A stretch of 63,302 nt of DNA, the filler included, from Dimargaris cristalligena (taxonomy: Eukaryota), in the NCBI GenBank assembly GCA_003614675.1. It is 9 parts of 9 records of this genome, joined end to end, with 100 filler letters (N's around TTAATTAATTAA, not from the genome) between each part and the next. Parts side by side here need not be neighbours in the genome. Positions count along the whole stretch, not along the records: positions 49,391 to 56,301 come from ML003471.1; 8 more parts are not named here. One strand, written 5' to 3'. Positions 1 through 63,302 of the stretch are shown piece by piece. How positions within the stretch are numbered: the stretch's first letter is position 1; the number at the start of each line of letters is the position of its first letter. The notes under the pieces were generated by a model. It was given only the letters and a program-made list of their open reading frames with translations, was not told where the DNA came from and did no database searches. The translations under genes and the position numbers were made by a program.

Positions 1-3000
1 CTAACATAGAAAAGAAGGGAAAGAGGGGAAAAGTGTAATGTGGTGGGGCACCACACTGGTACCATTGGTGAGATTGCCCCATCTGATCCTCCTAGTTGTG
101 TATTTTGAACCAGTCCAATATTCCATGGCTGCGACAATATTGTACTAATTTGAGCACAATATGGGAGCTGCATCCGTCAACCTATCTCTAGAACTTCAAC
201 TCATACATTAGACTCTGCTCCTCTTCGTACATTGGCTGTATTTTTCACATAGTTGATTATATAACAAATATTGATTTTCCAATATAAATACTTGAGCATT
301 ATAGCTAACTCATCAACCAGCCAATTAGTTACCTGATATAAGCAGGGATTCAAATAAACATGTTAGAATTCATAGTTACATCAGATCTTAGTTAAATAAT
401 ATACTAAAATATGAATTGTCAGTTATGTTAATATGAAACTGAGTACTAGTCACCCCCCCTTACCATTTTGGGGCTCCAAGATACTCTATAAGCCACTATT
501 TCTTAGTTAGACTAAACATGAAGGGGCAATACAAAGGGGAGGGATGTGCATTCCAAACTTTTAAGGGAAGGCAGACTAAATGCCCCAGCTCAACCATATG
601 GAATATGCCTTATATAATTGGATTGAATATATTCCATGTATAGTACATGGTGCGTGCCGATTGATTGTAAGAAAGATTGTAGAAATAGACGTCATATAAA
701 TTTCTAGAATGTATTAGGTCATAAAGAAGAGCAGCAACGAGCTATGTTATCTTCAATAAATTCAACAGTCAAATCCTTTAAATAGTCAATACAAGGGTAT
801 ATATATACATAGATTTGTAGTGCCGTGAGAATGTTGGCCGACAGCCTTCAGTATCCGGCTATCAATTTATCCACCGATTCTTATGTTGAACTGACGATTA
901 TCAAATATTACAATACTTATGACTGTTTTTCTTATCAAATACTAACGATTACAATTGATATGACGAATTTCATGAGAAATATTCCACGCCTTTTGGGAAG
1001 TCAGCTCCCGATTTGTTATTTTATATTCATGTTAATGGCCATGTGTTGTGATGTTATTATGACGGTATTCAAGCCTGCTAATAATATTCTGTGTTATTTA
1101 TAACAACCAATTTACGACCTCTGTTCGGGGAGCCCTCTTCCTGCAACGGAAAACAATATTTTGTTCATAATTCCCATTTTCTTCACGATTACTATAAAAT
1201 AAAACCAATAATTTATTAATTTCTTCACTCAATATACAAAAACGCTTAATATTTTCTCTTCAATGTCGCGCCTCCCCATTCGTTCCTCTGGGCCTAGCGT
1301 CCCACCTTCTTCCGGCCCGGGTACACCGCCGTCCACGCCCCAGCGCTCTGCACTTGAGCAGGGTACACCAGCTCGTATTCCGAATCCTAGCGGTGAATTA
1401 GATGACCCCGAAGCCAACACAGATTTATACCGGGTTATTTTATGTCAACACCGAGATGATACATGGTAACTATTCAGGCAGACAGTGGAAAACCAGTGGG
1501 GTTACAAAATCCAATAAATATTGTTAAATGAACTACTATAAGTAAAATAGACAATGCTCACAGATTGATGCAGAGTGTATTTCCAGTCATCAATACCTGA
1601 TTTAATAATACTAGTTGAAAGTGCAGCCAGTCAACAAAAAACTGGATATACCATCCTGACTAACATATACGGTTTAACCCAGTGATGTAATTGTTAATGT
1701 ACCCATTTCAGTCAGCTAATCCATTAATTTCCATCGAAACAAACAAAGATACTCTTCCACAGCCCCTCCACTATCCACACTGCCCCGATAGCATTATCAA
1801 CTTTACAGAATAATTCAACCCAGTTGCCTTGTTACCGGCCTTTATTCTAAGCTTAATTTTAAATGAAGGTATATCAGAAAATAGACAAGGCTCAATGAGT
1901 GAATATAAATTGTGGTATAAAAAGGATGCCACCTCCAGCTAAATACTGCAAACTATATCTACAAAATTATTTGAACCATTTATTAAAATCAATAAGAACA
2001 TTTAACCTGCACTTTGGCAGGCACCTCCTGATTTCTGATTATTCGGAGGCTGCTACAATCTCCCCAGTCCTGTCTGCCTTGGACAGTTCTGCTCTGGGGT
2101 CACCTACAGGGTAATCCTTTAGGGCAAATGAAGGATACCCGGCAGCACCCTGTTGAGGGTACTTAACAGTTATTGTACCCTGCATTATTGCAGGGTGTGG
2201 CCTAAAACGGTTTATTCCAGTGGCCACCGGGAAGATAGGAGAAGGCCTTTGTATGGCTATTTAAAAAAAAATAGACAATGGAAAGAAAAAAAAAGGTGGC
2301 GAGTTGGAAAGCAACTTTGTGGGACAGATCCTGGCAAAATAGTTGGAGAAAGCTTTCAAAAGTGTGAAGTTGATGTTAGGATACAGGGGGGGAAATTTTC
2401 TTGTATTTATATAGCCACTGCTAGCGATTCTATTCATCAGATATAGTACAGGGTGTCTACATATCTTTTCAAAGTAGACTGCAACCAGGTATCTATTCTA
2501 ATATCCATTATGGGAGACAATGCCCGAATTTGTTATGAATATTAGGAATGGGCCAAGAACTAGATATCACACCCCGGTATTCCATTTATTACTTTGTAAA
2601 ATAGCTTCATGTATGTCTACAATCAATCATTATATGTTATTATAGTCATTATACTATATTTAAGCACATTCGTTTGGTGGTATGACCTAAGTCGCTAGCT
2701 GCGGCACCTGGTCCTATGATAGGTTTATAGCCGAGGCTTTCGATAGGAGGCTTCTTCAAAATAAATTTTTTCAAGACGAAAATGCAGAAAAGCGCCCTGG
2801 ACCTCCAGGTCTGTTTTCATTCAAGGACAATCAGAACAGCCATGCCGGTTAGACCCTTTATTATTATCTGCTGTAGGCCTTATTTGGGTAGGATGGATCC
2901 ATCTTTCGGAAATTGTAATACACTACCAATGGCTCCAACTTAACCTTGCCAGTTAGGCTTACACACTGATCAAGTGGTCACCAACGAGACATAGCATAGC

Positions 3001-3308
3001 AACGGCTAAATGCTGCGCCCCTGATAGAAAGGGTGAAGGTTCTTGTCCTTTGCTGATCGGCCCGAATAATGCATGGGCCTGTAATTATTCATGAACATTC
3101 AAAGTATAATTGGGATTGACTAGACACATTAAATTACTGTTTTTTTTATCTGTATAAATTGGTATCTGTGGGTACTGGGATGGAGGTGGCAGGTCTGAAT
3201 GGTGTACTCCATTGACTAATTATTCAGTTATGATTCTATAAAGCCATGTGAATATAGCCTACCAATTTTCTTATGAGTTTCCTTTCCTGTTACTGTTTTA
3301 GTGGTCTC

Positions 3309-3851
3309 TGTCAGCCCTCCTAATCCCACCTAAATATGGAAGTACTTATCATCCCATCCTATCTTGCCTTATAGTACCATATTACCCCTATTCTCTCATA
3401 TTACCCCCTCTGACTGACCCCAACACTTCACATACAATACTCCACTGGCCAATCCAACAACCCCCAGTTCTCATGAGAAGTCTTCCAGAAGCAAGGCCAC
3501 CTGGTCAGTCTTCCCCTATTATAATTAGTCTTTATCCTATTCTCCTTAGGATCTCTCATTACAAGTGGTCCCTATATATAAATAGCTGGGCCCCTCTGGG
3601 ACCAGTTAGTTCTTCAGCTTATTCTTATCCCCTATTTACCTCAATAAACTCCCTATATACTCACCCAGTATACTGACTAGTAAGTGTGCCCACTGCACGT
3701 CCCTTGCATTAGCCTATACTTACCCTTTATTGGTTAGTGCTATTCCCACCCTAACACTAGTAGCCCACTTGGCTGAGTCTAAGCCCCACCTACCATTAGA
3801 AGCCTACCCCTAGGACTCTTGATGAACTAAGAGTAGTTAATTTAGGTGACA
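3309..3851 (+). mobile_element. Solo LTR, family A (~550-590 bp)
   Basis: TGTCA...TGACA termini, TATA-like run and AATAAA, and the shared 3' block GAAGCCTA..C.GGACTCTTGATG.ACTAAGAGT.GTTAA found in about 11 copies in the window. No TSD recognised here. Confidence 0.8.
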
Positions 3852-3921
3852 CTGGTAGAGGACTAAACTGAATGGTCTCTCAAAGGAAAGCCTCTGTACC
3901 CCTATTATCTGTAGACCTACC

Positions 3922-4181
3922 TGTTGGAAATTCATTTCCCCCGTCCTACTGATTCCATCTCTGTGATTGGCTTGTCCTATACTTGGGACTTTACTATAGC
4001 CGTTACTATATCATCCTATAACTGGAACTTCGTCCTAATCATTATTACTGCTATTATTCAATTCAATAAAACCAACCGTGGGCATCTAGCTTTGCCCCTT
4101 GCGGTTCTTTCTCTCTTCTTTGAATTGTTTTAGTTGTATCTGAAGGCACTTGTGTTTACCATCAAACTTATATTTCCAACA
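3922..4181 (+). mobile_element. Solo LTR (260 bp) with perfect 5-bp TSD
   Basis: Termini TGTTGGAAA...TTTCCAACA, flanked by CTACC on both sides (3917-3921, 4182-4186); internal AATAAA. A related copy lies at about 17786-18071. Confidence 0.85.
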
Positions 4182-5508
4182 CTACCTGTACCTTATAAAG
4201 GACTGTAAGGTACTATGGAAGGAACAGACCCCCACCCACAAAGGACCATGGAGATGTAACCTGAAGATGCTCAATTATAAAGGACCATGGAAGTGCACCC
4301 TCCAACAATACTAATCCCATTAGCAGACAAGTTAAGAACCACCAGAGCATAGTGATATATCAATTGACCTGTACTAACCCATGTAGTATGCCTCTTATAA
4401 AGTTACGTACAGAACCTCCCAGCATTGACCTCAAGAGAAGAATGAAGCCAAGCAGAAACAATCCTAATCAGAGACTTCTGACTGTATTCAGACCTGGGAG
4501 ACATCCCACCCCCCTTAATAATCCTCCCCTGAAAGAACCCCCTAAACCAAACAGCAAGATCTACTAGCTCCCTGTATGCCAGAGCAACTGAATACCTCCA
4601 AATCTGCAATGAACAACAGAACTGTAGTTTGCCCCTTAGTACTCGCATGCTGGGGCCCAACTACCAATTACCCTAGACCATCACAGATGGGGATGCTCTG
4701 ATCACTAGTTGCACTTGCTGAGGCACCTAAGTGACCACTACTACCAACAATGACCCCACCCCCACCAGCTCAGAGACCCAAGCCAGTTAAAGGAGGGAGG
4801 AGACTACCCCAGTAGCACAGCCCATGTATAGCACCAGAATATGCCCTAAAGCCAGTGAATCAATTCCTGTCCCAGTCAATTCAGATAACACACTCGACCT
4901 CCCCTGCTATGAAGAGTGGGACTAAGCAACCCCACCATGCATTGAAATCAGTGACTCCCTAAGCACAACCATGTTACAACCTCTGAATCTAGCCCCATTG
5001 AGTCGGACACTACAAGCTGCTCCTGTAAACAACCTTGACTTATACCAAGAAATCCTGGTACTGCTATGAGAACAGAGTGCCCATCAGTACTAGACCCAGG
5101 AATGGCCTGCCACAAGCCTCCTGGCAATCACTGACTGGGTACAAGGAATGGAGGAATACTAAGCTGCCTTACAGTATCAAGAAAATTCCACTCAGGAAAC
5201 CCTGAGATGCATTAAGGTAACCCTAGCTAGCCAGACAAACAAGGCCCTGGACACATCCCAGGTCCTCCCTGACACTCCTGTACTGACATGGATCACCCCC
5301 AGAGGCTTACTGTAGAGCAGCTACCAGAACACCCAGTTCCAGGCCCTGTCATTCAATAAGACCCAGTACTTTGATGCCCAAGGAACACCCTAGCTGAACA
5401 ACTACTTGTCTGGAACTATCTTGGCACCCCCACACCCCATAGGAACCAACCCAATAACCAGCCCCAATACACAGCCCACTAATAGTACCCCCACTCACCC
5501 TAGGTAAA

Positions 5509-5732
5509 TATTGAAGAATATGTTCCTACGTGTTCTTTATTCTATCCTATTTTTACCCAATTACATTAGTTTACTCTGCTATCATGAGATCATTCATATT
5601 AGCTAATTATATTTCACTCTACAGAAATTATAACTCAATAAAACTAACCACCTAGAGGTACCTACCGTCCTCTAGCTGCTTTCTTCCCTTACTTCCAGTT
5701 TTATTTCCTTTAAGTCCTTAGTATTCCAACAC
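5509..5732 (+). mobile_element. Solo LTR-like repeat; second copy truncated at about 63205-63302
   Basis: T(A/G)TTGAAGAATATGTTCCT start shared with 63205; ends TTCCAACA; internal AATAAA. Confidence 0.65.
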
Positions 5733-6460
5733 ATAGTACCAGGGGTGACCATGGGGGGGGGGGTTCAATATGGTACTATAAGGCCTGATATAGCAGATGA
5801 TCATCCAGTCAGATTAGGTCGGATTAGGAGGGCCGATAAGGGGAAGAGGGGATGGCAAAGTAAATAGTGGCAACAATAAAGAGACAGGGTAAATCTTCAA
5901 CTTTCTCTCTCCTTTTCTCTCACTAAAGCAGTGAGAAACAGGCTTAACCATGTTTATCTGTTCATAGTGGAACATTCCATATTACAGTTATCCTACTGGC
6001 CGAAGTAGACTGATTTGCAGAATATGGGCAAGAGGGGTGAAGCTTCTAGACAATAGCAAAAAATTGTCTACTTCATAACCCAAGAATTGTCACAAGAGTC
6101 GAGATGTAAGTCTCTGTATTATCAACTTGAACGGTGGCGGCCAGGTGGTCATCATGCAATTGGCAGAGGTGGAAGGACGGGACGGCATTCCCAAAACATA
6201 TTTCACTTAAATCTCTCTACACTACTGCAATAGAGAACAGCAGCCTGAATAGTAGGGAAGCTAGTGAGACAGTTTTTTTAAAACTGCCCATATAATGAAT
6301 GACGGCCACCTATACTCCCTTTACAGAAAAGTATAAATACCACTTGGCAGCCCGCTCTTCTGGTAGCAGTATCCACTCATCCGCACTTCATCCAAAGCAG
6401 TTCATTACAACTCATCTCATTCTATGTTTTCCACTTACCCGAATTCCCACCATATCCACC

Positions 6461-6682
6461 ATGCAATTTACCTCGTTTTTCAAGGCCCTCCCCATTGCCA
6501 TTGTCGCTCTTTTTGCTGCGGCCCAGGCCAACCCCGTTAATGGCCATTCTGACAGCTCCGCCGCTCATGCCCAGGGGCTTTTCTGCCGTCAACTGGCGGG
6601 TACAACCACTTCGGTTGGAAAACGATTCATATCTTCAAAAGAGCCCATTTTTTGGCCGACCTTTTATCATAAACATCAATAG
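6461..6682 (+). CDS. Small secreted peptide precursor, 73 aa, orphan
   Basis: ATG in CCACCATG context and TATAAA at about 6332. Signal-peptide-like MQFTSFFKALPIAIVALFAAAQA-NP and a KR dibasic site. Confidence 0.55.
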   Translation: MQFTSFFKALPIAIVALFAAAQANPVNGHSDSSAAHAQGLFCRQLAGTTTSVGKRFISSKEPIFWPTFYHKHQ

Positions 6683-6982
6683 ACTGATTTCTCCTTCCAG
6701 CTCCTGCCACTCCACTTCGGCCTGATTTTATTAAGTCATAGTAGCCTTACGCTACCTAGCATGCTCAATCAGACATCCATATCAATAAAATCTCTATGCG
6801 TAATCCCCATTAAAGACGAGCAGTGTCTCAATGTGCCCATTATTTCTATTAATAGTATGAATGAGCATGGTTCCCACTCAGCTGTTTTCTCACAGTGTTC
6901 AGGCAGGAACCACTGCTCCATCATAAGTCCCCCACTAATCTGGGGCCATAACTGTACTATAAAATATAATTCAGTTTAAGCC

Positions 6983-7082
6983 NNNNNNNNNNNNNNNNNN
7001 NNNNNNNNNNNNNNNNNNNNNNNNNNTTAATTAATTAANNNNNNNNNNNNNNNNNNNNNNNNNNNNNNNNNNNNNNNNNNNN
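6983..7082. other. Artificial contig-joining spacer (N44-TTAATTAATTAA-N44); identical spacers at 14065-14164, 21143-21242, 28201-28300, 35240-35339, 42279-42378, 49291-49390, 56302-56401
   Basis: Identical 100-nt N blocks with a six-frame stop linker. Contig lengths never increase (6982, 6982, 6978, 6958, 6939, 6939, 6912, 6911, 6901), consistent with size-sorted unlinked contigs. Confidence 0.98.
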
Positions 7083-7334
7083 TTTTGGTCATCATTAGCA
7101 GTGCACTCCTTGGTATCTTCTTTGATGCCCTAGTCTATAATAACCCACAGGTTCTTGGTAATAAGAGTATACCATATGTTCATAGCCCATATTTCATAGT
7201 TGTTGGAGCTATGCAGGAGGTGGGCAGTGTTAATCTTAAATATGGATATAGTGGGGGTAGGAAGGGTAAAAGTGAGAAGAGTAAATGGAGAGCAATAATT
7301 AAGTCAAAGTTAAAGTTGTTAGTCTCATAATCGA

Positions 7335-7576
7335 TCTTAAAATCATTGATATTCAGCAGATCTACTGTTCCTCCAGAAGGAAATGTTTCTTTATTTATAT
7401 AATTATATAGGATATTGTATTGACAATTTTATTTATAAAAAAGGAATAAAAGTTTTTCATGTAATAACTCACATGAGTAGTATAGGAGCCTTATAATTAG
7501 CCTGCCATAATAGGGAAAGATCTACGGTGATCTACATTGCTCTTATTAGTAGGTAGTAGATGCCCCATATTGGACA
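7335..7576 (-). mobile_element. Solo LTR, family B (copia-associated)
   Basis: Homologous to 14501-14747 and 13529-13785; TGTCCAATATGGG terminus on the minus strand. Confidence 0.75.
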
Positions 7577-7798
7577 ATAAGTAGGTCCTAGCTAGAGGGA
7601 GGTTTTATGGTAGGGAATAATCCCATAGTACCACATATAACCATTGGAAGTTTAATATAGTATTATAAGGCCTAATCAGGTAGGTCATCTAAGCCAGCTA
7701 ATTATAATAGATTGGAAGGTTTAATAGTGATACAGCATAAGTCTAAATAATCTAGTGTACCATTACCAGAATTAAGGCTATATGTATTTTAATATCAG

Positions 7799-8379
7799 TG
7801 TTAGCCCTTCTAATCTAACTTAATCTAGACATAATGATCATCCACCCTTATTAGGCCTTATAGTACCATATTAACCTTCCCATAGTCACCCCTTGTACTA
7901 TGGGATCATCCTGTATTATATAACTATTCTCTTTCTGGACTCCAGTTTTACACTATTTACTCCCAGGTTGCTCTAACAACTCTTCCAGTTCCCTACAGAG
8001 TCTTCCACATCCTCATGCCTATTTAGTTAGCCATTTATCATATTAATAGTCTTAGTAATATCTTCCTTAGGGGACTTCCCTTTGGAGTTGTCCACCATGC
8101 ATATATAACCTACCCCCATTCGGACCGGTTAGATTCCTTAGCTTATTCTTATCCCCTGTTTACTCTAATAAACTCTATATATACTCACACCCTCATACTG
8201 ACTAGTAAGTATGCCCACTGTACATCCCTTATATAGCCGATTGCCTAAGCCTTTATTAGTTAGTACTGTATCCCATACCTAATGCTAGTAGCCCACTTAG
8301 CTAAGTCTAAGCCCCACCTACCTTTAGAAGCCTATCCTCAGGACTCTTGATGGACTAAGAGTGGTTAACCTAGGTAACA
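7799..8379 (+). mobile_element. Solo LTR, family A
   Basis: TGTTAGCCC...GGTAACA; near-TSD ATCAG/GTCAG. Confidence 0.82.
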
Positions 8380-9066
8380 GTCAGGATCCAGCTATTAGTT
8401 ACTAGGCTTGGAATTGCATATGGGCATTCTGGTCATTGGTGTAGGATGTGCTGGTATTAATGGGGGCATCTCCTGGCTGACTAAGAAAGGAATTTCAAAC
8501 CTTGAAAGAACATAAGACAGGGGTAGCATAATATAAATTGAGCCACAGAAATAACTAATAAACTAGTAGATAATATATGTTTCAATTTATATAATATTTA
8601 TTTAATAATTAAAATATAACCCTAAGGTTATGATAAACATGGAAAGGTATAAGTAATATAATATCGTTTTCCTGGGAGAAAGAGGGCTCCCTGAAGTGAG
8701 GTCGTAAAGCAATCGTTATAAATAATCCAGAATCTCATTATACAATTCAGAATATCGGCATAAAGTTGTCATAGCACATGCCTGTTGTCATTAATATAAA
8801 ATAATAAATCGGGTGTTAACTTCCCAAAAGGCGTAGAAATATTCTCATTAAATCCTTCATATCAATAGATATCGGGCATAAGGGTTGAAAACATCAATAA
8901 TCATCGGCTCCATAATGGAATCACCGGATGAATCGATAGCCGGGTAGTAAAGGCTGATAGTTGACGTGCCCATCGTACTACAATAGTCTCCCTCGATCTA
9001 AACGAAACAGTACTCACCATATGTTTATAACGACGCTGTCGCAGTTTTAATATTACCCCGAAGAGC

Positions 9067-9705
9067 TTAACTGGACGCTGAGCCCTGGCTAAATGGCATG
9101 TACGTACTATCGGAATGGTCGCTGCACGACACCTCAGTGCCAGGGTAAACGCATTCTTCAGCCTCCGACGGTGATTGGTAGTAAGGATAAGTAGTATTGG
9201 GAGATTCATAAGCATCCTCTTCTTCTACTTCTATATCAGATTCCAGATCCTTGAATGCGTATCCGTCGATGAATTGGCTGATTAGAGACGGTAAATACCT
9301 ACTGGTGATAGAGCACGAGTCTAAATGATTTAGCGTGTTGTTGTTAGAATCGAGGCTGTATAGATACGTGTCTGTCCCAATCGCCACCGCCCCGCTAGTG
9401 CACTGAGTGATCAGAAGATATTTCTTTAATTGATTCTCGGCAAAAACTAGGGCGCCACCAGATGCTTTACATTCCATGACAAACACAGGCGTTTGGTCGT
9501 ATTTCACTACGATAAGATCAGGCACAGCAGTTCCTATTCTGTCGTCGTGAGCATCTTTGTATACAAATTTGGACTGGTGTTCGATATCAAAGGAATCACC
9601 AAAGCATTGGTAAAGAATATCGCGCCACGTATTTTCCACTACCGACTCATACCCGGTCAGTAACCGGCTGTAACGCCGTCTTATTCGAGATGGATCGTAT
9701 CCCAT
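9067..9705 (-). CDS. PD-(D/E)XK restriction-endonuclease-fold protein (HsdR N-terminal/REase-like) with acidic C-terminal tail, 212 aa
   Basis: Motif order E(N-helix)...IEHQ...PDLIVV...PVFVMECK...AENQLKKY...GAVAIG matches the E..PD..ExK..QxxxY signature of type I HsdR-N-like nucleases. Intact and intronless. Confidence 0.7.
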   Translation of the reverse strand: MGYDPSRIRRRYSRLLTGYESVVENTWRDILYQCFGDSFDIEHQSKFVYKDAHDDRIGTAVPDLIVVKYDQTPVFVMECKASGGALVFAENQLKKYLLITQCTSGAVAIGTDTYLYSLDSNNNTLNHLDSCSITSRYLPSLISQFIDGYAFKDLESDIEVEEEDAYESPNTTYPYYQSPSEAEECVYPGTEVSCSDHSDSTYMPFSQGSASS

Positions 9706-9984
9706 TTATAACCGATTACCCTTTACAACGTAGCATGCGATCGGTCGGCCGATATGTGTCATGAGTCTCACAAATCTATCCGACACTTTATACTGATCGA
9801 GATCTACCTGTACAGCACTAAGTGTTTCGATAACCTTACCAGCCTCCCCAACAATGATTCTATCGCCAGAATCGGCAGGTATAATGACGCAAATACGGAC
9901 CCCGAATTTCTTGGCAGTCTGTTTGATCCGATTGAATTTGTTCGCGCGCAATTCGACACCATATAATCCATAAGCAAGTGCCAT
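9706..9984 (-). CDS. Hypothetical protein, 92 aa, abutting and in frame with the nuclease ORF
   Basis: ATG-initiated ORF whose TAA is immediately followed by the nuclease ATG (TAAATG); composition of a globular protein. Confidence 0.45.
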   Translation of the reverse strand: MALAYGLYGVELRANKFNRIKQTAKKFGVRICVIIPADSGDRIIVGEAGKVIETLSAVQVDLDQYKVSDRFVRLMTHIGRPIACYVVKGNRL

Positions 9985-10530
9985 AGTCTGATTTAAGAGG
10001 CATTAGGATTTGAAATACACAACCCCTTCGGGGTACCATGAGGTCAGTACAATATACCGGTTAGGGAGCAGATATTGAATGTCGGCTTGTATAAATTACT
10101 CGTCAACTAAGAGGTCAGCCAATGTGAATGCCTCAGCTGGGATACTTTGGAGCCAGTGAACCTCCTTTTGGGCAATGCCGATTTTGGGTTCCACTGGGCT
10201 AAGAGTAGGCGTTAGTGACGGTGAAGAGGGTGTTACCATGCTGGGGGCGTCACTAGGTGGTGACAAATAAGCCGCGGGCTATTCCTAGGGTACTGAGTAC
10301 GTCGATATACTCGGACACCGGTGGTCGCAAGGAGAAAAGTGGGATATCACTGATTATCGTGTTGATGATCTCCGGAATGTGACCACTTACACGCATTTGC
10401 CCACACAAGAATCGGCCACCCAATATAACAACCACTGAGAGGTGGCAACCGGGTAAACATGTGTACGTCGATGTAGGGCACATGGGCAAAATCGGGGTTG
10501 ACGAGTGACAACAGGTCCCAGGCCGGGTAG

Positions 10531-10836
10531 GTGGAGTACTTACCCCAAATTACGAAGGTGCACGCTATGCTCTCGGACCCAAACACTGGACTCACACTAT
10601 GGGCCGCACCTCAAGGAGCGCTGGCTATTGCGGACGAAGCACAGTGGCTGTGGCACACGGACGACAAGGACGGACCAACAAGGGTAGCGGAATGGGCCCT
10701 AACTCAGGCCGAGGAAAGAAGAGTGAAGACCCGGCGGGAGGCACTGGAAACGGCGAATGTGAGCGGTATAAGAAAGAAATTCGAAGAGGGGATATTAGTA
10801 ACGGTGAAGCAGAAACTAGCGAACTTTGGGCAGTAA
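10531..10836 (+). CDS. Hypothetical helical protein or fragment of a disrupted longer ORF
   Basis: Charged helical pattern (AEERRVKTRREALE...KKFEEG). The same frame resumes with ATG directly after the TAA. Confidence 0.25.
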   Translation: MEYLPQITKVHAMLSDPNTGLTLWAAPQGALAIADEAQWLWHTDDKDGPTRVAEWALTQAEERRVKTRREALETANVSGIRKKFEEGILVTVKQKLANFGQ

Positions 10837-11327
10837 ATGGAGAGGAGAAAGGAGGCGTGCCAAGTAGTGGAAAGAGCGACAGGAGGGGTATACCACGGGT
10901 GGCAGGATTGGACGGCAGTCCAGGCGCAAGGCAATTTATCACAGACAACACCCCGTGGCAAGCACCCGTGAGTATTCTGCAACTGCTGGAATAGGCCAGC
11001 CATTAAAGCACCCAATGGTCACCTGACTCGACCAGTGCGAATGCACTATCCAGGCAGCAGCGGCCAGATAACTAACACAATGGCCTAGCCCAAACACATG
11101 CCGTAGAATTCGTTTATACTGTAACGGCCAAACCCTCCAATTATATTCATCACTGTTAACGGCCAATTAGAGCCATCAGCGTCTTATCTATTGTACTGTG
11201 AACCCCAACGTAAATCTCTATATAGTCGCTACCTCGCTCCAAAGTAGCTCGGGGAGGTTCCCTTTTTCTTCTTAGCACATAAATATTATAACTATACTAA
11301 ATACGTCCAAAATACACTTAACAATAC

Positions 11328-11631
11328 AAACTTATTATGTTAATAGAGGGGAAAGTAATATTTTTCCGTAAAAATATTTCTTTCCCCGAAGTAGAAAGGA
11401 AAAATTTTCGCTAGAAAATTTGTTTCTCTATCTTTCTCCTTCTTTTATTCCTTCCTACCATCCGACCCTATTAGTTTATTCTATTTTTACGTTCAAAATT
11501 TGTCTCTGCCGTGTTCTTTACACTTGTGCACGACGACCTTTTGGTTATTATAGACCGTGGACTTGTCCATTGTGCGAAATAAGTATCGCCAATAAATAAC
11601 AAAACGTCGACGGCATCTATTAACGATAATG
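11328..11631. repeat. ~300-bp dispersed repeat with imperfect terminal inverted repeats; second copy 34393-34690
   Basis: Two highly similar copies on different contigs; ends ATTATGTTAATAGA / TCTATTAA(C/T)GATAAT. Confidence 0.8.
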
Positions 11632-12433
11632 TGAATTAAAGTCCACCACCTGCGTCGGCAGATGGTGTAGGGGAGTTCCTGAAAGGGAGTTGGAGTCGTT
11701 CAGCACTTTACATGACACCCCCCAGAACCAATGCCCAGGAGTCAGGACGTCTTTTGAATTTCACCTCCAGGTTTATGAAAGATGCGAGCGGGGGCGAGGG
11801 CCTATAAGTGGCGAGGGGGCTAATATTATGTGTCCGGCATTATCTCGATGACGCACTCTGCCGTTTAACCGGCAACTGCACGGTCAACCGTTTAGTGGGC
11901 TCCCAAATGCAAATCCCTGGAGCAAGACCTCCTTACGCCAGCCTATCACTCTTCAGTCGTAATGGTGTAATGGTTTATAGTGGCCATCGTCAGTATTGTG
12001 GCTGGGACTCGGTTAATGTATAGCCAGACTAGTAATGGAAACTAGGGCAGTTGAAACGTCTTTACCATTTCGACCTAAATTTTTAATTGGAAACTCCAGT
12101 ACGGTCCGCGATGTGCATGTCCAACTGGATTAGACATGGACCCGCCCTGGTCCTTGCTGGTATGTCCCAGTTATTCGTCTTCCAAATTGACGTCAGAACT
12201 CTGATGGTTCCATTCATTTAATGATTCTTAGCGCTGCGGCAATTCGTCATCGAGTCCGCTATATCTAACATCTGGTCTCCATTGCTAAGTTGCTATCATT
12301 CGCCATTCGCCTTGCGCAAATTGGTGCTGTGTAAATAGCGTCGACATTTCCTATCCATGAATAAACCAGACCATTTTATGTACACGTCTCCAGTTAAACG
12401 AGTTCCTGCTTCGAATATCCTTTCTAGTGTTTT

Positions 12434-12540
12434 CAGAGTCACCCCCAAGTATTTACAGAGTTTCCCAAGTTATCAGAGTATTCCCCAAGTTTCCAGAGTT
12501 ATCAGAGTTCTATCCGAGTACGAGCGTTTCCCCGAATGTT
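12434..12540 (+). repeat. Imperfect minisatellite (CAGAGT..CCCAAGT units, ~18-22 bp)
   Basis: CAGAGT recurs five times, with CCCAAGT spacers in the first three units. Confidence 0.6.
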
Positions 12541-13090
12541 ATTAATGTTTTAGTGTTATTTCGCGTATAAATATTATACCATACTATATGTGCCCAACTT
12601 TATTGGTAGCAGGAATCCTTTCCGCCCTCCGTGCCTGTGTCTCTCCCGAGCTCCTCACAAAGACCCTGTACCACCACCACCCTACAGGCTATATACGTAT
12701 CAGTCATAGCAACGAATGGAAGCGAACAAGTTAACAAAACCAAGGATGGCGAGGTAAGCAAGGTGGATATAATGACTTATTGTTAAATTAATGGGTCCGG
12801 CGAATGTCGAGGGATGCTAAGAGAAGAACAGAGGGGGGCGATAAGATTAAAATAATAGCGAAATTTGAAGGGGGTAGGCGATGGCAGCCTCTCAAGAATA
12901 GGGAATTCCGCTGATTACTTATGCAACCTTTTGAGGGCCCTTGGAGGTCACCGGATTGCAATGTTGACGCGAAAAAGAGCCAATAGGAATACTATAATGA
13001 ACCAGAAACACTCAGAAATATATCAGACTTGTGGATATAAGGTGATGAAAGGCGGAATTATCAATGCAAACTGATAATGTCAATGTGTAC

Positions 13091-13528
13091 CATCACCCAG
13101 GTTAACCACTCCTAATCCATCAAGAGTCCCAAGGATAGGCTTCTAACAGTAGGTAGGGCTTAGACTCGGCTAAGTGGGCTACTAGTATTAGGTAGGGTAT
13201 TGTACTAATTAATAAAGGCAATAAGCGGGGTATATATAAGGGACATGTAGTGGGTATATTTACTAGTCAGATATAAGGGGAGTAAGTATATATAATATTT
13301 ATTGGGTAAATAAGGGGTAATAATAAGCCAAGGAATCTAATTAGGCCCCATTGGAACTAGTTATATATATATAGGGATAACTCCAGAGGGAGGTCCCAAG
13401 GGGCAAATACTACTAAAGTTATAAGATAGATGAATAGGCTAACCTGATGGCTACTGGTATCCAGAAGACTCTAATGGTAACTGGAATAGGAGAATAGATC
13501 AGTACTGGGAGTAAGTAGTGCAAATAAG
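13091..13528 (-). mobile_element. Truncated LTR, family A, abutting a family-B LTR
   Basis: CATCACCCAGGTTAACCACT start matches the family-A end in reverse orientation. Confidence 0.75.
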
Positions 13529-13955
13529 TATCTTAAAATTACTGATATTCAGTGGATCTACTGTTCCCCCAGAAGGGAATGTTTCTTTATTTATATAATT
13601 GTATAGGGTATTGTATTGCCAATTTCATTCATCAAAAAGGAATAAAAGTTTTTCATGTAATAATAACTTATGTAAGTAGTATAACAACCTTATTATTAGT
13701 CTGCCATGCCTGGGAAAGATCTATAGTGATCTACGGTAATCTACATTGCTCTTATTGGTGGGTAGTAGATGTCCCATATTGGATACCCCCTCTCATCTGC
13801 TAACCCATTATAACTATGTTTCTAAGCTCTTCAAACTTTGCTTTAGGTAACCATTTTGTTTGTACCTTTGTAGTTAACATGTACTATGCCGTTTTCAACC
13901 AGGCCTCAGATATAGTGGTATTTTACATCAATATACTCGACCCATTTTATCTTCC
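13529..13955 (-). mobile_element. 3' end of a decayed Ty1/copia element: RNase H C-terminus, polypurine tract and 3' LTR (family B)
   Basis: Minus strand translates YIDVKYHYI*GLVENGIVHVNYKGTNKMV...KAKFEELR (copia HIDxxYHxIR motif), then PPT GAGAGGGGG immediately before the LTR 13785-13529. Confidence 0.8.
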
Positions 13956-13958
13956 CTG

Positions 13959-14064
13959 TGTAAAGAACTGAAATCAAATCCTTGAAAACTGAACTTTATT
14001 TGAAAGAATAGATGATAAAAGGGAAAGGTGATGATAGACTTGCTGTTCCAAGAGGTGGCAGCAA
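13959..14064 (-). mobile_element. LTR family C fragment at contig end; also 21045-21142 and 35340-35499
   Basis: Closely similar TGTAAA(G/A)AACTGAA...CTTGCTGTTCCAAGAGGT at three contig ends. The 35340 copy shows TATAAA, AATAAA and a TTTACA end. Probably a young repeat that broke the assembly. Confidence 0.75.
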
Positions 14065-14164
14065 NNNNNNNNNNNNNNNNNNNNNNNNNNNNNNNNNNNN
14101 NNNNNNNNTTAATTAATTAANNNNNNNNNNNNNNNNNNNNNNNNNNNNNNNNNNNNNNNNNNNN

Positions 14165-14262
14165 GGGGCAGGGGCTCATTCACTCGTCAGGGGCATACTT
14201 CCGATAAGTGCGAAAAATAGATAAAAAATAAAAGTAGGTAAAAAATGTGGTAAGTTCACCAC
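14165..14262 (+). repeat. Repeat end (LTR-like, ...CACCACA) at contig start; second copy 42379-42474
   Basis: Near-identical ~95-bp sequence beginning two contigs. Confidence 0.7.
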
Positions 14263-14269
14263 AACAGCC

Positions 14270-14879
14270 ATCCAGTTAGCTTATTATCATACCATTTAGT
14301 CTTAGTAGGATCTTCCCTTAGGACCTCCCTTTGGAGTTATCCCCACATATATATAACTGGGCCCCATTGGGACTGGTTAGATTCCTTGGCTTATTCTTAC
14401 CCTTAGTTTACCCCCAATAAACTCTATATATGCTCACTCCCTTTGTACAGACTAGTAAGTGTGTCTACTGTATATCCCTTACCTATACCTATACTTAGCC
14501 TGTCCAATATGGGACATCTACTACCCGCCAATAAGAGCGACATAGATCACCGTAGATCATTGCAGATCTTTCCCGGTCATGACAGGCCAATTATAAGGCC
14601 GCTATACCACTCACGTGAGTTATTATTACATAAAAAATTTTTTCTTCTTAGATGAATGGAATTGTCAATTCAATGTTCACATATATAAACTAAATAAAGT
14701 TCTCCTCCGGGGAACAGCAGATCCTCTGAATATCAACAGTTTTGACATAGCCTTTATTAGTTAGTACTATACCCTTACCTAATGCTAGTAGCCCATTTGG
14801 CTAAGCCTAAGCCCCACCTACCATTAATAGCCTATCCTCAGGACTCTTGATAGATTAAGAGTGGTGAACCTGGGTGATA
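14270..14879 (+). mobile_element. 5'-truncated family-A LTR interrupted by a nested family-B LTR
   Basis: Family-A sequence continues on both sides of 14501-14747. Confidence 0.8.
14501..14747 (+). mobile_element. Solo LTR, family B (247 bp), perfect TSD
   Basis: TGTC...GACA termini flanked by TAGCC (14496-14500, 14748-14752). Confidence 0.88.
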
Positions 14880-15899
14880 GGCCCATATGTTGGTATAGTA
14901 TCAAGAATCTTGTATATAGCTAATAATATGGTTTAGAAATAGGTTCATCTATTCCCAAATTACATATTTCTCTTAACACCATCCCAGCTTCACTGTTTAG
15001 TTGGAATTAGTCATATCTATTGTACCCATTAAGAATTAATGTGCCGGGCTGTAGACTCAAATAGCTCAATCATGTAAAATTAACCTGCGTCCCAAGTCAT
15101 ACTTGACATAGCATCCACATCATTATTGTGAATTTGCGAAACCCTTTACAGTCTTAAAGACTTGCACTGCATCTATACTTACTGTATTGCTAGAGTTATC
15201 TGCCGAAGCCAATCCCTATACATAGTGCAATGGGGGGATGAATTAATAGATTCGATTTTTGATTATCGTGTCATACTAAAGTCCCAACTAATAGTGAACA
15301 AAAAAATCTGAGCATTACGAACATATTGATACGTTTATAAGATTACCAAGTGGCTTTAAACCTTTGATCTACCATTAGATGACCAGACCGAATGTAGCTG
15401 CTCGCGGTCTCGATGAACTTCTTTATAATAATATATGTAAAAAAAAGAACATGTGACAATAGCAAAATGAATCACCGGAATTGGGTTGAGAGCCTCTATT
15501 GTGATAAAGCTAAAATGAGACACACCAATACGGCAGCTCGGTCTAAAGTACAAGTCGTGTTCCCTTTCTGTTTGGTCAACAGGGCCAACCCAGACCTCTC
15601 CATATGAAGCTCATATAATTAAAGGGTTATATCGTAGTCATAAAGCTGGCCGCCATTTGTATAAAAACCCTAGCGTTCCCCACCACTATTTTCAACCATA
15701 TCCAAGCAACATTTCCCTATTCACACCTATCCTGTCTACAGCCAAGAACATCGTTTATTAAATTGCCATCTACTCCAACTTCTCGCCATCCACCAATAAA
15801 CAGCTGTCTCCTCCGCCTCACCCCCAATTCCAGTTACAATTCCAACTACAATCTCAAGCCTAACTCTCGCGCCCCATCCATCCGCCCATTACCACCGCC

Positions 15900-16451
15900 A
15901 TGTTGAATCCGGAATTGATGGTCGCCCTGTTTGCCCTCGTCATCGCAGTCGGTAGCCTGCCTAGCAGCCAGGCCTCTCTGCCTCTCAATTCTCATACAAG
16001 CCCCTCGGGCTTAGTGACTCTGCAACGTCGGAGTTCAGTTCAAATAGTGCGCAGGGCTTTGCGTAATGCAATTAGAATCAACAATCCCACTGAAGGTTTC
16101 GTCAAATTACTTTTCAAAATATATACGGAGTGTAATAAGGACTCCTCGGCCCAAAAAAAGGAAAACACCAAACCGCCCCTGATTGCAGCCGGGAACAAGG
16201 TGTCGGAGGGATGCAAAAAGAAAGAGGGGGAAATCTATGCGAAAATACAGCCCATAATGGCCAACAGAACCTCTGCGGCCGCGGACGCTATATCGATCTG
16301 GCAGAAATTTCAAGAATCACCCACCCAAGACGAGAGTGCCTTTTTGAGTTACCTGGAGAAAGAAAATATTTCGTTGGTTTGGGAAGGGGGTGATAAAGAA
16401 GTTGAGGGGAAACAGGAGAGCTTGAAGGTTTCCTCCAAACAAAAAAACTAA
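15900..16451 (+). CDS. Orphan secreted protein, 183 aa (effector-like)
   Basis: CCGCCATG context and TATAAAA at about 15660. Hydrophobic signal (LMVALFALVIAVGS), LQRR/RR processing sites, helical Lys/Glu-rich body. Confidence 0.65.
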   Translation: MLNPELMVALFALVIAVGSLPSSQASLPLNSHTSPSGLVTLQRRSSVQIVRRALRNAIRINNPTEGFVKLLFKIYTECNKDSSAQKKENTKPPLIAAGNKVSEGCKKKEGEIYAKIQPIMANRTSAAADAISIWQKFQESPTQDESAFLSYLEKENISLVWEGGDKEVEGKQESLKVSSKQKN

Positions 16452-17434
16452 ATGGATACTGGGCCGACTGCGCTAAGAGGTCTCCCTGTTTAAATATCAT
16501 CATCCCGAGTTGCTTCGTTGACCCCTTCCCTTTTCCAGCCTGCCGCCTAACCGGTCACATTTGTCGTATTTTTTAAATAAAAGACATTGCTTTGTAAAAG
16601 ATGGGCTACGATGGTGGATACCGACGCCCCATAAAAATAATCTAACGAATACTGTGGTTCTGTATCACAGATAGTAGTAGGCGAGCGAAAGTCGTGGCCA
16701 ATGTATGACTTTGATTGAAGTGGAGGTAACAATGTGTTGCGGATAGTTGCTAAACTCATGTATAGCTCAACCCAGTACGCCAATTATTAGTAGCATGGTT
16801 GAGCAGAACCTACCGGGTATGTGAATTAGTCCCACTCAGTGCTTGGGGAATTTAGTATGAGCCCTTGGATGCCAATCTTTGTCTGTATAGGTCATTTTAA
16901 TGCGTGCTATGTAATTAGATTTGACTGTAGTAAAGGGGAGGAGCAAGATAAAGGCCAAGGAAGTGATTGCGGGTAATTGAGTAAGAAGGGAACCAGGGTT
17001 GTTATCGAGTAAGCATGGGCTTGGGAGAGTAACCTTAATATGGCACGCCAAGTGCAAATTGAGCCCTGTCCGGCTATACAGAAGTATATTATATATGTGG
17101 AGCATGGCTACTCCTAGTGACCGGAAAGGAAAAGATAGTACGTAATGACACCGCCGCTCACCACCCCATATGTGGTATAGGCTGCTAGATTCGAGGTCAA
17201 ATCAGCGGCCTCCCTTCTTAAATACTATTCCAAAAATGAAACAACCAAGTTCCACTCTTATGTTGTTGACTTTACAATTAGAGTGATCAGCCATCACATT
17301 GGTTGCTCCCAGTTCTATACGAAGGACAATCATATAGATACTAGAACCCAACCACATAAAACAATAATCAGTTAACCTCTTTAAAACAGTTAGCATTACT
17401 TTATCCTGTGGATTATTGTCTAATCCTTTCTTTC

Positions 17435-17718
17435 ATATGGGTGAAATTCGGCCCAACTGTATAAGCGTTTAAATGGTAGGCATATGGGGAAATGTGCGGG
17501 AGATTCATTATTAACCAATAATATTTGCCTCATCCAACGGATTTTATGTTATACAGCCTGGTTGAATCTTTCCCATATGGGAGTAGTTCAACAGGGCTGT
17601 ATAACAAAAAATCCATTTGATGAGGCAAATACTACCTGTTTAAAATGAACATCCTGCTGATTTTCCCATACACATATCAGTTAAAACCTTATACAACCAA
17701 GCTGAACTTCACCCATAT
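17435..17718. mobile_element. Two ~145-bp MITE copies joined in inverted orientation (~285-bp imperfect palindrome)
   Basis: Unit ATGGGTGAAATTC...CTGTATA ... TATACAG...GAATCTTTCCCAT. The second unit is the reverse complement and shares the central CCCATATGGG. Confidence 0.8.
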
Positions 17719-19047
17719 CCTACTTTGTGTTTTTGGCATTCCCCACAGTAATATTATGATTGGGTTTTTGCAATTTAAACCTCTTCTATAGTATTTCTAC
17801 CCCGCCTCGTGGCACCTGCCTACGTTCATTCTAGCTGCCCTCGTCGAATTTGGGCCCCGCTGAATGAAAGGTAGCCCCCTACTAATTTTATATCTCTGGT
17901 TATAATCGTCCTATACTTGGGACATCTTTTTATCTTGATTACTGCTTTTATCAAACTTAATAAACCAACTGTGAGCATTTAGCTCTGCTACGTGTGGCTC
18001 TTTCTCTCTTCTTTAAACCATTTAAGTTGCATTTAAAGGCACTTGTGCTTACCCTTTGGTTTATCATTACAACGCTAGTCGGGGTATGTGGTAGATAGTT
18101 GCGATATCGATTACTAACATGGTAAATGATTTGTGGTATTATAAGGCCTTTATGGGAGGCCAGTGAAATGAGATCTCGGCCCAATTAGGCCCGATAGTTT
18201 TGCACAATCCCTTGGAAATACAATCCTCGTTGGCCGTAATACTGGGTTAAAGGCAACCATTGAGGTTTGGCGTACTGACTAGCATATGTTCTCAAGTGGG
18301 TATGTACCTATATTTATTGAGGGCCCTGTATTCTTTGGCTACCTTGACTTCCAGGCACCCTACCTACAATGGTTTTTTTTTGCCCCTATGGTTTGTATGT
18401 TTACAGGTTGAAACCCCCGATTGGGACTTTCACACTTCCAATGTAGGATTATATGCCATGATCCTTCGAGTGGCCACCCAGTTCCATGTACGACCGCACT
18501 TTTTATAAACATGTTTTTAAATTATCTTGGTTGGGACCTTTTCTAAGCACACCTACGGGACTAGTCACGCCAAAACATCATAACAAATTGGACAGCTGTA
18601 TCCGGAGAACAATATAAGCAATCTTCGTGGTTATTATGGTAAACATTTTAATTACTGAAAATGTGGAGTCATAATTTGGACGAGGGTAGTACTATAATTA
18701 CAGTATGTTTTCTAGAGTGGTCCAATACATCAATCAAAAATATAGTATTTTCATAAAACTCGATTATTAAATGGTGTAGCCCCTAATATTAAGCACTCCT
18801 CATATTACGCAACCAGGGAGTAACGCCAAGATAATCTACTCAATCAAAAATCAAAAATCAAAATTGAAAATTAGAGCAGCTGGTTACCTGTAAAAACAGC
18901 AGGGTTGAATGGAAAAGCGCTAAGTTGTGGTTAAGAGTCCACTCCATCAAATCTAGTTATTCTCCTGGTAGTATACCTACCACCGGTAAATAAAGTGATC
19001 CAAAGACATTGTTGCTTCAAAACCAGCGAGCTAGAAAGTAAAGTGGG

Positions 19048-19374
19048 TTATAGGCCCTGGTATATCTTAACAGCGTACGGGAGGTAGGCGGTTCCCAATC
19101 CCATCAAGGCGAAGGTAATGCTGGACATTGTCGGACGTTTGTTGGGGTCTTCGGTAATCTTGCGCTCGTGGACCGTTCCCAGGAGCGACGCGAACAAAGA
19201 TAACCAAGACGCGTAGCGGAAGCGGAACATAATGCCGACCAAAGCTGCGATGAGACCCACGAGGTTGTAGATTTCGGTGAGACCATCGGTGCTCTGCTCC
19301 ACCATCGCTGGGCTAATGTAGAAAGGTTTGACATCCTGGGGACGACGGGGATCTCCTTGGGTCTGGACCGGCAT
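19048..19374 (-). CDS. WDR83OS: PAT complex subunit Asterix (WDR83OS/UPF0139 family)
   Basis: N-terminal DPRRP..V.P motif, 108 aa, three hydrophobic segments, R(Y/W)ASW.SL pattern. Confidence 0.85.
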   Translation of the reverse strand: MPVQTQGDPRRPQDVKPFYISPAMVEQSTDGLTEIYNLVGLIAALVGIMFRFRYASWLSLFASLLGTVHERKITEDPNKRPTMSSITFALMGLGTAYLPYAVKIYQGL

Positions 19375-20031
19375 GATAGGTATATGCTAACTTGGCCAAA
19401 AAACAAACGACGTTAAGATGCACCAAATTTGAAAGTGAAATACAAAAAACTGGATTGAAAAACGAACCCGATGGGGAAAGTATAGTACACTCATAAACCC
19501 AAGAAGAACAAGGTGGTGATAATGTAACCTCACACTCGTTGTCTTAATCGGGGAACCTATACTTCTGTGGGTCTGTGGTTCACTTATACACTCTTATTAT
19601 ATGGTGGCACATACAAGACATAATTAGGCTCGTCAGCTATCTTACTATGAATTGACGCCATTTTTTAATAGTTCAAGGCCTGCTTATGTAGTACCATGGC
19701 CCGGGGATCCGGGAGGGTTCGGCGTGACCCTGTTGGGTTGAAGGGCACCGTACCATGAGGAGGAGGAGGAGGCTGGAAACAACTATTCAATTAGTGAGTG
19801 GGGACGGGATGGAGATGGCAGAGGAGACACCTCTGGGCTCCCAGTGAACAGATGCTTGGAACAGAACATGGTATATTAACTAAATGAAATAGCCTTTTTT
19901 AAAAAAATTGGTAAATTATTTTGTTTTAAAAGGAATGAATATATTTCAAACTTGGGGACCATGGCTACTTTATATTTGCTCTTCAACAGCCTTGTTAAAG
20001 TAATAAAATTAATAGTTTTCTGGTTTAATAG

Positions 20032-20609
20032 TGTTAGCCCTCCTAATATGACTTAATCCAAGCTTTATGATTGTCCACCCTTATTAGGCCTAATAGTGTC
20101 ATATTAACCCTCCCATGGTCACCCCTAGTACTATAGGATCATCATTTATCATATAACCATTCTCCTTCTGGACCCCAGTACTTTACACTAATCACTCAAC
20201 CTGCTGATCCAAAGACTCTTCCAGTTCCCATGAGAGTCTTCCAGATATGAGGCCCATCTGGTTATCTATTTATCCATACTGTAGTCTAGTAGTATCTCCT
20301 CTTAGGGCCTCCCTCTGGAGCTGCCCTATGTATATATAACTGAGCCCCTTGGGACTAGTTAGATTCTTTAGCTTATTCTTACCCCCTAGTTTACCTCAAT
20401 AAACTCCATATATACTCACCCCCTTGTACTAACCAGTAAGTGTGCCTACTGCATGTCCCTTGCATAGCAGACCACATAAGCCTTTATTAGTTAGTATTAT
20501 ACCTGTACCTCATGCTAGTAGCCCACTTGGCTGAGTCTAAGCCCTACCTACCATTAGAAGCCTATCCCTGAGACTCTTGATGGACTAAGAGTGGTTAACT
20601 TAGGCAATA
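20032..20609 (+). mobile_element. Solo LTR, family A, perfect TSD
   Basis: Flanked by AATAG (20027-20031, 20610-20614); TATATATAA at about 20331 and AATAAA at about 20398. Confidence 0.88.
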
Positions 20610-22817
20610 AATAGATAAGTTTTTTATAAAAGAATATTTATTTAGAAATAAGTGTGGTATAATTAGTAATATATGACTAGTTTATTTTCTTGGTGGATTG
20701 CTCCTTGAACTGGGGAGTAAAATAGGCAGGTTTTTATACCTGAATTACAAGACTAAGATGGAGTAATTGTAACAGGCACTGAATAGTTGTTGATAATGAT
20801 TTCTCCCATCTTGACCATTCTCCTTTAACACCTTATGCTCATAGCTTAGAAAATACCATCTTCTCTCATGGTTTCAGAGATAGTGGCTAGCTCTAGACTA
20901 TGAGTTCAGTGTTAGTGCTCATTTTAGTTTTAAAAGGGATATATATAGTAACAATCTGGGTTTTGGTAGATCCAATAAAGGAATTGATAGGAATAAGCTT
21001 TCCTTAAACCTGCACTATGCAGCAGTACACTTATATATTATGGGTGTAAAGAACTGAACGCAAATCCTTGAAAACTGAACTTTATTTGAAAAGATAGATA
21101 ATAAAAGGGAAAGGTGATGATAGACTTGCTGTTCCAAGAGGTNNNNNNNNNNNNNNNNNNNNNNNNNNNNNNNNNNNNNNNNNNNNTTAATTAATTAANN
21201 NNNNNNNNNNNNNNNNNNNNNNNNNNNNNNNNNNNNNNNNNNGGTGGGAATTAGTAAGAGATTTTAAAGTACTAGAAGGGTAGTTTAATTAAAAAAATAC
21301 AGTTTCTATACACTAGCTGCAAGATTATATATAAAAGAAAGTTTAAGTTTATTATAATTTGATTCAGTATAGGAATAGTCCTTTAATAAGTAGTAGAAAG
21401 TATTGAAAAATAGTAAAAATTAGTTAAAGAAAGCCAATTTTTTACTAGTCCAGTTGCTAGACATCAATTTACATAGTACACTTTTTTTTTTGGCTTTCCC
21501 GAGTCATTATTCATAGATTTATTATAGGTCTTATGATTGATCACAGGGTCGGGGATCATTTTTCCCCCATTTTTTAAAAAAGTCCCATCGATCTACCTAT
21601 TTCCCGTTTCGATAAAAAAAATAGTCCCGCTACATCAATTGGAACTTTCATTCAAATTGTAATGGTTTGGGTCGAGTGGGACCTATGGATTAACCGAGTT
21701 TCCAAAGAAGGAAGGATTTGACAAAATAACAAGGTGCTGAGTTGGGCGGGAAAAGTTCTAAAGAGTTATTTATTGATTATTAAATCGAAACTTAAGGAGT
21801 CAAGATTATGCTGTGTCTATTCGTTATATACTACTCGGTTGGTTGTCTACTGGCTTGGGCGGCTGCTGTTCACCACTTGCCCGGTGGAGGTGGATGTAAG
21901 GGGAGGGACGGGTTGGACGATTTCATTGGCCGGATGTCCTAGTCGCTCTATAGTTGGGTGTTCCGCCTCACCTGGCGGTTGCAAAATCATTATATAGCTT
22001 GATTGAACTTCTCCCATATGTTTAAAAAACGAATTCTTTGATTGACAATCCTCATCCCACCCACCCAATGAACTATCTAGGATGCCTAGCCAATAAAACA
22101 ATTCAATTAAGCATTCCCATTTGAACCCCCTAACTCTAGTCTACAGGCTGACAACATAACCGAAATATAGCAGGAACTGGGCATGCACTGACCACCACCT
22201 TCCCTAATGGTATACAGCCAGTACTACCACTCAACAATTTTATATTCGGTTAAATACAGTTGAAAATTTAGTCCAGTCCTGTCCATTTTATTAGGGTGTT
22301 CCGGATGCAGCAGGTATACAATTTCTGATGGCTAATCATTTCAGATTGAGTCCAAAAAGATAATGTATAAGAAAGCTTGGACAACTGTTCCCTTTTATCA
22401 TTAATGGCATACCAATAAAATTCAACCTTCACCTCCTATTTTACTATTAACTTCCAATTGGGTTTTTCATATTCATTCCTAAGAGCTAGTAGTACTAATA
22501 GTATGCATTATGTGAAATGAATCACCCTGGCCCTTCATTACTGGAAATAGTAGCTGATGTATACATTGTAATGTAATTGTTATTTACTGACCCCCAATAC
22601 TGAATAACATGGTTGCTGATCATATTTACCGTGATTTTGGGTTAAAACTTGGTCTTATCCTTGAGGCATACCAGATTCAAAACTGTTTGAACTTTAAACC
22701 TCCAAAATCTTGGACTATACACTTACACATTAGGGCAGAATAAGAGGGAAACAGTGGTCAATCATCTAGTCTGTGGGTACACTAAACCATTGTGTGCAAA
22801 TTCATCCAGTTTAGTAC

Positions 22818-22961
22818 ATATGGGAGAGATTCAACCAAGCTGTATAACAAAAAATCCACTGGATGAAGCAAATACTACTGGTTAAACATGAATATCCCAC
22901 CCATCTCCATGTACACATATTAGTCAAAACCCTATACAGCTAGACCGAATTTCACCCATAT
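22818..22961. mobile_element. ~145-bp MITE copy (further copies at about 27549-27691, 32403-32538, 36241-36596 interrupted, 42220-42278, 43953-44010, 60774-60920)
   Basis: ATATGGG...CCCATAT termini with ~25-bp imperfect TIRs and a conserved internal AAAATCC..TGGATGA.GCAAATACTAC. Confidence 0.8.
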
Positions 22962-24099
22962 TGACCAAGGCCCCAACTAGCACAAGTGGAGTATTGTGAT
23001 TCAATCAACTGGAATAACATCCACCTTTCTGAATGAACAGGCCTTAATTAGAATGTAAGAGGCAAATATGCACATTGTGAGTTGTTACTTGGTTTGTGAT
23101 CAGGATATTTAGACCTATCACATTTTAGTGGCATGCTGGGTGAAGCAAAGTATAGTATGGCTACCATCTATAACCATATAAATTTTAGTTTGGGGGTGTA
23201 GAAAAAGCATCTACTATACTTTAACTAAAACAGTATGATACTGCAAATACCCCTGTTCCTTTCATCTTTACCCTCGGGATTTTATATATTAACCATTTCT
23301 TAAACTATCTTTTACCTCAACTCACACCATCTGCACCCATAATCGCTCCTTTGCCCAATCATCCATTCCTCTCCATTTTAGCATTCTTTTTGATTAACTC
23401 TATACATATTATATAGTGTATAACCCACTCCTACTCCCGGGAACTTCGTTTTACTGGCAATCCAGACGGGGAATCACAACTTGGGGAAAATGGGGAAAGG
23501 TAGGGGCGGATAACCCCAAAAAATAGTGCAAGTATCCTTTCTATCCACCTTGACAGCCAAAGCACTTTGGCCAGAGAAATCCCAAAACAATTATCAACCC
23601 AACTGATCCTCACGCCAAGATATCTTACGATAATCAGACAGTATTACAAAAAATACATTTCGATTTGATCGATTATACTAGTTACAGACCACTCACCGAT
23701 ATATTTTTAAAGCACGTATCGTTTTAAATCGTATATGGTTGGGTTATATATCACCCCGATTTAATATCTGAACCGATTTTTCTGTTCATCCCAGTTTACT
23801 ACGGTCCGAGAGACACTAATAGCTGGCGGGGTTTTCTCATCGCATAAGCATATTAATCGCTTTTATTGTAATTCAGGGATATCCATAATTTAACCTGAGG
23901 TATCAATGGAAAAACCAATGTATAAAGTTGGTTCACAAGTATTGAAATAAACGACCATCAGGGTTTGGGGTATAAAATAAAAGTTGAAGTAATACTACAT
24001 AATTTTCGGCACAAGATAGACTGGGACAAATAGTCGCTGGAATCTTGTCAAGAAACCGGTGAATATTGATCAACTGCAGCGCATCAGAATCAATTTATC

Positions 24100-25503
24100 T
24101 TATTTGGCGCCGCCAAAGTATTTTTTCCAGAATGGGACCTGAGACTCGGAAGTTGAGTCGGGATTTGGACCCGTTTGATTCTCCTCATCGAGCGGACGGG
24201 CCTTGCTACCGAACCAACGTTGATAAAACGATCTGTTGTCTTTACTAGAAATCGTTCCTTCGTCTTTGGTTTCCTCATTCTTACTGACCGATTGGCTATG
24301 TGGCTCAACATCAGCAAAGTCGTCATACAAAGTGTCTAAACTTGCCGACTTGAGGGATCTGCCGGGAGCGGCCATTTCAGATTTCCCGGGGATCTCCATA
24401 CTCCCTTGGGTATCCAGGGCCTCGTTATCATACTCAGAATCGTGGTTCATACCGGTACTACTATCCAATTGGGGGTGGTACTGGGCCATCAAAGGTTTAC
24501 GGTCTCTACTGTAAGTGCCAATGGGTGGCTTGAACTCTGCATCGGTAGCCGATAGATCGTAGTTCTCCTCAGCCCCATGGGTCAATTTTTCCCCATTGGG
24601 ACTGCCATCAATTTGATTCTTCGGACCCAACTGGTCCAGCGATAGGAGTGGGTGAGATGAGGGCTCACTTCCGAACCCGGAATAGGGCGTCAGGTTGCCA
24701 GAGTCATTTGCTTTGGAGATATTCAGCTCGCCATCAGAGTGTTGGGAATGATAATCGCCGGTGGGGTCAAAAGGAGGGGGATTGGATCCCCCTGAGGTCG
24801 TATTGTTGTCTGCCTCAAGGGCATTTTCACCATAGTTGGCTTGGTCAGTAAACGACTGGCTCATCGATTGGGGTGGCTTAAATGGGGGTGGTATCGCGGA
24901 TATGACGTAGGGGGTCTTGTCTTCAGGGCCAAATTGCATGAAGTTGTCAAGGTTAGAAGGAAGGGGATTGGATCCCCCTGAGGTCGTATTGTTGTCTGCC
25001 TCAAGGGCATTTTCACCATAGTTGGCTTTAGAAGTAAAAGGCGGGTAACCAGACCCTGGTTGATTGGAGGTGAGATAAGGCGGAAACTGCTGGTAATTAT
25101 AATTTGGGTATACATAGTTAGGCTGGCTAGATCCACCATAAGGCATGGACATCCCAATAAAGTTACTGTTGGATCCCTGGTCCTGAGTTAGGGGCGGGTT
25201 GTCATAGCCGTAGCCATTTTCCGCATTCTGCTGCGGGTCCCATGAACTACTAATTGACTTTTGCTGCTGGAGCTTCTTGTCTGGATCCGAAAAGCCGGCT
25301 TGGTTTTCAGTCAAGTACTCGGGCTCGGTGTAGCCATCGTAGGCATTACCACTGCCTAGGTAAGTGAGTGGGTTTACATCACTGTACGTGGAGAGGTTGG
25401 GATAACGCCGACTATTGCTTCCAATTATATCCGTATACGAGGGAGCGGCGTGGGTGGACGTGGCTGCTAGAGCAAGCATGGATAGGGACAACTGAACCTT
25501 CAT
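24100..25503 (-). CDS. Secreted low-complexity Ser/Asn/Pro/Gly-rich protein with internal 22-aa duplication
   Basis: Signal peptide MKVQLSLSMLALAATSTHA-AP from ATG 25503, long open frame, exact 66-bp duplication. Confidence 0.75.
   Translation of the reverse strand: MKVQLSLSMLALAATSTHAAPSYTDIIGSNSRRYPNLSTYSDVNPLTYLGSGNAYDGYTEPEYLTENQAGFSDPDKKLQQQKSISSSWDPQQNAENGYGYDNPPLTQDQGSNSNFIGMSMPYGGSSQPNYVYPNYNYQQFPPYLTSNQPGSGYPPFTSKANYGENALEADNNTTSGGSNPLPSNLDNFMQFGPEDKTPYVISAIPPPFKPPQSMSQSFTDQANYGENALEADNNTTSGGSNPPPFDPTGDYHSQHSDGELNISKANDSGNLTPYSGFGSEPSSHPLLSLDQLGPKNQIDGSPNGEKLTHGAEENYDLSATDAEFKPPIGTYSRDRKPLMAQYHPQLDSSTGMNHDSEYDNEALDTQGSMEIPGKSEMAAPGRSLKSASLDTLYDDFADVEPHSQSVSKNEETKDEGTISSKDNRSFYQRWFGSKARPLDEENQTGPNPDSTSESQVPFWKKYFGGAK
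24777..25028. repeat. Exact 66-bp intragenic direct repeat (24777-24842 and 24963-25028)
   Basis: Encodes ANYGENALEADNNTTSGGSNP twice, 186 bp apart. Confidence 0.92.
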
Positions 25504-28359
25504 ATTGACTCGGGTCGATATAGATTTCTCACTATAAATATACGCGGTACTAAACAAACGAGTCTGCAGATTGAATCGGTAAATAGTCGGTTAAATAATA
25601 CAGCGGAGTAGGTTTGGCTGGAAGACACTGATAAAAAAATAGGGGCTGAACAGGCCTGAATCTGAAAGGTTGGGGGCGAGATCAAGTGAATGTGAGTGAA
25701 GAAGAGTACTTGAAGTTGCTAGGGAGCAATGGCATATGGCGGAAAAGGGGACACTATTTATAGGCAACGCATATTCGGTCGCTGATAACCATAGGAGGTG
25801 GATTAGAAGGGGCGGCTAAAGGAATTCAATGCAGATGGCAATGGAAGGTTATCCGACCCACATTGCTATACCCTAGCGCTCGAGGTCCTGAGTGGATCCC
25901 CCGTGTATAGAAATAGCCCTAGTAAACGGCAGAAACTTTAATATATGAGAGGGTCCGGGCCATACTTGATAGTGGATTGGGGATGGGCACCTTCAATAGT
26001 TCTCAGCAAGGCATTGGCCGGAAAGTCGGGATAAAGGGAAAGGGCCGGGACGAAAAAATATAAGTCCAACCGCCCTGCAATAAAGGGGGGCGATTAATTA
26101 TTCAAATTACATTTATAGACGGTGGCTTGCAAAGGGAAGGTCGAGTATTCACTGGTGCATAGGCCTCTCTCGCTCTCTCTCGTACTTGATTTCACCAACT
26201 GACTAGGGTCCTTACTCCGGTCGAACCAATCGGCCTGGGTTTACCCGCTTCTAAGAATACATGAGTGCGCACAAGCGACGCAGCACAAGAGAGTAGTATA
26301 AGGAGAGGACTAATACATTTTTATATTGAAAGTAAATCGAATGTGGATGAGAAAAAGGGAGTAAACGTGAAATCATTCCCACTCAATGAACGTCGCCGTC
26401 TACAATGCTTTACTTCAATACAACTCCCCCATTATTAAATTCCGCTTCCCCTCGGCTACTATTTCAACTATAAGCGAAACATTGGTACATGCATCGGCCG
26501 TGGTTGTATCAATTCTTAACACTGTATCGGGAGTGCGGGAACAACTAAGCCATTTCTGGCGCTAGAGGGCCTCGGCCGTTTAAGTTAATTCTTTGGCATA
26601 CTGCTGTACATTTATAATCGGGGTAGAAATAATTGAATGAATACGGCAGGCCGCTCACCCTTGAGATTCCTGAGGTTGGTATGTGACTACCCCATTACAA
26701 TGCCCCATGTCGACCCCAAAATACACTTTTTACACATTCGAGTTCGTTACACATCGACTATAACAATTTATGCCCAGTGATTATATATGCAGTGGCCTCC
26801 TCCCACTCTCTATGGTTAATACTGTCGGATTAACGTATTTTACCTACTCAAATAGTTGAACCAATCTAACAATGGTTGTATCTCCAAAATAAGGTAATCT
26901 TCTTGCCATCAAGATACTTGAGCCTTTACCAATTTCATTAATCCGCCAGTTTAAATATGCCTGCAATACTATCTAGCTATGAGAGGCACCAATACATCCC
27001 CCGCCTCCACATTAAGTTCATATGGCCCCTTACTAAAGTCTACTGCACAAGTCTCGACTTTAGCTGTACAGCAGAAAATTCACTTGAAGATGCTAACAAT
27101 AGGGGTTAGAAGAAATTATCATAAATACATTCTATTCGAACTCGTATACTGTTGAGTTAAACTTCACTCGTATACTACCAGTTGGCCATCTAAACTAAGT
27201 TCGGCCGTGAAAATGCTCGGCTAAAAAACAAGCGTTAAAATAACGACCTATATACAGCCTCATAGCCAATTCGAAAAGACGCAGAGTCTGGATTCCGGCA
27301 ATGGATATAATATGGGAATAAGCAAGGCCCCTTTATCAGTTTAGAAAGAATGACGGGTGGAGTGCCAGTATAAATGCAAATTACAACTACCCACCCCAAA
27401 GCCACCGACTCAGACCCATATAAGTTTGACGAATAACCTATCGGTTATAATGTCATTCATCCCCAGGCACAGTAAATGACATGAATGAAATGAAAAAGAG
27501 TGAACCAAGTCGTGTAACTAAACACAGAAGCACATTAAAGCCCGTAAGATATGGGTGAAATGCGACCCAACTGTATAAGATTTAAATGATATAGGTATGG
27601 GAGAATATGCGGGATATTTATTACCAACCAGTAGTATCTGCCTTATCCAACAGACTCTTTGTTATACAGCCTGGTTGAACTTCTCTCATATTCATCCGTG
27701 TCAAACTGCAATAAAACTCCCCGATATAATGAAATGGCATAAGAAGCCGTGGGAGTGAAATAAATTGGCCAAGTCCTTTTGATAAACACAATTCACAAAG
27801 TATACTTAGGTTAGAGTATAACCACCATCGGTTTTACGACTAGATTCGCATCTATAGCACGATGCGTCGTACAAGTGTGAAGAATGGAAAAGTACAACAA
27901 TAATGGACCTTTGACGGACCAATGGCAGTGGCCCATTTGGTTACACAATAGCTAATGTATAAGATGCCCATTGGTGGTTTCGTGACTGTTGTGATGTGGC
28001 AGAGCGACTTATATAATAACAGGCGTAAATGCCTTATAATCAAAGAAATAATAGAATCAAACCTCAAGAATAATTAGGACAACTGTAGGCAAAACTGCCG
28101 GTACAGTTCAGAAGAATGAAAAAAAGATGTTTTATTAAGAGTTGCGATTCTTGAAGGTATTTATACTGAGGAAGTGGTTGAAGTCCAACCTACGTGGTAT
28201 NNNNNNNNNNNNNNNNNNNNNNNNNNNNNNNNNNNNNNNNNNNNTTAATTAATTAANNNNNNNNNNNNNNNNNNNNNNNNNNNNNNNNNNNNNNNNNNNN
28301 TTCATACCTTATATATAAATATAATAATCAAATAGTAATAATTCATACCTATGGCAATC

Positions 28360-28937
28360 AAGGGGACACTCCACCTTGCCACAATGCCAGATAGTTCCTT
28401 CCAGGTGAACAAACATTCCATGGTGGCCTCGTTGACATTGCGGGTGAAGGAAGTTTCCAAGGCATTGAGTCTATTGTGAATATCTCTAAGCCTGGTCACT
28501 TCCAGATGGGGGAAGTCCTGGCTGGGAGAGTGCACAACTTTATGTAAAGCTAATAATAGATGATGGTCCTCAGGCTCCAAAGCAGCATGGTTGATAGTTT
28601 TGTAAATGATGTCCAAGTGATGAATCACTTCTGCAGGCATATGGCTACTAACTTGCAAAGACCTCCATTTTCTTTTGACCTTGTCACTGGTGCTACGCAG
28701 GGCTCTGTTGGGACTGACATGTTGCAGAAATTCCACAGTGGTGATCAGGGTAATAGGAGTGTCATTCTTGGCCAAACCAAGGGGTGCCACGACCAATTTG
28801 AATGTGGCCTTGTCCAGGGGTACAGTGGTGATTTCTTCCATCAGTTGTTCAATAGTGCGGTGATGGGCTGCAATGATTGAATCAATCCTTCTAGGAGTAA
28901 AATCCCAGTCAAGAGCAAGACGGCAGTGCTCGTACAT
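28360..28937 (-). pseudogene. M3A metallopeptidase (thimet oligopeptidase/saccharolysin-like) N-terminal fragment
   Basis: W.FTP..I, ATF..VV.PL, FLQHVSP..ALR..S, RL..L...F..NVNE and FT..EL.G patterns. Similarity is lost near 28360 and no HExxH is seen; CpG-poor. Confidence 0.7.
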
Positions 28938-29552
28938 GGTGTCAATTGGTGGAGGGTGATGGATGAAATGGTTGGTAAATGATGATGTTAAAAAGAAAAA
29001 CACGGATATATTAGTCAAATAAATGATGCAGATTGGCTGAGCTTTTATACAAAATTGTGCCAGCTGTCATTCCAAGAGTTGTGGCACCTTTTCTGAATAA
29101 AACAGTGGTTGAAAAATTATATACAGTAGTTTATCTGTATATACTTTGTCAAAAAGTAAATGGATCACCAAAGGCCCATTTTTTGACCATTGAATTCCCA
29201 CCCACTTAAAAATAGGAATCATTGACCAGCTTGGTTATTGGGTAATCCAGGGGCAACTTGCTCTTTCTACTATTCACCATCCCCAGTTAGTCTATTATCC
29301 TTACTTTAAAATAAAATTATATCAACCTTAAAGGCCGCAAAAATATACGTGACAAATAGCAGATAACTCCAAATACAAATTGATAGGATATTCCCGACTA
29401 TGGATTACTTATTCATGGGCAATATTAAGAATTCCCAGCTACCAGGTGGCTTATTTTCCTTTTGTGTGGGCCTTTGTAGTAGAATTGCACAATATGACTA
29501 CATTAGTATATGCACACTTATATAAGTGTATTTTGCAAATTTTAGTCAAGTC

Positions 29553-30102
29553 TGTTGCCTGGGTTAATCACTCTTAGTCCATCAAGAGTCCTGAGGATAG
29601 GCTTCTAATGGTAGGTGGGGCCTAGACTCAGCCAAGTGGGCTTCCAGTATTAGGATGGGGATGTAGTATAACTAATAAAGGACAGGTGTAGGTAGATGTT
29701 AGGGATATGCAGTAGGCACACTTACTAGTTAGTACAAGGGGGGTAGGCATATATAGAGTTTATTGATGTAAACTAGGGGATAAGAATAAGCTGAGGAGCT
29801 GAACCAGTCCCAGAGGGGCCCGGTTATTTATACATGGGGACCACTCAGAACAAGAGATCCCTAAGGGAATGGGATGACTAAAGAAGAGGTGAGAGTTAGA
29901 GTCTCAACCAAGTGGGCTTGCTTTTGGAAGACTCTACTGGGAAAGGAGGAATATTGGATTAGCCAATGGAGTATTGCATGAGAAGTGTTGGGACCCAGAT
30001 ATTGTAGGTTATATAGCAAAGGGAGGGTAATATAGTGCAATAAGGTAAGATAGGACAGGTCAATCAGTATTCCTGTATTAGGAAGGATTAGGTGGGCTGA
30101 CA
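29553..30102 (-). mobile_element. Solo LTR, family A, perfect TSD
   Basis: TGTTG...TGACA flanked by AAGTC (29548-29552, 30103-30107). Confidence 0.9.
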
Positions 30103-30476
30103 AAGTCTATCTGAACAACTACACACCATTAAAATTGGGAAGTCTGTGTGTGCCACCCTTGAAATTGTAGGAATATCCGTAGGGACATTATAGGGTCAAG
30201 GTGTAATTTGATAACAATAATTGGCACAGGATCTAACTAAGAGAAAGTCTGAGGGGAGTTAGTTAGCTAGGGCACAAATAGACAGATGGATTCAGAATAT
30301 GTAAAGGGGTGCTGAATAAGTGATTCATAAACCAGAGAGGTGAAGGAGATGGTAGGGACCTCCTACAAGGTTAGAGTAAGAAAAGGGGTATTGCTGGGGC
30401 AGAATGTATATTTCTTTAAAACCTATTGCAAAAATAATATAAATATGCAATGGAAAATATATAATAGAGAATGTAG

Positions 30477-31063
30477 TATCACCTGGGTTCACCACTCTTA
30501 GTCCACTAAGAGTCCTAAGGATAGGCTTCTAATAGTAGGTGGGGCTTAGACTTAGCCAAGCCAGCTACTAGCATCAGGTATGGGACACAGTACTAACTAA
30601 TAAAGGCTATGCAGTAGGGATAGCCCAGGGGCATGTGGCAGGTATACTTACTAGTCAGTATGGGGGGAGTGAGTATATATAGAGTCTATTAGGGACAAAC
30701 TAAGGATAAGAATAAGCTAAGGAGACTAACTGGTCCTAATAGGGTCTAGTTATATATATACAGGGATGACTACAGAGGGAGGTCCCAAGAGGAGGATACT
30801 ACTAAGATTAGGGAATAGGTAAATAGGCTTACTGGGTGGATACTAGTTTCCAGAAGATTCTAATGGTAGCCAGAATAGGCTAATGGATCAGTACTGGGAG
30901 TAAGTAGTATAAATAAGTGGTATCTGGGTAGGGGGAGGTTCTATGATAAATAATGATCCCATAGTACTAGGTGTAACTATGGGAAAGCTAATATGGCACT
31001 ATTGGACCCAATATAGTCAGATGTTTAATCCAGCCAGATTAAGGTGGATTAGAAGGGCCAACA
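30477..31063 (-). mobile_element. Solo LTR, family A
   Basis: TATCACC...GGGCCAACA; full-length similarity to the other copies. Confidence 0.82.
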
Positions 31064-34000
31064 TTGTTCCCAATGAGAAAGAGTTCATGTTCTTTCAAGA
31101 ATTATTTACTACTGATTTTTTATAAAATATTGCCTATTGTCACCAACTTTGATAAGAGTATAGGTACCTAAATTAGAGCACCCTGAATATCCCTGTTGGG
31201 CTCTTATATGCACACTAACTCTCACTGACCCGTGCTACAGACAGATAATACTGACCTATTGATGGATATTTCATTATGCAGAGTATGTAACCGATTTCGA
31301 CATTTTTGAACCCTGGACATATTTACCAATATAACCCTTAGGTAGTTGTATATTTTTTACGGTTAATCTAATGTAATTAAATAATATATGTTATAGGTGA
31401 ACCCAAATAGAAAGTAGTTTTATAGTGTTGTGTGCCAATCGGTGTCAAATGAGGTAGAGTATCAGTGGTTTATTAAATAGTGATATTATAAAGAAAACAC
31501 CCAGAACTATGGGGAGGCGGGGGCTGTTAGTTTTGAAAATAACCAATGAGGGCAAATCTTCACAATTTATTAGTTGTTACACTAACCCTTTTATTGGACG
31601 GATGGGCGATTACAGTATGATGGGTACTTAATGCCTGAGGTGGGGTACTAGATGCCTAGACGTACCGTATGCCTCATACACCGGCCCCTTTCCCAGTGAT
31701 GGCAGAAACCATGAACCCAATGAAGAGGATGTAGCTAAAAAATAGACATTGTATATGTTGGGCCAACGAGTAATTTGAACCTACACCAGCCCAGTTCATA
31801 AAAGTGGCAGTGATGAAAGGTAGACTAGGAAGTGCGGAAAAGCGCATCATTATTTAGGCCAATCAATAAAGATGACACGAATGTGTATAGTATCTAGAAA
31901 GTATATATTTAGCACGTTTATTAACACGATTAGGGCTTACGCAGGTTCATGCCTGGCTGAGTAATATGTAGAGGCATGGACTTCATAGCATGTAACACTA
32001 ATCAAACCTCATCTCCGAGTAACCGAAACCCGCGTTTAACAGAAAAGTTTGTTTTAATGAGTTAAATCAGACATTCTACCCTTTTGGACTATAGGTAAGT
32101 AATACCACCAAAATAGACCATTTTGCAATACTAAATTCACTTACAAATGTTTTTTAGTTGCTTGGATATTTATTATTTTTCTTTAAATGGCTCACCGTAG
32201 TTAGCTATACCCCCAACCCTTGGCTACCTAGGACTTCTCTGTGTGCCATAAAATTACAAATGCATGTATTTTCGGGGTTTTAAACTCCGACTTTAACTTT
32301 TGGTACCCTCACTAGCCAATATATCGTATAGAGCAAGTGTTGATTTTTATCGGATGGTGCTCGAAATTTTTCCACCCTAAACCTCTTTTTTTTAAAAAAA
32401 AAGGGGAAATTCAGCCAGGCTGTATAGCGAAAAATCCGCTGGATGAGGCAAAGATTACTAATAGAAAATAAATAACCCTTCTATTTTTCCGGCTATATAT
32501 CATTTAAACCTTTATACAGTTGGGTCAAATTTCACCCTCACCAATGCTAGACGGCCAAAGGTAACAATCCTGATAAGAATTGTTTTTTCCATAACTACTT
32601 CACGTAAAATCTTGAGAATTGAATCAGACCATTTGAACCCTAACTTCTCCGGGCTGGCTTAAACCCTTCCCCTATAGTATTTTTCTCCGAAATTGCGTCC
32701 ACACGTTTCTGACTCACATGTCCTCTCTAATGACTGTATCAACAACTAATCAATCCTCAAACTACACCGTTTAGGGAGGAGACCTTACCGCTTTCTCGGG
32801 GCTGTCTATCACTTATTATTCATTAGTTAAGTCATTTAGCTTGCGAATCTTACTCATAATACGCCTCCAACAATACTATAATGTCCATCACCCGAGGTCA
32901 TCACTGAAATTATGGCTTTTGAAATCGTACATTTGTATTACAATTGGCCAGTATTGCGCTATATATACCCTCCATAAATTAATGCCAATTGAAGAGCAAC
33001 CAGGAGCGGAGCCTCACTTACTGGATGAAAGTAGTGGGGAGACTTCACAATGTGGATAATGTGCATGCCTTTGGTATGTTAAGACTGGACTTTTAAGGCA
33101 TATTGACGAATGTGGGCAGCGTGGTATAGTTCTCCTAACTACATAATATATCTTAATGTTTGCCCGTCCACTTTCCACTTGAGCCAACTTTTTTGATCCG
33201 CCATGCAGTCCCTATTCCGCTATATCTATTGATCTTCTAATACCGCATACTCCCTAATTGTTCAGATAACGAGGAGAGTCTGTCCCATTTTACTTAGTGC
33301 ATCCAATTTCCTTCCTTACTGCCCTACATTATCTGCTGATGGGGTTGTTGGATGCCTATCAATGATGGGACCTGGTATACCGCAGTTATTCAAAAAGCCA
33401 ACGGGCAGCGGTAACCATATACTGGTACAGGGAAAGTAGATATAGATTGGCTAGATGCCCGATCTACGGATGCTTAGTTTATAGACTAGGACTAAGGCTG
33501 GGCGGACAATCGGTGCACATGGGACGTACTGCCACTTGACAGGTTTGGCCAAGCTGTAGTATTGGTGGCAGCACTTGCACATGCTGGAAAGACAGTCCGT
33601 TAAATGGATATTTTCCAGCTCCGCCAAAACGGCCCTCTCTGCCAGCTATGGATATTCTTGGAATCGATTAATAATCGGTGGATGCACAAATGTGGATCTT
33701 GTTTTCCACTGTGAAATTCGAGAGAATTGTAGAAAGGGTGTTCATTCATGAAGAGGCCTACCGCAGCACTTGCCAGACCATTACCTCTCTTTTTAATAAT
33801 AATAAGAAACCCTCGCGCCCAGCCCTAATCCTACTCTAACCACCGCCCGTTTCCTTTGGCCATCGCCAGCTGCGAGGACAATCATTAGCGGTCCCTTCGG
33901 CTTTTTAGTTCATGTATGCCGATTAACGCCGCTCATTAAGCCACTTGAATAGACTGGTAAAGAGAAGCACTGTGGATAAATCGAGCCAATCATTTTTATT

Positions 34001-34392
34001 TAAATAGACGAACTGATCAGCCTAGACAAGGAGCTTTAGGTGAACTAGCTAGCCTGACGCCCATTTTTCCAATTTTTGAAACGCCTACTATGGCTCGCCA
34101 TTTCCCCTTGCTCGCTCACTTCCCTTATCCTCCCCCACCATTTCCTTCTTTACCTACCCATCCTACTATCATCACGGCTGTGAAGGATACCCGATCTGAA
34201 TGTGCGCCTACTCAGTCAAGTACAGGTAGTAGATCAAAATACAATGACAGCTCTGCAATTAGCTGGCCCATCAATCGTATAGACTACACCAATGGAGGTA
34301 ACAGGCCAATAGATATATGGTTACCCTCTGACGGCAAAGGTTCGGGATTGACTAATTAACTTGTCTGCATGATGTTGAGAATTCGTTTTAAA

Positions 34393-34690
34393 AAACTTAT
34401 TATGTTAATAGAGGGGAAAGAAAAAAAATTCCTTAAAAATATTACTTTCCCCAAAGTAGAAAGGAAAAATTGTCTTGCGAAAACTGGTTTCTCTATCTTT
34501 CTCCTCATTCCTTCCTACCAGCCGACCCTATTAGTTTATTCATTTTTACAATCAAAATTTATTCCTGCCATGTTTCTTTATACATGTGCACGACGACTTT
34601 CATTTATTGTAGACTGTGGACTTGTCCATTGTGAAAAATAAGTATCGCCAATAAAATAACAAACGTCGACGGCATCTATTAATGATAATG
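34393..34690. repeat. Second copy of the ~300-bp IR-bounded repeat
   Basis: Matches 11328-11631. Confidence 0.8.
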
Positions 34691-35499
34691 ACTGGAAAGC
34701 AGGGAGGAGTAGGAAGAAGTCAGCCCATTAAGCCAGATCCATCGGTATATAAAATCCGCCTAGCCCACCCACCTAAAATATAGTATCATCCCAACATATG
34801 TACTACCCGGGGCGTCCGGCCTATTGCCAGCGGCCTTCGGAATTCGCATAGAGGCAACGGCCTCTTTATCAACCTGGCCAGAAGTTGCAGCGGCCAGCTC
34901 CCTGGTGGTAGAAGACGGGAGGTTCGCGGAGTTGGAGGAGACAGGGGCGGAGTTGGGCATCGTCATGGCGGGATAACGGAGGGATGGGTAATCAATGGAA
35001 CAAAACGGAGAACGGGGGATATGAACAAGGTATAAGGTTTATTGGGATATAAAAAACAGTGGTGTCCGTTAATAGTAAATCAATAAGAGGTTGCGGTAAT
35101 ATCTGAGGAATAAGCGAAAAATTCGAAATAAACGAGTGGCAATGCCTTTTCTTTCTCTTCCCCCCCCCAATTGGGCGGGAATTTGTTGGTTACTTATGTA
35201 ACCAGTTAGTGGGCCTTAGAGGCCGCTAAGTGCAAAAAANNNNNNNNNNNNNNNNNNNNNNNNNNNNNNNNNNNNNNNNNNNNTTAATTAATTAANNNNN
35301 NNNNNNNNNNNNNNNNNNNNNNNNNNNNNNNNNNNNNNNTATTCATCTATCTTTTCATTTAGTCTTCCCCTTTTGAGTATAAATACTCCCCCTTGCTGCC
35401 ACCTCTTGGAACAGCAAGTCTACCATTACCTTTCCTTTCTTATTATCTAGTTTTTCAAATAAAGTTCAGTTTTTAATTATTTGATTTCAGTTTTTTACA

Positions 35500-35823
35500 G
35501 TATCTTTTCCCCAGGACCTCCCTCTGGAGTTGTCCCCATGTATATATAACTGGGCCCCATTGGGACTAGTTAGATTCCTTAGCTTATTTTGTACCCCCTG
35601 GGTTACCCCTAATAAACCCTATATACACTCACTCCCTCCTATACTGACTAGTAAGTGTACTCACTGTACACCCTTTGCATATACCTATTATAGCCTTTAT
35701 TAGTTAGTACTGTGCCTGTACCTAATACTAGTAACCCACTTGGCTAGAGCCCAAGCCCTGTCTACTATTAGAAGCCTATCTTTGGGACTCTTGATGGACT
35801 AAGAGTAGTTAACCCAGGTAACA
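35500..35823 (+). mobile_element. 3' half of a family-A LTR, cut by a family-C LTR
   Basis: Family-A core ending CCAGGTAACA. Confidence 0.75.
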
Positions 35824-36325
35824 AGCTGCTGTGGTTCTGTTAATAATTATGTGGTGCATATATGGTTGTCCCCATGGAGTAAAAATCATTAGGGTATCCC
35901 ATAGTGTAGGAATTATCCGTACTTTGGCCTACTATAGTTCATGGACTGGGTTGTTTACATCAATGGCTGGGGTAACTGCATTACCTAGTCCCCAGTTATC
36001 TAGGTCTCTACACACACTATCCTCTGGCTAAGGTATTACTGCTGTATTATTGGTAGTATTGGTCTTATCCACCAGGGTAGACATAATAGTAGAAGGCAGA
36101 CAGCAAGTTCAAGCCAGCAATACTTTTATATCAAAGTATAATGAAAAGTACCCCCCCCAATTAATATACCAGAAGTTCAAATAGGATGTATAATGAAAAA
36201 TCTGTTGGATAAGGCAATATAATTCTATTACTGGCTAAAAATGGGTAAAGTTCATCTAGGCTGTATAACAAAAAAATCATTAGATGGGGCTAATATTACT
36301 AGTTAAAGGGCTTCTCTCACATATT

Positions 36326-36536
36326 TGTTGGAGAGGTATTCTAGATAGAATTTGTAAGCTAATAAAATATATTAAAACAATAATAAGAGAGAAAAGCCAC
36401 AAAGAGATTAAGGAGAACCTCTTCACTTAGTTTTATTGAGTAATGACTGAATAGTTGATAATAGAATGTAAATAAAGTCAGGTGAGTAAGATAATTATAA
36501 ATGTGACCCCGGTTATGAGGTGTCCATTTTCTAACA
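36326..36536. mobile_element. Solo LTR (211 bp) inserted in a MITE
   Basis: TGTTGGA...TCTAACA flanked by ATATT on both sides; MITE halves at 36241-36325 and 36537-36596. Confidence 0.75.
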
Positions 36537-37360
36537 ATATTCTCCTATACACATATTATGTAAAACTGTATATAGCTATATAAATTTCACCCATATAAGA
36601 TAGTCTTCCATAAAAATGGAGTATTGTTTAATGTATAGAGATGGGATTACCTTCACCTACCCTCTCAGCAGTGGTAGTCAGCATATTCAGGCCATGCTGA
36701 TAAGTCCAATAGGAATACTTCCTCCCCCCCCACTTGCACTTTGTCGAACTTAAAGCATTTGAAAGTACTGCGGCTTTACATGAAAAATTGGGGTTTCCTG
36801 TGGTAATTTCCCTAATGTAACCCCATAGCCAAGCTTGCCTACCACTAATACTATATGCCTAGTTATCTACCCGATAAGTAGCGTAATTAATTGAGCTGTA
36901 GAGTCGTAATCAGTGTAGAGGTAATGGGTGCGAATTTAATAAATAAACCAGAATTTAATTCTTGAAAATGGGTCGGCTGGGTCCGTCCGTTAAACTTCAA
37001 ATCAAAGAGATAAAATGAAATGAAAAATAAACCAATATCTGAAGAATAATAGCGAATGGGTGTGAAAAAGGGAAGACGAGAATTTATATAGACACCAGAC
37101 AAAAAACCCAGCCAGATCGATCGGCTGGTAGAGGTGATTGAGAAAATGAGAACATTGGTTGGGGGGACATATACGCACAATAATCCGAGTGAGCAATGGG
37201 GACGGCGATGGAGGGATACGTGGTCTAAATAGAATATATCACAAGCCAATTCGAATGGCCAACCAACACATTTCCTTGCATGCCCACACATGTAGCATCC
37301 GTTCATCTCTTGCACACTCTCTCTTTCTATATTGCACCCATCAATAGATCAGCGTATAAT

Positions 37361-39525
37361 TTAGATGGGCAGTTCAAACTTAACCTGGATGTTGGCCTTC
37401 TTCGCCAACTTCACAATCTTAGAGAGCTGCACAGCCTTACGCGCGGCTTCATCCAGATCGTCGCAGGCAATGATACGAAGATTGGACGAAGCAATCAGCT
37501 TCTTGGCCTCTTCCACGTTGGTACCCTGCAGGCGGACCACCAAAGGAATGTTCAGGCTAAGCTGGTTCACGGCGGTGATGATACCTTCGGCAATGACATC
37601 GCAGCGCATGATACCGCCAAAAATGTTAACCAGGATAGCGGACACGTGGGAGTCGGAGCTGATGATCTTGAAGGCTTCGGTAACCTGCTGGGCGGTGGCA
37701 CTGCCGCCGACGTCGAGGAAATTAGCGGGTTCACCGCCGTTGAGCTTGATGATGTCCATGGTGGACATGGCTAGACCGGCACCGTTGACCAGGCAACCGA
37801 TGTCACCGTCCAGACCAATGTAGTTGAGCTTAAATTCGTGGGCCTTCACTTCGCGGGGATCCTCCTGGGTAACGTCACGAAGTCCGAAAATGTCGGGTTG
37901 GCGGAAATCGGCATTGTCATCGAAGCCAAACTTGGCGTCCATGCACAAGACTTCGTGCTGGGCGGATTCAGCCATGGGGTTAATTTCCACCATGGTGGCG
38001 TCCTTGGCCACGAACAGCTTGTACAGGTTCAGCATGCTGTCGGCGGCGTCTTCCACGCACTGCTTGCTGAAGCCGATTTGTTCGGCCAGACGGACGGCAT
38101 CGGCCCGCTGGAGGCCCTTCTGGAGATCGACGGGCAGCTTGTGGATGGCCTCGGGGTTTTCGGCAGCGACGCTTTCGATATCCACACCACCCTGGGAGCT
38201 GGCCACGACCACGGGGCCCTGGGTAGCCCGGTCCATCAAGATGGCGAAGTAGAACTCCCGGCGGACGTACTTGCGTTCAACGACGTAGACCTAATGTCAC
38301 GGATAGGATGGCGCAGTCAAAAATGACAATTGGTGAATTTCGGTGAAATCAGATAGGCCAGAGGGGTAGGTAATAATAGCGTCAAAGTAAAAGGCGTTGT
38401 TAGTGGCTACTCCTAGGCAACGGATGTAAAAAAATAGTTGCCTGATTGGATGCCGCTGAATGGTCAAGTCATCGGGTCCGATGAATCAGCCCAGAGCCAA
38501 TAGAGAAAGGTTATATTCTCTCCACCGGTGAGTTGCCGATAGGGCCAACGGATTATATAAGGTTCGCCCAATGGGCGGCGGTATTCTATACCTCTCATAT
38601 TTCAAGCAGCCCGCACAAATAGGAAGGGGGATTGGTTTTACTTACCGCATTGCACACTTTACCAGCGGCGCCGGTTTGCTTCGTAACCAGAGTGTGGCCC
38701 AGCATCTTTTCGGCGAAGCTCTTGGCTTCATTGGGCGAGTAAATGGTGCGCACACCACCCTTGAGGCCATTATCGAAGGTGCCCTTACCCCGACCACCGG
38801 CCAGAACCTGGGCCTTGATCACCATGTCGTCGGTACCAAGCTTGAGGGCGGCTTGGTAGGCCTCCTCGGGGGTCTTGGCCACCTCACCACGGGGGGTCTT
38901 GATGCCGTACTTGTTCAGCAGACCCATCGACAGATATTCATGGATCGAGAGGTGACGCTTACCAATGGCAGCGGCGGGAGTCTATATATGTAAAGTGCCG
39001 AAACGTATATGCAGAGGGGGAAACAGGGTAGAGAGAATACAGTAAGGGGTCAGGTTCCGGGAATATACACCACAAGGGTGATTGGGAGTCATAGCCAAGA
39101 GCTGCGAAGCTGGTGATAAGGAAGGAGTGCACTGGTGACTAGCATAGCAGGGCGAAAAACGGCTTGTTATCTTATCTCGCATTATATCTCTCCTGCTTGA
39201 CATACCAGAATAGCCAAGGCCAGAGGGGCATCACCAACTTCTGCTTAGCCAACAACTCCATGGCCAATTGAAGTTACCGGGATGCTCGACATGCCTCTAA
39301 GCCAGCCAGCTAAAACCGCCGCCCGATCGGACTAAGGAAGTACAGTGCATTACTATGCCCAAACTAAGTACCATGCGCTTTCCCGGGAGGTCTTGGCTAG
39401 AGAGACGGACCTACAGATCCAGGCTTCCCGGGCTTGGCACAGGTAGCAACGCTAAGCATAATTGGCCTTACCTGAAAAGAAATGCGCCCAGTGGTGGGCA
39501 TGGCGAGCCGGGAGAAGCGGAACAT
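37361..39525 (-). CDS. LSC2: Succinyl-CoA ligase beta subunit, mitochondrial; exons 39525-39472, 38981-38646, 38290-37361 (~439 aa)
   Basis: Motifs [65 protein letters not shown] phase-0 introns and an N-terminal mitochondrial presequence. Confidence 0.95.
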
Positions 39526-41037
39526 AGTGGGCAGTAGAGTAGACGGGAGAGAGATGGGAGGGCTAGTCGTAACAGACAATGAGGCCGAGCTGAAGATATT
39601 TAGAAATAGAAAAAGAGGATAGGAGCAAAGTAAAAACCCGAGAAAAGTACAAGGGGTATGTGGATCAGCCAGGCCAGGTAGAGTAGGTGTATTCGGCCCA
39701 CGAACTCTACCGTCAAGAATGGCTGTTATGTGTGTGTGGGCTTTTTACACTAAGGTTAGGCTAGTGGAGAATTGATTTATCACGTAGCCTTCTACTCATA
39801 CTAGGCTGGAGATGTGCGGTAAAGCAGATGGAGAAAGGATAGCGGGCGGGCCCTATATGCACTCTCCATACAGCGAGGGCATGGTTGGCCTGGCGGACCT
39901 TATCGGCCAACCAGATGACCCAATTCGCCCAACCAACCACCCCGCGTATCGTATCATGTGACTGGCTGGATTTGGCTGCTATTGGATCTCCGGTGGCGCT
40001 GTTCCCTTGGAGCCGCAAATAAAACCAACTAATGGAAGCAGTCGAACACATCAGCTGTAGAATCATCCCGTTCCTTAGTGGCGAATACGAAGCGGGGTCC
40101 CTTTTAATTCCCACATTGGTTAAGCCGACTCTGGCAAACGGGACTGCTTTGTCCTCAATGCAAATCGGCCTTTACCTTTTGCGGCATTGCGCATAGATAC
40201 CTTCCACCCCTCCCCCCAACCATCACCTACTTACATTCCCCGGGCCCCTGACTGCACTCCTCTCCGGCCATAGTCACTTGCACTTGGCCCAAAGTAGACA
40301 AGGATATGCGGTATTAGATAATCCCTATTCGATTCGGCCACTGGAGTAGTTAAGGCCCCAATTGTTAGGAAGTTATAAATACATTTATCCCCCAGATCTA
40401 GATCGGAACAACTCAGGCATTCCCAAAGACATTAGCTAAATAATTTGATGCCTATCAATCACAAAGTCAGAAACCATACTGCTTTTCAATACTTGTATTT
40501 TGTAGGTAATGGTCGCCTATCACTCCAATTTCCGGTGTGTCAGTAATTACATTAACCAACGGCCGAAATTGGTCAAGGACGCCCATAGTAATCCCTTTAA
40601 TCACCCCACTGTTTTATCTCTGGTATTGGGGTTAATTGCACCATTTACTACCTTGGTTCATTAGAAAATATATGCCCAAAACAAGGCCTTAGTTGGAAGC
40701 TCGGCTCGATCACCTCGTACAAAAGACGAAACAAAATGATCGATAATGGAAATGCGTAACAATTTATAGATACAAGTTAAATGAATGGATTTGGAGTTTG
40801 TAATCAACCTGGATCAACTTTATCATTCACTAGCACTAAAATCTTTGCAGAAATAGAAGTAATAAACTATATAAGGTAAATACTCAATATCAGTGTATTA
40901 GTGAACATTTTGCAAGATACTTGGGAACAATGTGCCATAACTATAATAATGGTCACAATACTTGTTTCATACTCTCTGTTCTATATTGTGAAATCACTCC
41001 CGGCACCTTAAACAGTACCCTAGCTAGGCCTACAAAC

Positions 41038-41660
41038 ATGTCGAAAACACCAGGCCTCTCTGGTTCAGCTAGTCGGCCAAATCCAAGGGTCTGGATGACA
41101 TCATTCGAAGAGACCTTGGTTAAAGCCAACCGAACTTACCCTCGTCTGGAGGATATTCCTTGAACTCATTGTTATCAAGATATATAGCAACCACCAGATG
41201 GCACTGGTTACCCGGCTCCTAGAGAGGTACCTGACACTACCACCGTAAATACGGCGTTTCGCGGACAACATACAGTTACATGTCCCATTGGCGCTACATG
41301 CGTATTACTGTACGGTGCAGGGTTAGTATAATTTTATATTCCGTCGATTCTATCACTTGCGATCACTCCCAAATGTATTCATGTAGGTGCGATACAAGCG
41401 CTTCCATTGGACCCAGCAAAGGACTCCACCGTCACCTATGAAGCCACGGACGGGGTGTAAACCTCCGGAACAGGATCTAGAGTGACGGCAGTGGCCATTT
41501 TTGACAAACAACTTTCGCCGACGAATACATGGACACCATTGGAAGGATTTATATATGACCAGTAGGCTGTTGGATATAAACCCGTTGAATTTGATCCAAA
41601 AAACGGTGGAGTAGTATTCAGTACACAATAGCGAATCCCAAGTCCGGGAATGAATCAGTT
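41038..41660 (+). pseudogene. Disrupted gene of unknown family with one probable intron
   Basis: A protein-like frame from MSKTPGLSG to CVLLYGAG, then a GTTAGT...TAG intron-like gap (about 41321-41386), then AIQALPLDP...GGVVFSTQ; several in-frame stops. Confidence 0.35.
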
Positions 41661-42479
41661 TCTTTAGTATTAGATATTGGTTCCAAGCAAACTCGATTTG
41701 TTTTTATTTCAAAGGAATAATCAGCAAGGGTGGCATCAAAAGTAACCATTATTTTCGATTGAGAATTCCATATTTATTTGGTTTACTTTATAAGTAAATG
41801 ATTACACAATCATCATTGCGTTTCATTAATCCCACTACTGCTCTGTCTGTTCGTTAGAGACGACAATACCATTGCCAAATTCCCTGGCCTAATCCCCTAA
41901 GTATGAGTTGTTTGGACTGCACTCCCAGGCAGGTTCCGGTCTGCTCCCTCCTGACCAGACGTTGCTGAATCCCCCTAACCCCCCAAGCCCCATCATGACA
42001 ACCATCGGTTGAAATGGTTTATAGATGCTGCTGATGCTTAGTTATTTATTAGTACTATTTATTACACTCAATGGACAGGTCTGTAGTATACAATCACTAA
42101 AAATCTACCATGTATATAGGCAAATAACACGATTCAATGCATTTTGATAGTAAAAATAAAAGATGCCTATATAAAATCGGTTGGAAGAACGGAATATCAA
42201 AAAGAGAAAGATAAGAACCATATGGGTGGAATTCAGTGCAGCTGTATAAGGTTTTGAATGATGCACGTATGGGGAAATNNNNNNNNNNNNNNNNNNNNNN
42301 NNNNNNNNNNNNNNNNNNNNNNTTAATTAATTAANNNNNNNNNNNNNNNNNNNNNNNNNNNNNNNNNNNNNNNNNNNNGCAGGGGCTCATTCACTCATCA
42401 GGGGCGTACTTCCGATAAGTGCGAAAAATGGATTAAAAATAAAAGTAGGTTAAAAATGTGGTAAGTTCACCACAGCAAC

Positions 42480-43760
42480 AATTTCAGTAATATAAGCTAG
42501 AAGTACTCTCAAATTATAAAACAGTAACCCAATTTTGGGAGCCTAAAATAACAATCCAGTAATTACCAACCTATGTGGAACCATTTTGAGCCTTAGTAAT
42601 TGGTATTCTGTGAGTTTTTAAGAATGTTCGTCAGCTACCAGCCCATCAAACAATCCTATTCTCAGCAACCCTGTTTTTAAGAAACACTGTTCAGACTATT
42701 GAATAATTGGGGGGGGGGGGTGGCTAACCTATCCATAGCAGATATTATGCCAATTTAGTTGAATTCTCGCAGTGGTAGGGTTGTTCTAGATATGGATGTA
42801 ATACATGACAGCTGTATCCAGGCACAATTCTTGTTTTCACTATTACTAAAGACATCCATATTGGAGTGTATTTGACTTTGTAATCATTTTCCGGGGTGTT
42901 CCTTAATGGTTTTTTCCTCATTCTGACATTGCACTTGTGGATTAGCCATGGCCATCTGGGGATTTCCTTTTCATATTTACTATTGTAGTAATTGTCTGGT
43001 GTTGTTGTAGCCGGATTTGTACTAGTGCTACACACAATACAGTCTGGATTTTTTTGGGTTGGAGAGATTCTGGGTTTGAGGAATAATCTGCAAGTTATGA
43101 ACTTCAGAATAGCCATTAGTATACCACAATCACACCACGAGATGCTGGGTACAGTTGATTATTGAACAGATTGGAGGAATAGAGTATCAAGATGCATGGT
43201 TCTATTGATGATTGGCAATATACCCAGGACAGGTACTCCCCATGAGGATAGTTAAGCCCAATTTACATAGTTTGGTGAAACGATAAAGTAGTGTATTACT
43301 CAAAAAATGGACATGTTTCTGGAACATTTACTTATACGAGTGACCATACATAGACCAATACACTGGTGGAAGATTGGTGGTATCACCTGACAATCCAATT
43401 TTATTAAGATAGGTGTATAATTTTTGTCATTGGTAATGATGGGAGAGGCAGCTGGGGGGATTTGGACTAGGCAGGATAGTGTTACAGCATAATTAATAAG
43501 ATCAAATGAAATCCCCATTTGATTTGTATATGGCTTATTAGGCTGCAGAGGTATGTGGGCCAAAGGTAGGGGAGGGGGTTGAGAGAACACAAATACAGAG
43601 GGAGTTATGGTATCCTATCACCAAAGATGTAAGGATTAAAGGGGGAATGTCAGTAGTATTCTAAATAACACAAATTCATTGATACTAAGCAGGTAATTTC
43701 AGAGAGACAGGACTATGGCCAACCACATTAATAGAGTAGTGGTTCTATCGGTATTTATAC
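42480..43760 (-). mobile_element. Highly decayed Ty3/gypsy-like pol remnant
   Basis: Residual AASPII (RT start) and ENDYKVKYTP (RNase H end DYxIxYxPG) patterns; many stops and frameshifts. Confidence 0.4.
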
Positions 43761-45570
43761 AATGACAATAAGTGCAAAGATTACTGCTGGATTGCAATAT
43801 CAACAATGGTGGCCAGAGGTTTGTCATGTATAATTTGAGTACAATTTGTTATTGTGTAATGGGGCAATGTAATTGCAATGCAGTTGAGGCTTTGATTCTT
43901 ATACAAGCTAGGTTGGAGTACGGGTGGATATGGGCTGACAGTTAAATAGGGTATGTGGGAGAGGTTCAACCAGGCTGTATACCAATAAATTCACTGGATA
44001 GGGTAAATACGACTCATTATTGTAAGGCTTTTTCTTAAGCAGTTCTGTCTACTTATTTTGCAGATAGCTCGTGGTGTCCCTAAGAGCCATTCTGCCACTA
44101 TTCACTATGACTGATATAGATTCCTATTGCAATAGGGCATACAAAATGGGACCTCTTCTTTGATAATTGAGAATGGCCAGATTGCCCGTGTTGATGCTAG
44201 CACCAATTGCACTCAGCTGGGGAAGCTCTTACATCCCTTCTACTATAACCATTCAGTTGAGGGGGCCCAGGTGGTTTACCATGTGCTTGGATCTGAGAGG
44301 GGGGTTTTAAAGATGGGGACTATACAATTAGTTTAAAGTGTAAACTATGATTTTATTAAAACATGCCAAACCCTGGTTTTCGGGCAATATTTTTAGTTTT
44401 AGACCCTGTTTGGTTTCGGGTTTAATTGAGTTGGTAACTATTTGTTTATTGCTCGGCGGGATATCCTGGGATAACTGGACATGTGGTTGGTTCTGTTTGT
44501 TGGGCAGCTGCACTAGGAATTGCAAGACATGCTCTACCAGCCAGTATCAAGATGGAGATCCCCTAAACCCAAAACATTTCTGCATGACCTTTTTAATATT
44601 GAATGCAGGAAGATCTATTAATGAAATACCAATGGTAAAAAAAACTAACGCCACCATGCTTTAATGCCAAGGAGGTGGGTATAAAATGATGAAGCAATGG
44701 CAGGAGTTTAGAATGCAGCAGACAATACTCAGATGTATCATATATAGTACAGGTGAAGTTATCAATCAAGCAATTGATGAATCATAAAACAATGATTGAT
44801 GAAATGGGGATGTAAGAGTATGGGGGTGGATGTAAAATAAATCATTCAAGATCAATTTCCCCACCAATTAATCATGGCGTAGTTTCTTGGATTGGTCGTA
44901 GGTGCCTCGCTTAAAAATATGATGCTTGCCTTGAACAGTGGCAGATAAAATGTTGGGAATATCACCAAACTCCTCTTTTAAATTCTCATAGCTGTATGAG
45001 CAAACTATGGGCTTGGGAACTGGGGCATCGAGTGATACCTCCAAAGTTGGGGGCATTGGAGAAATAGTGGGGGGTGACAACAGTAAATTTGGAGGCTTGG
45101 GTTGTTTCACCATGCATGGGCTGGAGGAAGATGTGGCCGGAGTTACTACAACTGTGGTCTTCAAGGGAGCTGGTTATAATATATAAAAATGACATTATAG
45201 CATCAGTCAAGTTAGTTGATACCAATAGGCCGTTTGCAAGTGAGGGACCCATGCATTTGAGAAGTACTAGGGCTCTAGCCAGGCAAACAAATATAGCATT
45301 CATGGGATGTACAGGGTTAAATCAAGCGAGTATATACTTACAGGTTTTAAGGACCCGAGTCTCAGACAAGACCTGTTTTTTTCCTTTGGTAACAGCTGGT
45401 GTTGCTTTTGGTCTCTTAGTGGATTTAGGGGGGTCCACTGTGGTGACTTTCCAGGCTTTAGATGTCTGTTTGGCAGGAGTGGCCATCAGCATAGTTGCTT
45501 GAGGCGCTGGCTGATCCTTCTTCACTGGGCTATTGGTTGAAGGCATAGAAGATGCCATACTATTTTTCGA

Positions 45571-46846
45571 TCACTTTAGCTTAAGATTTGAGTGCTTTTG
45601 GTCTTTAGCAACTTGGGCAGGCAATTGTGGGACCATTAGGACTATTGGTAGGGCTGCGGCAGCCGGGACTTCTAGATTTTCCTCCATACCCGTTTCATCA
45701 GAAGCCAGGACTGTTGAATCTTCATTATTCTGATTAGTGGCATATTGCAAAGTCCATCTCCGTGCCTTTTCATTGAACAGTGACTGGTTTTCCCAAAATT
45801 CAGCCGCCTAGACATAAAAATCCACTGGTAAGCAATGCCATATATAAAGTAAAGTAGTTTGATTTGTTGCACTTGGGTTAGCCACCCAAATTATGCAGAA
45901 AACATATATGCTACACTGAATTGAGTAGTTGATATAATGAAATCTTTATCAAGTGATAAAAACTAATATGCTATGTCATATCGTGCTGGACCCCAGCTTA
46001 AATGTGAGCAGATACATGATTACTTACCACATGGGCTAGAAGTGGATCATTGGGATTTGGCTTGGACAGAAGTAGGTAGAGGGAGGTCAAGACGGTTGAT
46101 ACATTTAATGCCGGCCTCCAGCCTCCCTACATGGTGATTTACAAATAGAGGAATAGGACCCATAATAGTGATGAGTGGCCAAGGGATATGTGCGGGTAAA
46201 GCTCTACCTCTTGAGCATTTGCAATCATGTATTCAATTGCTGGTGACCAAGGGACCAATCACTATGGTCGGGGATCAGCTGTGCTTACTTTGGGGGGCAT
46301 TTTAAGAAGGTTGAGGCAAATGTGGCCTTCCCAGTTGATGTTGGGGTGGTAGACTGAGGTCACAAATTGGATTTGTGGGGGCACATATGGATACCTATGA
46401 TCATGGAGGATAACGAAGCAGATATGTTCCATCCACATGAGATATATCAGATATCAATGTGAAGGCCGGGTAAATAACTAACTGGATCAAGGAATATATT
46501 GTCGTTATTACTCCAAACTACAGAATTAGATGATATGGTACCCCATTCAGGGCAACAACTATCTGTATAATAGAAAAAAAGAGCCCATGGGCTAAGACAG
46601 GCTATGGTTCACCGGTTTGTTTTGAAGGAGCCAAGTGTTGTTATATGCTTACCTGTCAGGTATAACGACGCAGAGTTCAAACCGGCCACCCTTGTAAGGG
46701 GTATCGTGAGGGCCTTTAATCAGGGCTTTCCAATGCATCAACAAATTGCCTTCAGGGTGGCATATAATGCCTGCTGGGAGATTCTGGGTCAGTATCTCCC
46801 ACTCTCTCTTCATGCGGCAGAGTAGGGTATGGGATTGGGTAGTCAT
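45571..46846 (-). CDS. UBE2T: Ubiquitin-conjugating enzyme E2, UBE2T/FANCT-like; exons 46846-46653, 46394-46289, 46126-46028, 45807-45571; possibly pseudogenising
   Basis: Spliced translation gives RMKRE..L...[38 protein letters not shown] (catalytic Cys), [21 protein letters not shown] and ARRWT. The LKxPPKGxWRP loop is typical of UBE2T. Donors are GTAAG. Confidence 0.85.
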
Positions 46847-47667
46847 GGCTGAGGTGAGGGTTGTAGAGGCACTGGGAGGACACTGGCAGCAACTGGTCTT
46901 TAGAAAGGGCCAAATTGTGCAATGAGAGTAGCTATTTTAAAAAAATAGAAATAAAAAATGGAGCAAAGTCAACTCTAGAAAATGCAACTATTGGGTCTGC
47001 CACTGGGACTCAACTACAGTGTAGATAATGTGTAGGAGTGTTTTCTGATTGGTTGGGCATTGGGTTAAACTAGGGCATTCATTAATAGTGAATATATATC
47101 TAAGAGAATAATTCAGTCTTAGAGAAGAAGGGTGAAGAAATGTAGACCAGGCCAGGGAGAAGTAACCACCAAAGGGGGAATCCCGCTGGGCATAAAATCA
47201 ACTTAGAAGTGAACTGGGCTGAGAGTCGGAGCTACTGTGCCTGGTGGGAGAGGCAGTGACGCAGCAGCATACACTGTGTTGTGGTGTATATGGGTTTGGT
47301 TTGATTCAGTCTGGCTTGTACTATACGAAGCAGCGACCTAAGGGGAATCATTTAAATTTCGACAGCTCTCACTGGTATCATGAAGGAGGAGGATCAGTTG
47401 GAATTTTTTTTAATAAGGGAGGGGGCATATACTAGACCATCTACAGCCATCACGGGTTATTGCCAATCGGAGTTTATTGAAAAATGATACTGGGGAAGCC
47501 CCGCAATAAACCGATATACCTACGGCTATATTGTTAAATGGTTTATAGAAGCTGCGGGGTTAAATGTATATATGAGGGGAGGGCATCTGGACCAGCCAAA
47601 GTGAGTAAAACGAAGCGAGGAGAACAGGTACACGCGAAAATGGGTGAATAGAATCTGAGAGGTAAGA

Positions 47668-47868
47668 TCAGGATCCATAATTTTCGTATTTGTCCATCTT
47701 AGCGTTTTGGTGTCTTTTGCTATCGGCTCTTCTTTTATTCCAATCCGTCTTTATAGCATTGAACTTATTGCTGACGACGCTGACGAGTCCGCCGTGCACA
47801 ACCATCACATGGCTTAAACATACTAACAAGACCACCAAGACGAGTTGGTAACGAAATACAAGGTTCAT
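47668..47868 (-). CDS. Small secreted basic peptide, 66 aa, orphan
   Basis: CACCATG start, hydrophobic LVLVVLLVCLSHVMVVHG signal, KRR/KR sites. Confidence 0.5.
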   Translation of the reverse strand: MNLVFRYQLVLVVLLVCLSHVMVVHGGLVSVVSNKFNAIKTDWNKRRADSKRHQNAKMDKYENYGS

Positions 47869-48426
47869 GGTGAGGTCGTAAGAGTGGAGGTGTAGTATAG
47901 GAAGGTTCAAAAATAAATGAACAGGCCAAATACAATAGGTCGCAAATTTGCTAAGGCAATAGAATAAATACAGTGGTTAAGATTGTACGGGAGCAAAAAG
48001 GTGGGGGAGGCGAGTCGAGAGATGAAATGATAGATAATTAGCGGTTAACAGAACTCCGGCTGGCTTCATATATAAATATAAATATACCTGCGGGAGAAAT
48101 CTCAGGGAAGGGGGATCTTGTTGGATAGTCCGCCTGTCTCCGCTAGCAGACTAGGGCGAAGCAGCAGTAGCCGAAGGAAGGAGGGGTCAGTCATGGCGAA
48201 GAAATGCGTAGGCGCATCCTCCGTCCCTTGGTTGCTACTGGGAGCAGCGACCTCCCTAGGATAGTAATAACAACCGATCGGGACGATCCACTCGGGCTTG
48301 GTCATTATCCTAAAGGAGATATTAATATGATAACAAAGATCGGGAGGAAATCCGAATCATTGCTGTAAATGTGATTATAGAATGACTTGCTCTACCATCT
48401 CCGACATCATGATGCACACATACATA

Positions 48427-48463
48427 TTGATTTGATTTGATTTAATTTAATTTAATTTAATTA
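48427..48463. repeat. Pentanucleotide microsatellite (TTGAT)n(TTAAT)n
   Basis: ttgatttgatttgatttaatttaatttaatttaattaa. Confidence 0.7.
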
Positions 48464-48986
48464 AGCGGGCGGAATAAATCGAAAGGGTATCCCGATTTTT
48501 GTCTCTATAGTATCGTTAAGCATGCGCCAATTGACCCAAAACCCCCAGCTATGAGATAAAACAACCCGCTTGTGTAAATAATATTGAATAAGTTCCAGTC
48601 AAAAAAAAAAGCGAAAATTTTCTTTAATGCTAGTCAAATCGGGCCCATTAAGCCAGCCAGATTTAGTACTGTATACCCTGTATGGCGCAAGAGGAAAGGT
48701 GGAGGGGGAGGAGATACTAAATTACAGCAATGTATCCTCTTCTTTGAGCAACTTGCGGAATCGAGAAAAGTTTTGCCAAGAATGATTCACCTATAATCGG
48801 GACCGGATACAGGATAGGAAATATGAAGCAAGCTGCAGTTTTCCAAATACTGCGATTATCTATCTATATATGTATGTGTATTATAGATCGCCTGAATATG
48901 ACAAGGGTGTGTTTCATGTCCGCCCTGTTAGCTTATGTATTATTATTTTTCGGCAACGACCCCACCGGCATAGTTATAAAATCCGT

Positions 48987-49290
48987 GGAGAAGGGGTAGT
49001 GTATGTAGAGAGAGTGGTAAGTAAAATGTAATGTGTCGTACTGAGCCGTAGTGAGACCGTCGCACGTACTTTCGTAGACCTCTTAGCTGCTATTTCTAAA
49101 TACTAGTAGGAGAGATTCGGACTCGACGAAACTCAAAGAATTACGAGCTTCTTTACCAATATACAACATATACAGCCTGAACCGTAAAAATCAGTATCTT
49201 AAATTAGCTTGGACTCCGGCATGGGCTATGAAACAGGCATAATCAATTGGTTCGGAGTAGCCACATGAACGTAAGTGATCCCTTTCCTCA
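48987..49290 (+). mobile_element. Possible PPT plus start of an LTR at contig end
   Basis: Purine tract GGAGAAGGGGTAG followed by TGTA; CpG-retaining sequence runs into the assembly break. Confidence 0.35.
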
Positions 49291-49396
49291 NNNNNNNNNN
49301 NNNNNNNNNNNNNNNNNNNNNNNNNNNNNNNNNNTTAATTAATTAANNNNNNNNNNNNNNNNNNNNNNNNNNNNNNNNNNNNNNNNNNNNATTAGT

Positions 49397-51964
49397 ATGA
49401 ATATAGATGATTATTGTCAACAAATTGTATCTAAAGTAATAAAATGCGATGATTATCAGCAGAAAGGTTATGATAAATTAAAATTAAGTTCACCAATATC
49501 AAAAATTGTTGATTATGTAATAAATCTATCAGATTTGGATTTATATTGTAAACAGTTGGTAATTGAAAAATGTGTATGTATTATAGAAGATAAGTATGTT
49601 AAGAATATTATAGATACAATTGATTGAGATAATGATAAGGATGTTAGTTTGAAAAATATTATATTTAAGGATTGTGTTAAAGGATTAAGTGTTGATATTG
49701 ATAGATTGATTAGTTTGTATACAAAGAGTAATAATAAAAAGTTAGTTCAAGAGTTAGATAATTTTACTTCTGGAAACAATTTTGATGAAAATATATATAT
49801 TGTATTATGTATAATGTGTTTGGGTAAATATAAAATTATTAATATTATATATTTGATTATTATAAGATTGTTATCTGAATCACATACGGATAAACATGTT
49901 GTTATTACACGTATTCATGATGCTGTCATTAAAAAAATTAAATATATTAATAATATGGATGAATTGATTGTTAATTCTCGTTTAGATATTTCAAATATTA
50001 GAAGTATTATATTGAGTATGCCTGATATCTCTAAAATACAATTGGGATTAACTTTATATGAATTATCTAGTAAAAATTTAAAATTTATTGGTTCTTATAT
50101 TGTTAAGGAGGATCTTAAAAGTTTATATAAAATTTATATTAAAAGTGAATATATTCAAATTATTCATGATTTTGCTCTAATTCCTATTAAATTACCTATG
50201 ATTTATAAACCAAATATATTTGAAAAAAATAATAATGGTGGATATTTAACATCAAAAATGAATATTATATGTGATTATGAAAGTATTATAAGACAAAATC
50301 ATGCAAATATTTATAAAAGTGAAATCAGTGATATTCAATATGATGCTATTAACTATTTAAATAAACAAAAATTTATTATTAATAGGGATATGTTGGATTA
50401 TGTTGTTAATGAATGGAATAATGATAATAGTTTATTTTTTAATGGTTTAAATAAACTTAAAATTTATACTGACGATGATTATTATAAACAAATTGATATA
50501 CAACAACATAATAGTAAATATTGAATGTATCGTAATATAATTAATATTGCAATTTTATATAAATGTTATAGTATTTATATACCTGTTTATATGGATTTTA
50601 GAGGGAGAATTTATCCTTTATTAAATTATTTAACTTATCAAGGTGTTGACTTGGCAAGATCATTAATTCTTTTTGATGATAATGAAGAAATAAACGATGA
50701 TGGTATATCATATTTATATCAATATTTTGCTAATGTATATGGATTTAATAAGAAATCTATTAAATATAAAATTAAATGAGTTGAAAATAATATAGACAAT
50801 ATTATTGATTTATATAATTATAATAGGTCTAAATTTAATGAAGATATATTATCTAAAGTTAAAGAACCTGCACAATTTATTAGTACATTATTAAGTATAA
50901 TTTCATTACGTGCGGGTAATAAAATTGTTAATATACCTATATTATTTGATGCAACATGTTCAGGTTTACAACATTTATCTGCTTTATGTGTTGATACATC
51001 TTTAGCCAAATTAGTTAATTTAACTGATAATGATGTACCTAATGATTTTTATGAATATGCTGGTAAATTTGTTTATAAACAAATCGAAGATTTGGATGAT
51101 AGTGAATTAAAGAATAAATTTATTAATATTAAAATTGATAGAGAATTTATGAAAAAACCTGTTATGACTAAACCATATAATATAACTATGAATGGTATGG
51201 GTAAATATATAACAGAAAATTTAAATAAAATATATGAACATAATAAATTATATTATCAGATCCCATCTATGTATACAGTCAATGATAAAAGTATTGTTTT
51301 ATCTGGATCTGAAATGGGTCGTTTTATTAGTATTATATATAATTCAATTTATAATATGATACCTCCCATAAAGAATTTAAATAAATATTTAAATGATATG
51401 ATAAATTTGATGTGTAAAATAGATTTATCTATAAATTGAACTACACCTTCAAATATGTTGGTTAGTTTATCAAGTAGAAAATTTAAAACTGTTAAAACTA
51501 ATAGTAAATTATATAAAAGAGGTAAATCTATATCAATTTCGTTACCTCTAAATGAATACAATTTTAATATAATTAAACGTGGTTTTATGCCGAATTTTAT
51601 ACATTCAATGGATGCTGCAAATATACATTTATTAATAAATTTAATACTTAGTGATAAAGATTTGTCGTTATATACTATACACGATTGTTTTGCTAGTACA
51701 CCTAATAATATGGGTAAAATTAATAAGTTTGTTAGAAATACCTTTATAAAATTATATTTCGATAAAAATTATTTAAATATAATGCATAATAACTTTATAG
51801 AACAAATAAAATGTCATTATACTGTATATGATAATGATAATATTAAATATTTTTATATTGATGATGAATTGGTCATTATACCAAATTTACCATCTAGTCC
51901 ATGAGATGACCTTAAAGATGAATTTATTAAGAATATTGCTAATTCTAAATATTTCATATGTTAA
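49397..51964 (+). CDS. rpo: Single-subunit T3/T7-like DNA-directed RNA polymerase, 855 aa (genetic code 4)
   Basis: ORF pieces are all in one frame, separated only by TGA (49625, 50522, 50777, 51437, 51902), ending at TAA 51962-51964. Motifs DFRGRIYP, FDATCSGLQH (A), RxxxKKPVMTKPY (B), PNFIHSMDA, TIHDCF (C), C-terminal SKYFIC. Confidence 0.93.
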
Positions 51965-52020
51965 TCCTCATGAATTTATCTTTTCGTTTCGAATTTTTAT
52001 CTAAACCCTCTCCTTGTATA

Positions 52021-55000
52021 TTAATTTGATTCCATTAATATAGTTATAATACATGCGCACAATCTTAAAGTAATGGTCATACCTGCCGTGATTATAATAA
52101 TTTTATTTGTATCAAACATATTATCATTGTTAATATCATTAGTAATATCATCTTTATCATAATCACTTGTCGTATCTATTGTATTTTCTTTATTCTGTAT
52201 GGGAATATGTTCAGATGGAGTAGATGAAACTTCATTATCTTTAAGTATATTCGAGCTATCATTTGTTAAATCATTTGTTGAATCTATATCATTAGTATCA
52301 TTATTTAAAACTTTAGATTCAAGATGTTCAGTTTTATTAATTAATATATTAATATTTTCAGATAACATATTAACATTTTCACTCAACATTATTAAATTTT
52401 CTAATGTATTCTCGGATATTTTTGATATTTTATCAACCATATTTTCCATATATTTTGAATTTGTTATTGTAGATAATACATTATGTTTTAATTCACTTAT
52501 TTCATTTAATATAACGTTATTTTCATTAGTTAATTTATCTAATTTATTTAAGGCTTCATTAAATTTACGTTTCAAAATAATATCATTTTTAATAGAATTA
52601 TGGTATGTAATTTTCATATAATCAAGATTTTTCCTGATAGCATTAATTTGATGTGAAACATTATTTACATTATTTAAGTCATTTGATATAGAATTAATCT
52701 GTTCTGAAAGACTTTCAATATTATCCAAAATATCATTATCTACATTACCAAAAAGATAATTTTTCATTATGGTTTGTATTAAATTGATAAATATAGTTTT
52801 ATTAATAAAAATAATAAAATTTAATAAATGCGACATAAATTTATATAAATATTTATGTTTATCTTCAGAACTATTATCATCTTCGTTAATATAATCCATT
52901 TCATCATCAGAATCATCATCATATAATTCTATAGTCAAATTGTCATCATTAATAATATCATCTTTAAAAACCATATTATACATAATGATATGTCACATAA
53001 TAAATATAATATAACATAATATTAATGAGATAATAAATATATCTATAAATCTCAATTTGGTATATACAATACTTAACAATCTTGATCATGAAAATTGGGT
53101 TATTTCTTTGTCATCCATTTCATTATCATATGATTGTTCTGGACATAATTTAATTAAATTATGTGTATTTAATGGTGGAGCCAATAATTTATAAGGTATA
53201 GTTTTATATATAAAATTTATTGGTACAGTAAAATTTTCAGTTGACCCAATTATTTCATAATTGTTCTTAGAATTATCTAAATCAGATTTAATTGATTCAT
53301 CAATACCTCTAATCCTAATGTTTCTATTTATTATACTAACATAACCATCTCTATTATTTCTAATAAACATTTGTTTAATTATATCAACAGATTCACCATT
53401 TAAAAGTTTAATAAAATCATTATAAGTTAATCCATTTTTACCAACACCTTTAGCTTTTATAATTTCCATACCATCACCATTATTAATATAATATAATTTT
53501 GGTTTAATAAATATACCCTCCTTAACAAAATATTCTAATTTCATTTGACCCAATTCTTTACCAACATATTTTGATTCTAATGGTTTTTCTAACACCACAG
53601 AATCTGTATCAGAATATATACAATTATTACCACTAATATTTTTAAATTTATTAATAGCTATACGTGCATAACCAGTTATAGCTGCTGCAATTGAAACAGA
53701 TGATTGTAAACTTCTAGATTTATCAAAATTCTCAGAAGATTCTGGTATCAATAATTTACATAATTCTCAATCAATTTTCTTACCAATTTTAACTAAACAT
53801 CTAGTATCACCAGTCATTAATATATCAGTATCATGTATTTTCATAGATGGTTCATTAAGTTGGTCAATACCAATAATTTTTGTATAATCATCAATATTAT
53901 TCTGTCCCATTTTACCATATAACGAATTTAATATAAGTTTTGCAATTAATCTTTGTGCAGAATCATTATTTTCTTCTGCTTCAAGTTTTAATTTATAAAT
54001 TGTATTTACAAATTCATCAAATAACCCAGATACTCTATTAAATTTATAACCACACAAAACATTAATATTATAACCGACACTTCTAGCATATTTCAATTCT
54101 TCACTAAAATATCATCCAGAAAAAGAACCTCTAGGTTGACTAATAGTAGTATCATTATCATTACGATAAGGTAATATAGGAACTTTTAATATATTATCAT
54201 CAGGTGCAGTAATATGAGCATAAACAAACCCAAATATATTATCTAAATTTGTTTCAGTAGTAAAAATAGGTTTACCAGTAGGCATATCATTTAACATAGC
54301 TTTAGGATATTGAGAATTCATATCATAATAATATCCATCATTAATTTTATGTTGTACAACTTGAACTACACCACCATAATAACCTTTTCTAATATCCTTT
54401 TCAACAATACCAGAAATAACAGGAATAGACATATTTTTTTCATTATAAAAATTAGAAAGAAATAATTTCAAACTTAAAGAAGGCAAAGTTTTAGAATCAG
54501 TAATATTAATACCAAATTGATTATGAATTTTCTCACCAAATTTAATAACAACTTGATATAAAGATATCAAATCACGTCTTAAATATTCATATAACTCATC
54601 TTTCAATGATCAATTATTTTTAATACATAAATTATAAGCTTCTTTAGTTACATCATTATTATAATAATTAATATCAGGTGTATTACCAATATAATTCAAA
54701 GTATTTTCATTAACAAATTTATAAGGGAAAATACCTTTAGTAACTTCACAATTAAATGCTTTACATAATGTTTTCAAGTCAGATCTTAAAAACAACAAAC
54801 TGTCCAATATATTAATTGAATAATTTTCTTTACCAATTTTAATATAAATTTTAATAGAAATCAAATCATTATCTTTATATACAGTTTTAAATTTATAATC
54901 AGAATTTAATAAACTTTTAACTATATATCCACCATCAAATCCAGATAAATTATGAATAAAAAAGGTATATTTATTATACATTTTAGAATTAAAAATATTA

Positions 55001-56211
55001 TTAATCATATCAATAATTACATCTTGTTCATTATCAAAATAAAATATTTCAGAACTATCATTAACATAATAACCACATGCATATACCTTTTGTACACCAT
55101 TATTCAATGTAAAAGTTTCTAAATCCATTGTACCAATATGATTATTAAAATCAATAGTTCGACTTAATGTATCAAATGTATTAACTTTATAAATAATATC
55201 ATTTTTAACATATTTACCAATAGTATTAAAATATAATTTATTATTTTCATATATACGTATATAACCATATTTATTCAGAATATCTTTAAAACTCAAAATA
55301 AAATTATTATTTTCATATACATCAACAACATATTTTGATTCAATTATGGTAACTTTCAATAAGAATTCCACACCATCAATAATACATTTATATAAATTAT
55401 TAGAAATTAACACACCATAATTAGAAGGATTAATTCTATACACAACAGAATTTAAATTTTTCAATTTATTAATTCTTTTAATTAATTTTTGTGTATTAGA
55501 CAATTTATTCTCTACAGGATCATTATTATCTTTACTTTTAATAACACTTAAAGCTTTATTATATATATTTTTAAACTCATTTTCTTCAATTCACACTCTA
55601 TAACAGATAATAATATCAAATGTATCAGGGAAATCGTATTGTTGGCTAGATTTAATAATATTCGTATATAATCTCAAATTCAATGCACTAATATTCATAT
55701 CATTATATATAAAAAATCTTTTACTCAATGTAGTAACACGTCTCTCACCATCCTCATCAATACATCTTACCATACACAAAGCACTATATATTTTATCATT
55801 ATCCAATTTATCAATTATATCAGCTAACCCAGGTATTTCTTTAACATAAACACTATAATTCTCTATAACAAATTTATATTTATAACCCTTATAACCCATA
55901 CCAACAGAAGAATTAACATTTTTAAAAGCTCTACGCAAGTTTACATACTTATCATTGATCATTAATGTTGGTACAAACAATAAACTTTGCACATTAAAAT
56001 AATTATTTAATACAAAAAATCGGTCCCATAGAGACAGCCCATTATATATTTCCATTCCCGTTTGAATAAAACATACCTCAGTATGTGATATAATACCAGC
56101 TAATAATATACTACTTAACAAAGGCAGTATTAGCACACCAGCGAATGTCAATATTAGAAATATAATATTTATCGTTATATAGCAAACAAAGTTAATATAT
56201 AAGAAGATCAT
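52021..56211 (-). CDS. dpo: Protein-primed family B DNA polymerase with N-terminal hydrophobic/terminal-protein-like region and fused C-terminal TM-acidic-coiled-coil-TM extension, 1396 aa (genetic code 4)
   Basis: Single frame with only TGA codons (55591, 54610, 54112, 53767, 53086, 52993) until TAA 52021-52023. ExoI TMDLET, ExoII IHNLSGFDG, ExoIII YLRRD, PolA YDMNSQYP, WYFSEEL, PolB KLILNSLYGK, PolC YSDTDS, KAKG. Confidence 0.88.
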
Positions 56212-56252
56212 AGTTTTTATTTTAGTAGGGGGTAAGATATCCCTCTATTAGT
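56212..56252. promoter_or_regulatory. 41-bp divergent intergenic junction with 10-bp imperfect inverted repeat (candidate origin/bidirectional promoter or joined termini)
   Basis: TAGTAGGGGG (56223-56232), 8-nt loop, CCCTCTATTA (56241-56250). Lies between the dpo ATG (56211, -) and the repeated rpo ATG (56253, +). Confidence 0.5.
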
Positions 56253-56296
56253 ATGAATATAGATGATTATTGTCAACAAATTGTATCTAAAGTAAT
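56247..56296 (+). repeat. 50-bp direct repeat of contig start 49391-49440
   Basis: ATTAGTATGAATATAGATGATTATTGTCAACAAATTGTATCTAAAGTAAT is identical at both ends; the last 5 nt of the contig (TTATG) diverge. Confidence 0.95.
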
Positions 56297-56401
56297 TTAT
56301 GNNNNNNNNNNNNNNNNNNNNNNNNNNNNNNNNNNNNNNNNNNNNTTAATTAATTAANNNNNNNNNNNNNNNNNNNNNNNNNNNNNNNNNNNNNNNNNNN
56401 N

Positions 56402-56615
56402 TCAATAAACTCTATATATACTCACCCCCTTGTACTAACTAATAAGTGTGCCTACTGCATGCCCCTTGCATATACCTGTGCTTATCCTTTATTGGTTAGT
56501 ACCATGCCCCCATCCTAACACTAGTAGCCTGCTTAGCTATATCTAAACCCCACCTACCATTAGAAGCCTATCCCTGGGACTCTTGATGGACTAAGAGCGG
56601 TTAACTTGGGTGACA
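56402..56615 (+). mobile_element. 3' part of a family-A LTR at contig start
   Basis: AATAAA...GGGTGACA. Confidence 0.8.
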
Positions 56616-58300
56616 ACATTGTTCAATAATTGGTACCCAGTATCTCCCATTTCCTAGTAAGTCAAATTATCAATAAATTGAAACACACAGTGATGGCTTG
56701 GATGTATATCTTGAAAGTGGTGGTGTAGATTTTTTTATATCAAAGTATAGGTATAAGGGACTGCAGTCTCAATTGTGCTAAGCTGGTTATTCAAATTGTA
56801 GCTTTTTGGGGTAAGAGGCCCCCCAAATACAGATACATAATCAAGTATAAAATTATTTACTACCACATAGCTCAGTTGAAACATGATTCCATCAGTATAG
56901 TAGTTATAGGTAACCCTGAGGGATATTCAACCCTAGTGTGTGAATATGGAGCAGGTGAGGCATTAATGATACAATGCTAAATATATCAATGAATTGACTC
57001 CCAGTAACAAAAAAACTTGGTGTGGTGTATTGAATAGTTTGACTATTTAGTGTTGGAATGGTGAGACCATGACCAACAATAAGTCTCACAATTGTAAATA
57101 TATATTTTTCTCATGGTTTGATATATCTCAAAACTCAGGTATTTTAATACCATGTTTTGGCTGTAAGTGCGCTTCTATCGGCCAGGGGCCCAGTGATGAT
57201 GCCATGGCAATATTCGCTACCACTTAACCTCCAATATTGGCAGGGTTTGCTGCATTTAAAGTTGCTAATCCCCTGAGTAATCACGTATAACCTTGTCATT
57301 TAGGGTGATACTCTCCCAGCTACAGGGGATTGGATCGTCCACCCCCTATAACAAAGGGGGAATATTACAATAACACACCCGTCTATATATTGCAATCTCC
57401 CCACTGAGCTCCGTGTTCCCCTCGCTCCTCCAGCTCTAACCGAGGGAGAGGGTATGCAGCTTGGTCATTCAGTAAATAACTGTGGCTTAGTATCCCTGGT
57501 AAGATGGTCTTTCCGCTTCCCCCTCACAACAACACAGAGCCAACGCGGCGGCAAAATGGCTCCAAAGCCTGTCACTACCAAAGGACGCTCAATCACTGAA
57601 GATATGCAATGTGCGTAGGCCAGGGGGGCCGGTTGGGAGCCTTCCAAGGCGCAACATGTATAACTGGCAATCATTTACAAATGGATGCATCTAATGGCGA
57701 ATCAGCCATGCGTGTAGTTGACCAGGCTGGCTGCCAGGGCCATTCCCCGACAAGATGAGTAGAAAATGCAAAATAAAATAAAGTAGCAAGGCTATGGCTG
57801 TGGAGTTCGGATGTAAGGACTCAACAATTATCCAACGGCGGCTCTCTGTCTCGCTCCATCCTGGTACTGGCACCGCTATTCTGCACCATAATTAAAATCG
57901 TCAAGCCATACTCCTGCCATTATATTGGTTGAATACAGAAGGCTTTTCTATGCAGCCCATTTCAAACTGCGACTCATCCTGCCTAAAGCAGCCGGTTACG
58001 CAGAGAACACTGGGTAGCTCATATATGGAAGGATCGACAACAGGGGGGCATGTGCCGGCTGCTCAGTGGTCAGTGATTGACGGCCCAGTGATACTCCTCA
58101 CCCATGTCCTTCCGCACCGGCCCCTGTAATTCGGAATATATAACACCAGCACTGCTTCCCCATCAGCCCACGCCCAGGTCTTTCAATAATTGTTTTGCTT
58201 ACATTATCATTTTTACCCTTCACTATCCGCCATCAACAGCTTCTTCTTCACGTCCACTACCGGTTGTTCCCCATAACTCGAACATCCTTGTATCTTAACC

Positions 58301-59647
58301 ATGCGCGAATGTATCTCGGTCCACGTTGGTCAGGCCGGTGTCCAGATTGGCAACGCCTGCTGGGAGCTGTACTGCCTGGAACACGGCATCCAGCCCGACG
58401 GTCGCCTCCAGGACCCCTCGGCCCCCCACGACAACGCCTACTCCACCTTCTTCTCGGAGACCAGTTCCGGCAAGCGCGTGCCCCGCACCGTCATGGTCGA
58501 CTTGGAACCCTCCGTCATTGACGAAGTCCGTACCGGTACCTACCGCCAGCTGTTCCACCCCGAACAGCTCATCACCGGTAAGGAGGACGCCGCCAACAAC
58601 TACGCCCGTGGTCACTACACCGTGGGTAAGGAAATTGTCGACTCCGTCCTCGACCGCATCCGCAAGATCGCGGATAACTGTGAGGGTCTCCAGGGCTTCC
58701 TGGTCTTCCACTCCTTCGGCGGTGGTACCGGATCCGGTTTCGGCTCCCTGCTCATGGAGCGTCTGTCCGTGGATTACGGCAAGAAGTCTAAGCTGGAGTT
58801 CTCCGTCTATCCCGCTCCTCAGGTGTCTACCTCTGTCGTGGAGCCCTACAACTCCATCCTGACCACCCACACTACCTTGGAGCACTCCAACTGCTCATTC
58901 ATGGTCGATAACGAGGCCATCTATGACATCTGCCGTCGCAACCTCGACATTGAGCGTCCCACCTATGCCAACCTGAACCGCCTCATTGCCCAGATTGTAT
59001 CCTCCATCACCGCCTCCCTGCGCTTCTCCGGTTCCCTGAACGTGGATTTGACCGAGTTCCAGACCAACTTGGTGCCCTACCCCCGTATTCACTTCCCCCT
59101 GGTGACCTACGCCCCCATCATCTCGGCCGAGAAGTCCCTCCACGAACAGCTCAGCGTCAGTGAGATTACCAACGCTTGCTTCGAGCCCAACAACCAGATG
59201 GTCAAGTGCGACCCCCGTCACGGCAAGTACATGGCCTGCTGTCTGCTGTACCGCGGTGACGTGGTGCCTAAAGAGGTCAATGCCGCCGTGGCTGCTGTCA
59301 AGGCCAAGCGCACCGTCCAGTTTGTCGACTGGTGCCCCACTGGTTTCAAGATTGGTATCAACGACGAGCGTCCCACCGTCGTGCCCGGCGGCGACCTCGC
59401 CAAGGTCAATCGCGCCGTCTGTTTATTGTCCAACACCACCGCCATTGCCGAGGCCTGGGCCCGGCTGGACCACAAGTTTGATCTCATGTACGCCAAGCGG
59501 GCCTTCGTCCACTGGTATGTGGGTGAAGGTATGGAGGAAGGTGAATTCTCCGAAGCCCGTGAGGACCTCGCCGCCCTCGAGAAGGACTACGAGGAAGTTG
59601 GTACCGACTCCCCCGCCGACGGAGATCTCGATGAGCTCGAGTATTAA
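58301..59647 (+). CDS. TUB1: Alpha-tubulin, intronless, 448 aa
   Basis: [13 protein letters not shown] start, [23 protein letters not shown]-terminal Tyr; strong C-ending codon bias. Confidence 0.99.
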
Positions 59648-61021
59648 GTACCGGTTCGCCGAATGCCGACTCTGGCACAGATATCAATGCGGTAGTTTAT
59701 TGTGATGTGATATCAGACGAAATTACCCATCCATATTCCTTTGGCTGTATATTCGGTATATTTGAAACCCTAATATAGGTCAACAGCATACCACTATTTA
59801 GCCCACCTATAATTCGAGACCGCTCTTCAGATAAAGCTGGCTATTGAATAAAGTATCTTGAATTGTATTTATTCGTTATGCTAGGTACACCAAGGACGCC
59901 AGCTATTGCTTACAAAACAGAAAAGCTATCCGGTTTTTTATTAACCTTTGCAGGTGCATATTTCTAATATAATAACATGTAAACGACATGTATGCTTAGG
60001 GAACATCTTTAGAGAAATTCGAGTGACCTAGCTAGCGAGGAGGGCATTCTGGAAAGGTAGCCCAATGGAGTAAAGGACGAAGATGTTGGCATAAAAAACC
60101 AAGCAGTTCGAAGCCAGAAGTTCTCAGAATTACCAGTGAAGGCCATCAGACAATGATGCTTGGTTTTGGGGTGTAAAAGTGGTGTCAACTATTTTATGCG
60201 ATTTAACATAATAACAAATGAGTGTTGCTGGGAAGAGTGTAGCTCAGGGGTAGCATGAGGTGTGTATACAGTAGTTACTGTGGTTTAGTGAGGGTTGGTT
60301 TTAGCCACATCCGCCATACATCGCACTCATCTGCATTGATAACGCCATCCTTCAATACTACTGCCACCTGTTAAACTTATCCGTTCTACACCAGGAAAAA
60401 GTGCTGGGGTTAAGAGGAAGTAATAGAATGGATGGGATTTAGATCATTTCACTTTTAATGGCTTAATGTCCAATGTACTTTTAATCCCTGAGAATGGCTC
60501 GGTGCACATAACAGTATAGTATTAAGATAAGTCAAATACGAGTAAGATAGATAAAATGGCAGACACGATACTAAGCAAAATACCAAGCCCGCTAATCCGA
60601 TGGGTAAAGAAATACCTTAGGTTGTGTTATGACCTAGACTATAGTAATCGGTAATGGGAAATAAAGTAATTTTGTATTAATTGTAATACCCTAATCGCGA
60701 GGCGACGACTCGTAAACAAGTACTTACGGAAAAGAATATCCATACGACAAAGGTAACAATGGAGATTGTGTGTATATGAGTGGAATTCTGCCCGGCTATA
60801 ACAAATTCTACATGCTATATGTATGGGAGTATCGGCGGGGGATTATTTTTCAACCAGTAGCATCTGTCTTACTTAGCGGATTTTGTGTATTATTCAGGCT
60901 GGTTGAACCCCCCTCATATAGTTTGGGGTGGCTCTGTCTATGTTGCATGGTACACTGCAATTTGGGAGCAAACACTTTCCCACTTTCAGGTCAGCCTGGA
61001 GATGATAAGGCCTGTCCCAGG

Positions 61022-61372
61022 TGTCAGACTCTCTAATCCACCCTAAACCTGGCTGGCTTAGTGTTTGACTATATTAGGCCTTATAGCACCATATTAGCCT
61101 TCCCAAGGCCACACCCACTACCATGGGATTATTATACATTATATAACCTTCCCCCTGGCCAGACTCCACCTATTCACACTAACCACTCAAGTACTGATCC
61201 ATTAAACTCTTCCAGTTACCATTAGAGTCTTCTGGATACTAGTAGCTGTCCAGTTAGCCTATTCACCTATTCTATAGTTCTAGTAGTATCCTTACCTGGG
61301 GATCTCCCTCTGGAGCTATCCCTATATATATAACTGGGCCCCATTGGGACTAGTTAGATACCTTAGCTTACC
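61022..61372 (+). mobile_element. 5' part of a family-A LTR, truncated by an inverted copy
   Basis: TGTCAGAC start; stops at CTTAGCTTA where the next copy begins. Confidence 0.75.
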
Positions 61373-61960
61373 TATCACCTGGGTTAACCATTCTTAGTCT
61401 GTTAAGAGTCCTGGGGGTAGGCTTCTAACAGTAGATAGGGCTTGGGCTCAGCCAAGTGGGTCCTAGTATTAGGTAGGGGGGAGGCATGGTTACTAACTAA
61501 TAAAGGCTAAGTGCAGGTATATGTAAGGGCCATGCAGCAGGCATACTTACTAGTTAGTCTGGGGGGAGTGAGAATATAATAAGTTTATTGGGATAAACTA
61601 GGGGGATAAGAATAAGCTGAGGAATCAAACCAGTCCCAAAGGGGCCCAGTTATATATACATGGGGGATGACTCCAGAGGGAGGTCCCTGAGGGAGAATAC
61701 TACTAAGACTACATTATACTAAATAAGCCAACCAGATGGCCATGAGGGTCTGGGAGACTCAGATAGTAACTAAAAGAGTTGTTAGATCAGCACTGGAGTA
61801 AGTGGTACAGACCAAGGAGTCCAGAAGGGGAATGGTGATATTGAATAGGGTAATCCTATAGTACCAGGGGTGACCATGGAAAGCTTTATATAGTACTATA
61901 TGGCCTAGTCAGGATGGATGATCACTATGTCTGGATTAAGTTAGATTAGAAGGGCCAACA
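61373..61960 (-). mobile_element. Solo LTR, family A
   Basis: TATCACC...GGGCCAACA. Confidence 0.82.
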
Positions 61961-62039
61961 TTGTACTATGCAGTTTTATTTACATATATCTTACTGGTCC
62001 CTACTATGTGGTCATAATATCCCCATTTAAAATACTGGG

Positions 62040-63000
62040 AAATATTCAATTATCATTTTTATGGACCTAAGCATTTACCACTCTTAGGGGTATTGGCCTA
62101 CATGCTGGACTCCCAAGGCCCTACACATATATGCATAATGTTAGTAAGACAGTTGTGCTTTCTAAAAACAATGAGGGCTAATTTAAGACCTTTATGCTCA
62201 ATGGACTCAGCCAGCTACCAAGGCATATCTTCCCCTGCAAACATTAAGGTTGGGGAGTTGTCCTGTAGGTGACACTGAATATTATCATAGGTAAGATTTA
62301 AACTTGATAGTGAGATAATAAATCGAGCTAGATTGATGGACCCTATCACTTAATCAGTACCTCTTATAATGGAAAATCCAATAATAGAGCAAAATATAAG
62401 AAGGTTTTTGAAAGCAATAGTCCTTGCATCAGTAAGTGGTTTATTATTCTTTAGGTATTGTATTTATTATAGGTAGACAAGTGTGTTTTTGTGATGCTTT
62501 CTAGTCATTTCCTGATTACAGTCAGGGAAGCAGAAATCTCATTATGAAACCCAAAGAAGATACTTGATAGGTAATAGCCATAGTGGAGATAATTAGCTGA
62601 GTATGTATAGCCATTTTTGAAATACTGATATAGCTATTCTTTAATGGGAACCATAATTAATAATGAGAGAAGCTGGTTTCTTTGGGAGGCCATTATTGAC
62701 TGGAGAAGTGTGAAATTGGATCTTAGGAAATATCTAGCCAATGCTGCCAACTAGAATTAGGGAGTGGCTGGAATGAAGTATTTGCTATGTCAAGAAAGAA
62801 ATGGGCCATGAGTTACAGTGATATAGGTGACATACAAATGAAATCTGACATTTAGCACAAAGGTCAACCAGGGTGAGGGTGAGGAGGAATGGGTAAGTTT
62901 TTGCAAAAACCAATGTGATTCAGTTGGGTCTTGTTCTGACACCTCTTATTGATAAGAATTATGGTTAATATTAAATGGACCATGTAAATATTTAGTACCA
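62040..63000 (-). mobile_element. Decayed Ty3/gypsy integrase remnant
   Basis: Minus strand retains FQPLP..SWQH..DIS*DPI..L and LLIMV (the LxPLP..PW..I..DFI..L integrase signature) with many stops. Confidence 0.5.
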
Positions 63001-63302
63001 GTATTTATAAAATACATTGTACTTACTCATCCAGCCTATCAGGGGCATGATCTTACCATTCAACTTATCCAAAGCTGGTCTTACTGTGCCATAGCACCTC
63101 CTCATTATAACTTCACTAGTGACCCAGTGATCCCTTATGATCCTTTGGTCAAAACCACCGGACTTCACTGATTACTCTCAAGCATTAATTCTGACTCCTT
63201 TGTTGTTGAAGAATATGTTCCTGTGTTCTTTATCCTATCCTGTTTTACCCAATTATGTTAGTTTATTCTGCTATCATGAGATCATTTATGTTAGCCACTT
63301 AT

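Follow-up and report, generated by a model that had tools for sequence, protein, structure and literature searches.

A self-overlapping contig without terminal inverted repeats that encodes an invertron-lineage DNA polymerase and a T7-like RNA polymerase, from an assembly labelled Dimargaris cristalligena

Replicons that prime DNA synthesis with a protein are, as a rule, linear molecules ending in inverted repeats. The contig described here raises the question of how a DNA polymerase of the protein-primed type comes to lie on a molecule that lacks terminal inverted repeats (TIRs) and whose assembled ends overlap. The window, that is, the whole 63,302-nt stretch of DNA that was analysed, consists of nine contigs of 6901-6982 bp each, with N/TTAATTAATTAA/N spacers between them, and positions 49391-56301 are one entire contig. 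Its 6911 bp are made up of a 6856-bp unit, a 50-bp overlap and a 5-bp tail. The GC content is 21.6%, against 41-45% in the remaining eight contigs, and BLAST within the window found no repeats common to this contig and the other eight. Our reading, to which we assign a probability of about 0.5, is that it represents an invertron-lineage plasmid that is autonomous in mitochondria, lacks TIRs and is arranged head to tail, either in a 6856-bp circle or in tandem multimers.

Read with translation table 4 (TGA = Trp), the contig holds two intact convergent genes and nothing else, whereas under table 11 the same genes fragment into 10 ORFs of at least 100 aa. A single-subunit T7-like RNA polymerase (RNAP) of 855 aa is encoded at 49397-51964 on the + strand, with TGA at codons 77, 376, 461, 681 and 836. 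The − strand encodes, at 52021-56211, a protein-primed-type family B DNA polymerase (polB) of 1396 aa, with TGA at codons 207, 534, 700, 815, 1042 and 1073. TGA thus accounts for 11 of the 13 Trp codons, and the one at polB codon 207 falls in an alignment column where 12 of 13 sequences retain Trp. No tRNA gene, Rfam family or mitochondrial gene was found on the contig; the 11 in-frame TGA codons and the GC content of 21.6% point to a mitochondrial location. The public gene model P0117, which lies on this contig and is labelled Dimargaris cristalligena, is annotated as a spliced nuclear gene, a mis-annotation that results from taking TGA as a stop codon. The RNAP matches Pfam PF00940 (E 7.9e-65, aa 431-812, positions 50687-51832), as well as the RNAPs of yeast mitochondria (1e-39), T7 (1.4e-19 to 2.8e-19) and human mitochondria, and is short, its 855 aa comparing with roughly 900-1500 aa in most of the matches listed.

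The polB matches Pfam PF03175 (E 8.6e-102, aa 411-853), and the best PDB match of its family profile is phi29 DNA polymerase (E 1.9e-24). Towards its N-terminus, aa 94-350 (55162-55932, − strand) form a terminal-protein-like region that is 18-26% identical to relatives and keeps all six family-conserved residues (Y142, Y192, W207, I278, D310 and R319); this region is fused to the polymerase, and its role in priming is putative. The exonuclease and polymerase core (aa 351-950; 53362-55161, − strand) is 38-45% identical to relatives, the invariant columns that it has in common with 12 of them include D363/E365, D630, K758 and D868-T869-D870, and its PolC motif is the canonical YSDTDS. The last 437 aa (aa 960-1396; 52024-53334, − strand) are an orphan extension. 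It contains hydrophobic segments and an acidic stretch as well as a long stretch that is heptad-like and rich in N, K, E and L, and a search of 1.84 billion representatives returned no homologue of it at E<=1e-3. In the polB tree the sequence branches off first within a clade of 18 rows (SH-aLRT 97) that contains Termitomyces plasmid polBs. Pfam, this tree and the mitochondrial code agree with the claim of an earlier note on this DNA that the contig is an invertron-lineage replicon with no genes besides those of a T7-like RNAP and a protein-primed-type polB. The polymerase phylogenies that the note had called for place polB inside the linear-plasmid clade; they give no indication of the host, identity to the nearest relatives being just 34-40%.

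The evidence for closure is a direct repeat at the two contig ends. The left copy (49391-49440, + strand) comprises 6 nt 5' of the RNAP gene and the initial 44 nt of that gene; the right copy (56247-56296, + strand) adjoins the spacer upstream of polB. The copies are identical at 50 of 50 positions (self-BLAST E 1.3e-19) and lie 6856 nt apart, start to start, so that the 50-bp repeat, the unit of about 6856 bp and, at the sequence level, the closing of the contig on itself are as the earlier note had described them. An identical overlap starting at the first base of a contig is expected where a cycle has been cut open at a graph node. The right copy is followed by a 5-nt tail, TTATG (56297-56301, + strand), which departs from the cycle, where AAAAT stands at 49441-49445; these are the divergent terminal bases that had been pointed out. 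Since the overlap runs into five unmatched bases, the assembly graph is not a clean loop, and a second continuation exists past 56296. The 10-mer ending in the tail is unique in the window, and we have accordingly rejected an inverted chimera of nearby sequence as its source. That the DNA is truly head-to-tail, as a circle or concatemer, has on this sequence evidence roughly even odds.

TIRs are absent from the assembled sequence, as had been claimed, whereas relatives have them: a comparison of the two contig ends gave, at best, an inverted match of 25 nt, which is internal. If the contig ends were physical ends, their inverted identity would extend over 1 nt only and the RNAP would have its ATG 7 nt from one of them. 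Nor could TIRs of the kind seen in relatives be accommodated, because both genes are complete and the spacers measure just 41 and 56 nt, the lengths given before. A linear plasmid with TIRs collapsed in assembly was rejected on the grounds that it would yield inverted rather than direct contig ends, and inverted ends are not present. The suggestion that the plasmid might be end-joined is disfavoured as well, since the fusion of two TIR ends should leave a palindrome; none was found at the junction, and the best self-reverse-complement alignment nearby (49826-49854) is AT-rich noise.

The spacer between the 3' ends (51965-52020, 56 nt) includes, at 52006, the hexamer CCCTCT, which the contig's + strand has only twice. 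The spacer between the 5' ends (56212-56252, 41 nt) has the only run of at least four G in the contig. Its only inverted element is an imperfect pair of 10-nt G/C-rich decamers (56223-56232 and 56241-56250), each copy facing one gene, with a GATATC palindrome (56236-56241) between them. This spacer may serve for bidirectional control or as an origin. Its hairpin is no more stable than that of shuffled sequence (z 0.28). A scan for sigma-70-type promoters gave 78 sites against 93.9 expected, a model that is uninformative for a T7-like polymerase.

These elements suggest how a head-to-tail plasmid might work; its topology in the cell, promoters, origin and priming mode are all things that we infer. 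From the 41-bp spacer, which carries a decamer copy facing each gene, the T7-like RNAP would transcribe outward into both genes, and the two transcripts would converge on the 56-bp spacer. The polB, with its terminal-protein-like N-terminus, would copy the plasmid DNA by strand displacement round the circle, in a rolling-circle-like manner. Synthesis would start in the 41-bp spacer, primed either by protein at an internal position or by a transcript of the RNAP.

RNAP and polB are convergent in 16 of the 18 related loci that have both genes. Eight of 57 whole-contig relatives have TIRs of 55-831 bp at both contig ends, and none has a plain direct end overlap, which counts against the head-to-tail reading. 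The closest complete relative found, the metagenome contig Ga0153943_1001496 (L002, 7177 bp), is one of the eight. It resembles the plasmid in carrying the same two genes only, convergent (polB at 91..3378, + strand; RNAP at 7087..3371, − strand), in its similar size, in being AT-rich (22% GC) and in having TGA within its ORFs, with 37% identity in polB and 38% in RNAP. It differs in ending with TIRs, near-exact over 148 nt and at 78% over 299 nt, within which each ATG is placed 91 nt from its contig end, whereas in the window plasmid 41 nt separate the two ATGs, which face one another. When the plasmid is opened at the 5' spacer, its GC skew runs from +0.47 to -0.33, the same gradient as in the TIR-bounded relatives L002, L009, L015 and L016; this likeness, which speaks against the head-to-tail reading, is confounded by gene orientation. 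A single-protein metagenome scan found no close relatives, the IMG/VR matches are only 23-31% identical and phage-like, and P0117 is the sole near-identical polB fragment found in other assemblies.

The skew gradient would suit an ordinary linear, protein-capped invertron whose head-to-tail junction is artefactual or minor, an explanation that we consider rather unlikely. The ends would then be unassembled or fall within the 41-bp spacer, perhaps at the centre of GATATC, which would give a 3-nt perfect and a roughly 13-nt imperfect inverted repeat; the inverted decamers around it might represent a vestigial mini-TIR. Ends placed in the spacer, however, would put the RNAP ATG some 15 nt from a terminus, leaving hardly any room for a promoter and an origin, and the spacer hairpin, no stabler than shuffles, likewise counts against them. 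TIRs are the norm of the family, among our relatives and in the part of PMC9925561 that treats such plasmids, yet collapsed TIRs would have left the inverted ends that are missing here. The terminal-protein-like region and its conserved residues have been retained, as expected of a replicon that still needs ends, which favours linear DNA and counts against a head-to-tail molecule. The junction itself would have to come from rare joined molecules, from amplification or library chimeras, or from an assembler artefact; the unmatched TTATG tail and the unclean graph are compatible with this, but chimeras would seldom recur at one exact junction.

The same tail, as an alternative continuation after the repeat, could instead be the start of a flank, if the contig were a tandem or integrated copy in the mitochondrial chromosome, as in Ulva pUme. 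Plasmids are documented to integrate, and a circular one with an RNAP has done so in tandem (PMC9389341 and PMC9925561, in the sections concerned). For the present contig it seems improbable: both genes are intact and show no decay, the contig has no mitochondrial gene, tRNA or Rfam match, and the tail ends after 5 nt.

Whose mitochondria the plasmid inhabits is independent of its topology. The genetic code was dropped as a guide to the host: in mitochondria of Mucorales TGA may not stand for Trp, but a table of PMC2488353 lists Rhizopus oryzae under table 4. The label of the gene model, Dimargaris cristalligena, is that of a mycoparasite, so that an origin from the host is possible, and the earlier note's caveat about a host or contaminant was apt: Dimargaritales parasitise Mucoromycota and Ascomycota, and the rDNA recovered from Dimargaritales samples was of host genes only, according to the portion of PMC9866270 devoted to them. 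All five listed organism-A runs, which come from 3 samples and 2 studies, contain the plasmid sequence (0.98-0.99 of the words sampled), and each of them may itself be the source of the contig DNA; no RNA run was among those listed. This recurrence counts in favour of our main reading and speaks against residence in a co-cultured host or contaminant fungus rather than in Dimargaris, although all five runs may include the same host; nor do the polymerase trees carry a host signal. A run labelled organism B contained 0.45 of the sampled plasmid words, which is a lead only. On balance we regard ownership by another fungus as doubtful. If organism B does carry a close relative of the plasmid, this would hint that the element moves between parasite and host, and the plasmid is a candidate marker of DNA exchange between the two.

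Taken together, these observations allow a tentative proposal: an invertron-lineage plasmid in an early-diverging mycoparasitic fungus may have dispensed with TIRs and linear ends, forming a 6.86-kb circle or concatemer that its own strand-displacing polB copies from a 41-bp bidirectional control region; it would be the first circular derivative with both a protein-primed-type polB and a T7-like RNAP. If the circle is real, the fusion of terminal protein and polymerase must initiate DNA synthesis internally or from a transcript, and the plasmid would link the linear world of protein-primed polB plasmids and viruses with circular plasmids. If the closure is artefactual, a divergent yet ordinary new member of the invertron family remains. 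Supplements aside, among which that of PMC10583447 may list this contig, the literature yielded no circular-mapping plasmid with a protein-primed-type polB and an RNAP.

All characterised plasmids with RNAP and protein-primed polB are, in the account of PMC9925561 as excerpted, linear, with TIRs and a 5'-bound protein, which counts against the head-to-tail reading. The invertrons of Termitomyces and other Lyophyllaceae, kalilo, maranhar, pAL2-1 and pClK1 have, in the same excerpts, the same pair of polB and T7-like RNAP on opposite strands in fungal mitochondria, and the window polB is 31% identical to a Podospora plasmid polymerase. The window contig differs from these classical invertrons in being TIR-less and self-closing, in its short RNAP and in the orphan 437-aa C-terminal extension of its polB. 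Circular mitochondrial plasmids coding for a family B DNA polymerase do exist, namely pCRY1, LaBelle and Fiji (pipolins; PMC5695915, relevant passages), in which a primer-independent polymerase is the sole plasmid gene; it clusters with sequences from bacteria, and its KxY and PolC motifs are altered. The window polB, in contrast, has a canonical YSDTDS, groups with linear-plasmid polBs in a tree that contained no piPolB sequence, the pipolin features being those of the published description, and has an RNAP alongside; a pipolin-type plasmid, with a primer-independent polB as its only gene, is thus probably not what we have here. Mitochondrial plasmids with a T7-like RNAP have been called circular from identical ends or tandem copies in Ulva (pUme, 5.36 kb; PMC9389341, in the extract on this plasmid) and Leucomyxa (pLPM, 23.1 kb; PMC11528492). 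These come from algae or protists and have no DNA polymerase, whereas the window plasmid has a full polB and is not of the RNAP-only circular-mapping type. If its circle is real, it would form a third class of circular mitochondrial plasmid, beside the piPolB-only and the RNAP-only classes.

The plasmid contig, exactly one of the nine contigs of 6901-6982 bp that are strung together in the window with N runs flanking TTAATTAATTAA stuffer, spans 49391-56301 (6911 bp). It has 21.6% GC, against 41-45% in the remaining eight, and no repeat common to it and any of those eight was found. Dispersed repeats recur among these eight nuclear-type contigs, and six of them (1-6982, 7083-14064, 14165-21142, 28301-35239, 35340-42278 and 56402-63302) have in common one such family, whose copies measure about 200-600 bp, are 72-90% identical and often lie near contig ends. 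Under the bacterial code the plasmid contig is split into ten ORFs of at least 100 aa; under table 4 (TGA=Trp) it is occupied by two long ORFs, one on the plus strand at 49397-51964 (855 aa, 5 TGA codons) and the other on the minus strand at 52021-56211 (1396 aa, 6 TGA codons), with 56 nt between their 3' ends and 41 nt between their 5' ends, as the earlier note had described. TGA accounts for 11 of the 13 Trp codons of the plasmid genes, and codon 207 of the minus-strand gene, a TGA, falls on an alignment column with Trp in 12 of 13 sequences. TGA thus encodes Trp here, pointing to a mitochondrial setting. No tRNA gene or Rfam family was matched on the contig.

Both gene identities proposed from the sequence hold. 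The plus-strand product shows a match to PF00940, the family of single-subunit RNA polymerases (E 7.9e-65), and, among solved structures, to yeast mitochondrial RNA polymerase (1e-39), human POLRMT and T7 RNA polymerase (1.4e-19 to 2.8e-19); its translation contains strings around DATCSGLQH, KKPVMTKPY and HDCF, which we take to be the T7-type catalytic motifs. Over aa 411-853 the minus-strand product aligns with PF03175, which comprises family B DNA polymerases of organelles and viruses (E 8.6e-102), and a profile of this PolB and 12 relatives finds phi29 DNA polymerase, the reference enzyme of protein-primed replication (PMC5695915), as its best solved structure (1.9e-24). The exonuclease and polymerase residues D363/E365, D630, K758 and D868-T869-D870 are present and invariant in the 13-sequence alignment. 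The terminal-protein-like region, aa 94-350, is 18-26% identical to the relatives and keeps all six residues conserved in at least 10 of the 13 sequences. The final 437 aa (52024-53334, minus strand) extend the protein by hydrophobic segments, an acidic run and a long N-, K-, E- and L-rich stretch of heptad-like pattern. Among 1.84 billion representatives this extension had no detectable homologue; it may serve as a membrane anchor or derive from a former third ORF now fused.

The closest polB match is 40% identical (116 matches), and the named ones are fungal mitochondrial plasmids or mtDNA (Synchytrium, Termitomyces, Russula, Podospora and others). Among the 332 RNA polymerase matches, the top ones are 34-36% identical across at least 95% of the query, the named sources being Moniliophthora, Termitomyces, Lyophyllum, Neurospora intermedia and Lobosporangium. 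The polymerase phylogeny called for in the earlier note was run for polB, as a maximum-likelihood tree of 51 sequences drawn from the window protein, the protein matches P0001-P0040 (four with a source organism name) and twelve further named matches, all remaining search matches being excluded. The window PolB branches off first, and alone, in an 18-row clade (SH-aLRT 97) that includes the Termitomyces plasmid polymerases, which places it in the linear-plasmid ('invertron') group as a divergent member.

A 310-aa public protein (P0117), 'hypothetical protein BJ085DRAFT_43042 [Dimargaris cristalligena]', comes from a contig of 6911 bp and maps over polB at 54432-53280 on the minus strand; it is a spliced nuclear-code model that skips the TGA-containing parts, so the plasmid contig had been annotated as nuclear, and the model is a mis-annotated mitochondrial-code gene. 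The Dimargaritales live as haustorial parasites on Mucoromycota and Ascomycota, and rDNA from their samples yielded host genes alone (PMC9866270). Sampled plasmid 31-mers are present at 0.98-0.99 in all five listed sequencing runs labelled organism A (three samples, two studies), each a possible source of the plasmid DNA itself. One run labelled organism B (X6) contains 0.45 of the 31-mers, a share expected if another fungus has a diverged version of the plasmid or only part of it. We consider an origin from a host or contaminant fungus possible but less likely than not.

Scanning metagenome contigs with a profile provided 80 related polB loci, 18 of which also encode the RNA polymerase, convergent with polB in 16 and on the same strand in two. 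In L074 and L076, polB and an RNA polymerase fragment lie on one strand, and the GC content is unusually high (42-44%). Among the 57 whole-contig loci, eight (L002, L009, L015, L016, L018, L021, L025 and L056) are bounded on either side by terminal inverted repeats of 55-831 nt, and in five more (L011, L019, L032, L051 and L058) one arm of an inverted repeat reaches a contig end and its partner lies 88-536 nt inside the opposite end. A plain direct terminal overlap occurs in none of the 57, the 76-nt direct end match of L025 arising solely from perfect 76-nt palindromes at its ends. This 6816-bp polB plasmid contig has 275-nt terminal inverted repeats (TIRs), whose palindromic outermost 76 nt (1-76 and 6741-6816) could be hairpin-like ends or else a fold-back made in assembly. 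L002, a 7177-bp contig (polB 91..3378, RNA polymerase 7087..3371), is the closest relative that is complete; there, each ATG lies 91 nt from its contig end, within the TIR. The window plasmid has no such repeat.

The ends of the plasmid contig are of another kind. An exact second copy of its first 50 bases lies at 56247-56296 (self-BLAST E 1.3e-19), giving the 6856-bp unit of the earlier note, and the match is broken where the contig ends in TTATG and 49441-49445 reads AAAAT. The claimed lack of long TIRs was also borne out, the best inverted match between the contig ends being 25 nt and internal. We give a probability of about one half to plasmid DNA that is truly head-to-tail, as a circle or concatemer. 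In support of a circle, the overlap begins at contig base 1, as in an assembly-graph cycle cut at a node; collapsed TIRs would yield inverted rather than direct contig ends; and neither gene is truncated, with spacers too small for TIRs of the size usual in the family. Nor can the contig ends be the termini of a protein-primed molecule, given that they have no inverted identity and the RNA polymerase ATG would sit 7 nt from the end.

Several observations nevertheless speak for a linear plasmid whose head-to-tail junction is artefactual or minor. Linear DNA is the norm of the family, PolB retains the six conserved residues of its terminal-protein-like region, and the 5-nt tail is a second continuation after the 50-mer, making the graph a loop plus tail. 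Moreover, when the unit is opened at the 5' spacer, GC-skew runs from +0.47 to -0.33, close to the TIR-bounded L002, L009, L015 and L016 (about +0.4 to between -0.34 and -0.55), a gradient that fits two-end replication and is confounded by gene orientation. On balance, such a linear form is possible but the less probable reading. The variant made by end joining, suggested in the earlier note, is disfavoured in its simple form, since no palindrome surrounds the junction 56246|56247 as expected from two joined TIR ends. That the repeat-bounded unit is a tandem or integrated copy appears improbable.

The spacers may contain control signals. The only G run of at least four in the contig lies inside the 41-nt spacer, together with an inverted pair of G/C-rich decamers (56223-56232 and 56241-56250) that flanks a GATATC palindrome and places one copy, in sense orientation, upstream of each gene. 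EcoRV sites were mapped at 50024, 54563 and 56236, the last being this GATATC. CCCTCT occurs just twice on the plus strand in 6.9 kb, once per spacer (52006-52011 and 56241-56246). The decamers and CCCTCT are candidate promoters, origins or processing sites; the stability of the hairpin in the 41-nt spacer does not exceed that of shuffled sequence (z 0.28). The RNA polymerase would transcribe both genes outward from this spacer, and the two transcripts would meet at the 56-bp spacer. PolB, whose class is characterised as processive and capable of strand displacement (PMC5695915), might copy a circular template in rolling-circle fashion into head-to-tail multimers, starting by protein priming at an internal spacer site or from an RNA polymerase transcript as primer.

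Circular-mapping mitochondrial plasmids with a T7-like RNA polymerase have been described in Ulva (pUme, 5.36 kb; PMC9389341) and in Leucomyxa (pLPM, 23.1 kb, its circularity concluded from a 77-bp end identity; PMC11528492), both without a DNA polymerase. Conversely, the polB-bearing circular plasmids described in PMC5695915 are of the primer-independent type only: polB is the sole gene of pCRY1, LaBelle and Fiji, and their polymerases cluster with bacterial sequences and have altered KxY and PolC motifs. Judged by its sequence, and with a tree that contained no piPolB sequence, the window PolB appears not to be of that type. In the literature searched, supplements aside, no plasmid reported as circular-mapping combines a protein-primed-type polB with an RNA polymerase; the supplements of the survey PMC10583447 may list the present contig. 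Linear protein-capped DNA aside, the plasmid presents every defining character of the invertron family except TIRs. If the closure is not real, it is a divergent new member of that family; if it is real, the element departs from the known kind of plasmid as a new variant form, circular-mapping and without TIRs.

What the first reader, a model, noticed from the sequence alone, without database searches (positions are those of the whole stretch)
52021..56211. Plasmid DNA polymerase fused to a membrane-anchored coiled-coil module (1396-aa ORF)
Seen: with TGA=Trp the polymerase does not end at 53086. It reads through W-SRLLSIVYTKLRFID-IFIISLILCYIIFIMWHII in frame into the 320-aa ORF at 52983-52021, with no TAA/TAG despite the very high AT content. 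The extension has a TM-like helix, an acidic tract (DDDSDDEMDY), a second hydrophobic stretch, a long heptad-like region (LSEQINSISNDLNNVNN...LSENVNMLSENINILINKTEHLESKV) and a C-terminal hydrophobic anchor (IIIITAGMTITLRLCACIITILM). The N-terminus also starts with about 40 hydrophobic residues. Established: fungal mitochondrial plasmid polB proteins normally consist of terminal-protein region + exonuclease + polymerase and end shortly after the KxKG region. Inference: a membrane-tethered replicase or cleaved polyprotein that anchors, partitions or transmits the plasmid, an architecture I do not recognise. The supplied standard-code ORF track hides it by splitting it into six pieces.
Basis: partly seen in the sequence, partly recalled or inferred. 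Interest (0 to 1): 0.85.

Follow-up and report, generated by a model that had tools for sequence, protein, structure and literature searches.

The report
Membrane-anchored mitochondrial plasmid DNA polymerase
A small AT-rich mitochondrial plasmid from a zygomycete-grade fungus encodes its DNA polymerase as one long protein that ends in a membrane anchor, an acidic stretch, a coiled coil and a second anchor, which suggests the plasmid copies itself while fastened to the mitochondrial inner membrane.

Summary
Under the mitochondrial code, 52021-56211(-) is one 1396-codon frame. TGA is Trp here: it supplies 11 of 13 Trp codons, and W534 aligns to a column that is Trp in 95 of 111 homologs. The tail is coding: 0 of 20000 shuffles stay open and its codon usage matches the core.

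Two corrections. The window is nine unrelated ~6.9-kb contigs joined by spacers, and the element is its own 6911-bp contig. The architecture is also not unique. A TM helix about 160-190 aa after motif C occurs in 13 of 112 protein homologs and 9 of 74 DNA loci, and it is usually followed by an acidic stretch (10 of 12).

The query's anchor aligns specifically with that of relative L041, whose protein stops exactly where the query's last 320 aa begin. Those 320 aa have no detectable relative anywhere.

Best reading: an inherited inner-membrane anchor on a protein-primed replicase, with a fused, lineage-specific exported coiled-coil module. It would work like phage phi29 p1/p16.7.

Read support and structure prediction could not be done. 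I rate it a new variant of a known kind, of moderate interest.

The parts
49391..56301 (.). Separate 6911-bp plasmid contig (GC 21.6%), flanked by artificial 100-nt join spacers at 49291-49390 and 56302-56401
   Evidence: GC profile
49397..51964 (+). T7-like single-subunit RNA polymerase gene, 855 aa, 5 in-frame TGA=Trp, convergent with polB
   Evidence: PF00940 219.8 bits
52021..56211 (-). 1396-codon polB ORF (table 4), TAA stop at 52021-52023
56089..56211 (-). aa 1-41: uncharged hydrophobic N-terminus (KD peak 2.67). Not conserved in relatives, and the start codon is not verified
53287..55914 (-). aa 100-975: region alignable with 112 homologs (terminal-protein region, exonuclease, polymerase). 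ExoI DLET363, ExoII HNLSGFD420, motif A DMNSQYP630, motif B KLILNSLYG758, motif C YSDTDS866
   Evidence: PF03175 at aa 411-853, 341.9 bits
53053..53286 (-). aa 976-1053: linker with weak similarity to the tails of the closest relatives. Contains TGA W1042 (53086-53088), where the standard-code ORF ends
52984..53052 (-). aa 1054-1076: TM helix (KD 2.73), 191 aa after motif C. Contains TGA W1073 (52993-52995). Aligns with the C-terminal TM of L041
52864..52983 (-). aa 1077-1116: acidic tract (16 D/E, 1 K/R). Begins with M1077, the start of the standard-code 320-aa ORF
52303..52755 (-). aa 1153-1303: heptad-periodic, coiled-coil-like region
   Evidence: 37 windows against shuffle mean 1.0; 0 of 500 shuffles
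52111..52302 (-). aa 1304-1367: N/D/S/T-rich acidic low-complexity segment (17 D/E, 3 K/R)
52033..52110 (-). aa 1368-1393: C-terminal hydrophobic anchor (KD 2.24), with 3 residues after it
49391..49440 (+). First 50 nt of the contig, repeated directly at 56247-56296
56247..56296 (+). Second copy of the 50-nt direct end repeat. The contig's last 5 nt differ from the expected continuation
56222..56251 (+). 11-bp GC-rich hairpin in the 41 nt between the polB start and the repeated RNAP start
   Evidence: -13.7 kcal/mol, z -3.2, 2 of 200 shuffles

Best explanation
The contig is a polB + T7-like-RNAP mitochondrial plasmid of the fungal 'invertron' kind. It sits in an assembly whose nuclear contigs belong to a Dimargaritales fungus.

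Its polymerase gene is truly one 1396-codon frame. Residues ~100-975 are the usual terminal-protein/exonuclease/polymerase body, which works in the matrix. After a ~80-aa linker comes a TM helix (1054-1076) that the plasmid inherited: relatives carry one at the same distance from motif C, and the L041 helix aligns specifically with it. This helix fastens the replicase to the inner membrane.

The flank before the helix is basic and the sequence after it is strongly acidic (net -30 over 320 aa). By the positive-inside rule for Oxa1-type insertion, the polymerase would stay in the matrix and the tail would be exported towards the intermembrane space.

The last 320 aa (acidic tract, ~150-aa coiled coil, low-complexity acidic segment, second TM) are a lineage-specific addition. 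It is fused exactly where a relative's protein stops, and was probably once a downstream ORF or a read-through. It most likely oligomerises and fixes the anchored replicase, and so the protein-linked plasmid DNA, at membrane sites. Phage phi29 does the same job with the separate membrane proteins p1 and p16.7.

Shown: the frame, the code, coding character, positions of the segments, recurrence in relatives, and orphan status of the tail. Inferred: membrane insertion, topology, oligomerisation, and the role in replication or segregation.
For: Frame and code. TGA:TGG is 6:1 in polB and 5:1 in RNAP. The W534 column is W in 95 of 111 homologs and the W700 column in 54 of 112.

Coding character of the tail: (0 of 20000 shuffles open; codon cosine 0.91-0.94 against about 0.6).

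Plasmid identity: PF03175 and PF00940. Convergent gene order matches relatives; an RNAP was found in 24 of 160 fetched loci.

Recurrence of the anchor: 13 of 112 homologs and 9 of 74 scored loci, with the TM 158-191 aa after motif C in 8 of the 9 (query 191).

Inheritance of the anchor: the query TM region against the L041 tail gives z 6.5, 0 of 500 shuffles. The TM tails of L032 and P0010 score at background, so this is not composition alone. L041 ends 1 aa after the position matching query Y1078.

Charge asymmetry: the query's upstream flank is +2 and the next 40 aa are -15. Ten of 12 homologs with at least 40 aa after the TM have net charge of -3 or lower there, against 164 of 972 background windows.

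Topology rule: passages of PMC11452304.

Coiled coil.

Functional precedent in protein-primed replication: passages of PMC4974454 on p1 and p16.7 anchoring TP-DNA to the membrane.

Sequence reproducibility: five runs from three samples and two studies hold 0.98-0.99 of 717 sampled words, but these may be the source data.
Against: No RNA or protein evidence shows that the fusion product exists. M1077 directly after the TM would allow separate initiation.

The 320-aa tail has no relative (0 hits in 1.84 billion representatives; none in 160 loci). Conservation therefore cannot vouch for function.

A long coiled coil after the TM is rare among relatives: 1 of 12 homologs by my metric, plus L008 with 7 windows.

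Only 7 of 12 homologs have a net positive upstream flank.

TM calls rest on a Kyte-Doolittle window, not a trained predictor.

Export of a ~300-aa hydrophilic domain from the matrix would be unusually large for Oxa1-type export. This point rests on my own knowledge, not on a call.

The 12 other TM tails lie in a different clade from the query, so a common origin of all anchors is not shown.

The contig lacks the terminal inverted repeats expected of an invertron.
Confidence: 0.5

Rival explanations
1. Two products from one frame. The polymerase with its C-terminal TM anchor is the functional replicase, and the 320-aa acidic coiled-coil membrane protein is made mainly on its own from M1077 (internal initiation or a processed transcript). 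The uninterrupted frame would then be a by-product of extreme compaction, and any fusion protein would be minor or cleaved.
For: The standard-code ORF starts at M1077, immediately after the TM. The relatives L041, L032, L049/L052 and P0010 stop 2-19 aa after their TM. L032 has a separate downstream ORF encoding a TM + acidic + TM protein. The plasmid is 98% coding, with intergenic gaps of 56 and 41 nt.
Against: No TAA/TAG lies between the TM and M1077, and TGA is read as Trp in this element. Ribosomes translating polB must therefore continue into the tail. No promoter, processing site or RNA data are at hand.
Confidence: 0.25
2. Tolerated read-through tail. A stop codon after the anchor was lost, for instance by a TAA-to-TGA type change, and the polymerase now carries a fast-evolving, largely functionless low-complexity tail.
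For: The tail has no homolog at all. Its composition is typical of AT-rich sequence: N 16.6%, I 14.1%, D 10.9%. Tails in this family vary freely between close relatives: P0079 and P0080 are 89% identical, with tails of 352 and 142 aa.
Against: 355 codons free of TAA/TAG where 31 stops are expected (0 of 20000 shuffles) argues for selection on the open frame. So do codon usage like the core, ordered segments (a TM, a 150-aa heptad run with 0 of 500 shuffles, a terminal TM), and an acidic post-TM tract shared with 10 of 12 relatives.
Confidence: 0.12
3. Assembly or sequencing artefact. A missed indel or a chimeric join near 53090-52980 falsely puts two ORFs in one frame.
For: Read-level support could not be obtained. 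The sequence is AT-rich and low in complexity. The contig's own ends are odd (a 50-nt direct repeat, with the last 5 nt deviating).
Against: The joining stretch encodes a TM helix that aligns with a relative's TM in this very frame. Five runs from three samples hold 98-99% of the sampled 31-mers, though these are possibly the source data. Chance openness of the 35 linking codons is about 5% by my arithmetic from the stop rate.
Confidence: 0.05

Closest known systems
Fungal mitochondrial polB/RNAP plasmids (invertrons), e.g. the Podospora anserina plasmid polymerase DPOM_PODAS (P0076) and unnamed metagenomic relatives
   Same: A PF03175 protein-primed family-B polymerase with an N-terminal terminal-protein region. 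A convergent T7-like RNAP. AT-rich sequence with TGA=Trp. Size of 6-12 kb.
   Different: Best identity is only 36-42%. Most relatives end about 130-140 aa after motif C, whereas the query runs on for 529 aa. Relatives show inverted terminal matches (11 of 18 whole contigs), while the query shows a 50-nt direct end repeat and no TIR.
TM-tailed polB relatives: P0027 (Leptogium hirsutum record), P0060, P0024, P0111 and others, and loci L041, L032, L049/L052, L005, L008, L023
   Same: A TM helix about 160-190 aa after motif C, usually followed by an acidic stretch. P0060 also has a long heptad tail and the same total length of 1396 aa. The L041 TM aligns with the query's.
   Different: There is no detectable sequence similarity beyond the TM. 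Twelve of the 13 lie in another clade. None has a second, C-terminal anchor like aa 1368-1393.
Phage phi29 membrane proteins p1 and p16.7
   Same: Membrane-associated proteins that bind the terminal protein and are proposed to anchor protein-primed replication to the membrane (PMC4974454, passages read). That p16.7 has an N-terminal TM plus a coiled coil is my recollection, not from a call.
   Different: They are separate small proteins, not fused to the polymerase. They are bacterial. No sequence relation was found (Pfam scan), so this is an analogy only.
Physarum polycephalum mF mitochondrial plasmid
   Same: A linear mitochondrial plasmid with polB, RNAP and further ORFs that have TM features (ORFs 3 and 8). 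The plasmid is linked to mitochondrial fusion (PMC10048350, passages and reference titles read).
   Different: The membrane ORFs are separate genes, the plasmid is larger, and no sequence comparison was made here.

Membership tests
Organellar/viral protein-primed family-B DNA polymerase (Pfam PF03175, DNA_pol_B_2) | Profile match above the curated cut-off | tested here: met
   341.9 bits against a cut-off of 25.8, aa 411-853
Organellar/viral protein-primed family-B DNA polymerase (Pfam PF03175, DNA_pol_B_2) | Exonuclease motifs and polymerase motifs A, B and C (DTDS) | tested here: met
   DLET363, HNLSGFD420, DMNSQYP630, KLILNSLYG758, YSDTDS866. These fall at invariant columns of alignment A1. 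The motif names are recalled.
Organellar/viral protein-primed family-B DNA polymerase (Pfam PF03175, DNA_pol_B_2) | Protein priming by an N-terminal terminal-protein domain | not testable with these tools
   The N-terminal ~400 aa align with relatives from about aa 100, but no Pfam family matches them.
Linear mitochondrial plasmid (invertron) | polB together with a T7-like RNAP on a small AT-rich replicon read with the mitochondrial code | tested here: met
Linear mitochondrial plasmid (invertron) | Terminal inverted repeats | tested here: not met
   No TIR in the contig. There is a 50-nt direct end repeat instead. The true ends may be missing from the assembly.
Linear mitochondrial plasmid (invertron) | Protein covalently bound to the 5' ends; location in mitochondria | not testable with these tools
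   Only the code (TGA=Trp) points to mitochondria.
phi29 p1 / p16.7-type replication anchors | Sequence relation to p1 or p16.7 | tested here: not met
   A Pfam scan of aa 1018-1396 gives only sub-threshold coiled-coil noise, and there were 0 hits in the representative search. No direct pairwise comparison with p1 or p16.7 was made.
phi29 p1 / p16.7-type replication anchors | A membrane segment plus a coiled coil associated with a protein-primed replicase | tested here: met
   TM at 1054-1076 and a heptad region at 1153-1303 in the same polypeptide as the polymerase. This is likeness of design only.
TM-tailed subgroup of plasmid polB (defined here) | A TM helix 150-200 aa after motif C, followed by a net acidic segment | tested here: met
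   Query: TM at +191 and net -15 in the next 40 aa. The same holds in 10 of 12 homologs with post-TM sequence.

The most novel reading that the evidence does not exclude
The exported part of the protein is a plasmid-encoded membrane tether or fusogen. An inner-membrane anchor, an acidic stalk, a ~150-aa coiled coil and a second terminal anchor would bridge two membranes, either inner to inner or inner to outer. This would promote contact or fusion between mitochondria, so that a selfish plasmid physically tied to that protein spreads to plasmid-free mitochondria. It would offer a molecular explanation for plasmid-promoted mitochondrial fusion of the kind reported for the Physarum mF plasmid. 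More broadly, TM-acidic tails on about a tenth of plasmid polymerases would mark an unrecognised class of membrane-bound, export-anchored replicases.
Probability: 0.1. Interest if true: 0.85.

Novelty: new variant of a known kind. Interest (0 to 1): 0.5.

Why it matters
How mitochondrial plasmids are kept, partitioned and spread is poorly understood, because they usually encode nothing beyond two polymerases. A replicase that carries its own membrane anchor and an exported coiled-coil module would give them a built-in way to be positioned and inherited. It would also extend to organelles the membrane-anchored, protein-primed replication known from phage phi29.

The recurrence of a TM-plus-acidic tail in roughly a tenth of relatives turns this into a testable class rather than a single oddity. 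I found it described in no paper in five full-text searches.

The case also shows that standard-code gene calls cut these proteins short. The conserved Trp about 119 aa after motif C is often a TGA.

Tried and rejected
- Whole genome of the window: none is held.
- Earlier notes of this scan: none.
The junction, the contig topology and the diverged copy therefore remain unchecked.
- No RNA holder is listed among the runs.
Structure prediction, Foldseek and complex prediction of that tail were therefore left out.
- Atlas on the tail of homolog P0060: best score 0.83, which is chance level.
- Pfam on the tail and on the N-terminal 411 aa: nothing above cut-off.
- phmmer of aa 1030-1396 against 1.84 billion representatives: 0 hits.
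- blastp of the tail against 116 homologs: best E 0.38.
- tblastn of the tail against 160 loci: nothing at E<=1.
- tRNA and Rfam scans of the window: 0 hits each.
- Rejected idea: that the element is inserted next to the tubulin gene. It is a contig join.
- Rejected idea: that coiled coils are general in TM-tailed relatives. Only 1 of 12 passes my threshold.
- Rejected idea: the second hydrophobic stretch as a TM.
- First census by motif regex (64 of 81 loci scored, 8 with a TM). It missed L032 and L041 and was replaced by the alignment-anchored census.
- Tree: FastTree only. The four weakest hits, P0117-P0120, were left out.
- Supplementary files of papers were not consulted.
Full report
**1. 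What the window is**

The 63,302-base window is not one molecule. Eight 100-nt blocks of the form N44-TTAATTAATTAA-N44 split it into nine pieces of 6,901-6,982 bp in descending length order, that is, contigs of a draft assembly strung together. The piece at 49391-56301 (6,911 bp) has 21.6% GC, and the other eight have 41-45% (profiles).

The other pieces carry ordinary nuclear genes read with the standard code. One is an intronless alpha-tubulin at 58301-59644. Another is a succinyl-CoA-ligase-type exon at 37364-38239. The tubulin is 97% identical to the Dimargaris cristalligena protein, 93% to two Dispira species and 90% to Tieghemiomyces. So the assembly comes from a fungus of the order Dimargaritales.

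No tRNA gene and no Rfam family was found anywhere in the window. No whole genome is held for it, and no earlier notes of this scan exist.

**2. The observation**

Under table 4 the minus strand of 52021-56211 is one ORF of 1,396 codons ending in TAA, with six in-frame TGA codons.

TGA is Trp in this element:
- polB has 6 TGA and 1 TGG, and the RNAP gene has 5 and 1.
- In an alignment with 112 homologs, W534 falls in a column that is Trp in 95 of 111 occupied rows, and W700 in a column that is Trp in 54 of 112.

The part beyond the first joining TGA (codons 1042-1396) is coding, not a chance opening:
- None of 20,000 shuffles lacked TAA/TAG (mean 31 stops).
- The longest off-frame open run in the whole contig is 72 codons.
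- Its codon frequencies resemble those of the core (cosine 0.913) and of RNAP (0.936), not those of shifted frames (about 0.60).
- GC falls from codon position 1 to 3, as in the core.

The described segments are there:
- An uncharged hydrophobic N-terminus, aa 1-41.
- A TM-grade helix, aa 1054-1076.
- An acidic tract, aa 1077-1116 (16 D/E, 1 K/R).
- A heptad-periodic region, aa 1153-1303 (37 windows above threshold against 1.0 in shuffles; 0 of 500 shuffles reach it; 0 windows in the 941-window polymerase core).
- An acidic low-complexity stretch, aa 1304-1367.
- A terminal hydrophobic anchor, aa 1368-1393.

The 'second hydrophobic stretch' (aa 1117-1141) does not reach a Kyte-Doolittle (KD) hydropathy mean of 1.5, so I do not count it as a TM.

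**3. What the element is**

The ORF matches PF03175 (organellar/viral family-B polymerase; 341.9 bits; aa 411-853) and has the exonuclease and polymerase motifs, including YSDTDS at 866. The convergent gene at 49397-51964 is a T7-like RNA polymerase (PF00940, 219.8 bits). Together the two genes fill 98% of the contig, with 56 nt between their stops.

The 116 database relatives are all PF03175 proteins. The best is 36-40% identical (42% over the trimmed columns). The named ones are fungal: Synchytrium, Termitomyces, Russula, Leptogium, Coniothyrium, Trametes, Podospora and Amanita. This is therefore a mitochondrial polB/RNAP plasmid of the fungal invertron kind. Its own protein is not in the 5.8-billion-protein collection.

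**4. Where homology ends and what relatives do there**

Alignment occupancy drops from 0.76 (aa 951-975) to 0.02 after aa 975.

Among 113 aligned rows (the query plus 112 homologs; the four weakest hits were left out):
- 90 end about 100-180 aa after motif C.
- 9 have long tails without a TM.
- 14, the query included, have a TM-grade helix in the tail.

I then read 81 fetched DNA loci uniformly with only TAA/TAG as stops, anchoring each on a tblastn match around motif C. Of these, 77 had an anchor hit and 3 lacked DTDS, which leaves 74 scored loci:
- 62 short tails without a TM.
- 5 with a TM at the very C-terminus (L001, L032, L041, L049, L052).
- 4 with a TM plus a further 55-202 aa (L005, L008, L010, L023).
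- 3 long tails without a TM.

In 8 of the 9 TM-bearing loci the helix starts 158-191 aa after motif C. In the query it starts at 191.

After the helix the sequence is acidic. Of the 12 homologs with at least 40 aa beyond it, 10 have a net charge of -3 or lower in the next 40 aa, against 164 of 972 background windows. The query has -15. The upstream flank is net positive in 7 of the 12, and +2 in the query.

A long coiled coil is not general. Only P0060 among the 12, and locus L008, pass my threshold.

On a FastTree of 771 core columns, 12 of the 13 TM-tailed homologs fall in one clade of 41 rows (support 100). The query lies in another clade of 20 rows (support 99), together with P0010, which ends in a TM.

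Tail state flips between close relatives. P0079 (tail 352) and P0080 (tail 142) are 89% identical up to the end of the core.

**5. Origin of the query's tail**

The loci closest to the query's core are L031, L039, L025, L032, L028, L041 and L049/L052. Several of these polymerases end in a TM a few residues before the stop.

The query's TM region (aa 1040-1080) aligns with the end of the L041 protein: score 56 against a shuffle mean of 27, z 6.5, 0 of 500 shuffles. The TM tails of L032 and P0010 score at background, so hydrophobic composition alone does not explain the match. The L041 protein stops one residue after the position matching query Y1078. M1077, the start of the standard-code 320-aa ORF, sits exactly there.

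In L032 a separate ORF downstream of the anchored polymerase encodes a TM + acidic + TM protein.

The last 320 aa of the query have no relative:
- 0 hits at E<=0.001 among 1.84 billion representative proteins.
- Best E 0.38 against the 116 homologs.
- Nothing at E<=1 in 160 loci translated with code 4.
- Only sub-threshold coiled-coil noise in Pfam.

I conclude that the anchor is inherited. The acidic/coiled-coil/second-anchor module is a lineage-specific continuation fused at the old protein end, either a captured downstream ORF or an extended read-through.

**6. How it most likely works (inference)**

The polymerase must act on DNA in the matrix. For proteins inserted from the matrix side by Oxa1-type insertases, the insertase's charge preference and the membrane potential set a positive-inside topology (PMC11452304, passages read).

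A basic flank before the helix and a strongly acidic sequence after it (56 D/E against 26 K/R over 320 aa) therefore predict polymerase-in, tail-out. The coiled coil would oligomerise, and the terminal anchor would re-enter a membrane. The result would be a replicase fixed at membrane sites. Because the terminal protein is made as the N-terminal part of the same ORF, the plasmid's DNA ends would be fixed there too.

Phage phi29, the model of protein-primed replication, achieves this with separate membrane proteins. TP binds the membrane-associated p1 and the membrane protein p16.7, and both are proposed to anchor replication to the membrane (PMC4974454, passages read).

The hydrophobic N-terminus might add a third anchor. 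It is not conserved (occupancy 0.16-0.27 over aa 1-100), and the true start codon is unknown.

**7. Rivals**

- (a) Separate translation of the 320-aa protein from M1077. This fits the gene boundary seen in relatives. But ribosomes on polB have no stop to obey, so a fusion product is expected as well.
- (b) A functionless read-through tail. This fits the orphan status and the variability of tails, but not the 355 stop-free codons or the ordered segments.
- (c) An assembly error. This is unlikely, because the joining stretch encodes the conserved TM in this frame, and five runs from three samples hold 98-99% of the sampled words. Those runs may be the source data, and the junction was not checked at read level.

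**8. Known or new?**

Seven full-text searches were run. Five paired these plasmids with transmembrane, membrane, anchor or C-terminal-extension terms. They returned 5, 4, 0, 1 and 1 papers, none of which, by title and abstract, is about a membrane segment on a plasmid polymerase. I read passages of two of those papers. The Oxytricha paper uses TM prediction for nad2. The Physarum paper notes TM features in separate mF-plasmid ORFs 3 and 8.

Older subscription-journal papers on kalilo, maranhar, pAL2-1 and similar plasmids are not in the library, and supplements were closed. A passing mention elsewhere therefore cannot be excluded.

The architecture class does exist in public sequence data. 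Of the 13 TM-tailed homologs, one is a named record (Leptogium hirsutum, P0027) and 12 are unnamed metagenome or run assemblies. I therefore rate the finding a new variant of a known kind. The TM-plus-acidic tail is a recurrent but undescribed feature. This plasmid's 320-aa coiled-coil module with a second anchor is so far unique.

**9. Unresolved**

The contig has no terminal inverted repeat. Instead, its first 50 nt recur directly at 56247-56296, after which 5 deviating bases end the contig. It is the only one of the nine contigs with such a repeat. By contrast, 11 of 18 whole-contig relatives have inverted matches of 58-139 nt at or near their ends.

Either this plasmid is circular or concatemeric, with a unit of 6,856 bp and 41 nt between the two start codons that hold an 11-bp GC-rich hairpin, or its real ends are missing.

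Structure prediction of the tail was not done (see Tried and rejected).

Noticed in passing
window 6983-7082, 14065-14164, 21143-21242, 28201-28300, 35240-35339, 42279-42378, 49291-49390, 56302-56401: Eight artificial spacers (N44-TTAATTAATTAA-N44) join nine unrelated contigs of 6.9-7.0 kb, sorted by length. Adjacency across them means nothing.
   Followed up: yes
window 49391-49440 and 56247-56296: The plasmid contig has a 50-nt direct end repeat and no terminal inverted repeat, unlike 11 of 18 relatives. It may be circular or concatemeric, or it may lack its true ends.
   Followed up: partly
window 56222-56251 (+): An 11-bp GC-rich hairpin (-13.7 kcal/mol, z -3.2) lies in the 41 nt between the polB start and the repeated RNAP start. 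It is the only GC-rich spot in the element and may be a promoter or processing signal.
   Followed up: partly
window 58301-59644 (+): An intronless alpha-tubulin, 97% identical to that of Dimargaris cristalligena, places the assembly in Dimargaritales. These fungi are mycoparasites (recalled), so whether the plasmid belongs to the parasite or to a fungal host is open.
   Followed up: partly
window 52199-52621 (+): A 140-aa ORF lies antisense to the coiled-coil region. That antisense frame has only 5 TAA/TAG over the tail. It is probably a by-product of the biased codon use of the sense strand.
   Followed up: no
loci L002, L004, L007, L011, L018, L024, L081 and others: The conserved Trp about 119 aa after motif C (in the W-x-DTKP stretch) is often encoded by TGA. 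Standard-code gene calls would therefore cut these polymerases short of their true ends.
   Followed up: partly
L032 about 5726-6304 (+): Downstream of a TM-ended polymerase lies a separate 193-codon ORF encoding TM + E-rich acidic stretch + TM. It may be a free-standing counterpart of the fused module.
   Followed up: partly
proteins P0006, P0007, P0008: The query's nearest protein relatives share a different, TM-less C-terminal extension of about 290 aa that is conserved among the three. Its function is unknown.
   Followed up: no
window 24103-25557 (-): A 485-aa ORF with a signal-like N-terminus and internal repeats (the '...ANYGENALEADNNTTSGGSNP...' stretch occurs twice) and no Pfam family. 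It looks like a repetitive secreted protein on a nuclear contig.
   Followed up: no
run X6: A run labelled as a different organism holds 45% of the plasmid's sampled 31-mers, which hints at a diverged copy elsewhere.
   Followed up: no
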